Positions 1-64,000 of a stretch of 64,000 nt of DNA are shown one piece after another. The DNA is from a bacterium (lineage in GTDB: Bacteria; Patescibacteriota; Patescibacteriia; UBA9934): positions 20,247 to 84,246 of the forward strand of contig JAQCKO010000001.1 in the NCBI GenBank assembly GCA_027592325.1, given 5' to 3'. The position numbers were made by a program, and so were the translations under genes. Positions within the stretch are counted from its first letter, which is position 1. The number at the start of each line of letters is the position of its first letter. The notes below the pieces were generated by a model that was not told where the DNA came from, ran no database searches, and saw only the letters and a program-made list of their open reading frames with translations.

Positions 1-313
1 ATGTGCCACCATTCGCGCCAGAACATCGTTCTCAAAGGAGGTGTCGGGATTCAAAAGCAATACATAATCCCCATCTGATCGTTTCATCCCTTGATTGACG
101 GCTGCAGCAAATCCTCGATTTTCTGGATTTGGCATATAGATCGCGCCGTATTTCGCTGCGAGCTCCTCGGTTTCTTGCCGCCCAGCATTATCGACGATAA
201 TCAACTCGTAATTGATTCCTTCAGAAACTTCTACTGAAGAAAAGCAGTCTCGCAGAACATGAAGATCTTCTTTATAGGTGACAACAATAATCGATAAGTC
301 GAGCGGTTTCATA
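1..313 (-). CDS. Family 2 glycosyltransferase, 3'-truncated at the window edge (start codon at 313)
   Basis: Minus-strand translation from ATG at 313 reads MKPLDLSIIVVTYKEDLHVLRDC...IIVDNAG...DGDYVLLLNPD, the GT2 N-terminal Rossmann signature. It overlaps the upstream gene stop by 4 nt. Absent from the ORF track because it runs off the window. Confidence 0.6.
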
Positions 314-1010
314 ATTGATGTTTCTTTTTGATGAGTTTCTTTGCGGCTTCGTATTTTTGAATGGCTTTTGGCATGAATCCTAGGCGTTTCCAAGGGATTT
401 TATACGCAATTTTCGGCATCCATTGTGTTCCTATACGCGACGCACCATCAATACGTGCTTTGTACAAATACTCTGGCACGCAAATTCCTGTTTTTCCTTC
501 TGCGAGCATTGTGAGCCATAAATCCCAGTCTTGCAAGCGCCTAACACTTTCATCAAAGCCTGGGAAATCCTCTGCACGAATAAGAGAAGTAGTGTGAATA
601 AAATTTGTGCTCTTTAATTGCTCTTCATCAAACGCAAGAGGCTTGAAGCGCTTCCCCCCAAAATAGAATCCACTATACGCATAACTTGCCGTGCTCGATG
701 TGAGAGCCACTAGCATCTTCTTAAGCGCATACGGTTTCATAACAATGTCTGCATCAACGAAAATGAAATAGTCGCCGGTTGCTGATTTTGCTCCTCTATT
801 CCGCGCGAAATTAGACCCCTGGTTATCTTGATGAATAGCTGTAAGCCGATTTTCGTATACCTCGAGCACTTTTTTTGTACTATCTGTTGATCCATCATCA
901 ACCACAATGATCTCAAGATCAACCCCCTCTTGTACGAGAAGGCTGTCAATACACGCAGGGAGACTTGTAGCATGCTGATACGTTGGAATAATCGCTGAAA
1001 TTTTAGGCAT
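309..1010 (-). CDS. Family 2 glycosyltransferase
   Basis: 233 aa. N-terminus ISAIIPTYQHATSLPACIDSLLVQ...VVDDGSTD is the classic GT2 fold with DxD. Confidence 0.85.
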   Translation of the reverse strand: MPKISAIIPTYQHATSLPACIDSLLVQEGVDLEIIVVDDGSTDSTKKVLEVYENRLTAIHQDNQGSNFARNRGAKSATGDYFIFVDADIVMKPYALKKMLVALTSSTASYAYSGFYFGGKRFKPLAFDEEQLKSTNFIHTTSLIRAEDFPGFDESVRRLQDWDLWLTMLAEGKTGICVPEYLYKARIDGASRIGTQWMPKIAYKIPWKRLGFMPKAIQKYEAAKKLIKKKHQL

Positions 1011-2097
1011 AGCGCTTTATTATTCGCTCGAGCTTTGAAAAGACGCGTTCAGATGTAAATTGCTGCGATCGTTCATGTCCTCTGCGGCCGAGTTGTTGTC
1101 GTCGATCTGGATTCTGAACGAGCTGCTGAAGCCGCTCAACAAGCTCCTCATCATTCTGTACCAGATACCCTGTCTCGCCATCAAGAATTGCCTCTGAAAC
1201 GCCCGGATGGTTGAATCCGACGACGGGAAGCCCAAAATACCCGGCTTCAATATAAACCATCCCAAAGCCTTCCCTGTCTGCTTCAGATTTTGTTGTTGGC
1301 ATGACGAATACATCTGCTGATTGATACGCCTTCACAAGCTCAACATCATCTAACATGCCCGTAAACGTCACGCGGTGATCTATCCCAAGCTTGTGAGCTA
1401 TTGCCTCAAGCCTTGGTTTATCCTCACCATCCCCAGCGATGGTATAGTGGACGTTTTTGAGCATTGGGAGCAGGTTCAACACCCGATCAACCCCTTTTCG
1501 CTCAACAAGACGACATGCGGTGAGCAGGTGAATACTGGTATTTTTATCAGCAACACCTTCGTCATCCGTCCGAAGGCAGGCGGTCATCGAATGACAATCG
1601 ACAAGTGCTGGATTCCCACCTTCGCTGGAATGACGAATCAACGGATTGGATTCGATCAATTCCGAACTCAGCGGCGGATACACAACCATCGGTTTTTCAT
1701 CCTTAGCGAATGCTGCAATTTCATTCGCGAGCGCGTGCGAATTCGTCACAATAAGTTTCGCAGACCAGATGATCCACTTTAGGATCATTCGTCGCCACCA
1801 CGAACGGCGTGCAAGATCAAAATCCATGCCATGAAAAATGAGTACATATGGTGTTCGAGTAACGTATCGCGCAATCATGGCCGCAAATCCAAGTGGATAC
1901 ACATGCGAAATAATGAGAAGGCGTGATGTATGCGCTACCTTTACCACCCAAACAAGTGCCCCTAAAAAACGTGGTGTTTTTGGCCGATAATCAACATCAA
2001 TCGACTGCGCGTAAACGCGGATAAGCTCGGAAAGATACCGAGCAACTCCTCCCTTTTGCGGTGCGTAATCGACAGTTAAGAGACGAATACGTTTCAT
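1003..2097 (-). CDS. Family 1 (GT4-type) glycosyltransferase
   Basis: 364 aa. C-terminal EADREGFGMVYIEAGYFGLPVVGFNHPGVSEAILDGETGYLV is the GT-B retaining glycosyltransferase motif. Confidence 0.85.
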   Translation of the reverse strand: MKRIRLLTVDYAPQKGGVARYLSELIRVYAQSIDVDYRPKTPRFLGALVWVVKVAHTSRLLIISHVYPLGFAAMIARYVTRTPYVLIFHGMDFDLARRSWWRRMILKWIIWSAKLIVTNSHALANEIAAFAKDEKPMVVYPPLSSELIESNPLIRHSSEGGNPALVDCHSMTACLRTDDEGVADKNTSIHLLTACRLVERKGVDRVLNLLPMLKNVHYTIAGDGEDKPRLEAIAHKLGIDHRVTFTGMLDDVELVKAYQSADVFVMPTTKSEADREGFGMVYIEAGYFGLPVVGFNHPGVSEAILDGETGYLVQNDEELVERLQQLVQNPDRRQQLGRRGHERSQQFTSERVFSKLERIIKRYA

Positions 2098-3530
2098 AGC
2101 TTTTTACGAATCAGTAAACGAAGTTGATTCATCTCATTTTTACGGATCGCCCCAAAAACAAATAGCATTACCGGATACACCACACAACCAATAATAATTC
2201 GTAGAAGAACCGGCACGAATGGTGCGAGTAGATAAACAGAAAGCCCCATTGTTAGCCCCGCAAGAACGATGGACCCAATTGTTTTCAAGAGTTGACCCAC
2301 AGAAAATGTCGTGGTCTTTTGCATGACCACCCAATCGACAATGAGCATGAATGCAAAACTTCCAAGTGCCGCGATGCTCGCCCCCGTAATCCCGAATATG
2401 GGAATGAGAACAAGATTAAACACAATATTTAACACCATGGTGGCCGCTCCAATAACCGTCTTGGTCATTTGCCGATCATTACTGTTAAGAAGTGAACCAA
2501 TCGGAAAATCAAGAAAAATGAATAGCAGGACAAAAATTAAAACCTGCAATGGGAGAACCGAGTCAAGAAATGCATCTGAGTACACAAGTGTAATAAGATC
2601 TGGTGCAATTGCCCAAATACCAAACACGATCGGGACTCCAATAAGGGCTAAGTACCAAAATGCGGATGTGAGCTGTTTTTTTAGTTGATCCTGATTTCCT
2701 GCTGCCTCGCTCATTGCGGGGTAAAGTGCAGCGACAAATGCAAGAGGAAGAAATTGAAAAGCATAGGTGAGTTTATAGGCAACGGCATACACACCAACCG
2801 CAGCCTCCCCCATCAGCTGATTTAAAATAAAGCTGTCAACATATGAATAGACTTTCACGAACACGGCGGCAAGAAAAAAGGCAAATGCGGGCTTAAGTGG
2901 CTGAAGGCCTCGTTTCCAGCTTGGAATGAAGGCATGAAACCCAATCCGTCTTCCAAGCATACCAGCCGAAAAAGCAAGGTTCCAACTACTCCCCACGGCA
3001 AGGGCGATCACAAGCAAAGGAAGTGTGGCTGCCCCCGTCAGAAGAAACATCCCACCCACGATGGCTGTCATGGTTTGGCCTATGAAAATACCCAAAGATT
3101 CATAGCGAAGATCGCCTAGGCCGCGAAGGAGGCCAAAAAACGTCAACGATAGTGAATCAGCAATAAGGACAATCAGTCCAATACGTGCAAGAACAAAAAG
3201 CTCCGCAGACATTCCTGGAAACAGGACAGGTAATAAGAGGACAAAGAGAATGGTGAGCGGAATGGTCACGCACTTTACACCGAGAATGAGTTGCGTCCAT
3301 TCTTCTACTTTCACCTTTTGCTTAGCAACTTCACGAATGGCAACCGACGTGAGGCCAATATCATCAAAAACAGCGATAATGGTGATAATGGCAAGGGCGA
3401 GAAAATACACCCCAGTCCCCTCCTGACCAAAAAACCGTGCCACCAGTGCGAAATACACAAATGCAATGGCCTTTTGTCCAACAGATGCAATCGTTAAATA
3501 GAACGTGTTTCGTGCCAAAACCGATGCCAT
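2094..3530 (-). CDS. Polysaccharide/oligosaccharide flippase (Wzx-like, MOP superfamily)
   Basis: 478 aa, about 12-14 predicted TM helices, typical MOP/Wzx topology. Adjacent to glycosyltransferases and overlaps its neighbour by 4 nt. Confidence 0.75.
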   Translation of the reverse strand: MASVLARNTFYLTIASVGQKAIAFVYFALVARFFGQEGTGVYFLALAIITIIAVFDDIGLTSVAIREVAKQKVKVEEWTQLILGVKCVTIPLTILFVLLLPVLFPGMSAELFVLARIGLIVLIADSLSLTFFGLLRGLGDLRYESLGIFIGQTMTAIVGGMFLLTGAATLPLLVIALAVGSSWNLAFSAGMLGRRIGFHAFIPSWKRGLQPLKPAFAFFLAAVFVKVYSYVDSFILNQLMGEAAVGVYAVAYKLTYAFQFLPLAFVAALYPAMSEAAGNQDQLKKQLTSAFWYLALIGVPIVFGIWAIAPDLITLVYSDAFLDSVLPLQVLIFVLLFIFLDFPIGSLLNSNDRQMTKTVIGAATMVLNIVFNLVLIPIFGITGASIAALGSFAFMLIVDWVVMQKTTTFSVGQLLKTIGSIVLAGLTMGLSVYLLAPFVPVLLRIIIGCVVYPVMLFVFGAIRKNEMNQLRLLIRKKL

Positions 3531-3594
3531 AATATGTCTATATTAGTTGATTTTGGACGTAGAAGCAAGGTGGATGAACACATCATTAATCCGT

Positions 3595-3619
3595 GTCATT
3601 CCTGCGAAGGCAGGAATCC
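3595..3619. repeat. Copy of dispersed palindromic hairpin repeat H1 (GTCATTCCTGCGAAGGCAGGAATCC)
   Basis: Near-identical copies in inverse orientation at 45818-45841 and 53359-53386; a variant at 63602-63638. Confidence 0.7.
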
Positions 3620-3674
3620 AACGAATCAAATTTGGCACACGCTAGACCCAGTGTAATCCCGGGGTGGCTAACAG

Positions 3675-3725
3675 ATCCCTCACATTCGTTCGGGAATTAC
3701 GAATTCTCGAGCCTCACGAGAGGTC
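3675..3725. repeat. Inverted pair of the R2 repeat unit (GATCCCTCACATTCGTTCGGGAATT / GAATTCTCGAGCCTCACGAGAGGTC)
   Basis: The left half is the reverse complement of the R2 unit AATTTCTCGAACGAATGTGAGAGATC seen at 61209-61234 and 63641-63666. The right half resembles the copy at 59953-59977. Confidence 0.6.
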
Positions 3726-3812
3726 GATTTGCATTCAATACAAAAACCCACTCCTGCGAGTGAGTCTTTGTATTGAAGCTCGATTGTTAATTGCTATTTC
3801 AGCTGTCCGCGA

Positions 3813-3845
3813 AAATCGATTATTTCGACGGGAAATAATCGATTT
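3813..3845 (-). terminator. Perfect 14-bp stem hairpin downstream of rpsI (AAATCGATTATTTC-GACGG-GAAATAATCGATTT), likely operon terminator
   Basis: A perfect inverted repeat directly after the last gene of the ribosomal cluster. The U-tract on the minus strand is short (TT), so the call is moderate. Confidence 0.45.
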
Positions 3846-3866
3846 GCAGCGCATCTGGAAAACAAT

Positions 3867-4265
3867 TTAACGCTTGCGCCACTGACGTGAGCGACGAGCC
3901 CCACGAAGTCCGAATTTTTTTCGTTCCTTGATGCGTGCATCGCGACTAAGGTAACCCTTTGTCTTAAGAGCGGTTTTGAAGGCATCATTTTCCTTCACGA
4001 GCGCACGTGCAATTCCGAGCTTTACTGCATCAGATTGCCCGCGCATACCTCCTCCGATTGCACGCACGGATACATCAACGCTATCCATGCGACCAACTTC
4101 CTGAAGCGGAAGAAGAGCATTATTGCGCTCCGTTTCGAGTTTAAAATACTCTTTCACCTCACGCCCGTTGACCGTAACCTTCCCAGATCCACCTGGGTAA
4201 ATACGTACCTGTGCAATTGCTGATTTACGACGTCCAAGTGCCTGGATGTATGTGGTTTCTGGCAT
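3867..4265 (-). CDS. rpsI: 30S ribosomal protein S9
   Basis: 132 aa ending ...KRKFGLRGARRSRQWRKR. The uS9 C-terminal signature. Confidence 0.95.
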   Translation of the reverse strand: MPETTYIQALGRRKSAIAQVRIYPGGSGKVTVNGREVKEYFKLETERNNALLPLQEVGRMDSVDVSVRAIGGGMRGQSDAVKLGIARALVKENDAFKTALKTKGYLSRDARIKERKKFGLRGARRSRQWRKR

Positions 4266-4266
4266 A

Positions 4267-4632
4267 CTATACGGTAATCTTAAGGCGACTTAGACGCTCC
4301 TTTCGAAGCTTATTTTTTGGAAGCATACGGCTCACCGCTGCTTCTAGCACCATGGCTGGGCTTTGCTCAAAAAGATCTTTGAGTGATCGAGCCTTGATTC
4401 CACCTGGCCATCCTGTATGGCGGTAGTAAATCTTTTGTTCCATTTTATTGCGGCCGCTGAACGTCATTTTCCCGACATTTTCAACTTCTACGACATCACC
4501 GATATCCTGATTTGGGACATAGTCTGCACGATGCTTCCCAATGAGATGTGTTGCGATATCAGTAGCAAGTCGCCCAAGTGGTTGACCTGCAGCATTGACC
4601 TTATAGGTCTCGCGTGTGAATTGCTTATCCAT
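4267..4632 (-). CDS. rplM: 50S ribosomal protein L13
   Basis: 121 aa. The conserved rplM-rpsI pair. Confidence 0.93.
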   Translation of the reverse strand: MDKQFTRETYKVNAAGQPLGRLATDIATHLIGKHRADYVPNQDIGDVVEVENVGKMTFSGRNKMEQKIYYRHTGWPGGIKARSLKDLFEQSPAMVLEAAVSRMLPKNKLRKERLSRLKITV

Positions 4633-4633
4633 A

Positions 4634-4984
4634 TTAGACGAGTTCGAGCTTTACAACCTCGGCTCCATCTCCTTTGCGAGGTCCCATCTTAACAATGCGG
4701 GTGTATCCTCCTTCACGATCTTTGTACTTTGGACCAATGACATCCATAAGCTTATTCACTGGCTGCTCTGTTGTGAAGAATGCAAGAAGCTGACGGCGCG
4801 CCGCGAGATTCCCTTTCTTCGCCTTTGTGATAAGCTTCTCAACCACAGGCTTCACGGCTTTCGCCTTACCTTGCGTTGTTTGAATGCCATCATAGACGAT
4901 GACACTCGTAGCGAGGTCGCGAAGAAGCGCTTTTCGCGCACTTCGGCTTCGCCCGAGCGTTTTTGTTGTATTTCGGTGGCGCAT
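4634..4984 (-). CDS. rplQ: 50S ribosomal protein L17
   Basis: 116 aa. Immediately downstream of rpoA, as in the alpha operon. Confidence 0.93.
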   Translation of the reverse strand: MRHRNTTKTLGRSRSARKALLRDLATSVIVYDGIQTTQGKAKAVKPVVEKLITKAKKGNLAARRQLLAFFTTEQPVNKLMDVIGPKYKDREGGYTRIVKMGPRKGDGAEVVKLELV

Positions 4985-4985
4985 A

Positions 4986-5741
4986 TTATTCCGTCTCTTC
5001 TTCTGAATCTTCGTTTTCCTGACTCTCTAATACTTTCTCAGTCAGAGAAGCGTGAGAGAGTTGTCCTGCAATCCAATTAAAGTGATTGAGGATTGTCTCG
5101 GTTGCCTTTTCAACAGCAGCTTGTGCTGTAACGGTTCCATCAGTGGTAATGTTCATGATTACCTTATCGTAGTTGGTGATTTCTCCAACACGCGTATTCT
5201 CTACTTGAAGTCCTGCAGCAACGACCGGACTGAAAAGTGCATCAACAGCGATGAGTCCGATTTCAGTTGTTGGGACTGTGCGTTCTTCGGTTGGAAGATA
5301 CCCTCGCCCACGTTCGACAGTGATTTCCATTTCGAAATCCGTGTCCGTCGTCAGCGTTGCAAGAACAAGTTCTCCATTAACGATTTCTACATCTGCATTT
5401 TTTTCGAATCCTGATGCCATCACTTCACCTTTCTTTTTTTGTGAAAGCGTAAGAACAACAGGATCATCACTATGCACAATCATGCGTAGTTTCTTAAGGT
5501 TCAAGATAATGCTAAGTACATCTTCTTTTACCCCTTCAACACCCATAAATTCGTGCTGAGCACCTTTGATTTTTACCGCCGTTACCGCCGCTCCTTCAAG
5601 TGAAGAAAGCAAAACACGGCGCAGGGCGTTTCCGATTGTGGTTCCATAGCCATGATGAAGTGGCTCAATCGTGAGGATTGATTCGTTTTCGTGTTCACCA
5701 TCGGTGAAGACCATCTTTGAGGGAAGCAAAATATTCTCCAT
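4986..5741 (-). CDS. rpoA: DNA-directed RNA polymerase alpha subunit, N-terminal domain only (no alpha-CTD)
   Basis: 251 aa. A full alpha-NTD (dimerisation and beta/beta' contact region) ends ...ILNHFNWIAGQL, followed only by an acidic tail ESQENEDSEEETE. rplQ starts 2 nt later, so there is no room for a CTD. Confidence 0.88.
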   Translation of the reverse strand: MENILLPSKMVFTDGEHENESILTIEPLHHGYGTTIGNALRRVLLSSLEGAAVTAVKIKGAQHEFMGVEGVKEDVLSIILNLKKLRMIVHSDDPVVLTLSQKKKGEVMASGFEKNADVEIVNGELVLATLTTDTDFEMEITVERGRGYLPTEERTVPTTEIGLIAVDALFSPVVAAGLQVENTRVGEITNYDKVIMNITTDGTVTAQAAVEKATETILNHFNWIAGQLSHASLTEKVLESQENEDSEEETE

Positions 5742-5749
5742 AGGGTACG

Positions 5750-6373
5750 TTATCGTGAGTAAAACTCGATAATAAGTTTTGGATCGTAGACCTCTTTCAG
5801 ATCTTCCCCTTCAGGACGTCCCACCACAGTACCTTTGAATGCTCCTTTTTCTAGGTGAAGCCATCCTGGAACTGTGTGTGATTTTGCTCGTTCCTCCATA
5901 TCGGCGAATAGGCCTTTTTTACGCTTATTCTCTCGCACCTCGATTACATCGTCAACTCGAAGCTGGTAAGAAGGGATATTGACCTTCTTTCCGTTTACGA
6001 GGAACATGGCATGACTCACCATTTGTCTTGCCTGTGCACGCGTTTTTGCAAATCCAAGTCGGAATACGGCGTTGTCGAGGCGAGATTCAAGCATGTGCGC
6101 AAGATTCTCTCCAGTGTTCCCAGGAGCCGCAGAAGCCTTTTCGAAATAATTACGAAATTGGCGCTCCATGATGCCATAAATACGCTTTGCTTTCTGCTTT
6201 TCGCGAAGCTGAATCGCATAAACTGAAAGACGTGGATGACGCGCACGTGGACCACCATGTTCTCCAGGAACATATGGACGCCGCTGCATCGTTTTAAGAA
6301 CGCTTTCGCTTGTCGAGAGCGCAACGCCATCGCGTCGGCTCATCTTTGTTAGATGTTTTTGTGTCTTACCCAT
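5750..6373 (-). CDS. rpsD: 30S ribosomal protein S4
   Basis: 207 aa. uS4 family (N-terminal ARY-like region plus S4 RNA-binding domain). Confidence 0.93.
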   Translation of the reverse strand: MGKTQKHLTKMSRRDGVALSTSESVLKTMQRRPYVPGEHGGPRARHPRLSVYAIQLREKQKAKRIYGIMERQFRNYFEKASAAPGNTGENLAHMLESRLDNAVFRLGFAKTRAQARQMVSHAMFLVNGKKVNIPSYQLRVDDVIEVRENKRKKGLFADMEERAKSHTVPGWLHLEKGAFKGTVVGRPEGEDLKEVYDPKLIIEFYSR

Positions 6374-6381
6374 ACCTCACG

Positions 6382-6897
6382 TTATACACGTCGAGCGCGG
6401 CGTGGCCGGCACCCATTATGCGGCACTGGTGTGCGCTCTTTAATTCCTGTAATGCTAAATCCTTTTGCGTTTAGCGAGCGAATTGCAGCATCTTTACCGT
6501 TTCCAATTCCGGTTACGTAAACCATAAGTTCACGGACACCGTAGCGCTCAAGCGCATCTGCAATATCATTTACAACCACTCCGGCTGCATATGGTGTTGC
6601 TTTCTTTGGCCCTTTGAATCCACATTTTCCAGAGCTTGACCATGCAATAATATTTCCATGAGGGTCAGCGACAGAAATAATGGTGTTGTTAAGGCTTGCA
6701 AAAACATAGGCATTTCCTTTAGAAACGCTCTTCATGACACGTTTCTTTCCTTTTGCAGAACGAATATACACTTTCTGATTCGTCGCTTTTGCCTTTGATT
6801 CTGCCTTTTTCTCAGACTGCTTCGCGTCATCTGGCGATGTCACTTGAGTCTCATCGGTAGTAGCCTCTACTACCTGAGTTGTTTTCTCTTCACTCAT
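6382..6897 (-). CDS. rpsK: 30S ribosomal protein S11 with an ~40-aa Lys/Glu-rich N-terminal extension
   Basis: 171 aa. The core from ...KKRVMKSVSKGNAYVFASLNNTIISVADPHGN... is uS11. The N-terminal 40 aa are low-complexity. Confidence 0.9.
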   Translation of the reverse strand: MSEEKTTQVVEATTDETQVTSPDDAKQSEKKAESKAKATNQKVYIRSAKGKKRVMKSVSKGNAYVFASLNNTIISVADPHGNIIAWSSSGKCGFKGPKKATPYAAGVVVNDIADALERYGVRELMVYVTGIGNGKDAAIRSLNAKGFSITGIKERTPVPHNGCRPRRARRV

Positions 6898-6903
6898 AAG
6901 CTT

Positions 6904-7290
6904 TTAGGTCTTCGAGACTACGCGGCGACCGCTACCCGCTGTTTGACGAACGTTTCCACGGCGTGTACGAGAATTTGATTTCGTTCGCTGCCCGCGAGCA
7001 GGAAGATTCTTCGCATGGCGATCTCCTCGGTAAGTCCCAATTTCTTGGAGGCGCTTGACATTTCCTAGCACCTCGCGGCGAAGCTCACCTTCTACCTTCT
7101 GCCCTTTTTCTACAAGTGCACGAATAGTGTTCAGTTGATCTTCACTTAAATCTTTTACGCGGGTGCTCATATCGAGCTGCGATTGCGTTACAATGCGCTC
7201 CGCAGTTGTATTCCCAATTCCATAAACATACGTAAGTGCTATGACTACGCGTTTATTAGATGGAAGGGTAACTCCAGCAATACGTGCCAT
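6904..7290 (-). CDS. rpsM: 30S ribosomal protein S13
   Basis: 128 aa, MARIAGVTLPSNKRVVIALTYVYGIG. Confidence 0.95.
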   Translation of the reverse strand: MARIAGVTLPSNKRVVIALTYVYGIGNTTAERIVTQSQLDMSTRVKDLSEDQLNTIRALVEKGQKVEGELRREVLGNVKRLQEIGTYRGDRHAKNLPARGQRTKSNSRTRRGNVRQTAGSGRRVVSKT

Positions 7291-7292
7291 AA

Positions 7293-7406
7293 TTATCCTT
7301 GTCGTTGCTTATGTCGAGGGTTTTTGCAGACAACGTGTACGCGCCCTTTTCGGCGAATAACGCGGCAATCTCGACAGCGTTTTTTAACTGATGCTTGTAC
7401 TTTCAT
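7293..7406 (-). CDS. rpmJ: 50S ribosomal protein L36
   Basis: Not in the ORF track (too short). Minus-strand translation gives [37 protein letters not shown] (37 aa), the zinc-ribbon bL36 consensus, in the expected infA-rpmJ-rpsM position. Confidence 0.85.
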
Positions 7407-7625
7407 AAGTCATCATGGATTAGATACGTCGAAATCATCCTCTTAAAAGAAGGATGATGTCGTCTTAAGTTCGCATGCCTTACATCCACGTGTCTCAACA
7501 CGTTGATTTTAGTGTCAGATAATCGATGCAGTTTTGGTGAATCGCGATGCGCGGAGCGAGCCGTACTAGAACGTACGGTGAGCGAGCACAGCAGCGATGA
7601 GCCGAAAATGCACGATTATATGGCG

Positions 7626-7841
7626 CTAAAATCTGTAAGTGATGCGGCCTTTTGTGAGATCATAAGGACTAATCTCAACTTTGACGTCATCGCCAGGCAT
7701 AATACGAATTCGGAATTTTCGCAATTTTCCTGACAGATGAGCGATAATTTCTTGGCCTCCGTCAAGTACCACTCGGAACTTGCCGGCAGGAAGAGCTTCT
7801 TCAACTCTTCCTCTTGCCTCGATGAAATCTTTTTCTGCCAT
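7626..7841 (-). CDS. infA: Translation initiation factor IF-1
   Basis: Internal Met of the 96-aa track [74 protein letters not shown] (71 aa) is a full-length S1-fold IF-1. Confidence 0.85.
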
Positions 7842-7960
7842 AAGTGCGAGAAGTCTAACAAATTCAGGCGCTTCTGGCAAGAACAATTTGGATGAAATCC
7901 GCCGGAAGTGTACCAAAATGGGGAAAATAAGTCAAATTGCACTGTGTCTGGATTGTAATC

Positions 7961-7989
7961 TTGACGTTTGAGAAGAAAACCCGTATATT
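7961..7989 (+). promoter_or_regulatory. Near-consensus sigma70-type promoter (TTGACG-17 nt-TATATT) for the 8037 gene
   Basis: -35 TTGACG at 7961-7966, 17-nt spacer, -10 TATATT at 7984-7989. GAGG RBS 5 nt before the ATG at 8037. Confidence 0.5.
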
Positions 7990-8036
7990 TAATCGTCACA
8001 AAACGGTGGATACCCCACCCGGTGACCTGAGGAAAA

Positions 8037-8474
8037 ATGCCCGCTGAAGAATGCCTGAAGGCTACACGTGATCTTGCCAAGCAGATCAGGCGGGTCACTG
8101 GCCTAAAGTCCCAATTTGCGGAAACGGACACGGGAACCGTCATCGTCTTCACCCATACGGGTACGACCGGGCTCGATCTACAGTTGGAACCTCAGCATCA
8201 TGGTGACGATTCTACGAGGATGAGTATCATGATCCGCGTCACCTGCAACGGCGAGTTCATGCACGCATACGTGAGCGTCTCGCCGGAGGGAGATTTCACC
8301 TGCATCGGTGAGGGTGGATGCGGTCATTCAACGGACGATTTTCCGGATGAGTTGTCCGACATGTTCGATGATCAGCCACACGACGCAGACGGTGTGAGGG
8401 AGGAGATCGAGCGCTCCGTCGGGGTCTGGTTGGACTACGGCAACCAAACGCCGAGCAATCTCGCATACACCTAG
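8037..8474 (+). CDS. Hypothetical Cys-containing protein in the GC-rich islet
   Basis: 145 aa. Own promoter and RBS. Local GC ~55-58% against ~45% in flanks. No family recognisable by eye. A CxxxxC-like TCIGEGGCGHS segment is present. Confidence 0.5.
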   Translation: MPAEECLKATRDLAKQIRRVTGLKSQFAETDTGTVIVFTHTGTTGLDLQLEPQHHGDDSTRMSIMIRVTCNGEFMHAYVSVSPEGDFTCIGEGGCGHSTDDFPDELSDMFDDQPHDADGVREEIERSVGVWLDYGNQTPSNLAYT

Positions 8475-8494
8475 CCCGGCGCTGGGCTGCTAGA

Positions 8495-8532
8495 CGCGCT
8501 TCCGACACACGGTCGGAGGCGCGTTTTCTCTT
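8495..8532 (+). terminator. Rho-independent terminator after the 8037-8474 gene
   Basis: GCGCTTCCGAC-ACAC-GGTCGGAGGCGCG stem-loop followed by TTTTCTCTT. Confidence 0.55.
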
Positions 8533-8616
8533 GTATAAGCGAAAGCGCCCACATCTCTGCAGGCGCCACGAGCTATTCAACGAGTACGAACTTGAAGTCG
8601 TCATCTGGAACACGGG

Positions 8617-9123
8617 CTAGGGCGTCGAGAAAACAGCGAGAACAGTGCCCCGTTTGAGAGCCTCGACAGTAAGCGTCGAGCCCCTCGGTACACGGGCGAC
8701 GTTTTCGAAAACGCTGACGGCGCGAAGAACCATCGACGTCTTCGTACCCGCGTCATTAGGCATCTGGAGGGTGATGCGAACGCTGCCCACAACCACCAGG
8801 AGCACCTTATCCTTCGTTTTGTGGTAGTGATCTCCTGCCGGCATCCCAATACGCTTTCCGCGTAGCATCGCGATCTGATCTTGGATCCATCCACGCACCC
8901 CAGGTCGCCCCTCAAAGACGACATAGTAGACGACATGGATTGTCTCAACTGGCACTCCCATGATATCGGCAATCACGGAAAGATGAGTCTGCACCAGATA
9001 GCGACCTGGCTTCGATCCATCTGGTGGAATCTGAAAAGACATTTGCTGCATGACACGAACCTCCCCGCGAAAACCTAGCAAAACAAATTGTAAATGACAA
9101 ACGCTGGATCCTGCAGTCCTCAC
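8617..9123 (-). CDS. Hypothetical protein, possibly cupin-like (GC-rich islet); the true start may be Met25 at 9051
   Basis: 168 aa. G-x5-HYH-x3-D-x6-G (IGMPAGDHYHKTKDKVLLVVVG) approximates cupin motif 1. Convergent with the 8037 gene. GC-rich. Confidence 0.4.
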   Translation of the reverse strand: MRTAGSSVCHLQFVLLGFRGEVRVMQQMSFQIPPDGSKPGRYLVQTHLSVIADIMGVPVETIHVVYYVVFEGRPGVRGWIQDQIAMLRGKRIGMPAGDHYHKTKDKVLLVVVGSVRITLQMPNDAGTKTSMVLRAVSVFENVARVPRGSTLTVEALKRGTVLAVFSTP

Positions 9124-10893
9124 CTACCCTAAAATTGCCTTAATGCGCCGAACACCGGCTGATGACGCTTCCTCTTTTTTGATTTTAAATCCGCCGAGTT
9201 CGCTTGTGCGTTCAACGTGTGGGCCGCCGCAAATTTCAGACGAAAAGTCCCCGATGAAATAGACTTTTATCTTCCCGCCCATTTGCGCGTATTTATCTTC
9301 AAACAGTCCAATCGCTCCGCGTGCCTTTGCCTCTTCTACGGTAAGCAGCTCATGGTGAATTGGCAAATCACTGCCGATTTGCTCGTTCACAATGCGTTCT
9401 ACCTCTTCTATCTGTTCAGGCGTCATTTTTTCTCCATGCGAAAAATCAAATCGGAGCCGCTCACGAGTGATATTACTTCCGCGCTGCTCAACATGATCGC
9501 CAAGAACCGTTCGAAGCGCTTGATGCAATAAATGCGTCGCGGTATGCAGACGAGTCGATTCCGCAGAGTGATCAACAAGCCCTCCTGCAAACTTCTCGCC
9601 TGACCCATCGCGTGAGGTCTCTTGATGTTTTTTAAATTCTGCTTCAAATGCCGCATGGTCAACAGATTGACCATGCTCACGCGCAATCTCTTCGGTCAGC
9701 TCGAGCGGAAATCCAAAGGTTTGATACAAGTCAAATGCATCTGTTCCTGACAGCTGTCCCTTCTTTTCGTAAAGCTTCTCTACTTCACGAAGACCTTTGT
9801 TTAAACTTGTAGCAAATTTTTGTGCTTCTTTCTGAATTTCATCGGTAATCTCTCCCTGATTCGTCCGAAGTTCAGGGTAACCATCCTCAAGCGTGCCGAT
9901 GGTCATATGCACAATACTCGTCAAATCTTTATGCTCACCAGAAATTTTGAGCATTTGGCGTACGGCACGTCGAATCAGCCGGCGCAGAATGTAACCCTGA
10001 TCTTTATTTGATGGGCGCACGCCATCTGAAATCATCATAGTTGCTGCGCGAATATGGTCAGAAATAATGTACAGAGCACGCATGACTTCCACTGTTTCTT
10101 CTGGATTGCCGGAAATAGTTGAAATCTCGGTCAATATCGGCTGGAAGAGCTCGGTCTCATAGACGCTAGCTTTTCCTTGTAAAATAGCCGCCGTACGTTC
10201 AAGCCCCATTCCGGTATCAACATTTCTTTGGGCTAGCGGCGTGAGTACCCCGTCATCCCCCTTATAAAATTGCATAAACACATTATTCCAAATCTCCACC
10301 CAAAGATTGTTTTCTGGATCGAACTTCTCAGGCGCTTCTTCTTCCCCTGTCCAATAAAAAATTTCGGTATCCGGCCCCTGTGGTCCTGTGTGTTTTCCGC
10401 CTGCTGGCCACCAATTGTCATCTTTACCAAGCTTCGCGATGCGCGCATCTGGCACACCTAGCTGAATCCAAAGATTATACGCTTCTTCATCGAAAGGCGC
10501 ATCGTCGTCGCCCGCGAATACACTGACTGCTAAATGATTTGGTGAAATTGCTAGCCATTCCGTTGATGTCAAGAATTCATAACTCCAACGAATAGAATCT
10601 TCTTTAAAATAATCACCAAGTGACCAATTTCCTAGCATCTCAAAAAACGTAAGATGTGTTGCATCTCCTACCTCGTCAATATCACCCGTACGAATACATT
10701 TTTGACTATCCGTAAGCCGATTTCCTGATGGATGCGTTTCGCCCATCAAAAATGGCACCAATGGATGCATGCCCGCCGTTGTAAACAACACCGATGGATC
10801 ATTTTCAGGCACAACCGAAGCAGAAGGAATTTCTGCATGTCCTTTTGATACAAAGAATTCTATAAATTTTCGGCGGAGTGCACTTGCTGTCAT
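9124..10893 (-). CDS. alaS: Alanine--tRNA ligase, compact form lacking the C-terminal C-Ala/oligomerisation domain
   Basis: 589 aa. Class II catalytic core (FTTAGMHPLVPF..., GNWSLGDYFK), and editing-domain metal motifs HTATHLLH and CGGPHV near the C-terminus. Ends about 280 aa short of canonical ~870-aa AlaRS. Confidence 0.88.
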   Translation of the reverse strand: MTASALRRKFIEFFVSKGHAEIPSASVVPENDPSVLFTTAGMHPLVPFLMGETHPSGNRLTDSQKCIRTGDIDEVGDATHLTFFEMLGNWSLGDYFKEDSIRWSYEFLTSTEWLAISPNHLAVSVFAGDDDAPFDEEAYNLWIQLGVPDARIAKLGKDDNWWPAGGKHTGPQGPDTEIFYWTGEEEAPEKFDPENNLWVEIWNNVFMQFYKGDDGVLTPLAQRNVDTGMGLERTAAILQGKASVYETELFQPILTEISTISGNPEETVEVMRALYIISDHIRAATMMISDGVRPSNKDQGYILRRLIRRAVRQMLKISGEHKDLTSIVHMTIGTLEDGYPELRTNQGEITDEIQKEAQKFATSLNKGLREVEKLYEKKGQLSGTDAFDLYQTFGFPLELTEEIAREHGQSVDHAAFEAEFKKHQETSRDGSGEKFAGGLVDHSAESTRLHTATHLLHQALRTVLGDHVEQRGSNITRERLRFDFSHGEKMTPEQIEEVERIVNEQIGSDLPIHHELLTVEEAKARGAIGLFEDKYAQMGGKIKVYFIGDFSSEICGGPHVERTSELGGFKIKKEEASSAGVRRIKAILG

Positions 10894-10935
10894 ATTATGT
10901 TCAAATTATCGTATATCACCTGTTTTATCAAGGGA

Positions 10936-12552
10936 TTATGCATCAACTCCAGAAAGTATCGCCTCCTCTGGTTTTGCCTTTTTTCGCACACGTCGCTCAA
11001 GTCCCACAAGAATAGACAATAGCTCCTCAGCACGAAGAACGTACAAAAGCGCTATATAAACAATAAACGCAAGGCTACCAGCGAATAACCCCTGGCCAAA
11101 TACACCCCAGAAGGTATTTAGTGTGAAACCGAGCGTTTCGGTGGCAATTGTTTTAAAGCCTTGTAATGATCCTGCTGTCACAATTCCCGCAATACTGAAT
11201 TTAATGAGTGCATTCAACACATCACTAAATCCATCTGCCTTTATGCGCGATGAAAGCAAGGCAAAAAGCGCAATCGCCTGTAGTACAGCAGACCCTGAGT
11301 ATGCGATTGCGATACCCTGAATCTGATAATGAGGAGTTAATAATAGTGCTGATGCAATGAATATTGTTGTACTCATAAGGCCAACAATAAACGGCGTCAT
11401 GGAATCATTCTTTGCAAAAAATGCTCTGACAAGAAGAAAAATGAGCCCATGTGCAATCAGACCCATCACAAGCCAACCCATCACATTGGCTGTTTGAATG
11501 GTCTCGGCCCAATCGTACGCACCAGCGCCAACAGCGACACGGACAATTTGCATACGGAGGCCATAGAAGAGAATGGTTGCAGGCACCATAAAAAGGAGCA
11601 TCTGTCGCATGGTAAGTGAAAGGATATCGCGAAAGTCTGCTGTGTCTCGTTTCCCTGCCTTTTCGCAAAGTGATGGAAACGCTGCGATGGCATAAGAAAC
11701 ACCGATAACACCAAGGGGGAAAAAGAATATATTATACGCAAATTGCAGCATGGTCACGGCGCCAACCGTGAGTGTAGATGCTATCGCTGTCATCGCAAGT
11801 AGATTCACCTGCCCTATGGCAAGACCCATCACGCGAGGTGGGAGGTGCCCCGCAATATAGCGAAGCGATGCGTCTCGAAAACGAAAAAGCAACCTGTACC
11901 GGTATCCAACAGCATATAGTCCGATAAGTTGAATCATGAGGTGAAAAAACGCCCCGCCGATCACACCAAATGCAAGCCCATTCAATCCAAATATTGGTAC
12001 GAGAAAAATTGATCCCAAAATGATTCCGAGATTGTAAAAAATAGGGGCAATAGCATACGGGAGAAAAACTTTTGCCCCCTGAAGCGCAGAACCAATCACC
12101 ATAGACGCTCCTAAAATAAGTTGTGCTACGAGCATGAGGCGTAGAAGCTCGATGACAGCAAGCTGTTTCTCGACGTCAAAACCGGGGGCAATGACATCAA
12201 CAAATACAGGAGCCATGATTGCAACAACAACCAGTAGCCCCGAGAAAATGACAGTGAGAATGGTGAGTGTATTACTCGTTAAATCCCATGCCTTCTGCTT
12301 GTGTTTTGCATATTCCTTTGTGAAAAGCGGAATGAAGCTTGCCGAGAGCGCCCCCACGACTATGAGCGCATAAAATAGATCAGGAAGTCGAAAGGCCGCA
12401 AAGTAAATATCAAGTTCATCTGATGCCCCGAATTCACCTGCAAGAATGCGATCTCGAATCAGCCCCACGATGCGCGATAAAATCGAAAAGAAGGCAACCA
12501 AAAATGCGGCGCTTGTAACCGTTCTTGCTGACCGTGATAATGCTTGCCTCAT
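10936..12552 (-). CDS. murJ: Lipid II flippase MurJ (MviN family)
   Basis: 538 aa, 14 TM. N-terminal ...ILSRIVGLIRDRILAGEFGASDELDIYFAAFRLP is the MurJ signature. Confidence 0.85.
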   Translation of the reverse strand: MRQALSRSARTVTSAAFLVAFFSILSRIVGLIRDRILAGEFGASDELDIYFAAFRLPDLFYALIVVGALSASFIPLFTKEYAKHKQKAWDLTSNTLTILTVIFSGLLVVVAIMAPVFVDVIAPGFDVEKQLAVIELLRLMLVAQLILGASMVIGSALQGAKVFLPYAIAPIFYNLGIILGSIFLVPIFGLNGLAFGVIGGAFFHLMIQLIGLYAVGYRYRLLFRFRDASLRYIAGHLPPRVMGLAIGQVNLLAMTAIASTLTVGAVTMLQFAYNIFFFPLGVIGVSYAIAAFPSLCEKAGKRDTADFRDILSLTMRQMLLFMVPATILFYGLRMQIVRVAVGAGAYDWAETIQTANVMGWLVMGLIAHGLIFLLVRAFFAKNDSMTPFIVGLMSTTIFIASALLLTPHYQIQGIAIAYSGSAVLQAIALFALLSSRIKADGFSDVLNALIKFSIAGIVTAGSLQGFKTIATETLGFTLNTFWGVFGQGLFAGSLAFIVYIALLYVLRAEELLSILVGLERRVRKKAKPEEAILSGVDA

Positions 12553-13745
12553 GTGTTCTTTCTACGTTGTTTTTTCTCTGCGTCGGGTTCAAGCGTTTTT
12601 TGCCCTTTTGTGTACAAAACACCATCCTCCGTTGTGAGTATGCGGCGGCGTTTTGTGCCACGGGTTTTTAATCCCAATACCCCAACAAGTGTTAGAAGTA
12701 TAAGGAGAACGAGTAAAGTAATTATAAGTTGTACGAGTGGATTTTGAATATGGAAAAATGAAACCGTAAGAAGAGCTTCATCGGTTGTCGTTATTCCATC
12801 GTCATGCAATGCGGTTAACGTGACCTTGTACGTACCTGGACCGCGAAATTCATGACCAATAGATGTCTGCACCGACGATGACCCATCACCAAAATCCCAT
12901 TTGTAAGAAATATTGTCTTGTGCATCGATCACACGAAACGCATACGCTCTCCATTTTAATACCTCATAGGTAAAATATGATCCGAACGACACGCGCTCCC
13001 CAGCGGTATTGTCCGCGATCTCCTCAATCGTAAATTCTGTTGAATAATCCTCTTTCATTACATTAGCAACTCCCCTTTCAGAGATATCAGTCATGATTAT
13101 AGGGTTCACTGATGGAAGAACTCCGAGTTCAGGTTCAAGCAATGGCGCGTCAACAAGCTCCCCACTCTGGTCATTCGACCCCACAGTGATGGGCTCAGAA
13201 TCACTCACATTTTCGGCGTTTCGCTCATCTTCGTCACAAGCGTATCCTTCCCCATCTGCGTCATCATCGCGTTGATCAGCATTCGGGGTATCTCGACAAT
13301 TATCTTCCTCATCAATTACCCCGTCAGCATCGGAATCAAATACAGGAACAAAAAGGTTGCTCAAATATTCGTTATTTCCCGCATATTCATCTGGTGGGTT
13401 AATCCCACGTAATTCTGCACGAATATTAAATGGACCTTCTGGAATAATAAAATCAATCCAAACATCCTCGCTTTCTCCATCAGCTGCCAGAGAAATTACT
13501 TGACTTGGTCCGAGCGGCGTTGGTCCTTGGTAAAAATACACATAGCCAGAAACATCAACATTCCCAATATTGCGAACACTTGCATATAATCGAGCTTCTT
13601 CGCCTGCAATCAGTGGATCTACCGAGAATCGCACAGAGTGTTTATTTATCTCTATGTCTGCCCCGCTCGTTTGTGCCACAGCTTGGATGGGTGTGCATAG
13701 CAGCAATATCAAAAGAAGAAAACGCATACTAATTCCGTTTATCAA
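12549..13745 (-). CDS. Secreted/membrane-anchored surface protein with thrombospondin type-3 (calcium-binding) repeats and a PKD domain
   Basis: 398 aa. Signal peptide MRFLLLILLLCTPIQAVAQ. Aspartate-rich DxDxDGxxD repeats (DSDADGVIDEEDNCRD...DDDADGEGYACDED). PKD-like YKWDFGDGSS...GTYKVTLTA. C-terminal TM anchor. Confidence 0.65.
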   Translation of the reverse strand: MINGISMRFLLLILLLCTPIQAVAQTSGADIEINKHSVRFSVDPLIAGEEARLYASVRNIGNVDVSGYVYFYQGPTPLGPSQVISLAADGESEDVWIDFIIPEGPFNIRAELRGINPPDEYAGNNEYLSNLFVPVFDSDADGVIDEEDNCRDTPNADQRDDDADGEGYACDEDERNAENVSDSEPITVGSNDQSGELVDAPLLEPELGVLPSVNPIIMTDISERGVANVMKEDYSTEFTIEEIADNTAGERVSFGSYFTYEVLKWRAYAFRVIDAQDNISYKWDFGDGSSSVQTSIGHEFRGPGTYKVTLTALHDDGITTTDEALLTVSFFHIQNPLVQLIITLLVLLILLTLVGVLGLKTRGTKRRRILTTEDGVLYTKGQKTLEPDAEKKQRRKNT

Positions 13746-14649
13746 TACGTATGATCACAAGTAGAAAAAGAATAATGGAAAGCAATATGACTGCAGTGAC
13801 AAGCAGAGGATTATTCCCAAACGGAAGGTGATCTACATTCATTCCATAGTACCCCGTAAGGAGCGTTGCTGGCATAAGGACAACGGAAATAATAGTCAGT
13901 AGGCGTATGATTTCATTTGTCCTGTGAGAAAGGAACGCCTCATTGACATCGAATAGTCCGTCGACAATATTTTTCAGGTTGTCTGTCACCACCCATATTC
14001 CATCGAGTGTGTCACCTATATCATCAAAATAATTCGCCAAAGTAGTCGGTAAAAATGTGCGTTTCACATGCTGTAATTGCTGCATGATAATGCGCTGAGG
14101 ATCAATAACATGACGTAGGTATAGAACATTCCTGCGAACCATTCCAAGTCGTTTGGTTGCAACCCGCGTATGATCATCGTACACGGCTTCCTCAACATCA
14201 TTCACCTCACGCACCACTTCTTGCAGAATCACCTTGGCATCACGAAAAACATAATCGAGCAATTTGTAAAGTAAAAACCCCGGACCGTACTTCGTAAGCT
14301 CACGCTTCATCCGCGTACTCCGAGCGAGTCGCACAAAATATCGATTTACCGCGTCAATCTGCCCTTCTGAAGCCGTCACAATATAATCTGGCCCCACAAA
14401 AATCGATAGATTCACTTTTGTAATCTGAAGTATCTCCTGATGAAAAACCGGAAGCGCAATCACCAGAAAAAGATAATGCTTATATACATCTAATTTAGGG
14501 AGTTGCGTTGCATCACGTACATCATCATAATCGAGTGGATGAAACTTGAATGCATGTTCCATGATTTGAAAATCCTTCTCCTCTAGACCAGAAAAGTGAT
14601 GCCATGTATACGTTTTTAGACCTATGTGTTTATAAGCCATACTACACAA
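13729..14649 (-). CDS. corA: Magnesium/cobalt transporter CorA
   Basis: 306 aa. A C-terminal 2-TM region with the YGMN motif (YYGMNVDHLPF). Confidence 0.8.
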   Translation of the reverse strand: MCSMAYKHIGLKTYTWHHFSGLEEKDFQIMEHAFKFHPLDYDDVRDATQLPKLDVYKHYLFLVIALPVFHQEILQITKVNLSIFVGPDYIVTASEGQIDAVNRYFVRLARSTRMKRELTKYGPGFLLYKLLDYVFRDAKVILQEVVREVNDVEEAVYDDHTRVATKRLGMVRRNVLYLRHVIDPQRIIMQQLQHVKRTFLPTTLANYFDDIGDTLDGIWVVTDNLKNIVDGLFDVNEAFLSHRTNEIIRLLTIISVVLMPATLLTGYYGMNVDHLPFGNNPLLVTAVILLSIILFLLVIIRIDKRN

Positions 14650-15325
14650 CCTTCTTTAAACGACGCTCTTCTTTTCTTGCTTCTTTATCAGCAGCACTGC
14701 TATAGTAATAAAATCCGAGAAGCGCAAATACAGCAAACGATGACGCGATAATAGCCACGAGGTTTATAAAAAAGAGTTCAGCTGACTTTTGCACGAGTCC
14801 CCAATCGGCTCCACCAAGCCCAATCCCAATCGTGACAAGCGGTGGAAGAAGCGCAACAGAAATCGCGATACCACTCACAGCTTCTTTAATGTGATCGAAA
14901 CAAAGAGCAAGTGCTGCGGCAATTCCAGAAGCAATCGCAACCGGAATCATGAAGGAGAGATTTGTTTGCTGCAATATTTCATTCGATGCCCCGATGGGAA
15001 CATAGTACGACGTAATCCAAATAGCGATCGCGATTGCGATAACAATCGAAATCAACACACTAATAAGGGAGAGTTTGATCATCGCCCAATCACGTACAAG
15101 CAGTCCCATGCTGATTCCAAGCACAGGCCAAAGAAGCGGGGCTACAAGCATTGCTCCGATGACAATTGAGGCGCTGTCATTCAAGAGCCCCAGCGCCGCA
15201 ATGATGCTTGAAACGAGAATGAGAATGAGAAAGGTGATGCGTGGTGAAGAATCTTGAATCAGGCGGCTAAGAACCGCTTCGTGCTTTACCTCCTTTGTCG
15301 ATAGAGTGAGTTTCATGAGCTTCAT
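14642..15325 (-). CDS. Hypothetical multi-pass membrane protein (DUF389-like); start reassigned to Met79/82 of the track ORF to avoid a 290-nt overlap with the upstream GT2
   Basis: The track ORF 14642..15559 overlaps the well-supported GT2 at 15267..16025. The internal MKLMKLTLSTKEV start at 15325 or 15316 reduces the overlap to ~50 nt. 6+ TM helices. Confidence 0.45.
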   Translation of the reverse strand: MKLMKLTLSTKEVKHEAVLSRLIQDSSPRITFLILILVSSIIAALGLLNDSASIVIGAMLVAPLLWPVLGISMGLLVRDWAMIKLSLISVLISIVIAIAIAIWITSYYVPIGASNEILQQTNLSFMIPVAIASGIAAALALCFDHIKEAVSGIAISVALLPPLVTIGIGLGGADWGLVQKSAELFFINLVAIIASSFAVFALLGFYYYSSAADKEARKEERRLKKVV

Positions 15326-16025
15326 TATGGCCAAATCCGTATTCAAATAGATTCGTTCGAATCGGACCAAAGTGCCAAATATGGATTTCTGCCAATACGT
15401 AGACGGCAACTGAACGTAGTATACCATCCCGCTTAAAGCGGCGTGTTGACACATGAATGCGCTTACCGCGCTCGAGGTATCCAAAACGACCAATCTTGGC
15501 TGCTCGTAGTCCGTAATCATGATCTTCACAAAAAACGACCGTTTCATCAAAGCCATCAATGGCGTCGTGAAGGTCTTTTTTAACGAGGATAAAAAAACCT
15601 GGAATGTGAGGGTGAATTTTTGCCATCATGCGAACATAGCTATTGTAAATATAATGACCAATTTTTGAACCTAGCCCGGCTTCAATTGGCCAAACGTCGC
15701 AGCTCACAATATCAAGATTACGCTTCTGCATCTCAGCAATCGATGACGCAATAAGGTCTGGCTGCAGAAGAATCGTGTCCGCGTCTAGAAAAAGAATAAG
15801 ATCAGCTGATACGACACTTGCACCCCTATTTCGCCCCTCCCCAGGCAGGCCACCTGGAACAATCGTGGCTCCGAAGGACTCTACAATCTCTCTCGTTCCA
15901 TCATCTGATCCGGCATCGGCAATAATGACCTGCTTTGGCCGCAATGTTTGGCAGTTTATGCTCTCAAGAAGCCGCGGGATCGAATGTACTTCATTGAGCG
16001 TTGGGATAACAATGGAATACGTCAT
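15267..16025 (-). CDS. Family 2 glycosyltransferase
   Basis: 252 aa, MTYSIVIPTLNEVHSIPRLLESINCQT...IIADAGSDDGT...FLDAD. Confidence 0.8.
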   Translation of the reverse strand: MTYSIVIPTLNEVHSIPRLLESINCQTLRPKQVIIADAGSDDGTREIVESFGATIVPGGLPGEGRNRGASVVSADLILFLDADTILLQPDLIASSIAEMQKRNLDIVSCDVWPIEAGLGSKIGHYIYNSYVRMMAKIHPHIPGFFILVKKDLHDAIDGFDETVVFCEDHDYGLRAAKIGRFGYLERGKRIHVSTRRFKRDGILRSVAVYVLAEIHIWHFGPIRTNLFEYGFGHNEAHETHSIDKGGKARSGS

Positions 16026-16456
16026 ACCGAAAGTACGTAAAGAGCAATGCCGCTCGCGACCGACACATTTAATGATCGCTTCTTCTTCATAGGAATTTCA
16101 ACTAAGTTGTCTAGCATTCCCTTTGCGTACGCGTCGAGACCACCCACCTCATTTCCCAAAACAAGAGCAACATCCCCATCACACTTGAATCCGTGAATGG
16201 ACTGTGCCCCGTTTGTATTATCGAGCCCAATGATATGAACACTTTTTTTCTTCATCTCTTCAATAAGCTCGGATAAATCTCGCTTTTCCCATGCGATAAG
16301 GCCTTCCGCACCTAAGGCAACTTTTGAAATCTCCTTTCTTGGTGGTGTTCCTGTAATTCCTGTTAAATAGAGTTTTTCTACACCAAAAGCGGCACAATTA
16401 CGAAATATTGCGCCAACATTATGCAGGCTTCGAATATCGTGGGCGATCACAAACAT
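16022..16456 (-). CDS. SpoU/TrmH-family RNA 2'-O-methyltransferase (TrmL-like, SPOUT fold)
   Basis: 144 aa. IRSLHNVGAIFRNCAAFG ... VLGNEVGGL ... SLNVSVASGIALYVL are SPOUT motifs. Confidence 0.8.
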   Translation of the reverse strand: MFVIAHDIRSLHNVGAIFRNCAAFGVEKLYLTGITGTPPRKEISKVALGAEGLIAWEKRDLSELIEEMKKKSVHIIGLDNTNGAQSIHGFKCDGDVALVLGNEVGGLDAYAKGMLDNLVEIPMKKKRSLNVSVASGIALYVLSV

Positions 16457-16525
16457 TTCAGAAAAGATAGCATAGTATTGACAAAATAGCGATATTGTGC
16501 GAGTATTCGCAAAGAAGGAGGTGTC

Positions 16526-16789
16526 ATGCTGACTGTAATGCTCGCATTCGCGACGATTCCTTTCTGGTACCGGTTTGGGGCCGCTACCACGGAAAAGAAG
16601 TATCTATGGGCATTGTTCCAGTTGATGGCAGGGTATCTTGTCATCCTGGTAAGCGCCGGATGTGAGCTGAATGACGATCGCTCCAGTGGACTGATCATCG
16701 GATGCTGGCTCATGATTGGAGCCTGCAGCGCGATGTTCGGCTTTGCCCGTAACGAACCAGACTACAGCTCACTCCCTCCCCAGGAGTGA
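16526..16789 (+). CDS. Small hypothetical 2-TM membrane protein
   Basis: 87 aa. Strong RBS AAGGAGGTG 3-5 nt upstream of the ATG. Two hydrophobic helices. Confidence 0.45.
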   Translation: MLTVMLAFATIPFWYRFGAATTEKKYLWALFQLMAGYLVILVSAGCELNDDRSSGLIIGCWLMIGACSAMFGFARNEPDYSSLPPQE

Positions 16790-16815
16790 GCGTTTTATTT
16801 TACGCTATACTCACC

Positions 16816-16844
16816 TTGTCAGAATTCCGTTTATCGACTATACT
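16816..16844 (+). promoter_or_regulatory. Promoter TTGTCA-17-TATACT placed 9 nt before the era ATG (leaderless-type)
   Basis: -35 at 16816-16821, -10 at 16839-16844, ATG at 16853. No room for an SD sequence. Confidence 0.45.
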
Positions 16845-16852
16845 CCATCCTT

Positions 16853-17710
16853 ATGCCAAAATCTGGATTCGCCACAATTATCGGCCGCTCGAATGTTGGA
16901 AAATCGACCTTGATTAACAGCATTGTCGGTCAAAAAATCGCCATTACAACTTGGAAGCCACAAACAACGCGTAGACCTATTCAGGGTATTCTCACGAATG
17001 ATCATGGACAAATCGTTTTTGTTGACACGCCAGGAATCATGCAAAAAGCGCGTGATCCGCTAACACAAGCCCTGCTTCGATTTGTCAAAATGGCGCTGAA
17101 AGATATCGAGGTAATCCTCTATGTCGTTGACCCTACCCGCCCAATCGGGAATGAGGAAAAACAGGTTATGCAGCTTATACAAGACATTCAGGTGCCAAAA
17201 CTTCTTGTTATCAACAAAATTGATGATATAGCTGCGCGTCAATACATTGATATGTATCGTGATCTTGAGGAAAAGTTTGACGGGATGATTGAGGTTTCTG
17301 CGATTAAAGGATCGAATGTCAATCGAATTGTCGATTGGGTCATGGAAAAGATACCTGAAGGAGAAATGATGTATCCACACCACCAAAAAAGTAGTCAACC
17401 TGTTGAAGAATTGGTTGCCGAAATTATTCGTGAAAAGCTGTTCTTACGTCTCAGAAAAGAAGTCCCCTATTCAGTTCATGTAGAGGTGGAAGAAATTGAC
17501 CGGCGCAAAAATGGCACCATGTATGTGAAAGCAAAAATCATGACACTTAGTGAGCGTTATAAAAATATGATTATTGGAAAAGGCGGCGTAGGTGTGAAAG
17601 AAGTTGGTCTTAGTAGTAGAAAGGAGCTTGAGGCCATGACAAATGAGAAGATTTTTCTCGATCTTCACGTTGAAACTGATACGCGCTGGGTTGAACGTTT
17701 GGATCAATAA
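16853..17710 (+). CDS. era: GTPase Era
   Basis: 285 aa. G1 GRSNVGKST, G3 DTPG, G4 NKID, and a C-terminal KH domain. Confidence 0.9.
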   Translation: MPKSGFATIIGRSNVGKSTLINSIVGQKIAITTWKPQTTRRPIQGILTNDHGQIVFVDTPGIMQKARDPLTQALLRFVKMALKDIEVILYVVDPTRPIGNEEKQVMQLIQDIQVPKLLVINKIDDIAARQYIDMYRDLEEKFDGMIEVSAIKGSNVNRIVDWVMEKIPEGEMMYPHHQKSSQPVEELVAEIIREKLFLRLRKEVPYSVHVEVEEIDRRKNGTMYVKAKIMTLSERYKNMIIGKGGVGVKEVGLSSRKELEAMTNEKIFLDLHVETDTRWVERLDQ

Positions 17711-17745
17711 AACGCGCGCTAAGCGCGATGCTCGCAAAACGTTCC

Positions 17746-18006
17746 CTACTTAGCCCGCGCCCATTTTTTTAGGCTTTCAAAATCTGTCGAACCACAAATT
17801 GTCTCCTTTGTTTCCGTATTGATAAAAAACGGAACACCGCCGCACATTCCATCATCGTATTGTTTCATCATTTCAGCATGCTCTTCATTTTCCCAAACTT
17901 CATATTTATCAACGGTAACACCAAGTTCGCTTTCTAGTTGCTCGACAACTGGTTTCATTTGGATACAATGAGGACATTGGTTTCCGTAAAATTCTAGTAA
18001 TGCCAT
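17746..18006 (-). CDS. Thioredoxin-fold protein (CPHC active site)
   Basis: 86 aa. MALLEFYGNQCPHCIQMKP is a Trx/Grx-like CxxC. Confidence 0.7.
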   Translation of the reverse strand: MALLEFYGNQCPHCIQMKPVVEQLESELGVTVDKYEVWENEEHAEMMKQYDDGMCGGVPFFINTETKETICGSTDFESLKKWARAK

Positions 18007-18013
18007 AGATGTT

Positions 18014-18553
18014 ATGAAGAATAATCATTCGAATTTTAACACGATACTTGTAAGTATCATTTTTTTATTCGGGATAATGCTCTTAGTCGGACTTCGTTTT
18101 GATGCAATCTGGGCTGGAGGTGAGGGATTCGTTAAGCAACGGACAGCATCAATTGGATCTGACAATTTTGTACGTGGTGAAACAATTATACCTACAACTC
18201 ATAGCTTACTTAAGCTACCCATGGGTTTAATTTGTATTGAGGCAGGTTCTGAACTTACACTTCTCTCGCTTACTGCGGAGGAGAATATTGTCAATCTACG
18301 CTCTGGTCGTATTTCAACAATGGATACATTTCGTGTTCAGATACGAGATAATGAGTATGCCTCATCTGGATACACGAGCTATGTGCACTATTCATGGCTC
18401 GGCGAAATGGAAAAAATTGATCTTATGAATGGCTCTAGTGAACGTATTGATTTACTTGAAGAAACAACAAACATGAGTAGCTTTGTCGCAAAAGACTCAG
18501 CTGCTGCGGATTATTATACCTATTGTGAAACTGTGCTAAATGAGCTGAACTGA
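18014..18553 (+). CDS. Hypothetical N-terminally anchored protein
   Basis: 179 aa, one N-terminal TM. No recognisable family. Confidence 0.45.
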   Translation: MKNNHSNFNTILVSIIFLFGIMLLVGLRFDAIWAGGEGFVKQRTASIGSDNFVRGETIIPTTHSLLKLPMGLICIEAGSELTLLSLTAEENIVNLRSGRISTMDTFRVQIRDNEYASSGYTSYVHYSWLGEMEKIDLMNGSSERIDLLEETTNMSSFVAKDSAAADYYTYCETVLNELN

Positions 18554-19927
18554 TTCACCAAGTTTAGGAATCGCGATATTGGCATGGCTGGTCTGGGACA
18601 GAAAATCTTTGAACACTTTTTTTACCGACTGCTCCCCGTGTACCAAAAAGATCGTTTCCACCTCACCTATATCTGGCTTAAGCCATCGGCGTAATTTTGC
18701 TCGATCCCCATGTGCTGAAAAGGCATCGATTTTTCTCACCTCGGCATGAACTTCAATACTCTCTCCGTGTATAGTGACCGCTTTTGCTCCTTCTTGTAGT
18801 TGTCGCCCGATAGTTCCTTCCGCTTGGTACCCAATAAGCAACACCCCTGATTTCTCGTCAGGTAAATATCGCTTCGCATGATGCATTATCCTACCACCTG
18901 ACATCATGCCACTCCCAGCAATGATGATCTTTGGACGTGTGTCGTTATTGATTGCCATCGAGCTATCTTTTGGAAGTGTTTCTTTTAATCCTGGAAAAGA
19001 AAAGAAATCTTGATCAGGACTTGAAAGAATAGCCCTATCGAACTGGAGGTACTGCTTAAAGTGCCGGTATCGTTCATTTGCGCGTATCGCTAGCGGGCTA
19101 TCGAGATATATTGGTACTTGAGGGACAAGCTGCTTATCGAATAATTCATCTATTTCGTATAGAAGCTCCTGCGTGCGTTCGATAGAAAATGCTGGTATAA
19201 GCAATGTACCTTTACGGCCCAAAATTTTTACTATCATCGAAACAAGTTCCTTACCGCGCTCCATCGTAGGTACATGATCGCGATCACCGTAAGTTGATTC
19301 ACAAACAACAATATTTGCTGAAATGATTGGATCGGTATCGGGAAGAATTGGAATGTCATCATTCCCAATATCTCCACTAAATACAATGCGAAAATCATCT
19401 TCTCTTTCTAGGAGATGTTTGTCGACTTCAACAGCTACAAAGCTTGAACCTAAAATGTGTCCAGCATTTGAAAATCGTATGCGTACACCCTGAATTGGTT
19501 CAAATTGCGTATGATACCCAACACCTTTCATCTGTGATTTCGTCTGCTCGAGGTCTGCGACTTCATACAAATGAGCTTGCTGACACCGTTGGCTTTCTTC
19601 ATGCATCACTCGCATCCCATCCTCCATCACTAAATTCGCGAGAGATTTTGTTGGATTTGTTGAATAAATTGGACCACTGAATCCCTTTTTTACGAGTAGA
19701 GGAAGCCTTCCACAATGATCTAAATGCGCATGCGTGAGTAAAACCAGATCGATCGATGATGGCGCGAAATCAAACTCTTGATAATTATCTGTTGAACAGA
19801 ATTGTTTTCCTTGATAGAGACCGCAGTCAATCAAAATATTCCCGGAAGGGGTATGCAAAAGATAGCATGAACCTGTCACTCCCTTTACTCCTCCATAAAA
19901 TGATAACTGAACACCTCCTTTATTCAT
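18536..19927 (-). CDS. MBL-fold metallo-hydrolase of the beta-CASP ribonuclease family (RNase J/CPSF-like)
   Basis: 463 aa. HAHLDHCG metallo-beta-lactamase motif. beta-CASP length and architecture. Confidence 0.75.
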   Translation of the reverse strand: MNKGGVQLSFYGGVKGVTGSCYLLHTPSGNILIDCGLYQGKQFCSTDNYQEFDFAPSSIDLVLLTHAHLDHCGRLPLLVKKGFSGPIYSTNPTKSLANLVMEDGMRVMHEESQRCQQAHLYEVADLEQTKSQMKGVGYHTQFEPIQGVRIRFSNAGHILGSSFVAVEVDKHLLEREDDFRIVFSGDIGNDDIPILPDTDPIISANIVVCESTYGDRDHVPTMERGKELVSMIVKILGRKGTLLIPAFSIERTQELLYEIDELFDKQLVPQVPIYLDSPLAIRANERYRHFKQYLQFDRAILSSPDQDFFSFPGLKETLPKDSSMAINNDTRPKIIIAGSGMMSGGRIMHHAKRYLPDEKSGVLLIGYQAEGTIGRQLQEGAKAVTIHGESIEVHAEVRKIDAFSAHGDRAKLRRWLKPDIGEVETIFLVHGEQSVKKVFKDFLSQTSHANIAIPKLGESVQLI

Positions 19928-19929
19928 GT

Positions 19930-20373
19930 TTATTGACCGTCAATCGTCACTTGAAATTCACGGTTTGCTGAGAATAAACCAACTGCTGCGAGGATTGAGC
20001 CACACAGTGACATAACACAAAATATGCACCAAGCGTAAAGAACAAACGCCTCAATATACGTAAGGTACAAACCAAACAATAGCATGATGACAACCCCAAA
20101 AATGCTCAAATTCATCAGCCATATTCGTACATTTTTATGATTAATAAGCGCCGAAATCAATAGAAACGTGTACGCAAGGATACCCAACCAACTGTTCGGG
20201 AATCCGAATAAGCGTGCATATTTACTTGAATTTACTGCTCCACAATCGAATGTTTCTCCAATCGAACAAAATGCTGTATCAACCGTTCCTGCTGCGATAA
20301 AACTGAGATAAATCGAGGCTATGAGTCCAAGAAGAGATCCGAGTATGATGAGTGTGAGATGCGAGTATTTCAT
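19930..20373 (-). CDS. Vitamin K epoxide reductase (VKOR)-like membrane protein
   Basis: 147 aa, 4 TM. Loop cysteines (CSIGETFDC) plus a membrane CxxC (AWCIFCV), the VKOR arrangement. Confidence 0.6.
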   Translation of the reverse strand: MKYSHLTLIILGSLLGLIASIYLSFIAAGTVDTAFCSIGETFDCGAVNSSKYARLFGFPNSWLGILAYTFLLISALINHKNVRIWLMNLSIFGVVIMLLFGLYLTYIEAFVLYAWCIFCVMSLCGSILAAVGLFSANREFQVTIDGQ

Positions 20374-20376
20374 GGA

Positions 20377-20745
20377 CTATAGTTCACAGTCATAAAATTC
20401 TGCGAGCTCACGTGCTTCACGTGCTCCCAGTAGTCGTTCTCCATCTGCACGCTCCCATGTTGGCGTGTTCGTGATATCTGGACACAAATCAAATGTTTGC
20501 GATCCTGGAGAGGAACATTCAACAACTTCTAGCTTCCGCACAGAAGAGCCAAGCGCGTCTTTTTGAGCCGCACAAGCGGGACACCAATACGCTTCGTACA
20601 TAACTCCACCCTTTTCTGCAATGCAAGCGGTTAAACTGTCGTATTTTGAAGGAAGATGATTTTTTAGCACAGCGGCAATAATAAGCGCACCGAATACCGC
20701 CGTAGCAGCGATAATAATTGTGAGTGTTGATCGTCGTTTTGGCAT
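20377..20745 (-). CDS. Membrane-anchored thioredoxin-like protein (WCPAC), probable VKOR redox partner
   Basis: 122 aa. N-terminal TM, then a WCPAC active site. 4 nt downstream-adjacent to VKOR. Confidence 0.6.
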   Translation of the reverse strand: MPKRRSTLTIIIAATAVFGALIIAAVLKNHLPSKYDSLTACIAEKGGVMYEAYWCPACAAQKDALGSSVRKLEVVECSSPGSQTFDLCPDITNTPTWERADGERLLGAREARELAEFYDCEL

Positions 20746-20776
20746 AATATGTTCATTATACTGTTAGACCATCGCA

Positions 20777-20805
20777 TTGACAAGTAGCAAACTACACCTT
20801 ATAAT
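20777..20805 (+). promoter_or_regulatory. Perfect consensus promoter TTGACA-17-TATAAT ending 9 nt before the dus ATG (leaderless transcript predicted)
   Basis: TTGACA at 20777-20782, TATAAT at 20800-20805, ATG at 20815. Confidence 0.6.
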
Positions 20806-20814
20806 ACCTCCCTT

Positions 20815-21780
20815 ATGGAACTAAACTGGAAACAGCAAGTACGCCCCATTATCGCCCTCTCCCCCATGGCCGACATGACCGATTCAGCTTATTGTCGCAT
20901 TGTGAAATCGATAGCGTCACCAATTGTATTCCGAGAAATGGTCTCTGCCGAAGCCGTTATTCGTGGGAATGATAAAACCCTCGATATGTCCGCCATTCAT
21001 GAAGATGAACGGCCTCTTGTGCAGCAAATCTTTGGCGCCCACCCTGATTCCATGCGTGAAGCCGCACGCGTCATAGAGGAAGAACATCATCCTGAGGGAA
21101 TTGATATCAATATGGGCTGCCCTGTGTATAAAATTACGTCAAACTTCAATGGAGCTGCGCTTATGAAAGAGCCTGAGCTTGCGGCAACGATTGTAAAAGA
21201 AATGAAGTCTGTCATCTCTGTTCCACTTTCAACAAAAATGCGAGCCGGCTGGTCTGTGCATACAGAATGCATTGATTTCGCAAAACGTATGGAACAAGCT
21301 GGCTCTGATCTTATTACGGTTCATGGCCGTACAAAAGAACAGGCTTACCGAGGGTTATCGAATCGAAATGTGGTACGTGAAGTCAAGAAGGGTGTCCAGG
21401 TTCCCGTACTCTACAACGGCGATGTGTTCACACATGAGGACTACTTTCAGGCTCTTGAAGAGACAGAATGCGATGGTGTGCTCATTGCCCGTGGTGCGCT
21501 TGGAAATCCATGGATTTTTCGCGACATTGAAGCAAGACTCCGTGGTGAACAACCCACACCCGTAACTATACGCGAACGCATTGACGTTATTTGCCAGCAC
21601 CTTGACCTGCACCTTCTTCAATACGGAGAACAATCAATTACAACCTTCCGCAAACACCTGTCGTGGTATTTCAAAGGCATTTCAAATATGAAGCCGTATA
21701 AACAAGAATTAATGACGACGAAAAATCGTAATGAACTCATTGATATTCTTGAAAAGATTGCTTTACATCTTGACGAATAA
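20815..21780 (+). CDS. tRNA-dihydrouridine synthase
   Basis: 321 aa. ...IALSPMADMTDSAYCRIV... is the Dus TIM-barrel with a C-terminal helical domain. Confidence 0.85.
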   Translation: MELNWKQQVRPIIALSPMADMTDSAYCRIVKSIASPIVFREMVSAEAVIRGNDKTLDMSAIHEDERPLVQQIFGAHPDSMREAARVIEEEHHPEGIDINMGCPVYKITSNFNGAALMKEPELAATIVKEMKSVISVPLSTKMRAGWSVHTECIDFAKRMEQAGSDLITVHGRTKEQAYRGLSNRNVVREVKKGVQVPVLYNGDVFTHEDYFQALEETECDGVLIARGALGNPWIFRDIEARLRGEQPTPVTIRERIDVICQHLDLHLLQYGEQSITTFRKHLSWYFKGISNMKPYKQELMTTKNRNELIDILEKIALHLDE

Positions 21781-21814
21781 CACTAAAGCAGGCAAACTTG
21801 CGGCAATCAAGCCT

Positions 21815-22738
21815 ATGAATATTGGCATCCTTACATTCGTTTCAGACAAGAAAAAAATTGCAAAAGGGACAAAATCTCTTATAAAAGAGCTAAAGCAGCG
21901 TGGTCATAAAGTCACCGTACTTTACACGCCGCTTGTTGGCCTTGTGTTCGGGAATGGAAAAAAACTCGTCTATGACGGTAAAGTTTTAAAAAAGGACAGA
22001 TTTGACACAATCCTCGTGCGTCCTGGATTTACAAGCGACCCAAGTGTGCAATCATCCTTTATCAAACAATTTCAGCTGGCCGGTTTTGATATTATCAATT
22101 CGTACATTGGTGTGTTCCGTGCAAAGAACAAAATTCGCTCTTTGCAGCTACTTGATCATTATGATGTTGCCGTTCCAAAAACCGTTGTCACAAAAGATGC
22201 AACAACGATTACCGAAGCCGCAGAAGCATTCCGATTCCCAGTAATCGTTAAAGCGATTTACGGTACCCATGGCCGTGGGGTCTTTTTGGCAGAATCAAAA
22301 CGCTCTCTTGGGCCCATCATTGAGTATTTAACTGCAAAAGAAAAAGGACCCGTATCTCTGCAGGAATATATTCGCGAAGCAAAAGGGAAAGATTTGCGTA
22401 TATTTGTTTGCGGGAAGAAGATCATTGCTGCCATGGAACGTGTAGCAAAAAGTGGTGAATTTCGTGCAAATTTTCATAAGGGAGGAACAGTCACCGTTGC
22501 AGACCTTTCTAAGGAAGAAAAGAAAATGGCTTTACGGGCAGCAAATATCCTTGGGCTCGACATTGCTGGAGTCGATATTCTGCGAACAAAGAGTGGTCCA
22601 AAGATTATTGAAGTCAATTCAAATCCAGGTCTTGAAGGGATAACAAAGGCAAGCGGGGTCAATGTGGCTTCAAAGCTCGCCGACTACATTGAAAAACGTG
22701 CAACAAGAGTCATTAACGCGCGGCAAACCATTGCTTAG
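21815..22738 (+). CDS. RimK-type ATP-grasp ligase (alpha-L-glutamate ligase family); start set at Met29 of the track ORF
   Basis: ATP-grasp fold with a C-terminal DIAGVDIL...IIEVNSNPGLEGI. The upstream 28 codons overlap the end of dus. Confidence 0.7.
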   Translation: MNIGILTFVSDKKKIAKGTKSLIKELKQRGHKVTVLYTPLVGLVFGNGKKLVYDGKVLKKDRFDTILVRPGFTSDPSVQSSFIKQFQLAGFDIINSYIGVFRAKNKIRSLQLLDHYDVAVPKTVVTKDATTITEAAEAFRFPVIVKAIYGTHGRGVFLAESKRSLGPIIEYLTAKEKGPVSLQEYIREAKGKDLRIFVCGKKIIAAMERVAKSGEFRANFHKGGTVTVADLSKEEKKMALRAANILGLDIAGVDILRTKSGPKIIEVNSNPGLEGITKASGVNVASKLADYIEKRATRVINARQTIA

Positions 22739-23066
22739 CAAGACGCACATCATTTTTCATTTTTTTCGTCATCTGTTCAATGGACTCAAATGGAACAAGT
22801 TCAGATAGTTTTGCAAATAGTATGATGTGCAACTCTTCGTCATACAGGTCACCCTCGAAGTCAAAAAGATGAGACTCTAATACGAGCTCGTTTTTTTGAT
22901 TACGGCGAAGGCAGGAAATTGCCTCACGTCGGCGTCCGTCAAACAGAACAATCGATGCATATACACCGACATCATGCTCGATCTTTTCGAGAATGATATT
23001 GGCCGTCGGCATGTGATAAACAGAAGTTGCCTCTTTGATGCCCGTTTGAACGATTCCTGAATACAT
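22713..23066 (-). CDS. Monofunctional riboflavin kinase (start at Met28 of the track ORF)
   Basis: GIVQTGIKEATSVYHMPTANI...E.HLFDFEGDLYDEEL matches the riboflavin kinase PTAN and E-x-H-L-x-DF-x-GDLYG motifs. No FAD-synthetase domain. Confidence 0.65.
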   Translation of the reverse strand: MYSGIVQTGIKEATSVYHMPTANIILEKIEHDVGVYASIVLFDGRRREAISCLRRNQKNELVLESHLFDFEGDLYDEELHIILFAKLSELVPFESIEQMTKKMKNDVRLAKQWFAAR

Positions 23067-23086
23067 AGAAGGACAATATCGAAATT

Positions 23087-23971
23087 TTGTCAGATAAACA
23101 AGATGCGTTTGAATATGCTGCTTTTTCATGCTATGAACATTATGCACATTTAACCACGGAGGCTGAAATGGCCCAGGAACGGCTTTTTACGCGTGATCCT
23201 GGTCAAATTCGGCTACTCGTGGTCGATCTGATGTTCACGCTCCTTCTCGCGAAAGCACATGAACGAAGGTCCATGGTCTGCGATGTATACCGTCAGATTG
23301 GTAAGCTGAGCGACACAGTTCAGGATCAAGATATTTGGTTAGCGATTCAACGTAGGCGGAACGCTCTCGAGCCGCTCAAGGATGATGACAACTACTGGCG
23401 TCTCGTTAACCAGCAGGTACTCGAGGAATTGCTTGTGGGCAGAGCGCTTCAGTACGCAAATACTCGTGGACGAGACATTCACGATTGCATCCTGACGGAC
23501 CCAAGCCACTATACCGTTTGCCACTGGCTTATGCAGGTATTAGCTCAGGCATCAAAAAACGGCATGCGTGTTGTCATCGGATCAAATCAAAGGGTGGCAT
23601 CTGCAAATCATTTGCTGAACCATTTTTTTACAGACAGCCACTTTTCTGCTGTGTACACCTCTGAGATGCTCGGTGTTCGCAAGCCTCATGCAATGTTTTG
23701 GGAGAACATCCTTCAGCGCGAAGGAATCCCTGCACATGAGGCCCGTCACATCGGCAATTCGGTGCGCTCGGACATGGGATCAGTGAACGCAGGAGTTCGT
23801 GCGATACTCCTCGATCCAACACACGAGCACAGATATCACAGTACGGATCCGAAAAACAGCGATAGCCCCGCTGACTACAGAAGACTTGCACAGCTACTGA
23901 AGGCTGGCAGCGTACGGGCAGCAACCAATGCAACTGAGCTCAGGCAACTGCTAGGGCTCAACTCACACTAA
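23087..23971 (+). CDS. HAD-superfamily hydrolase-like protein (possible alternative start at 23168)
   Basis: Motif I-like LLVVDLMFTLL (nucleophile Asp present, Asp+2 replaced by Met). Motif IV-like IGNSVRSD (Asn instead of Asp). Confidence 0.5.
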   Translation: MSDKQDAFEYAAFSCYEHYAHLTTEAEMAQERLFTRDPGQIRLLVVDLMFTLLLAKAHERRSMVCDVYRQIGKLSDTVQDQDIWLAIQRRRNALEPLKDDDNYWRLVNQQVLEELLVGRALQYANTRGRDIHDCILTDPSHYTVCHWLMQVLAQASKNGMRVVIGSNQRVASANHLLNHFFTDSHFSAVYTSEMLGVRKPHAMFWENILQREGIPAHEARHIGNSVRSDMGSVNAGVRAILLDPTHEHRYHSTDPKNSDSPADYRRLAQLLKAGSVRAATNATELRQLLGLNSH

Positions 23972-23998
23972 GAGCGACTGATGATGGTCACTCTTTTC

Positions 23999-25291
23999 TT
24001 ATTGCCAATAAGTTTCCTGCCTGACAAGCAATGCACTTGCGCGCTGCGGCTCGGCCATTATTTCGAAAACAAGCTGTTCCATTCTGCTTGACTGCGATCC
24101 TTTTACATAAATAATATCGCCTCCTTGAATTTCACGATCCAAAAATCTTCCTGCTTCCTGCGATGTTTCAAAATAGTGGATCTGTGATTTTGACATCCCC
24201 GCTTCTTCAGCTGCAATCATTGCCGTTTTCATCCGAGGACCAACTGCAATAAACAATTGTGCATTTTCAGCAACGCTCTTTCCAATGGATGTATGTTCTG
24301 CTTCATCGTACTGCCCCAGCTCTGCCATTTGTCCGAGCGCAGCGATGCGCCTATCACCTTTTTCTTTTGGATCAAATTGTGCAAGAACATCGAGTCCATG
24401 TCGCATCGCTGCCGGAGCGGCATTGTAGCTGTCATCAATAATTAATGAGCCTTTAATCCCGGCAATCGGATACATACGACCAGGGGTTGGCGTAAAGTGG
24501 ACATTCATCCGACTGATAGCTTCTATTGGTTCAATATCAAATTGAATTCCCACCGCGATTGCCGCTAGTGCTGACATGATCGATCCATAACCGAGCATAT
24601 TCGGTAGGCGTAATTGACCAATATGCTGCCCACCAACGACAACATCTGCTTCCGTAAGCGCAAATACTTCATCTGCATCAAAATGATCGTCTATGCGTGT
24701 ACGCATGGTCACATTCTTGGCAGATACATACCCTTGACGTCCATACGTGATGACCGTTTGATCTGTCATCGCTTTCATGCGCATGACGTGTTCGTCATCC
24801 GCGTTTAATATGGCTATACCGTGTGGATTTAGCATCTTTACAAGCGTACTTTTTTCTTCCACAATCTTGTCTACCGATGCATAATATTCTGCATGTACAG
24901 GTGAAATACCCGTAACAACAGCAATATCTGGAGGTGCAATGTCACATAGTAATGCAATGTCTCCAGGATGGTCGGCGCCATACTCGAGTACCATTGTTTT
25001 TGGAATGTCTTCGGTATTATCATGTTTAAAGAGGGCTTTAAACCAAGCAATTGGCGATGATCCTGGCGCATGTGGAATACCCAGGATAGAAAGCGGGACA
25101 CCCAATTCATTGTTATAATTCTTCTTTGCCGAACGCACCAGACCTCCATATGCGAGCACCAGTCGAATTGCTCTTCGTGAGGATGTTTTACCCATTGAAC
25201 CGGTGATCGCGACAATACGCGGGCGATGCCGAGATACGTATGTACGCGCCTTGTGTTGCAGAGCTGTGATGAGCCATTTTTTCATATTCAT
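23999..25291 (-). CDS. murF: UDP-N-acetylmuramoyl-tripeptide--D-alanyl-D-alanine ligase
   Basis: 430 aa. Mur ligase P-loop ITGSMGKTS and a C-terminal domain. Confidence 0.85.
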   Translation of the reverse strand: MNMKKWLITALQHKARTYVSRHRPRIVAITGSMGKTSSRRAIRLVLAYGGLVRSAKKNYNNELGVPLSILGIPHAPGSSPIAWFKALFKHDNTEDIPKTMVLEYGADHPGDIALLCDIAPPDIAVVTGISPVHAEYYASVDKIVEEKSTLVKMLNPHGIAILNADDEHVMRMKAMTDQTVITYGRQGYVSAKNVTMRTRIDDHFDADEVFALTEADVVVGGQHIGQLRLPNMLGYGSIMSALAAIAVGIQFDIEPIEAISRMNVHFTPTPGRMYPIAGIKGSLIIDDSYNAAPAAMRHGLDVLAQFDPKEKGDRRIAALGQMAELGQYDEAEHTSIGKSVAENAQLFIAVGPRMKTAMIAAEEAGMSKSQIHYFETSQEAGRFLDREIQGGDIIYVKGSQSSRMEQLVFEIMAEPQRASALLVRQETYWQ

Positions 25292-27168
25292 CTTGTTGGT
25301 GGAATCTCTAATATGCGCAAAATGTCTTTTGCGACTGTCCCAAAAATTGGTGCTGCAGTATCAGCTGCCCAAGGGGATGTTTTTGGATAATCAAGCATTA
25401 TTACCATGACAAATTTGGGGTCTTCAATCGGTCCATACCCGGCAAAACTGGCATGTGTTACCCCATCTTGGTATCGGCCATCACTACCCGCCACCTGTGC
25501 TGTCCCTGTCTTTCCGGCAATGTAATACCCATCAACTCCTGCTGCTCCCGCATGCCCATGTTCAACAACCGAAACCATCATCGCACCAACAGTTGTTGCA
25601 GCTGAGGATGACAATACACGCCCCATCTGCTCTGGGATCGTTTCCATGACACCTCCTGAACTATCTATTCTCGATTCCACAATATACGGTTTCATACGTA
25701 TACCATCATTTGCGATCGTAGCATACGCATTCGCCAACTGTAAGACAGTAGAGGTAATCCCTTGACCATAACTGGCAGTTGCATAGTAAATTTCTCCACC
25801 TGATTCAAGCGAGGAAATTGTTCCGGCAGCTTCTACATCAAGTTCAACGCCCGTAAGCTCACCAAAACCGAATCGACGAATATAATCCGACATAACCTCG
25901 CCTCCGAGTCGTCTCATTACATCGATCATTCCTGTATTTAGCGACTTTTCAAGTATTTCGACCATAGTGACAATCCCGTTTGCCTTTAAATCGGAATTAC
26001 GGATTGGTTTTGGATGCCCTGCAACCCATTCCTCCCCCATATCGTTGTAGAGTGAATCTTTGTGTACAATCCCACGATCAAGCGCTGCAGCCATTACAAT
26101 CGGCTTAAACACCGATCCGGGTTCATAGGGAGAAAAAATTGATGTATTATTGTACGCCGAAACGGTTTCTGCACTCGCAAAGTCGGAAGGAGAAAAATCT
26201 GGCCCATTACACATGGCAAGAACACGACCTGTTTCGGGTTCGAGGACCACAAGACTCCCACCATCTGCTTGATATCGATCAATACCATTTTTTAGTGCAG
26301 AGCAAGCCGTATATTGTATACTTCTATCTATCGTGAGTACCAAATCGCCGCCATCAATCGCGGCTCCAAAATCGCGTGTACCTGGTTGCGTCCATGTTCC
26401 GCCTGCGCCAACGGGCATATTTAAAAACCCATCTTCACCAGATAAAAATTCATCAAAGTAGCCTTCTATTCCATACTGACCAACCTCACCTGCATCGGTT
26501 TCGCGAACAAATCCGAATACATGTCCTCCAAGTTGTTCTTCTGGATATCCGCGACCTTCTTCGTGGAGAACATAGATACCCGGAATTTGAAGCGCAAGTA
26601 TGGCTTCAATTTGCTTCCCACTTAAATGCCGTTTTATCGGTTCATAAGGATCGTCGTTTTTTTGTAACCGTTCAAAAAGCGAATCAAAAAAAACATAATC
26701 AACGGTTTCTTCAGATTCTGTTGAGGTTTCATGAAGCTGCGGTTCAAGAGGTGCAGCATCATCTTCTTGTACCTCGCTTTCTCGTACGCCTTCAAATAAC
26801 GATGCGGGAACTTCTTCCACTTCAGGCTTCTCAGTGTTGGACCTGACATCGTATCCAAGAAGTTCTGAAATGCGTGCAGCCGCATAATGAGGATCTATCA
26901 CCTCACGCGGATCTGCATACAAGAATCCCGTTTCTTCCGAGGTTACTGCCGGATATATTCTGCCAGTTTTATGATCACGTACAAAAATGGTCCCACGTGT
27001 TGCGTGTAATTCTTCGTATAGTTGATGCTGATTTTGCGAGAGCGTATCGTAAAACGCTGCGTTGACAATTTGGACATGAAATAATCGAGCGCCAAGGAGA
27101 ACTCCCGACAGCAGGAGACCAATTTTAACGGTCAACAACCGTGTTCGATGCACAGAAGATTTCCTCAT
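25288..27168 (-). CDS. ftsI: Class B penicillin-binding protein (FtsI/PBP2-type D,D-transpeptidase)
   Basis: 626 aa. N-terminal TM. SVFKP (SxxK), SLN (SxN) and KTGT motifs. 4-nt overlap with murF. Confidence 0.85.
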   Translation of the reverse strand: MRKSSVHRTRLLTVKIGLLLSGVLLGARLFHVQIVNAAFYDTLSQNQHQLYEELHATRGTIFVRDHKTGRIYPAVTSEETGFLYADPREVIDPHYAAARISELLGYDVRSNTEKPEVEEVPASLFEGVRESEVQEDDAAPLEPQLHETSTESEETVDYVFFDSLFERLQKNDDPYEPIKRHLSGKQIEAILALQIPGIYVLHEEGRGYPEEQLGGHVFGFVRETDAGEVGQYGIEGYFDEFLSGEDGFLNMPVGAGGTWTQPGTRDFGAAIDGGDLVLTIDRSIQYTACSALKNGIDRYQADGGSLVVLEPETGRVLAMCNGPDFSPSDFASAETVSAYNNTSIFSPYEPGSVFKPIVMAAALDRGIVHKDSLYNDMGEEWVAGHPKPIRNSDLKANGIVTMVEILEKSLNTGMIDVMRRLGGEVMSDYIRRFGFGELTGVELDVEAAGTISSLESGGEIYYATASYGQGITSTVLQLANAYATIANDGIRMKPYIVESRIDSSGGVMETIPEQMGRVLSSSAATTVGAMMVSVVEHGHAGAAGVDGYYIAGKTGTAQVAGSDGRYQDGVTHASFAGYGPIEDPKFVMVIMLDYPKTSPWAADTAAPIFGTVAKDILRILEIPPTR

Positions 27169-27185
27169 GCGGGTAGTATACCGCT

Positions 27186-27614
27186 CTAATCTGAGAATTG
27201 CACTTCTTCTTCAGGAACAGACTTTCCTACCCCCATTATTACCTCTCCACTCACAGAAAATTCTGCAATGCGCATGATTTCCCCATCTTCCGAGGCATAA
27301 TCGCGAAACAGCATAGAATCCTGAACCTCTCCATCTTCATCAACCACATTCCCTTTTGTCTCAAAGGTGAGCTCAAATTCTACTCCTTGATGAACCTGCA
27401 TATCTTCAGAAGCATCGATCTCTGTTTCAAATTCAGTCATAAAGAGCACTTCATCTGACGCAACGTCAATAGAAATCCAAATATCTTCATCGTGAATCCA
27501 AATCATTTCCTCACCACTTTCAAGTTCTATAAGATCAACGTGGCGAGGCGCAACTGTACGCCCTGAAATAACGAGCTCACCACCTTCAAGTAATGCTGTT
27601 TTCAGATCTGGCAT
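27186..27614 (-). CDS. Hypothetical highly acidic protein immediately upstream of ftsI
   Basis: 142 aa, ~30% Asp+Glu, no TM. Confidence 0.45.
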   Translation of the reverse strand: MPDLKTALLEGGELVISGRTVAPRHVDLIELESGEEMIWIHDEDIWISIDVASDEVLFMTEFETEIDASEDMQVHQGVEFELTFETKGNVVDEDGEVQDSMLFRDYASEDGEIMRIAEFSVSGEVIMGVGKSVPEEEVQFSD

Positions 27615-27617
27615 AAT

Positions 27618-27968
27618 CTATTTCTTCAAATGCATAAAATGTAGAAATGGGATAGCAAATACATTGAAAATAAGGATGACTATAAGCCAAGATTTTTTAT
27701 GCTCATTGTCTAGGGTTGTTGCGGTGTACAGTCGATGAATGGCATAAACGAAGGTAACAAAGAAAAGGATAGCTGTCACAAAATAACTGAGTAACATAAG
27801 ACTCGCTGCAATACCAGTAAATAGCGTAATGACATCTGCCTCAGAACTATTCACTGCGATGAGAATAGCCATAATCGTTACGAGTGCACCGTAAATAAAG
27901 GGCCAAAGTACCAGTATATCCCACCAACGATTTGTTTTGGTCATATCTTTGTTCATATTAAAGGCCAA
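27618..27968 (-). CDS. Hypothetical 3-4 TM membrane protein upstream of ftsI
   Basis: 116 aa. Confidence 0.45.
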   Translation of the reverse strand: MAFNMNKDMTKTNRWWDILVLWPFIYGALVTIMAILIAVNSSEADVITLFTGIAASLMLLSYFVTAILFFVTFVYAIHRLYTATTLDNEHKKSWLIVILIFNVFAIPFLHFMHLKK

Positions 27969-28539
27969 GAGTTAAATTAAATGTATTATCCTGTTCCTCG
28001 CTTTCTTTTGTAAAATCTACCTCAACCATACGGCGTTCTCCTTGCTTATCATCGAAGAGAATATACCCATGTTTACATCCGAACTCGTACACCTCTTTTG
28101 TTACTTTAACATCTTGCATACAGTAGTCAATGACGTCTTGCACACGTCCCTCCTTCCACCACTGCACGGCAAGTAGTCCATGTGCACTTTTGCTGGTTCC
28201 AATCGTCGCAGCTGCGACATCATCAAGTTTTATACGAAATCCTAGGCTTTTGTGAATATGGTCGAGCATATCGCACTGCGGCAACTTTAATAAGTCCCCG
28301 GCATAATAACGATTCATAACAGGTAAATCAAATCCGATGGTGTTGTATCCAATGACACGATCACAGTCTTCAAGCCGTTTACACAATTGAGCAACTTCAT
28401 CTTCTAAAAATGATTCCCAGGTATCTGTCTCGTAAAAGTATGCACAAATAACCGATACATTCAATTTATTCGGAAAATATCCTCCGACGTCATTAAATGT
28501 ATTTGCCGTTTCAATATCGAGTACAACGTCTTTTCCCAT
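27958..28539 (-). CDS. DEDD-type 3'-5' exonuclease (RNase H-like fold)
   Basis: 193 aa. VVLDIETANT (Exo I), IGYNTIGFDLP (Exo II) and YCMQDVKV (Exo III-like). Confidence 0.6.
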   Translation of the reverse strand: MGKDVVLDIETANTFNDVGGYFPNKLNVSVICAYFYETDTWESFLEDEVAQLCKRLEDCDRVIGYNTIGFDLPVMNRYYAGDLLKLPQCDMLDHIHKSLGFRIKLDDVAAATIGTSKSAHGLLAVQWWKEGRVQDVIDYCMQDVKVTKEVYEFGCKHGYILFDDKQGERRMVEVDFTKESEEQDNTFNLTLGL

Positions 28540-28557
28540 ATGCGAAATTCTAGCATG

Positions 28558-29112
28558 TCATTCTGCTTGGAATGCCTTCATGTTATACACATGCATGTTT
28601 CCATGTGGGAGCGCTACTGTACGAGTTGGAACGCACCCAGGAAATTGAAATCCATGTGAGATCACAATGGCATGCTCTGGCAAGGTACGGACAATTGGGC
28701 GAATTTTTTCCATCGTCTCGGTGAGCAAATAGAGGCAAAGAACATCGACATCCGATAGATCCGCCTTCATAAAGCTACACGTATGAATTTCTGGAGTGAT
28801 TGGGGCTTTGTGGAGTTTAAATCGAAGGCGTGTCCAATGTGTCAGAATTGGGTTAATATCATACCCAATGACACGCGTTGCATTGTATTCCTTCGCGGCA
28901 ACAAGTAAAAAATCCCCTGCACCAGAACCTAAATCGGCGACAACCTGACCTTGTTCAAGCGGGAGTGCATCGAACATTTCTCGGATAAGTTTTTTTCTTG
29001 TCGCAACAAATGGCGCGCCGCTCATTATGGTGAGGAAGAATGTTGCTATTGCATAAGAAAAGGCCGTTAAAATAACCGCGACGATAATCAATATGCCGAT
29101 CCAAATATTCAT
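28558..29112 (-). CDS. Class I SAM-dependent methyltransferase with an N-terminal TM anchor
   Basis: 184 aa. VADLGSGAGDF (motif I) ... IGYDIN. Confidence 0.65.
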   Translation of the reverse strand: MNIWIGILIIVAVILTAFSYAIATFFLTIMSGAPFVATRKKLIREMFDALPLEQGQVVADLGSGAGDFLLVAAKEYNATRVIGYDINPILTHWTRLRFKLHKAPITPEIHTCSFMKADLSDVDVLCLYLLTETMEKIRPIVRTLPEHAIVISHGFQFPGCVPTRTVALPHGNMHVYNMKAFQAE

Positions 29113-29145
29113 AATGCATCTATTATTCTGTTTTATATCTGAAGT

Positions 29146-29643
29146 TTACTCCCACCATTTTGCATAGGGTGTTTCTGCGAGTAAATATAATTCTTTCTTC
29201 TTATTTGGATGCTTCTTAAGCAACTTCTTTGCAAATATTTGATCAAGTGAATAGCGCCCTCCCCCGCTAAAAAACAGAATACTCGCAATGGCAACAAGTA
29301 GAACCTGTGTTTGTAAATCACGAAAGTCGATGATGACACGCTCAAGGAAAATAGCCACGCTCATTTCAATAAGAACGATGGTACCAACAGCGCGCGCAAA
29401 CAGACCTGATACGGACAGAAGTCCGGCAATAATTTCAACAACACTGAAAAAGATGATGAGCCCTAATGCAAATTCTCCTGGCAGTTCGGCAAGGATAGTA
29501 TCTGATGTTTGCCTCACAAAGGTAAAACGACTCAACCCGGAAAGAATAAGCGAAACACCAAAAATAATACGGAGTGGAATCATTCCCCACATTGGCCGCG
29601 TTGCAAGCAGAGTTAATAAGGCCTTTTCTGTCCGGTGTTTCAT
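29146..29643 (-). CDS. DoxX-family membrane protein (start at internal Met to avoid overlap with the downstream GH5 gene)
   Basis: 4 TM. LRIIFGVSLILSGLSRF resembles DoxX. Confidence 0.45.
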   Translation of the reverse strand: MKHRTEKALLTLLATRPMWGMIPLRIIFGVSLILSGLSRFTFVRQTSDTILAELPGEFALGLIIFFSVVEIIAGLLSVSGLFARAVGTIVLIEMSVAIFLERVIIDFRDLQTQVLLVAIASILFFSGGGRYSLDQIFAKKLLKKHPNKKKELYLLAETPYAKWWE

Positions 29644-29647
29644 GATG

Positions 29648-30643
29648 TCAAGATTCAATAATGTGCTTCCCGGCATTCCATAACCGTTCATCACCTTGTT
29701 GCCGCAAATAATACCACCATTCTACTCCCCATAGATAGGCTGCATCAAGTCCTGTGCGCTTCGCAAATGACATGTGACGCCACAAATCCTCTGCTGTGAA
29801 TAATTCATATGCCGCTTGCAGATTCATATCTTTTGGTGAATGACGAAACCAAGGTTCGACTTGCAATTCCGAGATAATCACTTCACCAGCGAACAGACGT
29901 GCGAGCTGAGATTGTAATCGATACACAGCTGGCGTATGTGGAAAAACGTTATAGCCTATAGGTTCTGTGTATACAATACGATAGAGACTAATGCCAAGAA
30001 TATCGAATCCTGGCGCATGAAAAAGCCAAAATGACTGCTCCCCGCTTGTTGTGCGTTGTAGTTTGTGTTCGTTATCAATCTCGCGAACTAGTTGCGTAAG
30101 ATTTTGTACACGTTCAATGCTCGGCTGCGGACATTCACCGAACGGAAAAAACGGTTCGTTTTCTACCTGCCACGCATAAAGAACTGGATGTGTACTGTAG
30201 CGAGACATAAGCGCAATCGTCAGTGCTTCGATGCCAGGTTCAATGCGGCTATGATCAGCATCTACCCATTCCGGGAGAAAACATTCAGGCCATCTTGGGA
30301 CCTTTACTCCAAGCGCGAGCGTTATACGAACATCATGCGCGGCTGCTTCTTCGAAAATATAGTCGAGCTCAGAAAAATCATAGACACCTGGAGCGGTTTC
30401 AATTTGAGACCAATACGCCGGAATACGAAGATACTTTATGTTTAGTTCTTCAAGTATTGCCCGGTATGCATCTTTCCAGTCAACGCCTAAATACGTTGCG
30501 TACGGGACAGAAAATGTCGCTCCCCATGTTGGAGATTTTTTTGGCAGAGTAGTGGAGAGCAGCAACGCAAGCGCTGAAGCAAATACCATGAGCAAAAGCA
30601 CGACTGACCGATGCTTATATTTCTTCTCGTTGTTCCCGAACAT
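29648..30643 (-). CDS. Membrane-anchored glycoside hydrolase, GH5-like (cellulase/mannanase superfamily)
   Basis: 331 aa. N-terminal TM. WQVENEPF (the NEP acid/base motif) and VIISELQVEPW (nucleophile Glu). Confidence 0.55.
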   Translation of the reverse strand: MFGNNEKKYKHRSVVLLLMVFASALALLLSTTLPKKSPTWGATFSVPYATYLGVDWKDAYRAILEELNIKYLRIPAYWSQIETAPGVYDFSELDYIFEEAAAHDVRITLALGVKVPRWPECFLPEWVDADHSRIEPGIEALTIALMSRYSTHPVLYAWQVENEPFFPFGECPQPSIERVQNLTQLVREIDNEHKLQRTTSGEQSFWLFHAPGFDILGISLYRIVYTEPIGYNVFPHTPAVYRLQSQLARLFAGEVIISELQVEPWFRHSPKDMNLQAAYELFTAEDLWRHMSFAKRTGLDAAYLWGVEWWYYLRQQGDERLWNAGKHIIES

Positions 30644-32180
30644 AATTCATCCATCCCTCAAGAAATTGAATTCCTACCTTTACCGGTGATTCAATAATAA
30701 AGTCGAAGAAGTAAATAATAAAATTGAGTTTTGAAAATTTAAACGAAAGCCAACGCCCTGCTCTCACGACGGGCAGCATGAAAAAGTCGAAGACAGAACC
30801 TATAAGGCCTGTGCGATCGCGTGAGACGATGATATCTCGGACCGTCGCTCGAATACGGATTGCGAAGAAAAGGACAAGCGATACGAAAAAAAGAAACGTA
30901 ATGATCGAGAGCCAAGGAAATTGCAGCTGAGTGAGCAGCAACGCTATCACTCCATACACAAACAGCAGCACAACCCAATACACGACGGTTAACAAACGAG
31001 AAATAGCCGTAAACGAATCTCTTTTTACACGCACATTCAAATGCTCATGATCTGCCCCAACGACAAGTGCCTTCACTGCTGTAATATAATCTTCCTCATT
31101 TTTTCGTTCCGGAATAGTGATTGTAAGGCCAATAAGGGCAAGCAATACAGGTGGCGTAAAGACGGTCACCGAAAGCGGAATCAATGACACATGTCCATAG
31201 ACAAGAAGGTCGTAAGGAACATCCATCATGAGCGCTACAAGTGTTTTTGTAAGAAAAATGAACAAAATTGATTTGAAGACGGTTCTACGCAATTTGGTTC
31301 GAAATTCTTTCGTTCGTGTTTTTAGCTTCTTTTTAACCTCTTTTGCGAGGAATTCTGGATCATTGAGAAGCGCAGTGACGTCATCAGTATCTTCTATCAC
31401 GTCACGCATGACACGGAAGAGTCCGGTTTTTCGGCGCAACAAAATGGCAAGCCGAACGGTCACAGGACTTTGGATTTGACGATTCACTGCTTCAATAACG
31501 ATAGAAAGATTGCCTGCTAGCTCTTCGATAAGCGTACCCGGCGCATGACCAGGCCATTGAGGATAATACAGCGTGAGCAGTCTGAAACGAAGCGTTGCAA
31601 TATTGGAGCGAAGTAACACTTTATGAATAGCTAAATACAGTCGCAAATCTTTATCCTCTTCCTGAACAATTAGTCGAGGATCCCAAATAATACGATGCTT
31701 CATCTCAGCATACATATAGCTGACGAGTGCTTCATCGCGCACAGGTGGTGTGAGTAAATACTCAATTTCCGTTGAGAGAACGTCGACGATAAAGCTGAAT
31801 GCCTGTTCACGATCACTTGGAAGTTTATCAGCTGCCCGAAGTAAGGGCTCGTACTTCATGATGATGGGATTGAGCGTATTCACGAACACTTCAGGGATTT
31901 CATTATTCGGCAAGTACTTTGCCCAAATGAGTTCACGTAAAATATTTTTCCCAATATCATCAAGGGGAATATCTGCACCGAGGAAACGTCGTAACATGCG
32001 CTGGATGGCATTGCGACGAAGAAGATGTTCTTCTTGATATTCAACAGCCGTCCGTACTTTTTCATAAAAAGAACCAGCGCTCGTAGCCGGAGCACTCACT
32101 TCAATGGCTTCTTCTCCTTCTACAGCAAGCTGATGTTCTGCTTTCAGCGATACTGCAAGGTCACGTATGCGTTCTGACAT
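30615..32180 (-). CDS. Hypothetical protein with an ~300-aa soluble N-domain and a C-terminal polytopic membrane domain
   Basis: 521 aa. 6+ TM in the C-terminal half. No recognisable family. Confidence 0.45.
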   Translation of the reverse strand: MSERIRDLAVSLKAEHQLAVEGEEAIEVSAPATSAGSFYEKVRTAVEYQEEHLLRRNAIQRMLRRFLGADIPLDDIGKNILRELIWAKYLPNNEIPEVFVNTLNPIIMKYEPLLRAADKLPSDREQAFSFIVDVLSTEIEYLLTPPVRDEALVSYMYAEMKHRIIWDPRLIVQEEDKDLRLYLAIHKVLLRSNIATLRFRLLTLYYPQWPGHAPGTLIEELAGNLSIVIEAVNRQIQSPVTVRLAILLRRKTGLFRVMRDVIEDTDDVTALLNDPEFLAKEVKKKLKTRTKEFRTKLRRTVFKSILFIFLTKTLVALMMDVPYDLLVYGHVSLIPLSVTVFTPPVLLALIGLTITIPERKNEEDYITAVKALVVGADHEHLNVRVKRDSFTAISRLLTVVYWVVLLFVYGVIALLLTQLQFPWLSIITFLFFVSLVLFFAIRIRATVRDIIVSRDRTGLIGSVFDFFMLPVVRAGRWLSFKFSKLNFIIYFFDFIIESPVKVGIQFLEGWMNYVREQREEI

Positions 32181-32182
32181 AA

Positions 32183-32905
32183 TTAGAAAAATGTTCGATC
32201 ACTTGTATGGCGAATATGCTCAAATGCTTCTTCGGCCGTATCAACAATAGTATACAGCCCTATATCTTCTTTTGAAATGGTGTCGAATTCTTCATACAGT
32301 GTACTCCGAATGAATGCATCCAGCGGCCTCCAGAATGCTGTGCCAACTAATATCACAGGGACAGGCTCAGATTTCTTTGTCTGAATGAGCGTAAGAATTT
32401 CAAATAATTCATCCATTGTTCCAAAGCCACCCGGAAAATAGACGTATGCTTGCGCAGAAGCAGCCAGAATAACTTTTCGGGTGAAGAAATAATGAAATGC
32501 ATGCGATCCATTGACATATGGATTGATGCGTTGCTCCATGGGAAGTTGAATATTCAGTCCAATCGACGCACCACCAGCGTCGTGAGCGCCTTTATTCCCT
32601 GCTTCCATAATACCTGGCCCGCCTCCTGTCACAACAGTAAAATCGTGCTCTGCGAGCAAATTCCCTAGCTTCACGGCTTCTTGATACCAGTGACTCGTCG
32701 GCGCGAGTCGGGCAGATCCGAAAATTGTCACTTCTTTTGAAAGTGTTGAAAGAAATTGGAAACCTTCCACAAACTCCGACATGATCCGGAAAATTCGCCA
32801 GGTTATATCAGACATTTCATTCGGTACCTGATCATGCTCTTTACGATCAAGACAAGCACGTTCTTCTGACGTGAGAGGAATACGAGGACACGTTTTCATA
32901 TACAT
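32183..32905 (-). CDS. LOG-family protein (cytokinin riboside 5'-monophosphate phosphoribohydrolase / TIGR00730)
   Basis: 240 aa. TIFGSARL...VVTGGGPGIMEAGNKGA...PGGFGTMDELFE is the LOG signature. Confidence 0.8.
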   Translation of the reverse strand: MYMKTCPRIPLTSEERACLDRKEHDQVPNEMSDITWRIFRIMSEFVEGFQFLSTLSKEVTIFGSARLAPTSHWYQEAVKLGNLLAEHDFTVVTGGGPGIMEAGNKGAHDAGGASIGLNIQLPMEQRINPYVNGSHAFHYFFTRKVILAASAQAYVYFPGGFGTMDELFEILTLIQTKKSEPVPVILVGTAFWRPLDAFIRSTLYEEFDTISKEDIGLYTIVDTAEEAFEHIRHTSDRTFF

Positions 32906-33063
32906 ACATCATAGCATGCCGCTCCCGTAAACAATGAAGCGGTTCATACATATTTGTCTATATTGTTGTATCTGAAGCTATGATGGTGAAAACGGCTCAT
33001 GAACGTGTGCAAAGCCCGTGCTTGTCATTAACGCCCTGAACAGGATTCTGAATACACCCTCAG

Positions 33064-34059
33064 CTAAAATGGATGAAGCAAATTATGACGTCTTGACTGT
33101 TTTTCCGTTAATCGGCTTCGAAGCGCAGCACCAATCGCCGTCAAGTATAGAAGCACCTCATTTTGCTCGACGAATGGAATGGATAATCGTTCAACTACCG
33201 GAAATACATTTAATGAAAGAGATGTGAGCGTTGACAGTTGATCCGGACCTATCACTCCTGCATCGCCGGCCAGATACAGTCGAGGAATCTCGTACCCTAA
33301 CGAACGAAAATGCGTTACCACGCGCTGTATAGACGATTCGATCAGTTGCATTTCCACTGTATCAACGCGATTATCATGTTTGACGGCATTGTTTGCAGAA
33401 CGTATTGCACCTAGCGGTATAGAACGTGAGAAAAAGAGTCCACCAAAATAATCAAATAAACTTATTGTCGGCCAGTCACTATCTAGCTCAAGCAGCACTG
33501 CCAGTTCATTGTCTTTCAGAGCAACAATTTCACTACCAAAGTGTAAAATTGCACGATAATTGCTAAGCGCCTGCATTTCTATCACGGTCAAATCTACCTT
33601 TGGTACATGCAAAGCGCTCTGTATGTGGCCAGTATCTTCTCGTTCAGCCATGTACACGTCAAGGAGTAGGTAGTCATTCACACGTGCCGATTCTTCGATA
33701 GAGATGACGGCATCAGCGGTTTCTATAGGTGATCGACGCGCGACAGCCTGTAAAAGGTCGGCTTGAAACTGTACCTCAGACAGGCCTGATTTACACCAAA
33801 TACCCATGGTATACATACGGGAATTTGGCATCGATGCAATGGCGGAAATACGTCCGAGCGAACCTAGAAATGGCTCCAATGTTCTTAGAACTTCTTCTCC
33901 ATGTTGAATACGCCCGTCAACAATCATGCCTTCTGGAATAGGAATAGTCTGAAGCGCATGAATCGAACCTTTATTTGCAAGGACGGCGCATCGAACGCTT
34001 TGATCTGTAAATTGGATGCCAACAGTTTTTCCTCCCATATAGGGCATATTTAGCCCCAT
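33064..34059 (-). CDS. pilM: PilM-like type IV pilus assembly protein (actin-like ATPase fold), divergent
   Basis: 331 aa. Last gene of the pilus operon. N-terminal GIQFTD in place of the GIDIG phosphate-1 motif. Assignment rests partly on context. Confidence 0.5.
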   Translation of the reverse strand: MGLNMPYMGGKTVGIQFTDQSVRCAVLANKGSIHALQTIPIPEGMIVDGRIQHGEEVLRTLEPFLGSLGRISAIASMPNSRMYTMGIWCKSGLSEVQFQADLLQAVARRSPIETADAVISIEESARVNDYLLLDVYMAEREDTGHIQSALHVPKVDLTVIEMQALSNYRAILHFGSEIVALKDNELAVLLELDSDWPTISLFDYFGGLFFSRSIPLGAIRSANNAVKHDNRVDTVEMQLIESSIQRVVTHFRSLGYEIPRLYLAGDAGVIGPDQLSTLTSLSLNVFPVVERLSIPFVEQNEVLLYLTAIGAALRSRLTEKQSRRHNLLHPF

Positions 34060-34071
34060 TATACCATGAGG

Positions 34072-34572
34072 CTATCGCGTGAGAGAGATCGAAGAAGTAT
34101 TCTCAGATTCGCAGGCTTGAATAGTAATCGAGCCAGTCGTTGCCTTAGTGATGACGTATCCTGTTGTTCCTGCAGTCCAAGCAGTTGCACCTTGTGGACT
34201 AATTGGCATGGAACCCATGTATCCCTCCGTAACTAATCCACTCAAATCGGCACAGTGTGTATCACTCGCAACAGTTGCATCACATGTGTCGTCATCACAG
34301 CCGGTTGAATCCGTACCAATCATATATATTTGTGCGGCTGTCATATTATCTTTTATCTCTGTCAAATAATCGCCGCCATTATCTACCTGATCAATCTTAA
34401 TCGCATGAAGCAGCTCAGCGATATCAGAGAAGCGCCGAGCGTCACGTGCATCTTGAAATCGTGTACCTGGGTCAAGCGCCGCAAATACCACAGCCGCAAG
34501 GACGGCAAGAATAGAGATGACAATTAATAATTCAACGAGCGTGAATCCTTTTTGTGAAGAAAATCTTTTCAT
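34072..34572 (-). CDS. Type IV major pilin (prepilin N-terminal methylation motif)
   Basis: Start at MKRFSSQKG|FTLVELLIVISILAVLAAV. Cleavage after Gly, Phe+1, Glu+5. A C-terminal Cys pair (CDDDTC...C) for a disulfide loop. ~166 aa. Confidence 0.75.
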   Translation of the reverse strand: MKRFSSQKGFTLVELLIVISILAVLAAVVFAALDPGTRFQDARDARRFSDIAELLHAIKIDQVDNGGDYLTEIKDNMTAAQIYMIGTDSTGCDDDTCDATVASDTHCADLSGLVTEGYMGSMPISPQGATAWTAGTTGYVITKATTGSITIQACESENTSSISLTR

Positions 34573-34606
34573 AGATATGATTGGAAGTATTTTACCATAG
34601 GTGCGA

Positions 34607-35038
34607 TCAATCAATCTCACTCCAACTGGTGATATCTACCGACGAACCACTGACAGAAATTGCTGCAGATGCATTACGCACGTAGCCATTATTATCCGAT
34701 TCGACTGTAATTGTGCATGATGACGAGCATGGCGTTGCAGAGATAACAATCGTGCAATCAGCATTTCCCACACTTATGGCTCCGCCTGAATACGATGTGT
34801 CACGAGAAATACGTAACATTGCTTCATGAACACACGACTCTGCCGCTCCAATCGCATGGCCAGAAGCACGCGTCCCCTCCCCTAGCTCAATCGATCCAAT
34901 GGTCAAAAACACAAGACTTGATGTAACCACGAGTACAAGCGCTGTAAGTACCACAATACCTACCGTTGCCGCTGCGCCACGCGTATCAGACCTCAAGCGG
35001 GATACGAATAGCTGTTTGAAATTCTTCAACATAGTCAA
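34607..35038 (-). CDS. PilX-like pilus assembly protein (N-terminal PilX_N-type hydrophobic segment, no Glu+5)
   Basis: 143 aa. RG-AAATVGIVVLTALVLVVTSSL. Confidence 0.45.
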   Translation of the reverse strand: MTMLKNFKQLFVSRLRSDTRGAAATVGIVVLTALVLVVTSSLVFLTIGSIELGEGTRASGHAIGAAESCVHEAMLRISRDTSYSGGAISVGNADCTIVISATPCSSSCTITVESDNNGYVRNASAAISVSGSSVDITSWSEID

Positions 35039-35504
35039 AAAATGGTGAATTAGATGAGTTTATCGCTTCTAAAGTGTACTCGACCAAAACGATTCCTGCA
35101 TCATCAGCACTTGTAAGATTCGTGAAAACGAGATTCGTCACACGAACACGACCGGTTGTTAATTGTGTTGTTACGCCATTTATTCCTATTTGTAACGATC
35201 CATCATCTTCTGTCAGACTAAAGACCGTTGGATCTTCGCCGGAATCAACCATCGCGAACCGAAGCACTCCTGGATCAACGTCGAATGTTGAGCTTCCGAC
35301 CGTAATACTTGCTGCATGTCGGGCTGCATACGACAGTTTTGCCTGTATGATCGCGGCATTGTAGGCAACTTCAGCGAGCACCTCTGATTTTGCGCGATTT
35401 CGTGTCAGCGTTACAACATACTGCGTAGTAGCGATGAGGACAGAGCTCACAATCGCGACGTACAAAATCATCTCTACAAGGGTTGATCCACGCTTATTCA
35501 ACAT
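34986..35504 (-). CDS. Minor pilin / pseudopilin (prepilin-type)
   Basis: 172 aa. MLNKRG|STLVEMILYVAIV with Glu+5. Confidence 0.65.
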   Translation of the reverse strand: MLNKRGSTLVEMILYVAIVSSVLIATTQYVVTLTRNRAKSEVLAEVAYNAAIIQAKLSYAARHAASITVGSSTFDVDPGVLRFAMVDSGEDPTVFSLTEDDGSLQIGINGVTTQLTTGRVRVTNLVFTNLTSADDAGIVLVEYTLEAINSSNSPFFDYVEEFQTAIRIPLEV

Positions 35505-38319
35505 AGGAAATTGTCACATCTTCGAGCACCGGTGATGCCGATGTTGTTCCTGTCATATAGGCTTTCCACTGAAACCACTGCGTTCCACTTGTACCCGAAT
35601 GTGTCGCGAGCGAATCTCCACTTGTAGTGAATGTTGTTGCCGGGGTTCCATCTGACCCAACCCAAAGCGCATCGGCAAGCTCCGCCTCCGATGACGCTGT
35701 TCGAATACGAAATACAATATCGCCCGTCCCCGATTCCGTCCACTCAATCAATTGCCAGCTTGCAGAGGTTGATCCAGAATCATACGGTTGTGATGTGAAA
35801 TTGCCCTCATACGCATAGTCAGAAATGCTTCCTGGACCGAGTATCTGTAACTCAAGCGCATCATTCGCTGAGGCAACGTATGCATAGGTGCCGTCGTGGA
35901 AGACCCCTTGACCCCAATCATTCAAATCATACGTCACTTGCTGAGTCATAGAACCAGAAGAAACCGTCCAGCGTTGAAATTCATCATCTGTGTCCTCTGA
36001 TGCAATATAAATCGCCGCCCCACCACTTTCAACAAAGATATCCCAAATATCACCGGCAACATCGGCCGTTGTGAGCTCAGCAGGTGATCCGGGTGTTGAA
36101 ATGTCAAATTGATGAATTTCCGGATCAGCACTTAAAGTTCTTCCAACGTATAAGATCTCATTTGTGCTATCCACCTCAATTTCGAAGGCATCTGCAGCAC
36201 CAGTCAAATCTTGAGAAGAGCTTGTCAAAGAGGCCGGTGTTGACCAATCAAAAATCCATAACTCATTTGATGCGCCCGCACCATACATATAATCATCGTA
36301 AAATTTGATGCGTCGAATGTGCGTTCCGGTATTAACTGAATCCACAAATGAAGGGCTGGCGACACTCGATACATCGATAAGAAAAACTTCGTCCGCGGTC
36401 GATGCAAATCGTCCTAGCGTCACATAATTGCCTGATTTATCGAGTCCAATGCCATCTGAAGCCCCAGATGCGTCATAAAACCCCGCGCGCGTAGGAGATG
36501 ATTTCGTGGAAATGTCAATAATATCAAGCTCACGATTATTATGCGTTGTGGCTAAATAGGCGTAATTTCCATCAACCACCAAGTCATTCACATATGCACC
36601 AATTTCAAACCATCCCGTTAAAGAAGGTGTCGACGGAGTAGAAATATCGTAAATCAGAAACTCTGGCCCCGATGCGTCAGGATACGTTCCAATGTAAGCG
36701 TAATCGCCAGACACAACGATCGGACGTGCATTCGCTGTTCCAGAGATATTAGCCGATCCTATACTCGATAATACCGCCCATCCCCCTGTAGATGGCCCCA
36801 TTACCACAAGTTCACCGCTTCCATCTGAAGTGACATAAAAAATGTAACTTCCATAATCTGCAATATCGAGCGGCTGAGCGGCCAAATCGATGTTTTCATC
36901 TTCTGTGAGTCCATCAAGATCAATGATTTGCAAGTCTTCGGACGCATTTGTAGATGCAACAAATGCACGATCCGTATTCGGGTCAACAGAAAATGCCCTA
37001 TGTGTATTGCCTGTAATTAATGAGTCACCCACAGCAAACGATGATGCTGGATTGGTAATATCAATTTCGTAAAAACTTGCAATCGTCCCGCTTCCATCTC
37101 GCGAGACATAAAGAATCGTGCCGCTCACAGCAATGTGATAACTTGTTTGAGTTCCAACTAAATCAAGATCTGCAACCTCAGAATAATCAGATAAATCCAT
37201 CACCGCGAGCTCCTTTGATGTATTAGCCGTTGCAATATATGCATAGCTACTGTCAAGGGCGATGTCGCGCACACGGGCCGTTGCATCATAAGAACCGAGG
37301 AAGGACGGTGAGGCCGGGCTTGCAAGACTGTAAACAAATACTTCATCACCAGATGCATCGTTTGCTCTACCAACGACAAGTGTTGAATCAATAATCGCAA
37401 CGTCGTATGCATCCTCCGTCCCAGAAATATCGACGCTACCTACTTCTGTCATCGTGAGCAAATTTACAATTACAACCTCTTTTGCATCATCGCCGGTTAC
37501 CACATATCCATACTCTGTATAAATCGCAAGGTCATACGGCGTATACGAGCCAAGCTCAATTCCATCAATAAGGGTAGGTGCCACATTTTCAACGTTTGAC
37601 ACATCGTAACGATTTAATTCATCCCCAGTTGTTGCATCGAGCAGTACAAGGAGCTCATCCTGCGACTCCCATAGCAATAGCTCGATAGGAGCTGCACTCC
37701 CCGGGAGTGAGACAGTATACAATTCTTCAAGTGTAGACCAATCTGTTGAAACAGTCCGTAGGTCAATATCGCCGTCTCCTGATGCTGCCTGAGCCGTTGA
37801 CCCAAAAAAACTTCCATTATTAAATTCTGAGAGTAAATCTTGTGTCCACGTTTGTACTGCTGCAAAGTTGTACACGTAAAACACATGCGAGAGATTTACC
37901 AGTTTACTCGCCAATGTATACCAATTGATTGAAATTGTGATCTTTTTTGTTGCAGAATCTGCGACTCCACTTGCAGCAATATCCCCCGTAAGACTACCCG
38001 TTCGTGTGACATCTTCAACCAAAATACTGCGTGTATAGTTAGTAAGCACGCTTTCTGAACCAGATGCAAGTGCATAGCTTCCTAAAGCGGTATCTAAATG
38101 ATATGTTCCAGATGAAATGGTAGAAAAGTCTTGGTATGCAACAGAACGCACTCCCTCTATGCCTTCTTGAAGTAACCCAGAAGCAGCCACATAGTCAACC
38201 CCCTGTTTTCCTGATGCCGTAGCACGAAAAAGTGCACCAACCCCCGCTGATGCAAGCAAAGCGAAAATAGCGATGGCGAGTAGTATTTCGAATAATGCTA
38301 ACCCACGCTCGTCCTTCAT
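35494..38319 (-). CDS. Giant prepilin-like protein with a C-terminal beta-propeller (LVIVD-type repeats); putative pilus tip adhesin (PilY1-analogous)
   Basis: 941 aa. MKDERG|LALFEILLAIAIFALL (Gly, Glu+5), followed by many repeats of the form Y[AD][VI]A...D.YAY[IV]A...(S/T)...EL..(I/M)D, typical of beta-propeller blades. Confidence 0.65.
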   Translation of the reverse strand: MKDERGLALFEILLAIAIFALLASAGVGALFRATASGKQGVDYVAASGLLQEGIEGVRSVAYQDFSTISSGTYHLDTALGSYALASGSESVLTNYTRSILVEDVTRTGSLTGDIAASGVADSATKKITISINWYTLASKLVNLSHVFYVYNFAAVQTWTQDLLSEFNNGSFFGSTAQAASGDGDIDLRTVSTDWSTLEELYTVSLPGSAAPIELLLWESQDELLVLLDATTGDELNRYDVSNVENVAPTLIDGIELGSYTPYDLAIYTEYGYVVTGDDAKEVVIVNLLTMTEVGSVDISGTEDAYDVAIIDSTLVVGRANDASGDEVFVYSLASPASPSFLGSYDATARVRDIALDSSYAYIATANTSKELAVMDLSDYSEVADLDLVGTQTSYHIAVSGTILYVSRDGSGTIASFYEIDITNPASSFAVGDSLITGNTHRAFSVDPNTDRAFVASTNASEDLQIIDLDGLTEDENIDLAAQPLDIADYGSYIFYVTSDGSGELVVMGPSTGGWAVLSSIGSANISGTANARPIVVSGDYAYIGTYPDASGPEFLIYDISTPSTPSLTGWFEIGAYVNDLVVDGNYAYLATTHNNRELDIIDISTKSSPTRAGFYDASGASDGIGLDKSGNYVTLGRFASTADEVFLIDVSSVASPSFVDSVNTGTHIRRIKFYDDYMYGAGASNELWIFDWSTPASLTSSSQDLTGAADAFEIEVDSTNEILYVGRTLSADPEIHQFDISTPGSPAELTTADVAGDIWDIFVESGGAAIYIASEDTDDEFQRWTVSSGSMTQQVTYDLNDWGQGVFHDGTYAYVASANDALELQILGPGSISDYAYEGNFTSQPYDSGSTSASWQLIEWTESGTGDIVFRIRTASSEAELADALWVGSDGTPATTFTTSGDSLATHSGTSGTQWFQWKAYMTGTTSASPVLEDVTISYVE

Positions 38320-38768
38320 AATGTTGAGATGGTTCCGATGGCATTAATCGTCACCGCCACTGTTCGCGATGTATTCTCGTCTGTAATCGTCAGAGTTTGC
38401 GCCCCTGAAGCTGCATCGCCATTTCCGAAATCAAATCGTATGGTATTACCACCGCTATTTGAAATGGAAAGCTGGCCAGAAAGCGTATGTACTTCATCGT
38501 AATTTGTATCGCGTGATCCGTATGTTGCTCCTTTAAAAAGAGTATAGGATGTTGAATCGATCCGCACACTCCACATGTCATCTGATTCGCCATACATCGT
38601 CCTTAGCTGTGCTCTGCGTAATACTTCGATCAATCCATCCTCTGCTAGTTCAAGCTGATGGTTAGCGAATGCACGACCGGTGAGTGCCGTACTTATAACA
38701 GATAGCGTGGTAATGAGCGCGACCACGATAATGACCTCGACGAGGGTGAAGCCAAACTGTTTCGTCAT
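38316..38768 (-). CDS. Pseudopilin / minor pilin (GspH/FimT-like)
   Basis: 150 aa. MTKQFG|FTLVEVIIVVALI. Confidence 0.7.
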   Translation of the reverse strand: MTKQFGFTLVEVIIVVALITTLSVISTALTGRAFANHQLELAEDGLIEVLRRAQLRTMYGESDDMWSVRIDSTSYTLFKGATYGSRDTNYDEVHTLSGQLSISNSGGNTIRFDFGNGDAASGAQTLTITDENTSRTVAVTINAIGTISTL

Positions 38769-39859
38769 ATTGTGACACTGCCAGTGATTGAATAAATTGG
38801 CGTCAAAATAGAAAGTGCCAATAAGCCGACAAAAAGACCAAGCGCAATAAGGAGAACTGGTTCAATCATTGATGCAAGATTTTTCGATAAGACTTCTATA
38901 CGCTCCTCATAATAATCTGCCAAATAATTGAGTGTTGCTCCCAAATGCCCTGACCGCTCTCCGACTGCCGCCATACGCCTCAACATTTTCGGATACAATT
39001 TTGGGGCAATTTCCAAACTTTCCGACAGTGTCATGCCGGTTTTTACGCGTTCAAGTGCGCGCTTCGCCATCTGTTTATATGCGACATTCCCAAGCGCATC
39101 GCTCGTTACTTTAGTTGCCTCGACAATCGGCGTACCGCTCTCAAGTAGTGTTGAAAGGATTCGACAAAACCGTGCTCGCTGATAGTCGTTCACAAAGCTA
39201 TTGAGTCCTGGTATGTATAAATATGTTCTATCAATATACGGCCGTGCAAATGGCAGACGTGACAACATCACACTCCCAATCAAGACAGCAATCGTGAAAA
39301 CAGTAATAAGAAGGCCATGCCGATCAAAAAGGTTTGCCGTCCAGATAAGCGCACGTGTTGTAATTGGTAACTCAACATTAAGCGAAGTAAAAACATCGGT
39401 AATTTGTGGCAAAACAAAATTTGCTATTCCAAAAAACAAGGCAAGTGACGCAGTAAATACAAGTCCAGGGTAAAGCATAGACGATTGAACCTGTCGCTTA
39501 ATTTTCAAGTCACGCTCCATTTGAATAAATACACGCTCTAAATTCATTGCAAGGGTTCCAGACTGTTCTCCAATGATAATCGAGCTCACAATAAATGGCT
39601 TAAAAATACGTGGTTCAAGCTGTAATGCATCGCCTAGGCTCGCCCCTGCATGCACACGCTTTGATAGACGTTCTAAAACTGGTCGCAATGCACTCCGTTT
39701 GGGTGATTGATCAAAGAGAATATCAAGCGACTCCGGGAGCGTCAGTCCAGCAGAAAGCATAACGGACAAGTTTTTTAAAAACTGAACTAAGTCGACTCCT
39801 TTAACGCCTGTCGTTATTTGAAATGCGAGAATCTTTTTAAGCAGGGTTTTGTTCGCCAT
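38765..39859 (-). CDS. pilC: Type IV pilus platform protein PilC (GspF family)
   Basis: 364 aa. Two GspF repeats with 3 TM. 4-nt overlaps on both sides. Confidence 0.85.
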   Translation of the reverse strand: MANKTLLKKILAFQITTGVKGVDLVQFLKNLSVMLSAGLTLPESLDILFDQSPKRSALRPVLERLSKRVHAGASLGDALQLEPRIFKPFIVSSIIIGEQSGTLAMNLERVFIQMERDLKIKRQVQSSMLYPGLVFTASLALFFGIANFVLPQITDVFTSLNVELPITTRALIWTANLFDRHGLLITVFTIAVLIGSVMLSRLPFARPYIDRTYLYIPGLNSFVNDYQRARFCRILSTLLESGTPIVEATKVTSDALGNVAYKQMAKRALERVKTGMTLSESLEIAPKLYPKMLRRMAAVGERSGHLGATLNYLADYYEERIEVLSKNLASMIEPVLLIALGLFVGLLALSILTPIYSITGSVTI

Positions 39860-39860
39860 A

Positions 39861-41552
39861 CTACTTCGTTACGCGCAATACTTCTTCAAGTGCAGTCACA
39901 CCAGCAAGCGCCTGCTCGACGCCATGCTGAAGCATCGTCACCATTCCTTCCTGAATAGCCACCTCTTGTATTTCATCACTGTTTTTTTGCTGCATGATTG
40001 CAACGCGTACGGCATCAGTTACTTCAAGGATTTCAAAAATCCCAACGCGACCACGGAATCCTGTTTGACCACAAACTGGACACCCTTTTGCATGAAAAAG
40101 CCTTAATTCTGCGAACGGGCGACCAGCAAGCTGCTTTTCGATTGCCGCCTTCACCTCTGGACGTGATTCGATCAATTGCAACTCTTCAGCACTAGCTTGC
40201 TTACTGTACAAACATTTTCTACATAGCTGCCTCACAAGTCGCTGTGCAACGACACCAATCATTGTTGAGCTGATCAAAAACTCCTCTACCGACATATCGC
40301 GAAGTCTTGGAAAAGCGGTTGCCGCATTGTTTGTATGAAGCGTTGAAAGCACTAAATGGCCTGTCAGTGCTGCGTTAACGGCAATATCGGCTGTTTCTGA
40401 ATCACGAATTTCTCCGACCATAATAATATCGGGGTCTTGACGCACAATTGAACGTAACCCTTTTGCAAATGTCAGCTTTGTTTTTTCATTGACTTGAATT
40501 TGATTTACCCCATCAATATCGTACTCTACAGGATCTTCAATGGTCGAAATATTGACATTGCGTTTATTGAGCATTTTTACGCCAGCATACAATGTCGTCG
40601 TTTTACCACTCCCCGTCGGTCCGGTGACTAAAATCATTCCCCATGGTTTCTTAATTGCATCCGCGAACAAGTCAAGTTCCCGAGTGTGGAATCCCAAATC
40701 ACGTAAGCTAAATTGTCGTGAACGCTCAGAAAGCAGTCGCATCACGACTTTTTCTCCGTCAGTGACAGGGACAATTGAAACACGAATTTCAATATCTTCC
40801 TTTCGCTTTGATTCATACGATATCTTTCCGTCAAGGGCGGACTGATGTTCATCAGTTGGTAATCGAGATAACACTTTTATACGCGTCACCATATGGTCGT
40901 GCAGTTTTTTCGGCACGGTCACGACATCGTGCAATAATCCATCAACTCGAAAACGTACTAAGGTCTCTTCATCCTCTGGTTCAATATGTACGTCTGATGC
41001 TCTCGCTTGGTACGCACGTTCTATAAGTTCCTCAACCAACTGAATGACAGCCTGACCGGAAGCATCGATATCTTTTCCACCTGCACGCTCAATATAATCT
41101 GCAAGGACCGTCTCTGCATCCTTTTCAAAAAGGTGATAATGCGATGTTAAATCTCGCGGCGTAACAAATACGTAACGAATTTCATGCCGAGTAAATTTTT
41201 CAAGAAGACTTTTTGTCTCTAGATCGCCAGGATGTGAGGTTGCAACGCGTATAAATCCTTCATGCAATTGAAGCGGAAAGACATGATTCGCCCTTGCAAA
41301 ACTTTCAGGAATAAGCCGAAGAACGTTACGATCAACCTGAAAATCTGCAAGCTCTAAAAACGGTACACTTAACATATCGGCAATTAATTGTCCTATTTGA
41401 CGATCTTCAAGAGCATCTGATTCAACTAAAACAGTGTAAAGATCCTTTTGTTCTTTTTTTGCCGTTTCACTTGCAGCAGTGAAGGTCTCTTCCGTAACTG
41501 CTCCAGACGTTACAAGTGCTTTTTTGTATTGTTCCTCCGAAAGTAATGACAT
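39861..41552 (-). CDS. pilB: Type IV pilus assembly ATPase PilB (GspE family)
   Basis: 563 aa. Walker A LVTGPTGSGKTTT, Asp box, His box, and a tetracysteine motif CPVCGQTGFRGRVGIFE. Confidence 0.9.
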   Translation of the reverse strand: MSLLSEEQYKKALVTSGAVTEETFTAASETAKKEQKDLYTVLVESDALEDRQIGQLIADMLSVPFLELADFQVDRNVLRLIPESFARANHVFPLQLHEGFIRVATSHPGDLETKSLLEKFTRHEIRYVFVTPRDLTSHYHLFEKDAETVLADYIERAGGKDIDASGQAVIQLVEELIERAYQARASDVHIEPEDEETLVRFRVDGLLHDVVTVPKKLHDHMVTRIKVLSRLPTDEHQSALDGKISYESKRKEDIEIRVSIVPVTDGEKVVMRLLSERSRQFSLRDLGFHTRELDLFADAIKKPWGMILVTGPTGSGKTTTLYAGVKMLNKRNVNISTIEDPVEYDIDGVNQIQVNEKTKLTFAKGLRSIVRQDPDIIMVGEIRDSETADIAVNAALTGHLVLSTLHTNNAATAFPRLRDMSVEEFLISSTMIGVVAQRLVRQLCRKCLYSKQASAEELQLIESRPEVKAAIEKQLAGRPFAELRLFHAKGCPVCGQTGFRGRVGIFEILEVTDAVRVAIMQQKNSDEIQEVAIQEGMVTMLQHGVEQALAGVTALEEVLRVTK

Positions 41553-41917
41553 TAGGCGAGTTCCGCTTTGATTTTGTCGATCACATCTCCAATAGATGTA
41601 TCTGATTTCACAATAAAATCTTTTGCGCCGAGTTCTTTTGCCCGAGCCATATCTTCATCTTGTCCAAGATTTGACAGCACATAAACAGGAATAGTGTTTA
41701 GATCACTATCTGCAGACATTGCTTCAAGTACTCCAAATCCATCGAGCTTTGGCATGATAAGATCGAGTAAAATGAGTTTTGGACGAGCGCCTCGCATCAT
41801 TTCAAGCCCCATTTCTCCGTCAACAGCAAACTCTGCATCAATCCCTTCGTTTTTGAGCTTCGTACTGTAAATTTTTGAGAGGAATTTATCGTCCTCAATA
41901 ATCAACACTTGAGCCAT
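41552..41917 (-). CDS. Stand-alone CheY-like response regulator receiver
   Basis: Start at MAQVLIIEDD. Phospho-acceptor Asp in LLDLIMP. Its stop overlaps the pilB ATG (TAATG). Confidence 0.75.
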   Translation of the reverse strand: MAQVLIIEDDKFLSKIYSTKLKNEGIDAEFAVDGEMGLEMMRGARPKLILLDLIMPKLDGFGVLEAMSADSDLNTIPVYVLSNLGQDEDMARAKELGAKDFIVKSDTSIGDVIDKIKAELA

Positions 41918-41939
41918 ACTAACTTCATTATACCATTTT

Positions 41940-43634
41940 TTACCACGATCCACCTCCGCCTCCACCAAAACCACCCCCAGAGACTCCCCCACCAGATGAA
42001 CCGCTTGACGTCGGAGCGGCCGCAGATGCAATACTTGTCGTAACCGCGCTGAGATCATTCAAGACGGTCAAAGCACCGTACTGTACTCCATTTGCATGAA
42101 CCCATTCCGGAGTTTTGACGTTGATATCCTTGAATACGTTCGCCCATTTATGCGTAAGTTTAAACGCGATCGCGTAGGGAAGCATTGTTGTAAATAATTG
42201 TTCATCTTCTTCAAATTTAGCACGATATGTTTCTGCTGTTTCTAAATAGAGTTTGAATCCGAGCAATCTTCTCACCAATTCATTACCAGCTGGCGTACGC
42301 TTTGGCATCAATACTCCAAAACAGACGGTCAAGAGCCCTGAAAACACTGATGTCACAATCAATAAACTCCCATATACGGTCCCGCCAAAAAATGTACCCA
42401 TGACAAATATCGCCATGCCCACCAGCATAAAGACAATCACATGTCTGTGACTATTTTTTGTGAAGATATCGGCGTTGTCTATTGCCTGTTTTAGCTTCGG
42501 TTTCACTTGTGTTTCTATTTTTTCTGCGCCGTTTTTTTTGAATGCAGCGAGCGTAACCGTTTCACGTTCGGAAAACAACAGATCAAAAAGCGCTTTATGC
42601 GCAGAATCAAGTCCTTCCCCGTCGCGTTTTTTTACAAAATGTAATTTGGTTTCAGGAATTCGCTTAGATGTATGCTCATCAACAACAATCGTCAGGTACC
42701 CGCTTGAAGCAAGGGTAATAATCATGACAGAAATATCATGAGAGACTACTCCCGTGCGCGTAAACATTCCTGCATATGTTGGCAGTAAATCGTTAGGGGA
42801 TTCGTACTCTGCAATAATGGTATGCATTCTAGGGTCTCGGCCATGTCTGAACCAAAACCATACGACAAAGAATATCCAAATAAGGGGCATTGCTGCGAGC
42901 CAATTATCTTCTAGAAACCACGTCAAACGCTCGGAACCCAAAGGCTCTCTCACAATACCTTTTGTGAACCCAATCGCTATTGTCCCAAATCCATCACCGG
43001 TAAAAATAGCCCCCTGATCAAGAGCATCTTCCGACGTTTTTTCTATTGTACAGTTTTGTTCCTTAGAGCCGAATGTCCCCGTATAACAACTTTCCTCAAG
43101 CGAATATGCTCCTTCTGGCAATCTTACCGACCCACTAAACATACTTACAGGCACCTCCCACTCTTCCCCTGTCACATTCCAGTAGAATTCATCTTTGTCC
43201 TCTAAGTAGAGAAGCGCCCTGTCAACGGTATAAAAAATTGTGTAATTGTGTTGCCGCTGAGTAAGGTAGACGTCCGGGTCTCCGATTTTAATGCGTACAT
43301 AGCGTCCTGCGCGAGAAATTTCGAACGGAACTTCCTTTCCATCCATATATACCGCATACACATCTAGTTCAATACGTTGTCTATTTCCAAATTGATCCGT
43401 GTAACGGAATGGAATATCCCGAAATATGCCATGTTTCATTGATCCTTCAAAGAAATTCGTAGCTATTTCTTCTCGCACCGAAATTGTCGCGTCTTCATGT
43501 ATCTCAATATCAACATGCATCCGATCAATCGCCCAGCTACCCGAAGAAGGCTGTGCGTCTACAAGTCGCGGAAAAAGAAAACTACTCGAGGAACAGATTA
43601 CGATTAACAATATGACCTTCCAGTGTTTCTGCAT
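41940..43634 (-). CDS. DUF2207-family membrane protein with a Gly-rich C-terminal tail
   Basis: 564 aa. Signal peptide, large N-terminal domain, 3 TM, and a C-terminal SSGSSGGGVSGGGFGGGGGGSW tail. Confidence 0.6.
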   Translation of the reverse strand: MQKHWKVILLIVICSSSSFLFPRLVDAQPSSGSWAIDRMHVDIEIHEDATISVREEIATNFFEGSMKHGIFRDIPFRYTDQFGNRQRIELDVYAVYMDGKEVPFEISRAGRYVRIKIGDPDVYLTQRQHNYTIFYTVDRALLYLEDKDEFYWNVTGEEWEVPVSMFSGSVRLPEGAYSLEESCYTGTFGSKEQNCTIEKTSEDALDQGAIFTGDGFGTIAIGFTKGIVREPLGSERLTWFLEDNWLAAMPLIWIFFVVWFWFRHGRDPRMHTIIAEYESPNDLLPTYAGMFTRTGVVSHDISVMIITLASSGYLTIVVDEHTSKRIPETKLHFVKKRDGEGLDSAHKALFDLLFSERETVTLAAFKKNGAEKIETQVKPKLKQAIDNADIFTKNSHRHVIVFMLVGMAIFVMGTFFGGTVYGSLLIVTSVFSGLLTVCFGVLMPKRTPAGNELVRRLLGFKLYLETAETYRAKFEEDEQLFTTMLPYAIAFKLTHKWANVFKDINVKTPEWVHANGVQYGALTVLNDLSAVTTSIASAAAPTSSGSSGGGVSGGGFGGGGGGSW

Positions 43635-44574
43635 ATTTAGGCTCTCCGGCGGGAGTTGTTAAGAAAAAGAAGTAATTATGTGATGTCGGATTTGCAACAG
43701 CTTGAAGCGCATCTAAGCCTGGAGAGGCGACTGGCCCCGGCGGAAGGCCCGTATTACGATACGTATTATAGGCAGATTCAACCGCTAAATCATCGAAACT
43801 TGGTCGAGTTGTCTTTTTGCCAGTGACATAATTTACCGTTGCATCAGATTGGAGCGCCATACCAATTTCGAGACGGTTAAAGAAGATTCCTGCAACAATT
43901 TCCATTTGGTCGGACGTTAATACTTCTCGCTGCACAATAGATGCAAGTGTGATCGAGTCATGCAGACTCAGATTTGGGTGTATCACAACCCGCTCCTGCA
44001 TTGTATCAAGCAATGTTTTTGCGACATCTTCTGCTGTTGCTGATGTGAAAAATCGATAGGTATCTGGAAAGAAATATCCTTCAAGAGAAGGAAGATCCGC
44101 TACTTCTTCTGCGCGGACGATGAGTGGATGATCTGAGAATGGACCAGGGAGCTCAGTTGCCGCCCGCCATTTCTCCTGAGAGATGCCAGAAATAGCCGCA
44201 AGCTCCTCACCAATTTGCTTCATCGTATAGCCTTCTGGAATCGTCAGAGTAAATTCTTCCCTTGCCTGCGTGCTGCTCAGAATATCTGTAATGGTCTTAT
44301 ACGATGCTCCGCGTGGCAACGAAAACACCCCTGCGTGTAATTCTGAAGACCGGCCAGAAAGCCGCAAATAGACCTTGTACCAAAATGTATTATTCACAAT
44401 GCGCTGATCACCAAGTTCTCCCGCAATCGCACGCGCGCTTGTGCCTGAGGCAATCTCAAGTTGCACCGTATCTGACGAAGCACCACGTAGCCATGTATTC
44501 CAAACAAAACTCGTGGCTATTGGGAGACTTATGAGCAAAAGGAGAACGAATAGAGACGTAAGAATTGTTTTCAT
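43582..44574 (-). CDS. mltG: Endolytic murein transglycosylase MltG (YceG-like); start at internal MKTILTSL
   Basis: N-terminal TM plus YceG domain (...GVFSLPRGASYKTITDIL...EGYFFPDTY...). Confidence 0.8.
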   Translation of the reverse strand: MKTILTSLFVLLLLISLPIATSFVWNTWLRGASSDTVQLEIASGTSARAIAGELGDQRIVNNTFWYKVYLRLSGRSSELHAGVFSLPRGASYKTITDILSSTQAREEFTLTIPEGYTMKQIGEELAAISGISQEKWRAATELPGPFSDHPLIVRAEEVADLPSLEGYFFPDTYRFFTSATAEDVAKTLLDTMQERVVIHPNLSLHDSITLASIVQREVLTSDQMEIVAGIFFNRLEIGMALQSDATVNYVTGKKTTRPSFDDLAVESAYNTYRNTGLPPGPVASPGLDALQAVANPTSHNYFFFLTTPAGEPKYAETLEGHIVNRNLFLE

Positions 44575-45068
44575 AGAATCAACATCAGGATTGAAATCAA
44601 GCTTCCTAAAATGAAGCCAGCAAGAACATCTGACACATAATGAACACCTGTAAATAAGCGTGAAGCGGCAATGAACCCGGCAACAATAGCGAAAAGCAAA
44701 ACATACCAAGAAACTGCGGCAACATTTGAAATGATGAATAGATGCGAGAGCGTTGCTGATGCTGCGAAACTCGCAGCGGTATGTGTAGAGGGAAAACTAT
44801 ACGTATGAACCCAAAGATCGAACGTTGCTTCGGTACGCGGGCGCGGTCGCTTCACGAAATATTGAAGACAGAGCGCAATAACACTTGGAATGAATACGGC
44901 AAAAAACATTCCAATGAGCTGCGATGCATCTTGCAAAATGAGAACAAGTGCCAAATAAACGAGCAAGTAAAAATACAGGCCAAACCTGGCCACAAAAAAC
45001 CAAAATGGACGAAACGCCCCTCCTGCATTGTAGAAGCCTTCCGAAAGGCGCTGATCAATATTCTTCAC
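44571..45068 (-). CDS. PAP2-family phosphatase (undecaprenyl-diphosphatase-like)
   Basis: 165 aa. YSFPSTHTAASFA (PSGH motif) and VHYVSDVLAG (SRxxxxxHxxxD-like). Confidence 0.75.
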   Translation of the reverse strand: MKNIDQRLSEGFYNAGGAFRPFWFFVARFGLYFYLLVYLALVLILQDASQLIGMFFAVFIPSVIALCLQYFVKRPRPRTEATFDLWVHTYSFPSTHTAASFAASATLSHLFIISNVAAVSWYVLLFAIVAGFIAASRLFTGVHYVSDVLAGFILGSLISILMLIL

Positions 45069-45085
45069 AGGATGATTGTAGCAAA

Positions 45086-45862
45086 TTACGGCAACTTTTT
45101 CACAGACTTCTGAAGCCGTTTCATCTCGGCACGTTTTTCTTCTATTCCGGCCATAATCTTGTCTGCATGCTTTGGACGTTCAAGGTTTTTTTGCGTATAG
45201 GGACAGGCATCGGCAATGGGACATGCCCAGCAGCGTGGATTTTTTATACAGATATACCGTCCAAATGGCACAAACACCTGATTTACAATACGTTTATTCT
45301 CGTCTGGAATAAGCTCAAGAAGTTGTGTCTCGGTTGATGCAGGTGTGTGAGATTTCACCCATCCAAGACGTTTTGTGACCCGATGGACATGCGTATCAAC
45401 GGCAATTGCAGGCTTGTTAAATGCATACGGTAAGAGAACACTAGCCGTTTTACGTCCAACCCCTGGAAGCTGTATCAATTCCTCCATAGTCTTCGGCACT
45501 TCCCCGCCAAATGTATCGCAGAGCATAATGCCAAGTGCCACCAAATGCGTTGCTTTTTGACGAAACATACCAATGCTTGAGATATACGGAAGAATCTCTT
45601 CTTTTGATGCCCCTGCAAGCGCATGTGCGTCGGGAAATCGATCAAATAATGCCGGTAGTAGTTTCAAGACCTGTTCATCCCGCGTTCTTGCAGAAAGAAG
45701 AACAGCTACCAAACATTGATAGCTATTTCCAATCGCAAGCCCGCCCTGTTCTGGAAACGCCTTTTTCAGTCGATTAAGAACGTCGATCACGATTTCTTGT
45801 TGATTCTCGCTTCGATTGATTCCTGCCTTGGCAGGAATGACGAATTTCTGATGCTGAGCCAT
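45086..45862 (-). CDS. nth: Endonuclease III (HhH-GPD with 4Fe-4S cluster) carrying a ~40-aa basic C-terminal extension
   Basis: LLSARTRDE ... LPGVGRKTASVLL ... CxxxxxxCxxCxxxxxC (CIKNPRCWACPIADACPY). Confidence 0.85.
   Translation of the reverse strand: MAQHQKFVIPAKAGINRSENQQEIVIDVLNRLKKAFPEQGGLAIGNSYQCLVAVLLSARTRDEQVLKLLPALFDRFPDAHALAGASKEEILPYISSIGMFRQKATHLVALGIMLCDTFGGEVPKTMEELIQLPGVGRKTASVLLPYAFNKPAIAVDTHVHRVTKRLGWVKSHTPASTETQLLELIPDENKRIVNQVFVPFGRYICIKNPRCWACPIADACPYTQKNLERPKHADKIMAGIEEKRAEMKRLQKSVKKLP
45818..45855. repeat. H1 hairpin repeat copy (GATTCCTGCCTTGGCAGGAATGA) plus partial R2 (CGAATTTCTGATG)
   Basis: See the repeat families. Confidence 0.6.
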
Positions 45863-45919
45863 GCCCCGAGCTTATCATCTTCGCATCAAACCTCCAACGT
45901 CACACCTGAACCTGTTCTA

Positions 45920-46777
45920 TTACGACCTACAGTAGACACGCTGTTCCTTGTATCGATGGTACTCAATCCCTTCATCTGCATCACCCGACTCACGAGGCTG
46001 ATAGACGAATACATTGACGCATTTTTGATCAACCCATTCAATGCGCGCTCCACCAGCTCCGCCAAGACCACCGTAATACTCAGAAAAATATTCCTCATCT
46101 TCGGTTAATTCTCCGACTGTCTCACGCTCCCCCGTCAGGAGATTCATGACGACGACATTCGGATTCCCCTCATGCGCGCTCGGATTATCGTACACATACA
46201 CAACCCACTCTTCTGTTGGACTCACCGCATGAGAACCAAACATTGGCGAAGAATTTTCAAAAATTGCATCCTCAACAATCGTACCTGTTTCTACGTCTAA
46301 ATAGGCTAGCTGTACATTCGGGACCTCGCCTTCAGGTATTTTACGCACAATCACACGACCATCGTAATTAAGTTGAGGTACCGCATACAATTGGTGTGCA
46401 GCATCGCCACGAGTAGCGCGATGAACAGCAACCTCATCTCCTGTTTCACGGTCAATCATGTAGATACCTGATGCATAATCACCTGAAAAAAGCGGTCCGT
46501 TATAGAAAAGTGGAGGTACTGTACTGAGACGCTGTTTGTATGTTTCCATCGTGTTGTCAAGCCGTTTTTGATACTCTGCCTGTAATTCGGCCTCGGCTGT
46601 AAGTGAATCAGCCGCCATATCGCGCTGACGAAGAAAAACAAATACAAGTAGAGCCAGTGCGGCAAGTACAAGGATAAATAATACAACGAAAAGTCCGGTA
46701 GAGGCATGGCCATGTCGGCGTAAATGTTCAGGTGACGGCATAGGTACACCAGCAGGTCGTTTGAGTTCTTCAGGCAT
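45920..46777 (-). CDS. Hypothetical N-terminally anchored protein (probable beta-rich extracytoplasmic domain)
   Basis: 285 aa, one TM near the N-terminus. Confidence 0.45.
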   Translation of the reverse strand: MPEELKRPAGVPMPSPEHLRRHGHASTGLFVVLFILVLAALALLVFVFLRQRDMAADSLTAEAELQAEYQKRLDNTMETYKQRLSTVPPLFYNGPLFSGDYASGIYMIDRETGDEVAVHRATRGDAAHQLYAVPQLNYDGRVIVRKIPEGEVPNVQLAYLDVETGTIVEDAIFENSSPMFGSHAVSPTEEWVVYVYDNPSAHEGNPNVVVMNLLTGERETVGELTEDEEYFSEYYGGLGGAGGARIEWVDQKCVNVFVYQPRESGDADEGIEYHRYKEQRVYCRS

Positions 46778-46818
46778 ATAAGCGTGATTAATGAAAAGTG
46801 ATTAGGGTTATAGCTTCG

Positions 46819-46882
46819 ATGTTCGAACGGACAACACAGCTCACCTTATCTCGTGGCTCAAATCTGCTGTGTTGTCGAACAT
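46819..46882 (-). other. Long imperfect hairpin (17-22 bp stem, ~25-nt loop) abutting the gpmI stop codon
   Basis: ATGTTCGAACGGACAACACAGC ... GCTGTGTTGTCGAACAT. No U-tract follows. Confidence 0.4.
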
Positions 46883-48471
46883 TATAACAAACTGGTTCCT
46901 GTCATCTGCGGAGGCTTCTTAATCCCCATCGATTCGAGAATTGTCGGTGCAATATCAGCAAGCATGCCAACGGGTGGTAACATCGACAGATCCCCGTTTG
47001 GGACATCGCCAGAAAGTCCTGGCCGACCTTCTAAATGATTCGCAATCACCCAAAATGGAACTGGATTCGTGCTATGTTCTTTGTCACGCTCCCCTGTCTG
47101 TACATTCATCACCTCTTCCGCATTTCCATGATCCGCCGTAATAAACACCACTCCATTTTTCTCAAGTGTTTTTTTTACAATTGTTCCAAGACATTCATCG
47201 GTAACTTTCATTGCCTCAAGCGTGGCTTCATAATTTCCTGTATGCGCAACCATGTCCGGATTCGCGAAATTAATCGCTATAAAATCGTAATTGTCTGTTT
47301 CAATTTGGCGCACAACTTCTGCCGTCATTTCTCGCGCTGACATCTCTGGTTGTTCATCGTAGTTTGCAACATTTGGTGATGGAATAATTTTTCGGTCCTC
47401 GGCCGGAAATGGTTTTTCATGCGCCCCATTCAAGAAAAACGTTACATGAGCATATTTTTCTGTTTCTGCAATGTGCAATTGCGTCATTCCTGCTTTTGAA
47501 ATCACCTCTGCAAGCGTATTTTCAAGAAACACCGGTGGATACGCGACGGTAACCGGAAGTCCCGTTTCATATTCAGTCATGGTGATAAACGGGACATTTT
47601 TCATGTAAGCACGATCAAACGCGTCAAAGCCTGGCATCACAAATGCCTTCGTTATTTGCCGCGCACGGTCAGGACGAAAGTTAAAGAAGATTACCACATC
47701 TCCTTCATTGACGGTTGCAATGGGTTTGCCGCGTTTGGTCATGACGGTTGGCAAAAATTGCTCATCATACACCTCTTTGGCGTACGATGCCTTAATCGCT
47801 TCTATTGGATCTTCCGCTACCACTGCTGACTCCCCAAGCGCAATGGCACGATACGCTCTTTGCGTGCGGTCCCAGCGCGTATCCCTATCCATTGCATAGT
47901 AACGGCCTGAAAGGGTTGCAATCTCCCCAATGCCAATATCATCCATCTGTGTGATGAGTTCTGAAACAAATTCAAGGCCTGAATTATAAAGGGTATCACG
48001 ACCGTCAAGAATTGGATGCACGGCAACACGCTTGAGGCGTTTTTTCTTCGCCATGCGTAAAATTTCATAGCAATGCCGATTCGCTCCATGCACATTCCCA
48101 GACGACATAATACCCATCACATGCAGCGTGCCCTTGGTTTGCTTCACATGCTTCAATGCTGAAAGGATCGCCTCATTCTCGTAAAAGGCGCGCGATTCAA
48201 TATCACGTTCAATCCGAGGAAGCGACTGATAGTAAACGCGACCAGCTCCAATGGTCAAATGACCTACTTGTGAGTTTCCCATCTCGCCCCACATGAGTCC
48301 GACAGTCTCCCCCGATGCCCGCAACGTCATGGTTGGATAGCGCTTGATAAAACTGTCGATATTGGGTGTTTTTGCTCGTGTAACCGCATTGCCCTCTCCA
48401 TCTGGCGCAACACCAAGCCCGTCACAAACAATTAATACTGCCGGTCGTGGACGTTGATTTGCATTTGACAT
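46882..48471 (-). CDS. gpmI: 2,3-bisphosphoglycerate-independent phosphoglycerate mutase
   Basis: 529 aa. N-terminal VLIVCDGLG. iPGM metalloenzyme architecture. Confidence 0.9.
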   Translation of the reverse strand: MSNANQRPRPAVLIVCDGLGVAPDGEGNAVTRAKTPNIDSFIKRYPTMTLRASGETVGLMWGEMGNSQVGHLTIGAGRVYYQSLPRIERDIESRAFYENEAILSALKHVKQTKGTLHVMGIMSSGNVHGANRHCYEILRMAKKKRLKRVAVHPILDGRDTLYNSGLEFVSELITQMDDIGIGEIATLSGRYYAMDRDTRWDRTQRAYRAIALGESAVVAEDPIEAIKASYAKEVYDEQFLPTVMTKRGKPIATVNEGDVVIFFNFRPDRARQITKAFVMPGFDAFDRAYMKNVPFITMTEYETGLPVTVAYPPVFLENTLAEVISKAGMTQLHIAETEKYAHVTFFLNGAHEKPFPAEDRKIIPSPNVANYDEQPEMSAREMTAEVVRQIETDNYDFIAINFANPDMVAHTGNYEATLEAMKVTDECLGTIVKKTLEKNGVVFITADHGNAEEVMNVQTGERDKEHSTNPVPFWVIANHLEGRPGLSGDVPNGDLSMLPPVGMLADIAPTILESMGIKKPPQMTGTSLL

Positions 48472-48493
48472 ACGGGGGCATTATACAGGTTTC

Positions 48494-48706
48494 AAGGCTC
48501 AGAAGACAGGTACCCGTCATTTCTGCAAAGCGGTGGCAGCTAGGCGGAGCCTGGTCCGGTCTGCCCGGCTTCGACGTGGCTCTGCCGGAGAATCCGACGT
48601 TTCTATTATTGCGCCCGCCTGCCCTTAACGAAAGCCCGTCTGACGCGGGCGTGGAAATCTCTCTGATTCGAATCGATCCTTCGACTCACGGCATTCGCTC
48701 AAGATG
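48494..48706 (+). ncRNA. Candidate structured small RNA (GC-rich, multiple stems), class unknown
   Basis: ~210 nt at ~60% GC between gpmI and secF. Preceded by TTGCAT-17-TATACA (48459-48487) and ended by the 48707-48735 terminator. Contains stems GCGCCCGCCTGCCC/GGGCAGG-like and GCCCGTC..GACGCGGGC. Confidence 0.3.
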
Positions 48707-48735
48707 AAAAAAACGCACTGAGTGCGTTTTTTTTA
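48707..48735. terminator. Bidirectional intrinsic terminator (AAAAAAACGCAC-TGAG-TGCGTTTTTTTT)
   Basis: A-run / hairpin / T-run. Terminates secF on the minus strand and any plus-strand transcript from the left. Confidence 0.7.
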
Positions 48736-48759
48736 CGTTCTGATTGTACAAACGATGTT

Positions 48760-49662
48760 CTACTCTTTCCCTTTCGATCCCATTTTCTCCCACAAAACAA
48801 GCAGCGGAGATGCAACAAAAATCGATGAATACGCTCCTGAGACAACTCCAATAATGAGCGCCAGAATGAACGGTCGCGTTGTTTCTCCACCAAAGAAGTA
48901 AATTGCTAACAAAACAAGAAGCGTTGTCAGCGAAGTATTCATCGATCGCGCAAAACTTTGCACAACACTCATATTTACCACCTCACCAAAGTTCATTTTT
49001 TTATGCCGATTCTGCGTCAGATTTTCCCGTGTACGGTCAAAAACGACAATGGTATCATTAATTGAATAGCCCAGAATCGTGAGCAACGCCGCAACAACGG
49101 CAGTATCAACCTGATATCCAAACGTCGATCCAAGTACAGCAAATACGCCAAGCGGGATCATCACATCGTGTATCGCTGCAATAATAGTAAGTAGTCCATA
49201 TTTCCAACTTGAAATTGGTTCTGATACTTTTCGGAATGCCCATGCGACATAAACGACAATAAGCGCGAGAAGCAATGCGACTGCCACAATTGAGCGCCGC
49301 TTTAGCTCGTCACCAATGACAGGCCCAACACTTTCAAACCGTAGCTCTTCAAACTCTCCGAATGACGCAGCAAATGCGGCAAGAAGCTCATCATGCTGTT
49401 CACGTGTCAGCGGTTCAGTTTTGAGCAAAAACCCTCCATCTGTCGTTTGTACCGATGCATCATATCCGGCTGATTCTGACGCAGCGCGCATCTCTTCAAG
49501 ACTGACTTCAGCAACAGGATTGACTTCAAGAAGACTTCCTCCTGTAAAGTCGATACCGAGATTAAGTCCAAAGGTCAAAATTGCGACCATCGATGCAATG
49601 ACGAGGAGTGACGATATTCCGAGCCAGATTGGTGAACGTTTGATAATTTCGAACGACTGCAT
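48760..49662 (-). CDS. secF: Protein translocase subunit SecF (start at internal Met to abut secD)
   Basis: 6 TM, ...LGIDFTGGSLLEV.... Confidence 0.85.
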   Translation of the reverse strand: MQSFEIIKRSPIWLGISSLLVIASMVAILTFGLNLGIDFTGGSLLEVNPVAEVSLEEMRAASESAGYDASVQTTDGGFLLKTEPLTREQHDELLAAFAASFGEFEELRFESVGPVIGDELKRRSIVAVALLLALIVVYVAWAFRKVSEPISSWKYGLLTIIAAIHDVMIPLGVFAVLGSTFGYQVDTAVVAALLTILGYSINDTIVVFDRTRENLTQNRHKKMNFGEVVNMSVVQSFARSMNTSLTTLLVLLAIYFFGGETTRPFILALIIGVVSGAYSSIFVASPLLVLWEKMGSKGKE

Positions 49663-49663
49663 A

Positions 49664-51685
49664 CTACTTCTTTTTCTTATCGCCATTATAGAGCCATGGC
49701 TTTTGGAACAGCTTAAATTGACTTGCGAATTTGAGGAATACACGCGTTACAAGAACTGCCGTAAGCATAGAGATAATAATACCGAGCGCGAGTGTGAGGG
49801 CAAATCCCTTCACAAAGCTGGTACTCATAGCGAACAGAATAATCGCCGCAATGAGCGTGGTTGCATTTCCATCACGAATGGATGTCCAGGCCCGTTTGAA
49901 TCCTTCGTTGATTGCAGAAGGAAGATCACGCCCACTGCGAAGCTCTTCTTTCAATCGCTCAAAGATAAGCACATTCGCATCAACGGCCATTCCGATCGAA
50001 AGGATGAATCCAGCGATTGACGCAAGGCTCAGAGTCACGCCAAGCCATTTGTAGAGGGCGAGGTTCGTCACGGTGTACACGCCAAGCGCCAGCACAGCAA
50101 TGACTCCAGCAAGGCGATAATAGAGAATCATGAAGGCAGTGACCAAAATGAGCCCAGCGATTGCGGCTTGAATACTCCGATCAAGTGAAACCTGCCCAAG
50201 GGTTGGTCCAACGGTTCGTTGAGAAAGCAGATCGATCGGCACCGGAAGTGCCCCTGCATTTAGGCGCTGCGCAAGAAGTTTTGCTTCATCGAGGGTAAAT
50301 CCACCAGTAATTGTTGCCTCACCTCCGTAAATCGCTTGCTGAACAATAGGGGTCGAAATCGCCTCTCCATCAAGGAAGATTCCTATAACCTCTCCAATAT
50401 TCGCTTCGGTGATTTGGCCAAACAGCTCTCCCCCAACCGCGTCAAAATCTAAAACGACGAATGGTGTTCCAGTGAATTGATCGAAGGCTACTGAAGCACC
50501 TCGGACATTCCCTCCAGAAAGTTCGGTATTCTCCCAAGGATCAATGCTGAGTACATCTCCGGCCGTTGTCCATGGCATTTCAATATGCGCAATTTCATAT
50601 GCCGTTTTTGAACGAGTATCCTCTCGGAATATGAGATGATATCCGAATTGCGTTTCAACAAGCTCAGAAATCTCTCCGTCAGAAAGATCATCAAAAAGCG
50701 CATTTTCAAATGGTTCGACCATCATGCCACGAGTCACCCAGTCAAGGCTTCCGCCGACTGTTGCCGACGCTGTGTCATCACTTTGCTCTTCAGCCACCTC
50801 TGCAAAATTCTCTTTCGTCAAATTGGAAAGCAGTTCTTGCGCGAGCAGCTGTGCCTCTATTTTTGTTCGATCATTTGTACATCCCTCTGAATCTTGGTGA
50901 CAAAGCAAAATATGTGACCCAAGCACCTCTTCGCGTGCTTCAGATCGGAGGTAATTTACAATGTGAATTGATGACGTTCCTTCATATAATCCATCAACGA
51001 CACCTGGCTGCAGGCGACGATTCGAAGCGAATTCATCAGCGAGTCCATCAAAAATCGGATGCGTATCATCAATGAATCCAATATATCCACCTAATTGAGC
51101 GGTGGTGATATCAACCGAAAGTTCCCCTGCAATGACAGAAAAATCTTCTCCAGCAAATGCACGGTCAAGAACGGCAAGGGCATCTTCGCGCTCAATAGTA
51201 TTTGCGGAATCAATCTCTGCTTGCTGTTCGTCAGTGACTTCAAGGTCAACCTCTTCAAGAGGTGTTTTGAACTCCAGAATAGGCGTTTCCCCAATTTCCT
51301 GAATGGCATCGCTAATATCGAAGACTCCGGCAAGCTCAACAATGACACGATAGTGATCGCCCTGAATATTCGTTTGTACGACAGGTTCCGAAACACCATA
51401 TGCGTTCACACGGCGCTCGATCACATCGCGAACGCCCTCCAGTGCATTTGCGCGATCTGACTCCGGAATAGTCGTCATATCAGCCTCGTACACCAAATGC
51501 GCTCCGCCTTGAAGGTCGAGACCTAGCCGAAATGGTTCGTCGTTGAGCGGAAGTGCGCTACCCAAAACCTGATTCCAAGGTCCAGGAAAAGCGACGGAGA
51601 GAAAGAAAAAAGACAACAATAGAACACCTACGACACTCGCCGTCAGTTTTCGCATCAATTTCGATCGTTTCGTTGATTTTGCCAT
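49664..51685 (-). CDS. secD: Protein translocase subunit SecD with an inserted parvulin-type (PpiC) domain in the periplasmic region
   Basis: 673 aa. SecD TM bundle at the C-terminus. The internal segment GGSLDWVTRGMMVEPFENALFDLSDGEISELVETQFGYHLIF matches the parvulin PPIase signature. Confidence 0.85.
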   Translation of the reverse strand: MAKSTKRSKLMRKLTASVVGVLLLSFFFLSVAFPGPWNQVLGSALPLNDEPFRLGLDLQGGAHLVYEADMTTIPESDRANALEGVRDVIERRVNAYGVSEPVVQTNIQGDHYRVIVELAGVFDISDAIQEIGETPILEFKTPLEEVDLEVTDEQQAEIDSANTIEREDALAVLDRAFAGEDFSVIAGELSVDITTAQLGGYIGFIDDTHPIFDGLADEFASNRRLQPGVVDGLYEGTSSIHIVNYLRSEAREEVLGSHILLCHQDSEGCTNDRTKIEAQLLAQELLSNLTKENFAEVAEEQSDDTASATVGGSLDWVTRGMMVEPFENALFDDLSDGEISELVETQFGYHLIFREDTRSKTAYEIAHIEMPWTTAGDVLSIDPWENTELSGGNVRGASVAFDQFTGTPFVVLDFDAVGGELFGQITEANIGEVIGIFLDGEAISTPIVQQAIYGGEATITGGFTLDEAKLLAQRLNAGALPVPIDLLSQRTVGPTLGQVSLDRSIQAAIAGLILVTAFMILYYRLAGVIAVLALGVYTVTNLALYKWLGVTLSLASIAGFILSIGMAVDANVLIFERLKEELRSGRDLPSAINEGFKRAWTSIRDGNATTLIAAIILFAMSTSFVKGFALTLALGIIISMLTAVLVTRVFLKFASQFKLFQKPWLYNGDKKKK

Positions 51686-51814
51686 AAATTTTGCTGCCGA
51701 AACCTTACGCGATTCATTCTAAAAAGTAAAGATTCCGTGGTGGATAGGTTGTTTGCAGGGTGAAATAGAATGGAGACCGGAAAAGAGTCCGATAGATCCC
51801 CCATTGGGCCGCAG

Positions 51815-52165
51815 CTAATCCCGTTTAAACTTCACACTAAACTGCGGTACCCAGCGATTATCATATTCGTCAACAATTTCTACATTTTCATTTTCCATAA
51901 ATTTATTCATCACCAAATCAGAAAGCAACTCCTTGTCTGTTTCAATTTCTAGCTTCAAATCAGACATCTGTGCTGCCTCACCGCTATTCGCTGATTCAAC
52001 CTCGTTCTGAATACCTTTTCGTTCTTCACGAAGTGCTTTCGTTTCTTCTTGAATTTCTTTATACCGAGCGGAATGTTCTAGCTCGTCGGTCATCATTTTA
52101 CGAATGTCACGTAGCTTCTTTTTATTCGTCTCCATTCGTTTGTAAACTTCTTCAATTGAAGGCAT
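51815..52165 (-). CDS. Hypothetical coiled-coil protein
   Basis: 116 aa, charged heptad-like sequence. Confidence 0.45.
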   Translation of the reverse strand: MPSIEEVYKRMETNKKKLRDIRKMMTDELEHSARYKEIQEETKALREERKGIQNEVESANSGEAAQMSDLKLEIETDKELLSDLVMNKFMENENVEIVDEYDNRWVPQFSVKFKRD

Positions 52166-52318
52166 ATCACAGTAATGTTAGGGGTTAGCAGTGCTCCTAT
52201 GCTGACGGAAGCGATTATAGCAGATTGGATGATTGCTCGTGGCCAATAACAAGTAGCGAGTGGCTCAAGCAAGTCCTCCAACCTACACCTCTAACTTTAT
52301 ACCTGTCGTCCTGCAACC

Positions 52319-52347
52319 TTTACAATTCCCTATTTTCCTGCTATATT
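52319..52347 (+). promoter_or_regulatory. Promoter TTTACA-17-TATATT ending 10 nt before the trhO ATG (leaderless-type)
   Basis: Positions 52319-52324 and 52342-52347; ATG at 52358. Confidence 0.45.
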
Positions 52348-52357
52348 TTGCCGTAAT

Positions 52358-53356
52358 ATGGCGCAACTTCGAAACAAACTATCAAAGGAAGATTGCCTTA
52401 AAAAACTCGCTGCGGAAGATTTTCGTCGCGTGTCTATTTCGTTTTATCGGTATGTGCGCATAGAAGACCCCCAATCCTTCCGAGACATCCTTTGGACCGA
52501 ATGGAATGATCTTGGAATTTTTGGACGTATTTATGTTTCAAAGGAAGGGATCAATGCCCAATTTTCTGTTCCAGAACACAATGTTGAGCGACTTCGAGCC
52601 GCGGTAGATGCACGTCCCGAGCTAAACGCCGTTCCGTTCAAAATTGGTGTAGAAGAAAATGGTGTGAGTTTTTGGAAACTCACTATTAAGGTGCGTGAGC
52701 ATATTCTTGCGCATGGAATTGATGATCTCGACATGACCACGGCGGAAGTCGGCGAACATCTTCCAGCAGAATCGTACAATGCCTTCATTGAAAATGGAGC
52801 CACCGTAGTTGATATGCGCAATAAGTATGAGAGTGACATTGGGCATTTTGAAGGAGCAGTACGGCCAAAGGCGCAAACATTCCGTGAAGAACTTCCAGAG
52901 GTTTTGGATGCGCTTAAAGGAAAAGAAGAAGAACCCGTTCTTTTGTACTGCACTGGGGGCATTCGCTGCGAGCCAACGAGCGCGTATTTGAAGCAACATG
53001 GATTCAAAGAAGTATATCAGCTAAATGGCGGGATTATTCAATATTCACACGAGGTGAAAGAAAAAGGCCTCGATTCCAAATATATTGGAAAGAATTTCGT
53101 TTTTGATGGTCGGCGTGACGAAACAATTACCGGCGATGTTCTCGGTACTTGCGCGATTTGTCATGCACCGAGCGATGAGTATATTGACTGCGCCAATATT
53201 GCCTGTCATGTGATGTTTATTGAATGCGGAGCTTGTCAAGAAACGCTTGAACAATGCTGTAGCGACGAATGCAAACGTGTGAACAACCTTCCTGCAGCAG
53301 AACAAAAAGCCCTCCGCCGAGGAAAAAAGGCGAAGTTTGTTTATAGTAGAACGTAG
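52358..53356 (+). CDS. trhO: Rhodanese-domain tRNA uridine(34) hydroxylase (YceA/TrhO, UPF0176)
   Basis: 332 aa. Rhodanese active Cys in CTGGIRCE. C-terminal Cys-rich tail. Confidence 0.8.
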   Translation: MAQLRNKLSKEDCLKKLAAEDFRRVSISFYRYVRIEDPQSFRDILWTEWNDLGIFGRIYVSKEGINAQFSVPEHNVERLRAAVDARPELNAVPFKIGVEENGVSFWKLTIKVREHILAHGIDDLDMTTAEVGEHLPAESYNAFIENGATVVDMRNKYESDIGHFEGAVRPKAQTFREELPEVLDALKGKEEEPVLLYCTGGIRCEPTSAYLKQHGFKEVYQLNGGIIQYSHEVKEKGLDSKYIGKNFVFDGRRDETITGDVLGTCAICHAPSDEYIDCANIACHVMFIECGACQETLEQCCSDECKRVNNLPAAEQKALRRGKKAKFVYSRT

Positions 53357-53358
53357 AA

Positions 53359-53386
53359 GGATTCCTGCCTTCGCAGGAATGACGAA
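53359..53386. repeat. H1 hairpin repeat copy (GGATTCCTGCCTTCGCAGGAATGACGAA)
   Basis: Perfect 9-bp stem with a TTCG loop, between convergent genes. Confidence 0.65.
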
Positions 53387-53411
53387 CAGAGCGTTTTAGC
53401 CTTTATAACCT

Positions 53412-54026
53412 CTACTTCCTCCTCGCCACCAACACCCCATGATCCATATCTAAAATCTCGATGCCTTCATACTTCCCTGATGCCCGTACATAGGCATCAA
53501 ATTTCGCGACTTTGTCTGGGTAGTCGAGCATATTATCGGCAACAATAATCGATCCAGACCGAAGCAGCGGCTCGGCCAATTTCAAATAGACATGATACTG
53601 ACTTTTATTCGCATCTAGGAAGAGAAGATCGATAGGGCGGGCGATTCCTACAAGTGCTGATTCGATTTCCGCTTCAATAAGTTCTACATTCGCTGCTTCT
53701 ACCGCTTCAAAATACTCTCTTGCCTCCTTTGCCTTATACGGTTCCTTTTCAATGGTGAGAATATTTCCCCCATAACTCTCTGCCGCTTTCGCCATCCATA
53801 ATGTGGAATACCCGACAGAAGTTCCCAGCTCCACAATATGAGCGGGTTGCTGTGTTCTGATCAGTTGCGAGATCCACTCTGCGGTTTTACGTCCAATCAT
53901 CCAAAAACCAACATTATGGTCCACACCCCACTTTTTTTTATACTCGTCAGAAATTCCCGTTTCACGGAATGCTGCATCGAGTCGCTCTAAACGCGAAGTG
54001 ATTTCTTGAAAACGTTGTTCATTCAT
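53412..54026 (-). CDS. Class I SAM-dependent O-methyltransferase (family 3, caffeoyl-CoA OMT-like)
   Basis: 204 aa. IVELGTSVGYSTLW ... LLFLDANK. Confidence 0.8.
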   Translation of the reverse strand: MNEQRFQEITSRLERLDAAFRETGISDEYKKKWGVDHNVGFWMIGRKTAEWISQLIRTQQPAHIVELGTSVGYSTLWMAKAAESYGGNILTIEKEPYKAKEAREYFEAVEAANVELIEAEIESALVGIARPIDLLFLDANKSQYHVYLKLAEPLLRSGSIIVADNMLDYPDKVAKFDAYVRASGKYEGIEILDMDHGVLVARRK

Positions 54027-54045
54027 GCAAAAAAGACTACCATAC

Positions 54046-54074
54046 TTGACAAAAATTCACAGATAGTACAATGT
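54046..54074 (+). promoter_or_regulatory. Candidate promoter TTGACA ... TACAAT/CAATGT for an intergenic plus-strand transcript
   Basis: TTGACA at 54046-54051. -10-like TACAAT at 54067-54072 (15-nt spacer) or CAATGT at 54069-54074 (17-nt spacer). Confidence 0.35.
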
Positions 54075-54079
54075 TGTAT

Positions 54080-54250
54080 CTAGTACTTTAGGATCAGCAA
54101 TGATCCAATCTCGTTGCCATGGCGTGTGGGTGGGCACGCTATGCGCATGTACGGCGCAGACAATTCGGTTGGGGAGCTGATTTGTTCGCGGCATGCGGGG
54201 CGTCACCTGATTCGTTTAGCTGAACGATGATGGTGGCGCCCGCCTTTTTT
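54080..54250 (+). ncRNA. Candidate small RNA between the promoter and the first of two tandem intrinsic terminators
   Basis: A GGGGCGTCACC...GGTGGCGCCC stem followed by T9 at ~54195-54250. The second terminator (15-bp stem CGCCTTCTGAAATGG / CCATTTCAGAAGGCG + T8) is at 54297-54385. Confidence 0.3.
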
Positions 54251-54296
54251 TTCTTGACCATTTAAACGAATCACGCTAGGCTCACAGTAAGTACAC

Positions 54297-54385
54297 TCAC
54301 GCCTTCTGAAATGGTTCCCGTAGGTTTTTCGTCTTCTCCATCGTGCCTTCGCAAAGAGCCATTTCAGAAGGCGTCTTTTTTTTCA
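54297..54385 (+). terminator. Strong intrinsic terminator (15-bp perfect stem, long loop, T8)
   Basis: Overlaps the 3' end of the minus-strand DUF1653 gene. Confidence 0.55.
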
Positions 54386-54594
54386 ACAGTTTTTTTAAAC
54401 CTCGGACGGCCATTCACTTTCTCAAGAAACATCGTTTTTGGCCTCGCCCAGAAGCGACCATCTTGGCCTCGGTAGATGACCAGCATCTCCCTCGTTTCTG
54501 TTTGCTCGGCCTCAAAAAGGACTTCGTAAATTCCACCTTTATAGTGCTTGTACGTGCCAGGTTCGATCATACTTGACAAGTATAGCCGAGACAA
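54364..54594 (-). CDS. DUF1653-domain protein
   Basis: 76 aa. YKHYKGGIYEV core typical of DUF1653. Confidence 0.65.
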   Translation of the reverse strand: MSRLYLSSMIEPGTYKHYKGGIYEVLFEAEQTETREMLVIYRGQDGRFWARPKTMFLEKVNGRPRFKKTVEKKDAF

Positions 54595-54616
54595 CTAACG
54601 TATTGCCACTTCGTTT

Positions 54617-54686
54617 CAGAGCCGAAGCTGAGTGGTCAGCGCCGACATGGCAGTCGGAGGTCGCAGGTTCGAATCCTGCCGGCTCT
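54617..54686 (+). tRNA. tRNA-like gene with canonical acceptor, D and T arms (GGTTCGAATCC) but a 6-nt anticodon loop (ATGGCA); identity undetermined, possibly GGC-like
   Basis: AGAGCCG/CGGCTCT acceptor, GCTG-AGTGGT-CAGC D-arm, GCAGG-TTCGAAT-CCTGC T-arm. The only consistent anticodon stem (CCGAC/GTCGG) leaves a 6-nt loop. No encoded CCA. Confidence 0.55.
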
Positions 54687-54688
54687 AT

Positions 54689-54760
54689 TGCATCTGTAGC
54701 TCAACTTGCTAGAGCAGCGAACATGGTTCGAAGGTCAACGGTTCAAACCCGGTCAGATGC
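54689..54760 (+). tRNA. tRNA-like gene / possible tRNA pseudogene: D-loop lacks GG, and the anticodon arm is 2 nt short (CGAA-CATGG-TTCG)
   Basis: GCATCTG/CAGATGC acceptor, GCTC-AACTTGCTA-GAGC D-arm, AACGG-TTCAAAC-CCGGT T-arm (one mismatch). 2 nt after the previous tRNA. Confidence 0.4.
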
Positions 54761-54774
54761 ATTCTTCCGCGCAT

Positions 54775-54797
54775 GCGCGTTTTCTTCGTCCGTCATT
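54775..54797 (+). terminator. Short palindromic hairpin CGCGCATGCGCG + TTTTCTTCG after the tRNA pair
   Basis: Likely a tRNA transcript terminator. Confidence 0.4.
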
Positions 54798-55097
54798 TCG
54801 AAAGATTTGGCGGGCGTTTTCCTTTACAAAATCTGCAAATTTTGGCAAACTTTTCATTGCCGGCAGGCTAGGGAGAAGAACATCTGAAGCGCACTCCTCC
54901 CTCCACGTGACGGACCACGGCACCGGCCCTTACGACTCACCTCTCCCTGAGGTGGGTCGTCTTCTTTTTTTAAGTGTCGCTTTGCCCGACTTCTTGCCAC
55001 ATGTAATCGCTCAGTGAATCCGCCCTGCATGTCAACATCTGGCCCAAGCGATTGACCTTCGCTCTCAGCTCGGTGGCACAAGAATGTTTTGCATACA

Positions 55098-55128
55098 AAA
55101 AACACTCCGTTCTTGGAGTGCTTTTTCG
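55098..55128. terminator. Bidirectional terminator AAAAAACACTCC-GTTCTT-GGAGTGCTTTTT downstream of secA
   Basis: A-run / hairpin / T-run. Confidence 0.65.
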
Positions 55129-55207
55129 TATTCCCTGACCCGTCCCACTTCGTGCTTCTATACGCTCAGGATTTCGAGGGACACCGTTTTCTCATTCCCC
55201 ATGCCGG

Positions 55208-57997
55208 CTAGGATTTTCCGTGGCAATGTTTGTACTTTTTAGGCGTTCCATCTGATTTTGTCGCTCCACATGGACAAGAGTCATTACGGCCGACTTTTTC
55301 GCTCTCGGTTGTATTTGCCGCTCCTTGTGCAATAGTCCTTTGAAGCGCGCGGCGGAAGGTTGTTCCCTTCCCTGCCTCTGACTTCTTTGCTCCCTGAAGA
55401 ACGACTTTTGATGTTTCGATGATACTCGGAGCGAGCTGTATGACTTCACGCGCGGCCATGACCTGGTCAAGAATTTTAAAACTATTGTAAACCACTTCAC
55501 GCGCGATGCTTTGCTGCAGGCCTTCATACAACTGAAAGGCTTCTTTTTTGTATTCAATAAGCGGGTCGCGCTGACCGTATCCACGCAGCCCAATTGATCG
55601 CCGCAAATAGCGCATCGAATCAAGATGCCGCACCCAAGTATTATCGATCGCACGCAAAATGAGCGTGCACATCATATTCTGCAGACGTTCATCATTGTTG
55701 AACGTCTCTTTGGCCGCTTCCGCACGCTTACGCGCTTCAGCCATGAAAGCCTCTATGACTTCGGTGCGCTGACGAGCTAGCTCTTCTTGATCCTTCGAAA
55801 ACTCACCAAGCGATGTACGAATCTTTGACTTCACCTCTTCTGGCAAGGTCATAATGGTCCCAAGTACCTCGAGGATTTCCTTTGGATCGTAATCCGGCGC
55901 ATCTCCGCCGCGGAAGACAGATGGGACATCAACTTGCTGACCGGTATGAAAGAGAACCACACGCTCAATTTCTTCTTCTGTCATGCGCAAAATCTCGCTC
56001 GTTGGATTGATGGTTCCTTCCAAAACACCATTTCGCTTTGTATAAATCCCCTCACGATGCTTATTCAGTACATCATCATATTCAAGCACATGCTTACGCG
56101 AATCAAAGTTCCGCCCCTCAACACGCATTTGCGCCTTTTCAAGCGAGTTTGTGATGATTTTACTCTCAATCGGGACGTCAGCCGGCATATTAAGTGCCGA
56201 AAGCATGCCCTTTGCGCGATCTGAACCGAAAATACGCATGAGCTTATCGTCCATGGAAACATAAAATTGCGTACTCCCCGGGTCTCCCTGACGACCAGAA
56301 CGTCCACGTAACTGATTATCTATCCGTCGCGATTCATGCCGCTCGGTTCCAATCACATGCAATCCACCAAGTGCCTTTACTTCTTCTTCACGCTCTTTTT
56401 CTTTCGGCTGACCACCAAGCACAATATCAACGCCACGACCGGCCATATTGGTCGCGACCGTCACCGCGGCTTTGCGTCCTGCTTGGGCAACAATTTCTGC
56501 CTCACGTTCGTGATTTTTTGCATTTAAGACTTCATGCTTCACTCCCGCCTTTTTAAGTGCGGCTGAAACAACATCATTATCTTCAATCGAAACCGTACCA
56601 ATTAGCACCGGCTGACCAAGCTCCTGCTTTTCTTTTACATCCTTAATGATAGCTGAAAGTTTCCCTTCCAAACTTTGATACATTTTATCTGACGCATCGA
56701 TGCGGGCAATTGGTTGATTCGTTGGGATCTCAACGACATCGAGCTCGTAAATCTTTGAAAATTCCTCCGCTTCCGTTGCCGCCGTACCTGTCATCCCAGA
56801 GAGTTTTTCATATATGCGGAAATAGTTCTGAAACGTGATCGTCGCAAGTGTTCGGCTTTCACGGCGAATTTCGACCCCCTCTTTTGCCTCAATTGCCTGG
56901 TGAAGTCCATCACCAAAACGACGTCCTTCCATAATACGACCCGTAAATTCATCAACGATTTTCACCTCACCGTCTTGCACTACATATTCACGATCCTTTT
57001 CATAAACGGCATGCGCCCGAAGTGCCTGCTCGGCATGATGCACATATTCAAGTCCCTTGTCGGTGTAGAGATTCTCCACACCAAGCCGCTTTTCAAGCAG
57101 GGCAATTCCAGCGTCCGTAAATGTTGCCGCGCGCATTTTTTCGTCAACATTATAATGTACTTCAAGCTTGAGATCGGTGATAAGACTAGCAAATCGGGTA
57201 TATAAATCTGCCGATTCCTCTGCTGGCGCTGAAATAATCAGCGGCGTTCGAGCTTCATCGATAAGAATTGAGTCGATTTCATCAATCAAGGCATAGTGCA
57301 GCTCACGTTGAACGCGGGCCTCAATACGTGTGGCCATATTGTCACGAAGGTAATCAAAGCCGAATTGATTATTCGTCCCATAGGTAATGTCTGCCGCATA
57401 GGCTTCTTTGCGTTCTGCTGGCCGCAAAAAATCCATTTGTATGCGAAACGAACCTATGTTGTCACGCGCTTGATCGTCTTCGCTATCCGCCTTAAAACTC
57501 TCATCATACAAATAGCCGCCTTCATGCTGAATCACCCCAAGAGTCAGCCCTAGAAAACCAAAAATCTGCCCCATCCAAACGGCATCACGCTTTGCAAGGT
57601 AGTCATTAACCGTTACCACATGCACGCCTTTCCCGGTAAGAGCATTCAAATAAATAGGGAGTGTTGAGGTAAGCGTTTTCCCTTCTCCCGTACGCATTTC
57701 CGCAATCCCAGCCTGGTGCAGGACGATTCCTCCCATGAGCTGTACATCATAATGACGCTGCGAAAGCGTACGCTTCGCCGCTTCACGCACAACAGCAAAG
57801 GCTTCTGACATCAAACTATCCGTCGTCTCACCTTTTTCAATGCGTGCTTTAAATTCATGAGTCTTTGCGCGTAAATCGCTATCGCTAAGCGTTTCGATTG
57901 TCCCTTCAAGCTTGCCAATCTCCTCTGCCTGCCCGCTCAAGCCATCAAGAATTTTCTTATTCTGGTCGCCAAAAATCGCCTTTAGAAGTCGGTTCAT
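55208..57997 (-). CDS. secA: Preprotein translocase ATPase SecA
   Basis: 929 aa. DEAD-like motor domains. C-terminal zinc-binding CPCGATKSDGTPKKYKHCHG. Confidence 0.95.
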   Translation of the reverse strand: MNRLLKAIFGDQNKKILDGLSGQAEEIGKLEGTIETLSDSDLRAKTHEFKARIEKGETTDSLMSEAFAVVREAAKRTLSQRHYDVQLMGGIVLHQAGIAEMRTGEGKTLTSTLPIYLNALTGKGVHVVTVNDYLAKRDAVWMGQIFGFLGLTLGVIQHEGGYLYDESFKADSEDDQARDNIGSFRIQMDFLRPAERKEAYAADITYGTNNQFGFDYLRDNMATRIEARVQRELHYALIDEIDSILIDEARTPLIISAPAEESADLYTRFASLITDLKLEVHYNVDEKMRAATFTDAGIALLEKRLGVENLYTDKGLEYVHHAEQALRAHAVYEKDREYVVQDGEVKIVDEFTGRIMEGRRFGDGLHQAIEAKEGVEIRRESRTLATITFQNYFRIYEKLSGMTGTAATEAEEFSKIYELDVVEIPTNQPIARIDASDKMYQSLEGKLSAIIKDVKEKQELGQPVLIGTVSIEDNDVVSAALKKAGVKHEVLNAKNHEREAEIVAQAGRKAAVTVATNMAGRGVDIVLGGQPKEKEREEEVKALGGLHVIGTERHESRRIDNQLRGRSGRQGDPGSTQFYVSMDDKLMRIFGSDRAKGMLSALNMPADVPIESKIITNSLEKAQMRVEGRNFDSRKHVLEYDDVLNKHREGIYTKRNGVLEGTINPTSEILRMTEEEIERVVLFHTGQQVDVPSVFRGGDAPDYDPKEILEVLGTIMTLPEEVKSKIRTSLGEFSKDQEELARQRTEVIEAFMAEARKRAEAAKETFNNDERLQNMMCTLILRAIDNTWVRHLDSMRYLRRSIGLRGYGQRDPLIEYKKEAFQLYEGLQQSIAREVVYNSFKILDQVMAAREVIQLAPSIIETSKVVLQGAKKSEAGKGTTFRRALQRTIAQGAANTTESEKVGRNDSCPCGATKSDGTPKKYKHCHGKS

Positions 57998-58168
57998 ATT
58001 GGGCCATGCTAGTTGATTTTCGCTTGAAAGTAAAGGAAGTGAATAGCGAGTAGAAAGTAGGAGTGGAAAGTAGGTTTGAGCGTATCTCGAGCCAACAGCT
58101 TACAGCTACGTTATAACTTGCATCCATCAAATTTTTGTGATACCTTATTCGTCACTGAAGGAGGAACC

Positions 58169-58342
58169 ATGCCCGAAGATCCGAAGATGATTGGCCAGCA
58201 ACCATCACCGCCACCAACAGAACCCCCCACACCGGTCCGCTCATCGAGTGGACTGGAGTTGAGAACGGTGATGGTTCCAATGCCCCAACGCCCCCCCATG
58301 CTCGCCCTAGCCGAAGACGTTGTCGGCTGGCAGCGCAAGTGA
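58169..58342 (+). CDS. Possible small Pro-rich ORF with a strong RBS (GGAGG), in a 60% GC intergenic block
   Basis: MPEDPKMIGQQPSPPPTEPPTPVRSSSGLELRTVMVPMPQRPPMLALAEDVVGWQRK (57 aa). Other frames of the same GC-rich block are also open and Pro-rich, so coding status is uncertain. Confidence 0.25.
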   Translation: MPEDPKMIGQQPSPPPTEPPTPVRSSSGLELRTVMVPMPQRPPMLALAEDVVGWQRK

Positions 58343-58512
58343 TCACCCAACCACCCGCGCCGGTCAGAAGCGTGGAGCCCCCGCAGGACGGACCGTATTC
58401 GCTCCACAATTGGTTCGCACTCTTCAAGCCAAAAAAGCCCAAAACCTACACTCCCCCTCACCCCGCCGGCGACAAGAAGCGCTAGCGGGGTTTCTCTTTC
58501 GGTCGAAAAAAT

Positions 58513-58560
58513 GGTAACTCGGTTACCGAAATTTCGGTAACCGAGTTACCATTTTTTTTG
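58513..58560. terminator. Perfect 20-bp palindromic bidirectional terminator (AATGGTAACTCGGTTACCGAAATTTCGGTAACCGAGTTACCATTTTTTTT)
   Basis: A-run before, T8 after. Lies between the GC-rich block and murC. Confidence 0.7.
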
Positions 58561-58581
58561 CGCACATGCTAATCTACACCC

Positions 58582-59856
58582 ATGTTCGAAGCGCAAAACG
58601 TACACATTATCGGTATTGGAGGGATTGGAACATCAGCTGTTGCCAGATGGTTTTTGGAGCAGAATAAAGCGGTTTCTGGGTCTGATGCGAAAGCGAGCGA
58701 CTTAACCCATGCGCTCTCCAAAGAAGGCGCTCAGGTAAAGCTTGGACACTTCGCCGACAATATTCCTTCTGTGTGTGACTTCATCGTTTACTCAAGTGCC
58801 GTTCCGAAGACAAACGTTGAACGCCAGGCGGCAGACGAACGTGGTATTCCCTCGCTTTCATACCCAGAATTTCTCGGACAGCTCGCCAAAACAAAACGCA
58901 CGATTGCTGTAAGTGGAACAAATGGAAAATCGACCACAACGGCAATGATTGCGAAGATTTTTCTTGATGCCGGGTTCGATCCTACCGTCATTATTGGAAC
59001 AAAATCTCCCGATCTCCCACACGAGAACCTGCGCATTGGAAAAAGCGATTGGTTCATTGTTGAAGCATGTGAGCATATGGCGCATATGCTCAATATTGCG
59101 CCCGAGATTGCCGTTGTCACGAATGTGGAAGAAGATCACCTCGATTTTTACCGCGACATTGACCATATACGCGATAGCTTTCAGGAATGGATTGACGGTG
59201 CGAAGTATATTGTGTTGAATGCGAAAGATACTGAATCGCAAAAATTGAAAACCACCGGTGCCTCTTACTTTGGTCTTGGTGCCGATATTCAACTATCCGT
59301 ACCTGGAGCATTCAATCAAGCAAACGCGGCAGCGGCGATTGAGGTCGCGAAACTTGCGGGGATTGATGAAGCAAACGCACGAGCAAGCCTGAAGGCCTTT
59401 CAAGGAACCTGGCGGCGTTTCGAGATGGTTGGCGCACGGAATGGAACCGACATCTACTCAGACTATGCCCATCATCCGACCGCGGTTCAGGGGGCGATTC
59501 AAGGCTTTAAAACGAGTTTCCCTGATCGTCGGCTGATCATCTGTTTCGAACCACATCAATTCTCTCGTACCGAAGAGCTATTCGATGAATTCGCCGCAAG
59601 TTTCGGCAACGCGGACGTTTTGATTCTCTCTGAAATTTATGAAGTGGAAGGCCGAAATGAATCACATGGCATTACATCAAAAGATTTAATCGAAGCGATC
59701 AAAAAACAAAGCCCAAATTTGGACACACATTATGCAGCAAATTTACATGAAGCAGAAACGCTTGTGCGGCGCATCATCGAAAACGGTGATATTTTCGTCG
59801 CGATGGGCGCAGGTGACATTGATCAAATTGCGCGGAATTTAGTTGATGGTAAATAG
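58582..59856 (+). CDS. murC: UDP-N-acetylmuramate--L-alanine ligase
   Basis: 424 aa. IIGIGGIGTSAVA ... GTNGKSTTT Mur ligase motifs. Confidence 0.9.
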   Translation: MFEAQNVHIIGIGGIGTSAVARWFLEQNKAVSGSDAKASDLTHALSKEGAQVKLGHFADNIPSVCDFIVYSSAVPKTNVERQAADERGIPSLSYPEFLGQLAKTKRTIAVSGTNGKSTTTAMIAKIFLDAGFDPTVIIGTKSPDLPHENLRIGKSDWFIVEACEHMAHMLNIAPEIAVVTNVEEDHLDFYRDIDHIRDSFQEWIDGAKYIVLNAKDTESQKLKTTGASYFGLGADIQLSVPGAFNQANAAAAIEVAKLAGIDEANARASLKAFQGTWRRFEMVGARNGTDIYSDYAHHPTAVQGAIQGFKTSFPDRRLIICFEPHQFSRTEELFDEFAASFGNADVLILSEIYEVEGRNESHGITSKDLIEAIKKQSPNLDTHYAANLHEAETLVRRIIENGDIFVAMGAGDIDQIARNLVDGK

Positions 59857-59952
59857 GCTCCGTCGTGTCTTGTGTCTCTCACCACCATCATTACAATCTG
59901 CAGGCAGCAATGCGAACAAACATGGTTCATGCTTCGTAAGAAAACGATTTGT

Positions 59953-60012
59953 GAATTCTCGAGCGTAGCGAGAGATCAACTCGCGTAGATCCCTCGCCTC
60001 ACGACGTTCGCT
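59953..60012. repeat. Inverted pair of R2-like repeat units (GAATTCTCGAGCGTAGCGAGAGATC ... GATCCCTCGCCTCACGACGTTCGCTC)
   Basis: Same architecture as 3675-3725, in the murC-murB spacer. Confidence 0.55.
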
Positions 60013-60047
60013 CCCGGCTGAGCCGAGCAGGCTGGAATTCACCATCC

Positions 60048-61055
60048 ATGACCTGTAAGCTGAAACGTTTCTCCTTACCTCTAACCACTACCATGACCTT
60101 CGAAGAACACCTTCAATCTATCTTCCCTGGCCGGCTGAAAACAAATGAGTTGCTTGGAAAACATTTAAATTTTCGCATTGGCGGTCCTGCCCGATTTTTT
60201 GCTGAGGTAAAAACCGTCGAAGAGCTTGTCCATGCTATTCAGCTCTGTAAAGAACATGAGGTCGAATTCTTCGTACTTGGCGGAGGGTCGAATACGCTTG
60301 CAAGCGATGAAGGATTTGATGGCGTCGTCCTTAAGCTTGCTATGCGTGACATTGTAATCAACGGAACACATCTTGTTGCTGATGCTGGAGCAATATCTGC
60401 ATCTGTTGCGCGCAAAACGGCCGATGCTGGGCTTGCCGGATTCACTTGGGCCATCTCGCTCCCAGGAACCATAGGCGGTGCGATTCGTGGAAATGCTGGC
60501 TGTTTTGGAGGCGAAATGAAAGATACCGTGACCAAGGTGGAAGTGTATCGTGTTGGTCAGATTGTGGAACTCACCAATCGCGATTTAAAATTTGGATACC
60601 GAGATTCGTGGGTTAAACACTCAGACGATATTGTTCTGCGGGTCTACATGGAGCTGCAGAAAAGCAATCGTGAAGAACTTCTTGCCGAACTGAAAGCCAT
60701 TGTTGAAAAACGCAAAGCATCACAGCCACTTTATGCAGGAAGCGCCGGATGCATTTTCAAAAACTATGAGATAGATTCCGTCGAGGAGCTGAAACGGTTG
60801 AAGGCCTATGATGTCTTCCCCGAAGCCATGCTAGAAGCGCGTCGTATTTCGGCTGGCTGGGTGATTGACCAGCTGGACCTCAAAGGAAAGCAAATTGGCG
60901 GCGCGAAAGTAAGCGACGAGCATGGGAATTTCGTCGTAAATTTAGGCGATGCAACAGCAGATGACATTGTGCAACTTGTTGCGCTCATCAAAACAAAAGC
61001 GCGCAACACCTTCGGTATTCAGCTGCACGAGGAAATTAAGTACTTAGGGTTTTAG
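60048..61055 (+). CDS. murB: UDP-N-acetylenolpyruvoylglucosamine reductase (FAD-binding); alternative start at 60096
   Basis: 335 aa. FRIGGPARFF ... FVLGGGSN FAD-binding PCMH motifs. Confidence 0.85.
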   Translation: MTCKLKRFSLPLTTTMTFEEHLQSIFPGRLKTNELLGKHLNFRIGGPARFFAEVKTVEELVHAIQLCKEHEVEFFVLGGGSNTLASDEGFDGVVLKLAMRDIVINGTHLVADAGAISASVARKTADAGLAGFTWAISLPGTIGGAIRGNAGCFGGEMKDTVTKVEVYRVGQIVELTNRDLKFGYRDSWVKHSDDIVLRVYMELQKSNREELLAELKAIVEKRKASQPLYAGSAGCIFKNYEIDSVEELKRLKAYDVFPEAMLEARRISAGWVIDQLDLKGKQIGGAKVSDEHGNFVVNLGDATADDIVQLVALIKTKARNTFGIQLHEEIKYLGF

Positions 61056-61081
61056 GTATGCAGCGCGATCCATGTCTTGCG

Positions 61082-61165
61082 TAGCTATTGGCGTAAGCTG
61101 TTAGTCCGGCAGCTTATCTACGATTAGTGCCGGATCCGGCTGAGTAAAACGACAGCCGGACTAGT
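61082..61165 (+). repeat. ~85-nt hairpin-forming intergenic element (IR-A); its first 33 nt are perfectly repeated in inverse orientation at 63767-63799
   Basis: TAGCTATTGGCGTAAGCTGTTAGTCCGGCAGCT... Internal AGTCCGGC...GCCGGATCCGGC...GCCGGACT stems. Confidence 0.65.
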
Positions 61166-61208
61166 AGCAAGTAGCCGAGCTTATCCTTCACTGCGTTCAG
61201 GAATGTAC

Positions 61209-61234
61209 AATTTCTCGAACGAATGTGAGAGATC
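61209..61234 (+). repeat. R2 repeat unit AATTTCTCGAACGAATGTGAGAGATC (preceded by a partial H1)
   Basis: Identical 26-mer at 63641-63666. Confidence 0.7.
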
Positions 61235-61382
61235 TCTTCGTCACACCTGCGAAGTTAAGGATCCAGCGAATCGAACACGAAAAACGAGAGATTGCCACTT
61301 TGTTCACTCCTCGAAGTACAAATTACCGAAGGTTCTTGACCACAACCCACCACCTACAACCTAATCTCTAACCTATTCCAGT

Positions 61383-62639
61383 ATGCACATCAAACAAATC
61401 GACCCCGACATCACCAAATATCTCGAGGCTGAGCTGAATCGTCAGCGAGAAGGGCTTGAAATGATTCCATCTGAAAACTTTACCTCACGCGCCGTGCTTG
61501 AAGCACTTGGATCCGTTGCAACGAATAAATACGCAGAGGGCTATCCGGGACGGAGATACTATGGAGGATGTGAATTTATTGACAAGATTGAACAGCTTGC
61601 AATTGACCGCGCCAAGGAGCTCTTTGACGCGGAGCATGTGAATGTTCAACCGCTTTCAGGAGCACCGGCAAATATCGCGGTCTACGAAGCCCTGCTTGAA
61701 CCAGGCGATACCGTGCTTGGGATGGATCTTTCGCATGGCGGCCATCTCACCCACGGACATCCGGTGACGCAATCGGCCCACATCTATAACTTTATCCGCT
61801 ACAAAACGAATACCGAGGGAGTCATCGATCTTGATAATCTGCGTAAGATGGCGCTTGAACATAAACCGAAAATGATCTTAGTCGGGTATTCTGCCTACTC
61901 ACGTGAGATTGATTTTGAAGCCGTGAAAGCCATTGCCAATGAAGTTGGCGCCCTCACCATGGCTGATATCGCTCATATTGCCGGACTTATTGCCGGTGGC
62001 GTGATGAAAAATCCTGTGCCTATTTTTGATGTTGTCACAACAACCACACATAAATCCCTTCGCGGGCCGCGTGGTGGAATGATTCTTTGTAAAAAGCAAT
62101 TCGCGAAGGCCGTGAATAAGGCTGTCTTTCCGGGATTGCAAGGAGGACCTCATGAAAATGTGATAGCAGCGAAGGCTATTGCATTCAAAGAAGCGCTTTC
62201 ACCAGAGTTCAAAGTATATGCTGCACAAATCAAAGCAAATGCAAAAGCGCTTGAAGTGGTATTTATAGAAAATGGCTACAACATCATGTTCGGAAAAACC
62301 GAGAATCATCTGTTACTTGTTGATGTTATGAGTTCAAAGAATGTGACCGGTCAACAGGCAGAAGAAGCGCTCGATAAGGCTGGGATCACTGTGAATAAAA
62401 ATATGATCCCCGACGATCCTCGCAGTCCATTCGATCCTTCAGGAATTCGATTCGGTACCCCTGCCCTTACAACCCGCGGGATGAGAGAAGAGGAAATGAA
62501 ACAAATTGCGGGGTGGATGCATGAAGCAATTATCAATCATGAGGATGATGCCAAGCTCGCAGCAATTCGCGAAGATGTGAAGCAACTCACCGCCCGCTTC
62601 CCGCTGTATGAGGGATTGAGTTACGAAAGGGGGGAATAA
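61383..62639 (+). CDS. glyA: Serine hydroxymethyltransferase
   Basis: 418 aa. PLP-binding TTTTHKSLRGPRGG. Confidence 0.95.
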   Translation: MHIKQIDPDITKYLEAELNRQREGLEMIPSENFTSRAVLEALGSVATNKYAEGYPGRRYYGGCEFIDKIEQLAIDRAKELFDAEHVNVQPLSGAPANIAVYEALLEPGDTVLGMDLSHGGHLTHGHPVTQSAHIYNFIRYKTNTEGVIDLDNLRKMALEHKPKMILVGYSAYSREIDFEAVKAIANEVGALTMADIAHIAGLIAGGVMKNPVPIFDVVTTTTHKSLRGPRGGMILCKKQFAKAVNKAVFPGLQGGPHENVIAAKAIAFKEALSPEFKVYAAQIKANAKALEVVFIENGYNIMFGKTENHLLLVDVMSSKNVTGQQAEEALDKAGITVNKNMIPDDPRSPFDPSGIRFGTPALTTRGMREEEMKQIAGWMHEAIINHEDDAKLAAIREDVKQLTARFPLYEGLSYERGE

Positions 62640-62710
62640 GCGAATATCACTTCCTACACTCCCATAATTCCTTTACTTTTCCCCTAATTTATCGTATTCT
62701 CGCCGCATCT

Positions 62711-63547
62711 ATGAGCGAGCTTTTACGAGGAACTCCGCTTGCAAAAGCGATCCGTCAAAAATTAAAAGAACGTATTTCAGGCCATGTGGAAACACCAGGA
62801 CTTGCAGCAATTTTGGTTGGCGACGATCCAGCTTCGCACCTCTACGTCAGCCTTAAAGAACGTGCAGCAAAGCAGGCGGGAATGTATTTTGAGCGCATTG
62901 AATTCCCTGCCGATATCACCCAAGGCAAGCTGATAAAAGCAGTGAAAAAGCTGAATGAACGTGATGATATTCACGGCATTTTAGTTCAGCTTCCCCTCCC
63001 CAATCAAAATGAAGACGCCGTGATTGCAGCCATTAATCCAAAGAAAGATGTTGATGGATTTCATAAAGAGAGCTTGAAGGCCCTCGAAAAAGGAGAACGG
63101 AGTTTAATTCCACCTGTCGCACTTGCGGTCATGCGTCTTGTACAAGCGAGCCAGCAACCGCTTCAGAATAAAACGGCCGTGGTGCTTTCGAATCATGAAA
63201 TTTTTGCGTCGCCGATTATCGAACTCATGAAAGAAGCAGGTGTGAGTGCGAGCTATTTGAACCCAAATAGCTCATCACTTGCCTCAAAAACACGTGCGGC
63301 AGATATTATCGTTATCGCCCTCGGTCGCGCAGGCTTCCTTACTCCGCACATGGTTGAACCAGGAGCAATCGTGATAGACGTTGGCACGAATGAAACGGAA
63401 GATGGCGTTGTTGGCGATATTGCGCCGGAGCTGATTGGCCATGCCGGTTTTGTAAGCCCCGTTCCCGGAGGCGTTGGTCCACTTACGGTCGCTTACCTTC
63501 TAAACAATGTCGTCCGAGCAATGTTGTTGCAGCGGGATAGTGATTAG
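62711..63547 (+). CDS. folD: Bifunctional methylenetetrahydrofolate dehydrogenase/cyclohydrolase
   Basis: 278 aa. GILVQLPLP ... PGGVGPLT. Confidence 0.9.
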   Translation: MSELLRGTPLAKAIRQKLKERISGHVETPGLAAILVGDDPASHLYVSLKERAAKQAGMYFERIEFPADITQGKLIKAVKKLNERDDIHGILVQLPLPNQNEDAVIAAINPKKDVDGFHKESLKALEKGERSLIPPVALAVMRLVQASQQPLQNKTAVVLSNHEIFASPIIELMKEAGVSASYLNPNSSSLASKTRAADIIVIALGRAGFLTPHMVEPGAIVIDVGTNETEDGVVGDIAPELIGHAGFVSPVPGGVGPLTVAYLLNNVVRAMLLQRDSD

Positions 63548-63601
63548 GGTTTCAGGGGCTACAGCTCTCGGGTTTCAGCTTACAGGTATGGTGTAGATCT
63601 C

Positions 63602-63666
63602 GTCATTCCTGTACCAGCCTGACGGCAAACAGGAAATCACAATTTCTCGAACGAATGTGAGAGATC
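63602..63666 (+). repeat. H1 variant (with an 18-nt insertion) fused to the R2 unit
   Basis: GTCATTCCTG-taccagcctgacggcaaa-CAGGAAATCAC + AATTTCTCGAACGAATGTGAGAGATC. Confidence 0.65.
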
Positions 63667-63714
63667 CATAATTACCGTCGCCCCATAAATCGAACCGAGT
63701 TCAGCGTTTATCAT

Positions 63715-63799
63715 CATCCTGTCCGGCTGTCGCATTGCTCGCCGGATCTGGTACTTCTCAAAGATGAGCTGCCGGACTAACAGCTTACGCCAATAGCTA
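63715..63799 (-). repeat. Inverted copy of the ~85-nt IR element (IR-B); the terminal 33 nt 63767-63799 are the exact reverse complement of 61082-61114
   Basis: AGCTGCCGGACTAACAGCTTACGCCAATAGCTA. Confidence 0.65.
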
Positions 63800-64000
63800 T
63801 CAAAGGAACGTCGACACAATTCCGAAGACCATAACGAGTGCTGCCAAAAACACCACCCACGTAGGAATCACCAAACAGCGCTTTGGGAGGCATACATGCC
63901 CCTTTGCCCGCTCGTATAAAAGAATGATTAATAGCCCTGTCGAGCTGACAAAAATCGATCCGGTAACGCCAATAACGCCAATAAAATCTCGCGCCCCAAG
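63800..64000 (-). CDS. C-terminal end of an unidentified membrane protein, 5'-truncated at the window edge
   Basis: Minus-strand frame reads ...GVIGVTGSIFVSSTGLLIILLYERAKGHVCLPKRCLVIPTWVVFLAALVMVFGIVSTFL*. It ends at 63800. Confidence 0.35.
   Translation of the reverse strand, partial: LGARDFIGVIGVTGSIFVSSTGLLIILLYERAKGHVCLPKRCLVIPTWVVFLAALVMVFGIVSTFL

Follow-up and report, generated by a model that had tools for sequence, protein, structure and literature searches.

Two adjacent elements in the stretch of DNA analyzed here (64 kb; herein the window) are probably former tRNA genes that now encode small, tRNA-shaped RNAs with no role in decoding; we put the probability of this reading, which draws on sequence comparison, at about 0.55. 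Both elements (herein T1 and T2) retain the acceptor/T-arm helix in full along with a D arm, and their closed anticodon hairpins, with loops of 6 and 5 nt, cannot present a normal anticodon. An earlier note on this DNA had described two back-to-back tRNA-like genes with truncated anticodon loops and had offered pseudogenes, non-canonical decoders, and tRNA-like regulatory or integration-site elements as interpretations. The genes are present, one base to the right of the coordinates given; of the interpretations, a tRNA-like noncoding element is now favored, a pseudogene and a decoder are disfavored, and an integration-site role is unsupported, no evidence for it having been found.

Against the Rfam tRNA model (RF00005; gathering score 29; search space, the whole 64-kb window), T1 scores 52.8 bits (E = 1.6e-8) and T2 42.9 bits (E = 8.9e-6); both are above the gathering score and form a cloverleaf with a 7/5 acceptor/T helix. 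Spaced by structural element, T1 reads AGAGCCG AA GCTG AGTGGT CAGC G CCGAC ATGGCA GTCGG AGGTC GCAGG TTCGAAT CCTGC CGGCTCT A, with the motif GGTTCGAATCC at 54666-54676. Its pairing is Watson-Crick throughout (21/21), and the cloverleaf is its minimum-free-energy fold (z = -3.1). The earlier reading of its anticodon arm, a CCGAC/GTCGG stem around the 6-nt loop ATGGCA with position 38 missing, is borne out by ARAGORN and by comparison with tRNA-Ala; at default settings ARAGORN calls T1 alone of the two, as 'tRNA-???' with a two-base anticodon (gg) and a 6-nt loop, and guesses the isotype as tRNA-?(Pro|Ala)(gg). T2 reads GCATCTG TA GCTC AACTTGCTA GAGC A GCGAA CATGG TTCGA AGGTC AACGG TTCAAAC CCGGT CAGATGC A, and its predicted fold is also a cloverleaf. 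Its anticodon arm (a G.A mismatch, four pairs, and the loop CAUGG) is 2 nt short, as the note had it, and the D-loop lacks GG (G18-G19); the energy model tightens the arm to five pairs and an AUG triloop. CATGG does occur in both anticodon arms. The T stem of T2 has one mismatch (A.G at 50:64), and A15 faces C48. The elements lie on the same strand with a 2-nt spacer (Table 1); CCA is absent from both genes, as in many bacterial tRNA genes.

Table 1. Features of the T1-T2 locus, in positions of the window
Feature	Position	Strand	Basis
Promoter-like site TTGACA-17-TAACGT, ~16 nt 5' of T1	54573..54601	+	Sequence reading, L130 comparison
T1, putative tRNA-Ala(GGC)-derived tRNA-like RNA, 70 nt, A73, CCA not encoded	54618..54687	+	Rfam tRNA, ARAGORN, MFE fold, tRNA-Ala(GGC) alignment, L130_A comparison
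T1 anticodon arm, CCGAC-AUGGCA-GUCGG, 5 bp + 6-nt loop (16 nt)	54642..54657	+	Rfam alignment, tRNA-Ala(GGC) comparison
T2, putative tRNA-Arg-derived tRNA-like RNA, 72 nt, A73, CCA not encoded	54690..54761	+	Rfam tRNA, tRNA-Arg acceptor stem, L130_C comparison
T2 anticodon arm, GCGAA-CAUGG-UUCGA, 15 nt (usual 17), 5-nt loop	54717..54731	+	Rfam alignment, predicted fold
Palindromic hairpin CGCGCATGCGCG then TTTTCTT, directly 3' of T2, window-specific	54768..54786	+	Sequence reading
Conserved hairpin + U-run, CGUCCGUCA..UGGCGGGCG UUUUCCUUU	54787..54825	+	Alignment with L130

Only one close relative was found, a sister-species locus (L130) whose SecA is 91% identical (protein P0002 of a large protein database). 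It carries orthologues of both elements at the same site (T1/L130_A and T2/L130_C), with the same short anticodon arms (16 and 15 nt) and the same predicted promoter. The earlier note had proposed comparison with homologous loci: L130, the sole one with tRNA-type genes here, has non-canonical arms rather than ordinary tRNAs, and at more distant syntenic loci there is no tRNA-type gene at the position. L130 also has two additional members: one is class-II-like, its variable arm being long and its base 73 a G, and in the other a 95-nt insert replaces the loop. L130_A retains U8, where T1 has A, and L130_C is more canonical than T2 at the eroded tertiary and T-stem positions of the latter.

The short loops could in principle be a sequencing or assembly artefact, a reading with next to no probability for which nothing speaks beyond the general risk in metagenome assemblies. 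A transcription or assembly slip is unlikely because the T1-T2 region in the NCBI, Logan, and ENA assemblies is 100% identical to the window and the arm lengths recur in the sister species, which comes from other samples. The loops are free of homopolymer runs, and a second sample yielded an identical L130 sequence. The artefact reading is thus already effectively refuted. As the arm lengths agree in both species, the loop deletions predate the species split.

Alignments indicate that T1 descends from tRNA-Ala(GGC) and T2 from a tRNA-Arg. The T1 loop, AUGGCA, is the tRNA-Ala(GGC) loop AUGGCAU minus position 38 (canonical arm CTTGC ATGGCAT GCAAG; the E. coli reference sequence was verified), and L130_A has an Ala-type acceptor and D arm; T1 differs from any functional tRNA-Ala at ~27 positions. 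T2 and L130_C share a tRNA-Arg acceptor stem, GCAUC(U/C)G, together with a G27.A43 mismatch that is also present in the tRNA-Arg(TCT) of another locus (L044). Canonical tRNA-Ala(GGC) and tRNA-Arg resemble T1 and T2 in their 7-bp acceptor, 4-bp D, and 5-bp T stems, UUCRAAY T loop, and AGGUC variable loop; they differ in having neither the 6- and 5-nt anticodon loops, nor the loss of G3:U70 or A20, nor A8. G3:U70 is the identity element for AlaRS, and A20 and C35 are those for ArgRS. G3:U70 has been lost differently in each species (A3-U70 in T1, G3-C70 in L130_A), and in place of A20, T2 has C and L130_C has U; the main ancestral synthetase determinants outside the anticodon are gone from both elements.

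Set beside a decoding tRNA, with its 7-nt loop, U33, purine 37, and three anticodon bases, T1 has a loop of 6 nt and T2 one of 5 nt, and neither carries the synthetase identity of a decoding tRNA. It is extremely unlikely that they are non-canonical decoders, be it doublet- or frameshift-reading tRNAs or, for T2, a tRNA-His(AUG). Engineered tRNAs with six-membered loops can decode, inefficiently; the two-base anticodon that ARAGORN gives T1 would suit such a role, as would the label tRNA-His(atg) that it gives T2 and L130_C at relaxed thresholds. The earlier note had named an ARAGORN assignment of canonical 7-nt loops as evidence against its description: T1 stays at 6 nt, and T2 reaches 7 nt at relaxed thresholds only by opening the 31:39 pair, which covaries across the two species (A-U vs. 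G-C). The loop so formed has C33 and A34, and the 'His' fold lacks G-1. Decoding is disfavored because the T1 loop is not conserved in its orthologue (AUGGCA vs. AAUGCG) and the synthetase identity elements are gone; with those for Ala and Arg lost, a decoder would lack a defined amino acid. The long open reading frames (ORFs) of the window read normally with table 11.

To gauge divergence, we use the four-fold sites of secA, at which the window and L130 differ by 48% (JC distance 0.78). Between T1 and L130_A there are 27 differences in 70 positions (39%), and T2 and L130_C differ by 25%; real tRNA-Ala(GGC) shows 12 in 76 between phyla. T1 and T2 change several times faster than real tRNAs. 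The changes follow the pairing. T1 and L130_A keep 41 of 42 pair cells, with seven double compensatory and three G.U-compatible changes; T2 and L130_C keep 39 of 42, with three double compensatory changes. Four of these 10 double changes fall in anticodon stems: the L130_A arm (CUGGC AAUGCG UCCAG, 16 nt) shows two compensatory stem changes relative to T1, and the T2 stem GCGAA/UUCGA becomes AUGAG/CUCAG in L130_C around an identical CAUGG loop. Under simulated random substitution, none of 200,000 trials retained as many pairs as T1/L130_A (T2/L130_C, P = 4e-5 to 1e-3). Unpaired tertiary and loop positions are 71 to 73% identical, vs. ~52% expected at neutral sites. This evidence for selection, drawn from two genomes, indicates that since the split compensatory changes have preserved the tRNA fold, anticodon hairpins included.

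The G.U pairs (three in L130_A, one in L130_C) fit only the tRNA-sense strand, and function on the antisense strand was rejected on that ground. Protein coding by two overlapping ORFs (54573-54887 and 54706-55017) was also rejected, given the RNA-stem pattern of substitution and a large insertion (~110 nt) within their span in L130.

Ordinary pseudogenes, that is, redundant tRNA-Ala(GGC) and tRNA-Arg copies decaying without function after small anticodon-loop deletions, are a rather unlikely explanation. Such decay would fit the loss of decoding ability and synthetase determinants, the rapid divergence, the outgroups that lack the cluster, and the tertiary losses in the window copies (U8 in T1; G18-G19 and the 15:48 pair in T2). 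A pseudogene accumulates substitutions blind to pairing; here one to three cells are unpaired at a neutral distance of 0.78, and plain pseudogenes are disfavored because 10 compensatory pair changes have occurred at near-saturated neutral divergence. Chance retention is rejected by the simulation, the loop deletions are older than the split, T1 is fully Watson-Crick paired for all its differences from functional tRNA-Ala, and both promoter and terminator are conserved.

The promoter-like site pointed out in the earlier note is present, shifted like the genes by one base. Its -10 element matches only three of six consensus positions, which is why the promoter scan does not list it; L130 has an identical -35 element and a better -10 (TAATAT). 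The start codon of a divergent DUF1653 gene is 3 nt away, so some of the site's conservation may reflect that gene instead. Downstream of T2, the first hairpin is missing in L130 (a 20-nt gap in the alignment), and a 47-nt stretch with the second shows only two differences between the window and L130, against the 48% divergence of four-fold sites. The G.U pairs of this second hairpin are compatible with the + strand only, and it is likely the terminator or 3' trailer of a T1-T2 transcript.

The conservation of that hairpin raises the distinctly unlikely alternative that it is the real effector RNA, with T1 and T2 serving as handles that recruit RNase P and RNase Z to release or stabilize it. 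Parallels are the E. coli 3'ETS-leuZ trailer, B. cereus tRNAOther, and the tRNA-like/pre-miRNA units of herpesviruses. The stretch around the hairpin has changed far less than T1 and T2, the G.U pairs of the hairpin mark an RNA element of the + strand, and the Bacillus cereus tRNAOther sets a precedent for larger regulatory RNAs that contain a tRNA-like element (PMC3399842). An intrinsic terminator overlapping the promoter of the next RNA would, however, account adequately for the hairpin and U-run; two handles, with a third in the sister species, exceed the needs of processing, and the conservation of the anticodon hairpins is left unexplained. Base pairing of the T1 and T2 loops with a neighboring RNA (RNA X) was rejected, since sequence inspection found no complementary site in it.

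The neighbors of T1 and T2 are housekeeping genes; among them we found no partner protein gene and saw no Ro60/rsr gene, and there are no toxin-antitoxin genes nearby. SecA scans retrieved 80 loci from genome contigs (at most 65% identity) and 47 from metagenome contigs (at most 55%), none with a tRNA-like cluster beside secA; ARAGORN covered all fetched loci, and some of them were searched with the tRNA model or a custom covariance model. The cluster is also missing from four outgroups (L131, L132, L135, and L136) and from the gene map around P0005. Outgroups with 66 to 69% SecA identity keep the surrounding synteny without the cluster, which is therefore dispensable at the family level. Carriers amount to two distinct genomes: a search for DUF1653 homologues added only a second, identical sample, and a custom covariance model built on the four elements (R1) found no further members in 39 sources. 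Neither T1-type nor T2-type arm patterns had matches in viral contigs, and nine matches there to the RNA X core were judged chance; a phage origin is accordingly unsupported. BLAST of T1, T2, and L130_C against phage genomes returned only generic T-arm or weak tRNA matches. No specific report emerged from literature searches on tRNA-like RNAs of Patescibacteria and on 6-nt anticodon loops. Tertiary erosion in T1 and T2, occurrence in two genomes only, family-level dispensability, and the lack of a partner gene among the neighbors count against the non-decoding mimic reading.

If T1 and T2 are non-decoding tRNA mimics, the pair would be transcribed from its own promoter to the conserved terminator, RNase P would cut the 5' ends, the 2-nt spacer and 3' trailer would be trimmed, and the CCA-adding enzyme would complete both 3' ends; we propose these steps because the enzymes concerned read only the acceptor/T-arm and elbow. 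The products would accumulate as stable, uncharged mimics kept off the ribosome. As the most likely mode, to which we give a chance of roughly one in three to four if this explanation holds, we infer that they may serve as uncleavable or unusable competitors for a factor that recognizes tRNA shape or the bodies of Ala and Arg tRNAs. Candidate targets of such a decoy are a tRNA-targeting nuclease or toxin, and a maturation or modification enzyme. Decoy action would explain why the loops are capped and the charging identity erased, why the sequences turn over fast, and why the sister lineage has gained further members. A bolder proposal, which we regard as unlikely, is that the former Ala and Arg elements and the class-II-like and 95-nt-insert members of the sister belong to one fast-evolving family of 'capped' tRNA bodies, acting as decoys or as dedicated adaptors that engage a tRNA-binding factor outside translation; the factor could then be a tRNA-cleaving toxin of hosts, phages, or competitors.

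A dedicated role in carrying amino acids to a non-ribosomal process, such as Fem-type peptidoglycan branching, is very unlikely. The elements would then be charged independently of the anticodon and barred from the ribosome by the capped arm; the non-proteinogenic tRNA-Gly of staphylococci is a parallel. Their acceptor stem and T arm are intact, a discriminator base is present, murC and murB lie within a few kb, and the class-II-like member of the sister, with its long variable arm and G73, has the shape recognized by SerRS. Set against this, none of the elements has G3:U70, A20 is lost, the discriminator varies (A in T2, U in L130_C), and the acceptor-stem sequence changes freely between T1 and L130_A. 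No Fem, MprF, or aaRS-like gene occurs among the window ORFs scanned, and the murC-murB-secA synteny is also found in relatives without the cluster.

In their tRNA origin, loss of decoding, and retention under selection, T1 and T2 show the marks of tRNA-derived mimics. The MALAT1-derived mascRNA and the tRNA-like RNAs of gammaherpesvirus-68 are cloverleaves whose anticodon arm is reduced or abnormal. They pass through RNase P, RNase Z, and the CCA-adding enzyme during maturation, remain uncharged, and act outside decoding. These RNAs are eukaryotic or viral and unrelated in sequence to T1 and T2, and membership in the mascRNA family was rejected (18.6 bits on L130_A vs. a gathering score of 42.5). 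The tRNA-like domain of tmRNA has G3:U70, lacks an anticodon arm, and is linked to a tag-coding region. A tmRNA was rejected, as ARAGORN finds none in the window, G3:U70 is missing, and the full cloverleaf is present; the permuted form was also rejected (14.2 bits vs. a gathering score of 47). YrlA (RF02553) is likewise a bacterial noncoding RNA with a tRNA-mimicking module read by tRNA enzymes, but it has a Ro-binding helix and no free acceptor end of the T1/T2 kind. It too was rejected: the score is 34.3 bits vs. 69, the match reaches from the T arm of T1 to the D arm of T2, and no rsr was seen nearby.

Among bacterial precedents, the Bacillus cereus tRNAOther is an inactivated tRNA recruited to a new regulatory role (PMC3399842). 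Like T1 and T2 it is chromosomal, tRNA-derived, outside translation, and retained; it affects physiology and is proposed to be a tRNA-like structural element (PMC3399842). tRNAOther occurs singly, next to a genomic island and within longer transcripts (PMC3399842), whereas T1 and T2 are a tandem pair in a housekeeping region, with their own predicted promoter and terminator and a capped anticodon arm. Mukai et al. described polycistrons of irregular tRNAs and inactive allo-tRNAs in metagenomes and metatranscriptomes (PMC5389517). These, too, are clustered tRNA-like genes with non-standard features, some charged yet unused in translation and others inactive (PMC5389517). Their acceptor/T geometry is 8/4 or 9/3, or they have extra loops; the anticodon loop is still 7 nt long, and toxin-antitoxin genes are close by (PMC5389517); T1 and T2, by contrast, combine the standard 7/5 geometry with shortened anticodon loops and have no such genes nearby.

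Few tRNA-derived RNAs outside translation are known, and their origin and constraints are rarely this legible: T1 and T2 display both their ancestry (Ala GGC; Arg) and the changes that disabled them, a loop short by 1 to 2 nt and the erasure of G3:U70 or A20. If expressed, they would be natural tRNA bodies kept for shape alone, in a reduced Patescibacteria genome with little room for junk, and the two short RNAs would offer a pull-down handle on the readers of tRNA shape in these organisms. Should the capped-family proposal be true, it would provide a bacterial counterpart of the viral and eukaryotic tRNA mimics. Such genes also carry a risk for annotation: they exceed tRNA covariance thresholds and can be mis-annotated, as with the sister copies, which ARAGORN names tRNA-Ala and tRNA-His.

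Two tRNA-like elements, T1 and T2, are arranged head-to-tail on the + strand (sequence at 54600-54770), and both score above the gathering score of the Rfam tRNA model (29). They are the only tRNA-type matches in the 64-kb window (ARAGORN, Rfam tRNA, covariance models) and structurally belong to the tRNA covariance family. The T1 cloverleaf is perfect, with 21 Watson-Crick pairs and a 16-nt anticodon arm, CCGAC-AUGGCA-GUCGG; the arm of T2 has 15 nt, GCGAA-CAUGG-UUCGA, in which 27:43 is a G.A mismatch, and is closed further by an energy model, which predicts five pairs and an AUG triloop. At default settings ARAGORN calls T1 alone, as "tRNA-???" with a two-base anticodon. T1 and T2 fail the tests of a decoding tRNA, by loop size and by identity elements. 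The earlier note had described both elements and, upstream, a promoter-like TTGACA-17-TAACGT; all are present and the details of the elements are correct, with coordinates displaced by one base. That the short loops are an artefact is hardly credible: the Logan and ENA assemblies are 100% identical to the window over 54300-55300 and the NCBI MAG has the same SecA and DUF1653 proteins, which excludes a transcription or assembly slip.

Features of the T1/T2 region and of the sister-species contig L130 (positions in the window unless L130 is named)
Feature	Position	Strand	Remark
TrhO, oxygen-dependent tRNA U34 hydroxylase	52358-53356	+	NCBIfam equivalog, 241.6 bits against a cut-off of 170
O-methyltransferase, PF01596 family	53412-54026	-	
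Small DUF1653 gene	54367-54570	-	divergent from T1
Promoter-like site TTGACA-17-TAACGT	54573-54601		upstream of T1
T1	54618-54687	+	Rfam tRNA model, 52.8 bits, E = 1.6e-8
T2	54690-54761	+	Rfam tRNA model, 42.9 bits, E = 8.9e-6
GC palindrome and T-run	54768-54786	+	directly 3' of T2; window-specific
Hairpin with U-run (terminator hairpin)	54787-54825	+	
Second promoter-like site TTTACA-17-CAAACT	54823-54851	+	for RNA X
RNA X, conserved structured small RNA, about 115 nt	54846-54970, core about 54858-54970	+	
Strong terminator of RNA X	54932-54970	+	terminator scan
secA	55208-57997	-	convergent with T1 and T2
SecDF			among T1/T2 neighbours
murC, murB, SHMT, FolD			further neighbours
Element B, class-II-like tRNA look-alike	L130 4606-4713	-	inserted after A, between the T1/T2 orthologues
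Element D, fourth tRNA-like element	L130 3962-4122	-	45.6 bits
23S_rRNA_IVP (Avd-like four-helix-bundle) gene	L130 3397-3960	+	adjoins element D

In the collections of reference genomes and JGI metagenomes scanned with SecA, identity did not exceed 65%, and no tRNA-like genes were detected beside secA in those loci (ARAGORN for all fetched loci, covariance models for a subset). A large protein database held one close relative, a SecA 91% identical (P0002) located on a 5.1-kb Logan contig of a sister species (L130); a second sample yielded an identical 909-bp contig. L130 has the secA...DUF1653 arrangement of the window, an identical -35 (TTGACA), a -10 of TAATAT, the conserved terminator hairpin and the downstream RNA. 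Its element A (L130_A), downstream of this promoter, is the positional orthologue of T1, and element C (L130_C) the orthologue of T2. In element B the acceptor stem is GGAUAGG/CCUAUCC with G73, the T arm is normal, the anticodon stem has 7 bp and a loop of 5 nt (CCGGU), and the variable arm is long, at about 30 nt; the element escapes ARAGORN and Rfam at gathering score and scores 24.5 bits with R1, a custom covariance model built from four of the tRNA-like elements. Element D lies further on, after a promoter-like TTGACA and a roughly 200-nt leader, and carries 95 nt where the anticodon loop would be; this insert is too short for a group I intron, and no Rfam intron matched. The element D/IVP block, about 800 bp, is missing from the window. 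Outgroup loci (L131, L132, L135, L136 and the P0005 gene map; SecA 66-69% identical) keep the block murC-murB-hpf-secA-(IVP)-DUF1653-...-O-methyltransferase-trhO-secDF without the tRNA-like cluster, so the cluster was acquired in the line common to the window and L130 and is not an old tRNA locus.

Between the two secA genes 48% of four-fold degenerate sites differ (Jukes-Cantor distance 0.78), and unconstrained sequence is therefore expected to be close to unalignable. T1 and L130_A differ at 27/70 positions; seven of the 21 pairs carry double compensatory changes, three carry one-sided, G.U-compatible changes and one is broken or unpaired. For T2 and L130_C (18/72 differences) the corresponding counts are three of 21 and one, the broken or unpaired positions being 27:43 in both and 50:64 in the T stem, A.G in T2. 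Four of the ten double changes fall within anticodon stems, that of T2 (GCGAA/UUCGA) being AUGAG/CUCAG in L130_C. With the 3' partners shifted by 1-3 columns, pairing falls from 93-98% to 17-50%. When the observed number of stem substitutions was placed at random, none of 200,000 trials retained as many pairs for T1/A, and the probability for T2/C was 4e-5 to 1e-3. Unpaired positions (D, T and variable loops) are 71-73% identical, where about 52% would be expected of neutral sites. The helices and most tertiary positions are under selection; since the G.U pairs (three in L130_A, one in L130_C) become A.C mismatches on the opposite strand, it is the tRNA-sense strand that has been selected.

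The anticodon arms of T1 and L130_A are both 16 nt long, and T2 and L130_C share an identical CAUGG loop and a purine-purine 27:43 mismatch. The shortening therefore predates the split, and structure was maintained after decoding was lost, the strongest reason not to regard them as simple pseudogenes. Lost function, restriction of the cluster to one lineage and partial erosion of tertiary nucleotides in the window copies (A8 in T1; A15/C48 and no G18-G19 in T2) would suit a pseudogene origin, which the covariation contradicts; the elements fail the defining test of a neutral pseudogene, and we consider this reading rather unlikely.

The canonical tRNA-Ala(GGC) anticodon arm is CUUGC-AUGGCAU-GCAAG (L044, L089 and E. 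coli, whose reference gene is a 100% match to annotated tRNA-Ala genes), and the T1 loop is that loop minus position 38. L130_A retains an Ala-type acceptor start (GGGGCU) and D arm. G3:U70, the AlaRS determinant, has been lost by different single changes in T1 (A3-U70) and L130_A (G3-C70, with G4.U69 adjacent). T2 and L130_C have a tRNA-Arg-type acceptor stem, GCAUC(U/C)G/C(A/G)GAUGC, verified in E. coli tRNA-Arg(ACG) and present as GCACCCG in tRNA-Arg(UCU) of L044, whose gene also has their unusual G27.A43 mismatch. In place of A20, the ArgRS determinant, T2 has C and L130_C has U, and the discriminator base is A and U, respectively. Across phyla tRNA-Ala(GGC) differs at 12/76 positions, against the 27/70 of T1 and its orthologue. 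T1 and T2 are therefore tRNA bodies stripped of anticodon and charging identity, fast-evolving in sequence and conserved in shape.

Doublet or frameshift decoding is very improbable, as the T1 loop sequence varies and is not conserved in its orthologue. The same holds for a "tRNA-His(AUG)": the 7-nt T2 loop of ARAGORN needs the covarying 31:39 pair opened and has C33 and A34, and G-1 is missing. Nearby murC and murB might point to amino-acid carriers in a non-ribosomal process, an improbable role given that T1 and T2 have no anticodon-independent identity element, that the discriminator varies and that mur-secA synteny also occurs without the cluster.

In distantly related loci (secA 47% identical) a canonical tRNA-Ala(GGC) directly follows secA and shares its strand (L044 12691-12767, L089 6691-6767, L115 6691-6767); in L044, labelled Peregrinibacteria, a tRNA-Arg(TCT) lies 9 kb from it. 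These isotypes are those of the T1/T2 ancestors, but the orientation differs, so the sharing may be a coincidence.

Downstream of T2, the palindrome is perfect, CGCGCATGCGCG followed by TTTTCTT; this 20-nt insertion, not in the sister species, resembles a small additional terminator or an inserted palindrome. A stretch of 47 nt (54782-54828, +), spanning the terminator hairpin and the beginning of the promoter that follows, is conserved much more than T1 and T2 themselves, with 2/47 differences between species against 48% at four-fold sites. Its G.U pairs identify an RNA hairpin on the + strand, which may be more than a terminator. The tRNA-like folds could be processing handles serving this almost invariant trailer, with a precedent in B. 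cereus tRNAOther, a tRNA-like element acting inside a larger RNA (PMC3399842); we regard this as unlikely. In RNA X the outer stem is wholly altered between the window and L130 (CCGG/CCGG vs GAUCUG/CAGAUC), the inner hairpin covaries (CGUG-ACGGAC-CACG vs CGCU-ACGGAA-AGCG), and GCAGGC, AGGGAG/CUCCCU and GCAC are kept. RNA X was found in these two genomes only and matches no Rfam family (best 15.5 bits); nine viral-contig matches to its core were dismissed as chance.

T1 and T2 have a tRNA fold, capped anticodon arms and lost Ala/Arg identity elements, and their promoter-like and predicted terminator elements are conserved. Because tRNA maturation enzymes recognise the acceptor/T-arm and elbow, not the anticodon, the predicted processing is cleavage at the 5' ends by RNase P, trimming of the trailer and of the 2-nt spacer, and CCA addition, which would give stable, uncharged tRNA mimics unable to engage codons. 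Their most likely role, in our speculative judgement, is that of a shape-based competitor or regulator, whose target might be a tRNA-binding factor (for example an enzyme of tRNA maturation or modification, or a nuclease or toxin directed at tRNA). This hypothesis is favoured because it fits the closed loops, erased identities, rapid turnover and the expansion of the family by elements B and D in the sister genome. On a base of two genomes, selection leaves a clear signal and the ancestry is unusually legible.

The nearest described counterparts are B. cereus tRNAOther, the inactive allo-tRNAs and "irregular tRNA polycistrons" of Mukai et al. (PMC5389517) and, in other domains of life, mascRNA and herpesvirus tRNA-like RNAs. 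None of these matches the anatomy of T1 and T2: standard 7/5 geometry, 5-6-nt anticodon loops and erased Ala/Arg identity. A literature search for such elements in Patescibacteria found nothing.

The window comes from the chromosome of an uncultivated Patescibacteria (CPR) bacterium, whose SecA is 56-65% identical to those of Patescibacteria, Uhrbacteria and Kerfeldbacteria MAGs. The genes around T1 and T2 are housekeeping genes, with no partner gene among those nearby. The TrhO gene adjoins that of the PF01596 O-methyltransferase, a family that includes the Bacillus ho5U-to-mo5U methyltransferase TrmR, and the pair could make mo5U34. That the pair lies beside T1 and T2 is probably a coincidence, because the pairing is kept in outgroups without the cluster (L135, P0005 locus). 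A type IV pilus/type II secretion-like cluster (33064-41552, -; T2SSE ATPase, T2SSF platform protein, a protein with a prepilin N-methylation motif) adjoins a gene for a 941-aa LVIVD-repeat protein; it is typical of Patescibacteria and unrelated to T1 and T2. In SecD (49664-51685, -) the first P1 segment is separated from the P1 head by an inserted PpiC-type peptidyl-prolyl isomerase domain at residues about 247-354, an architecture shared by relatives (L135, P0005 locus).
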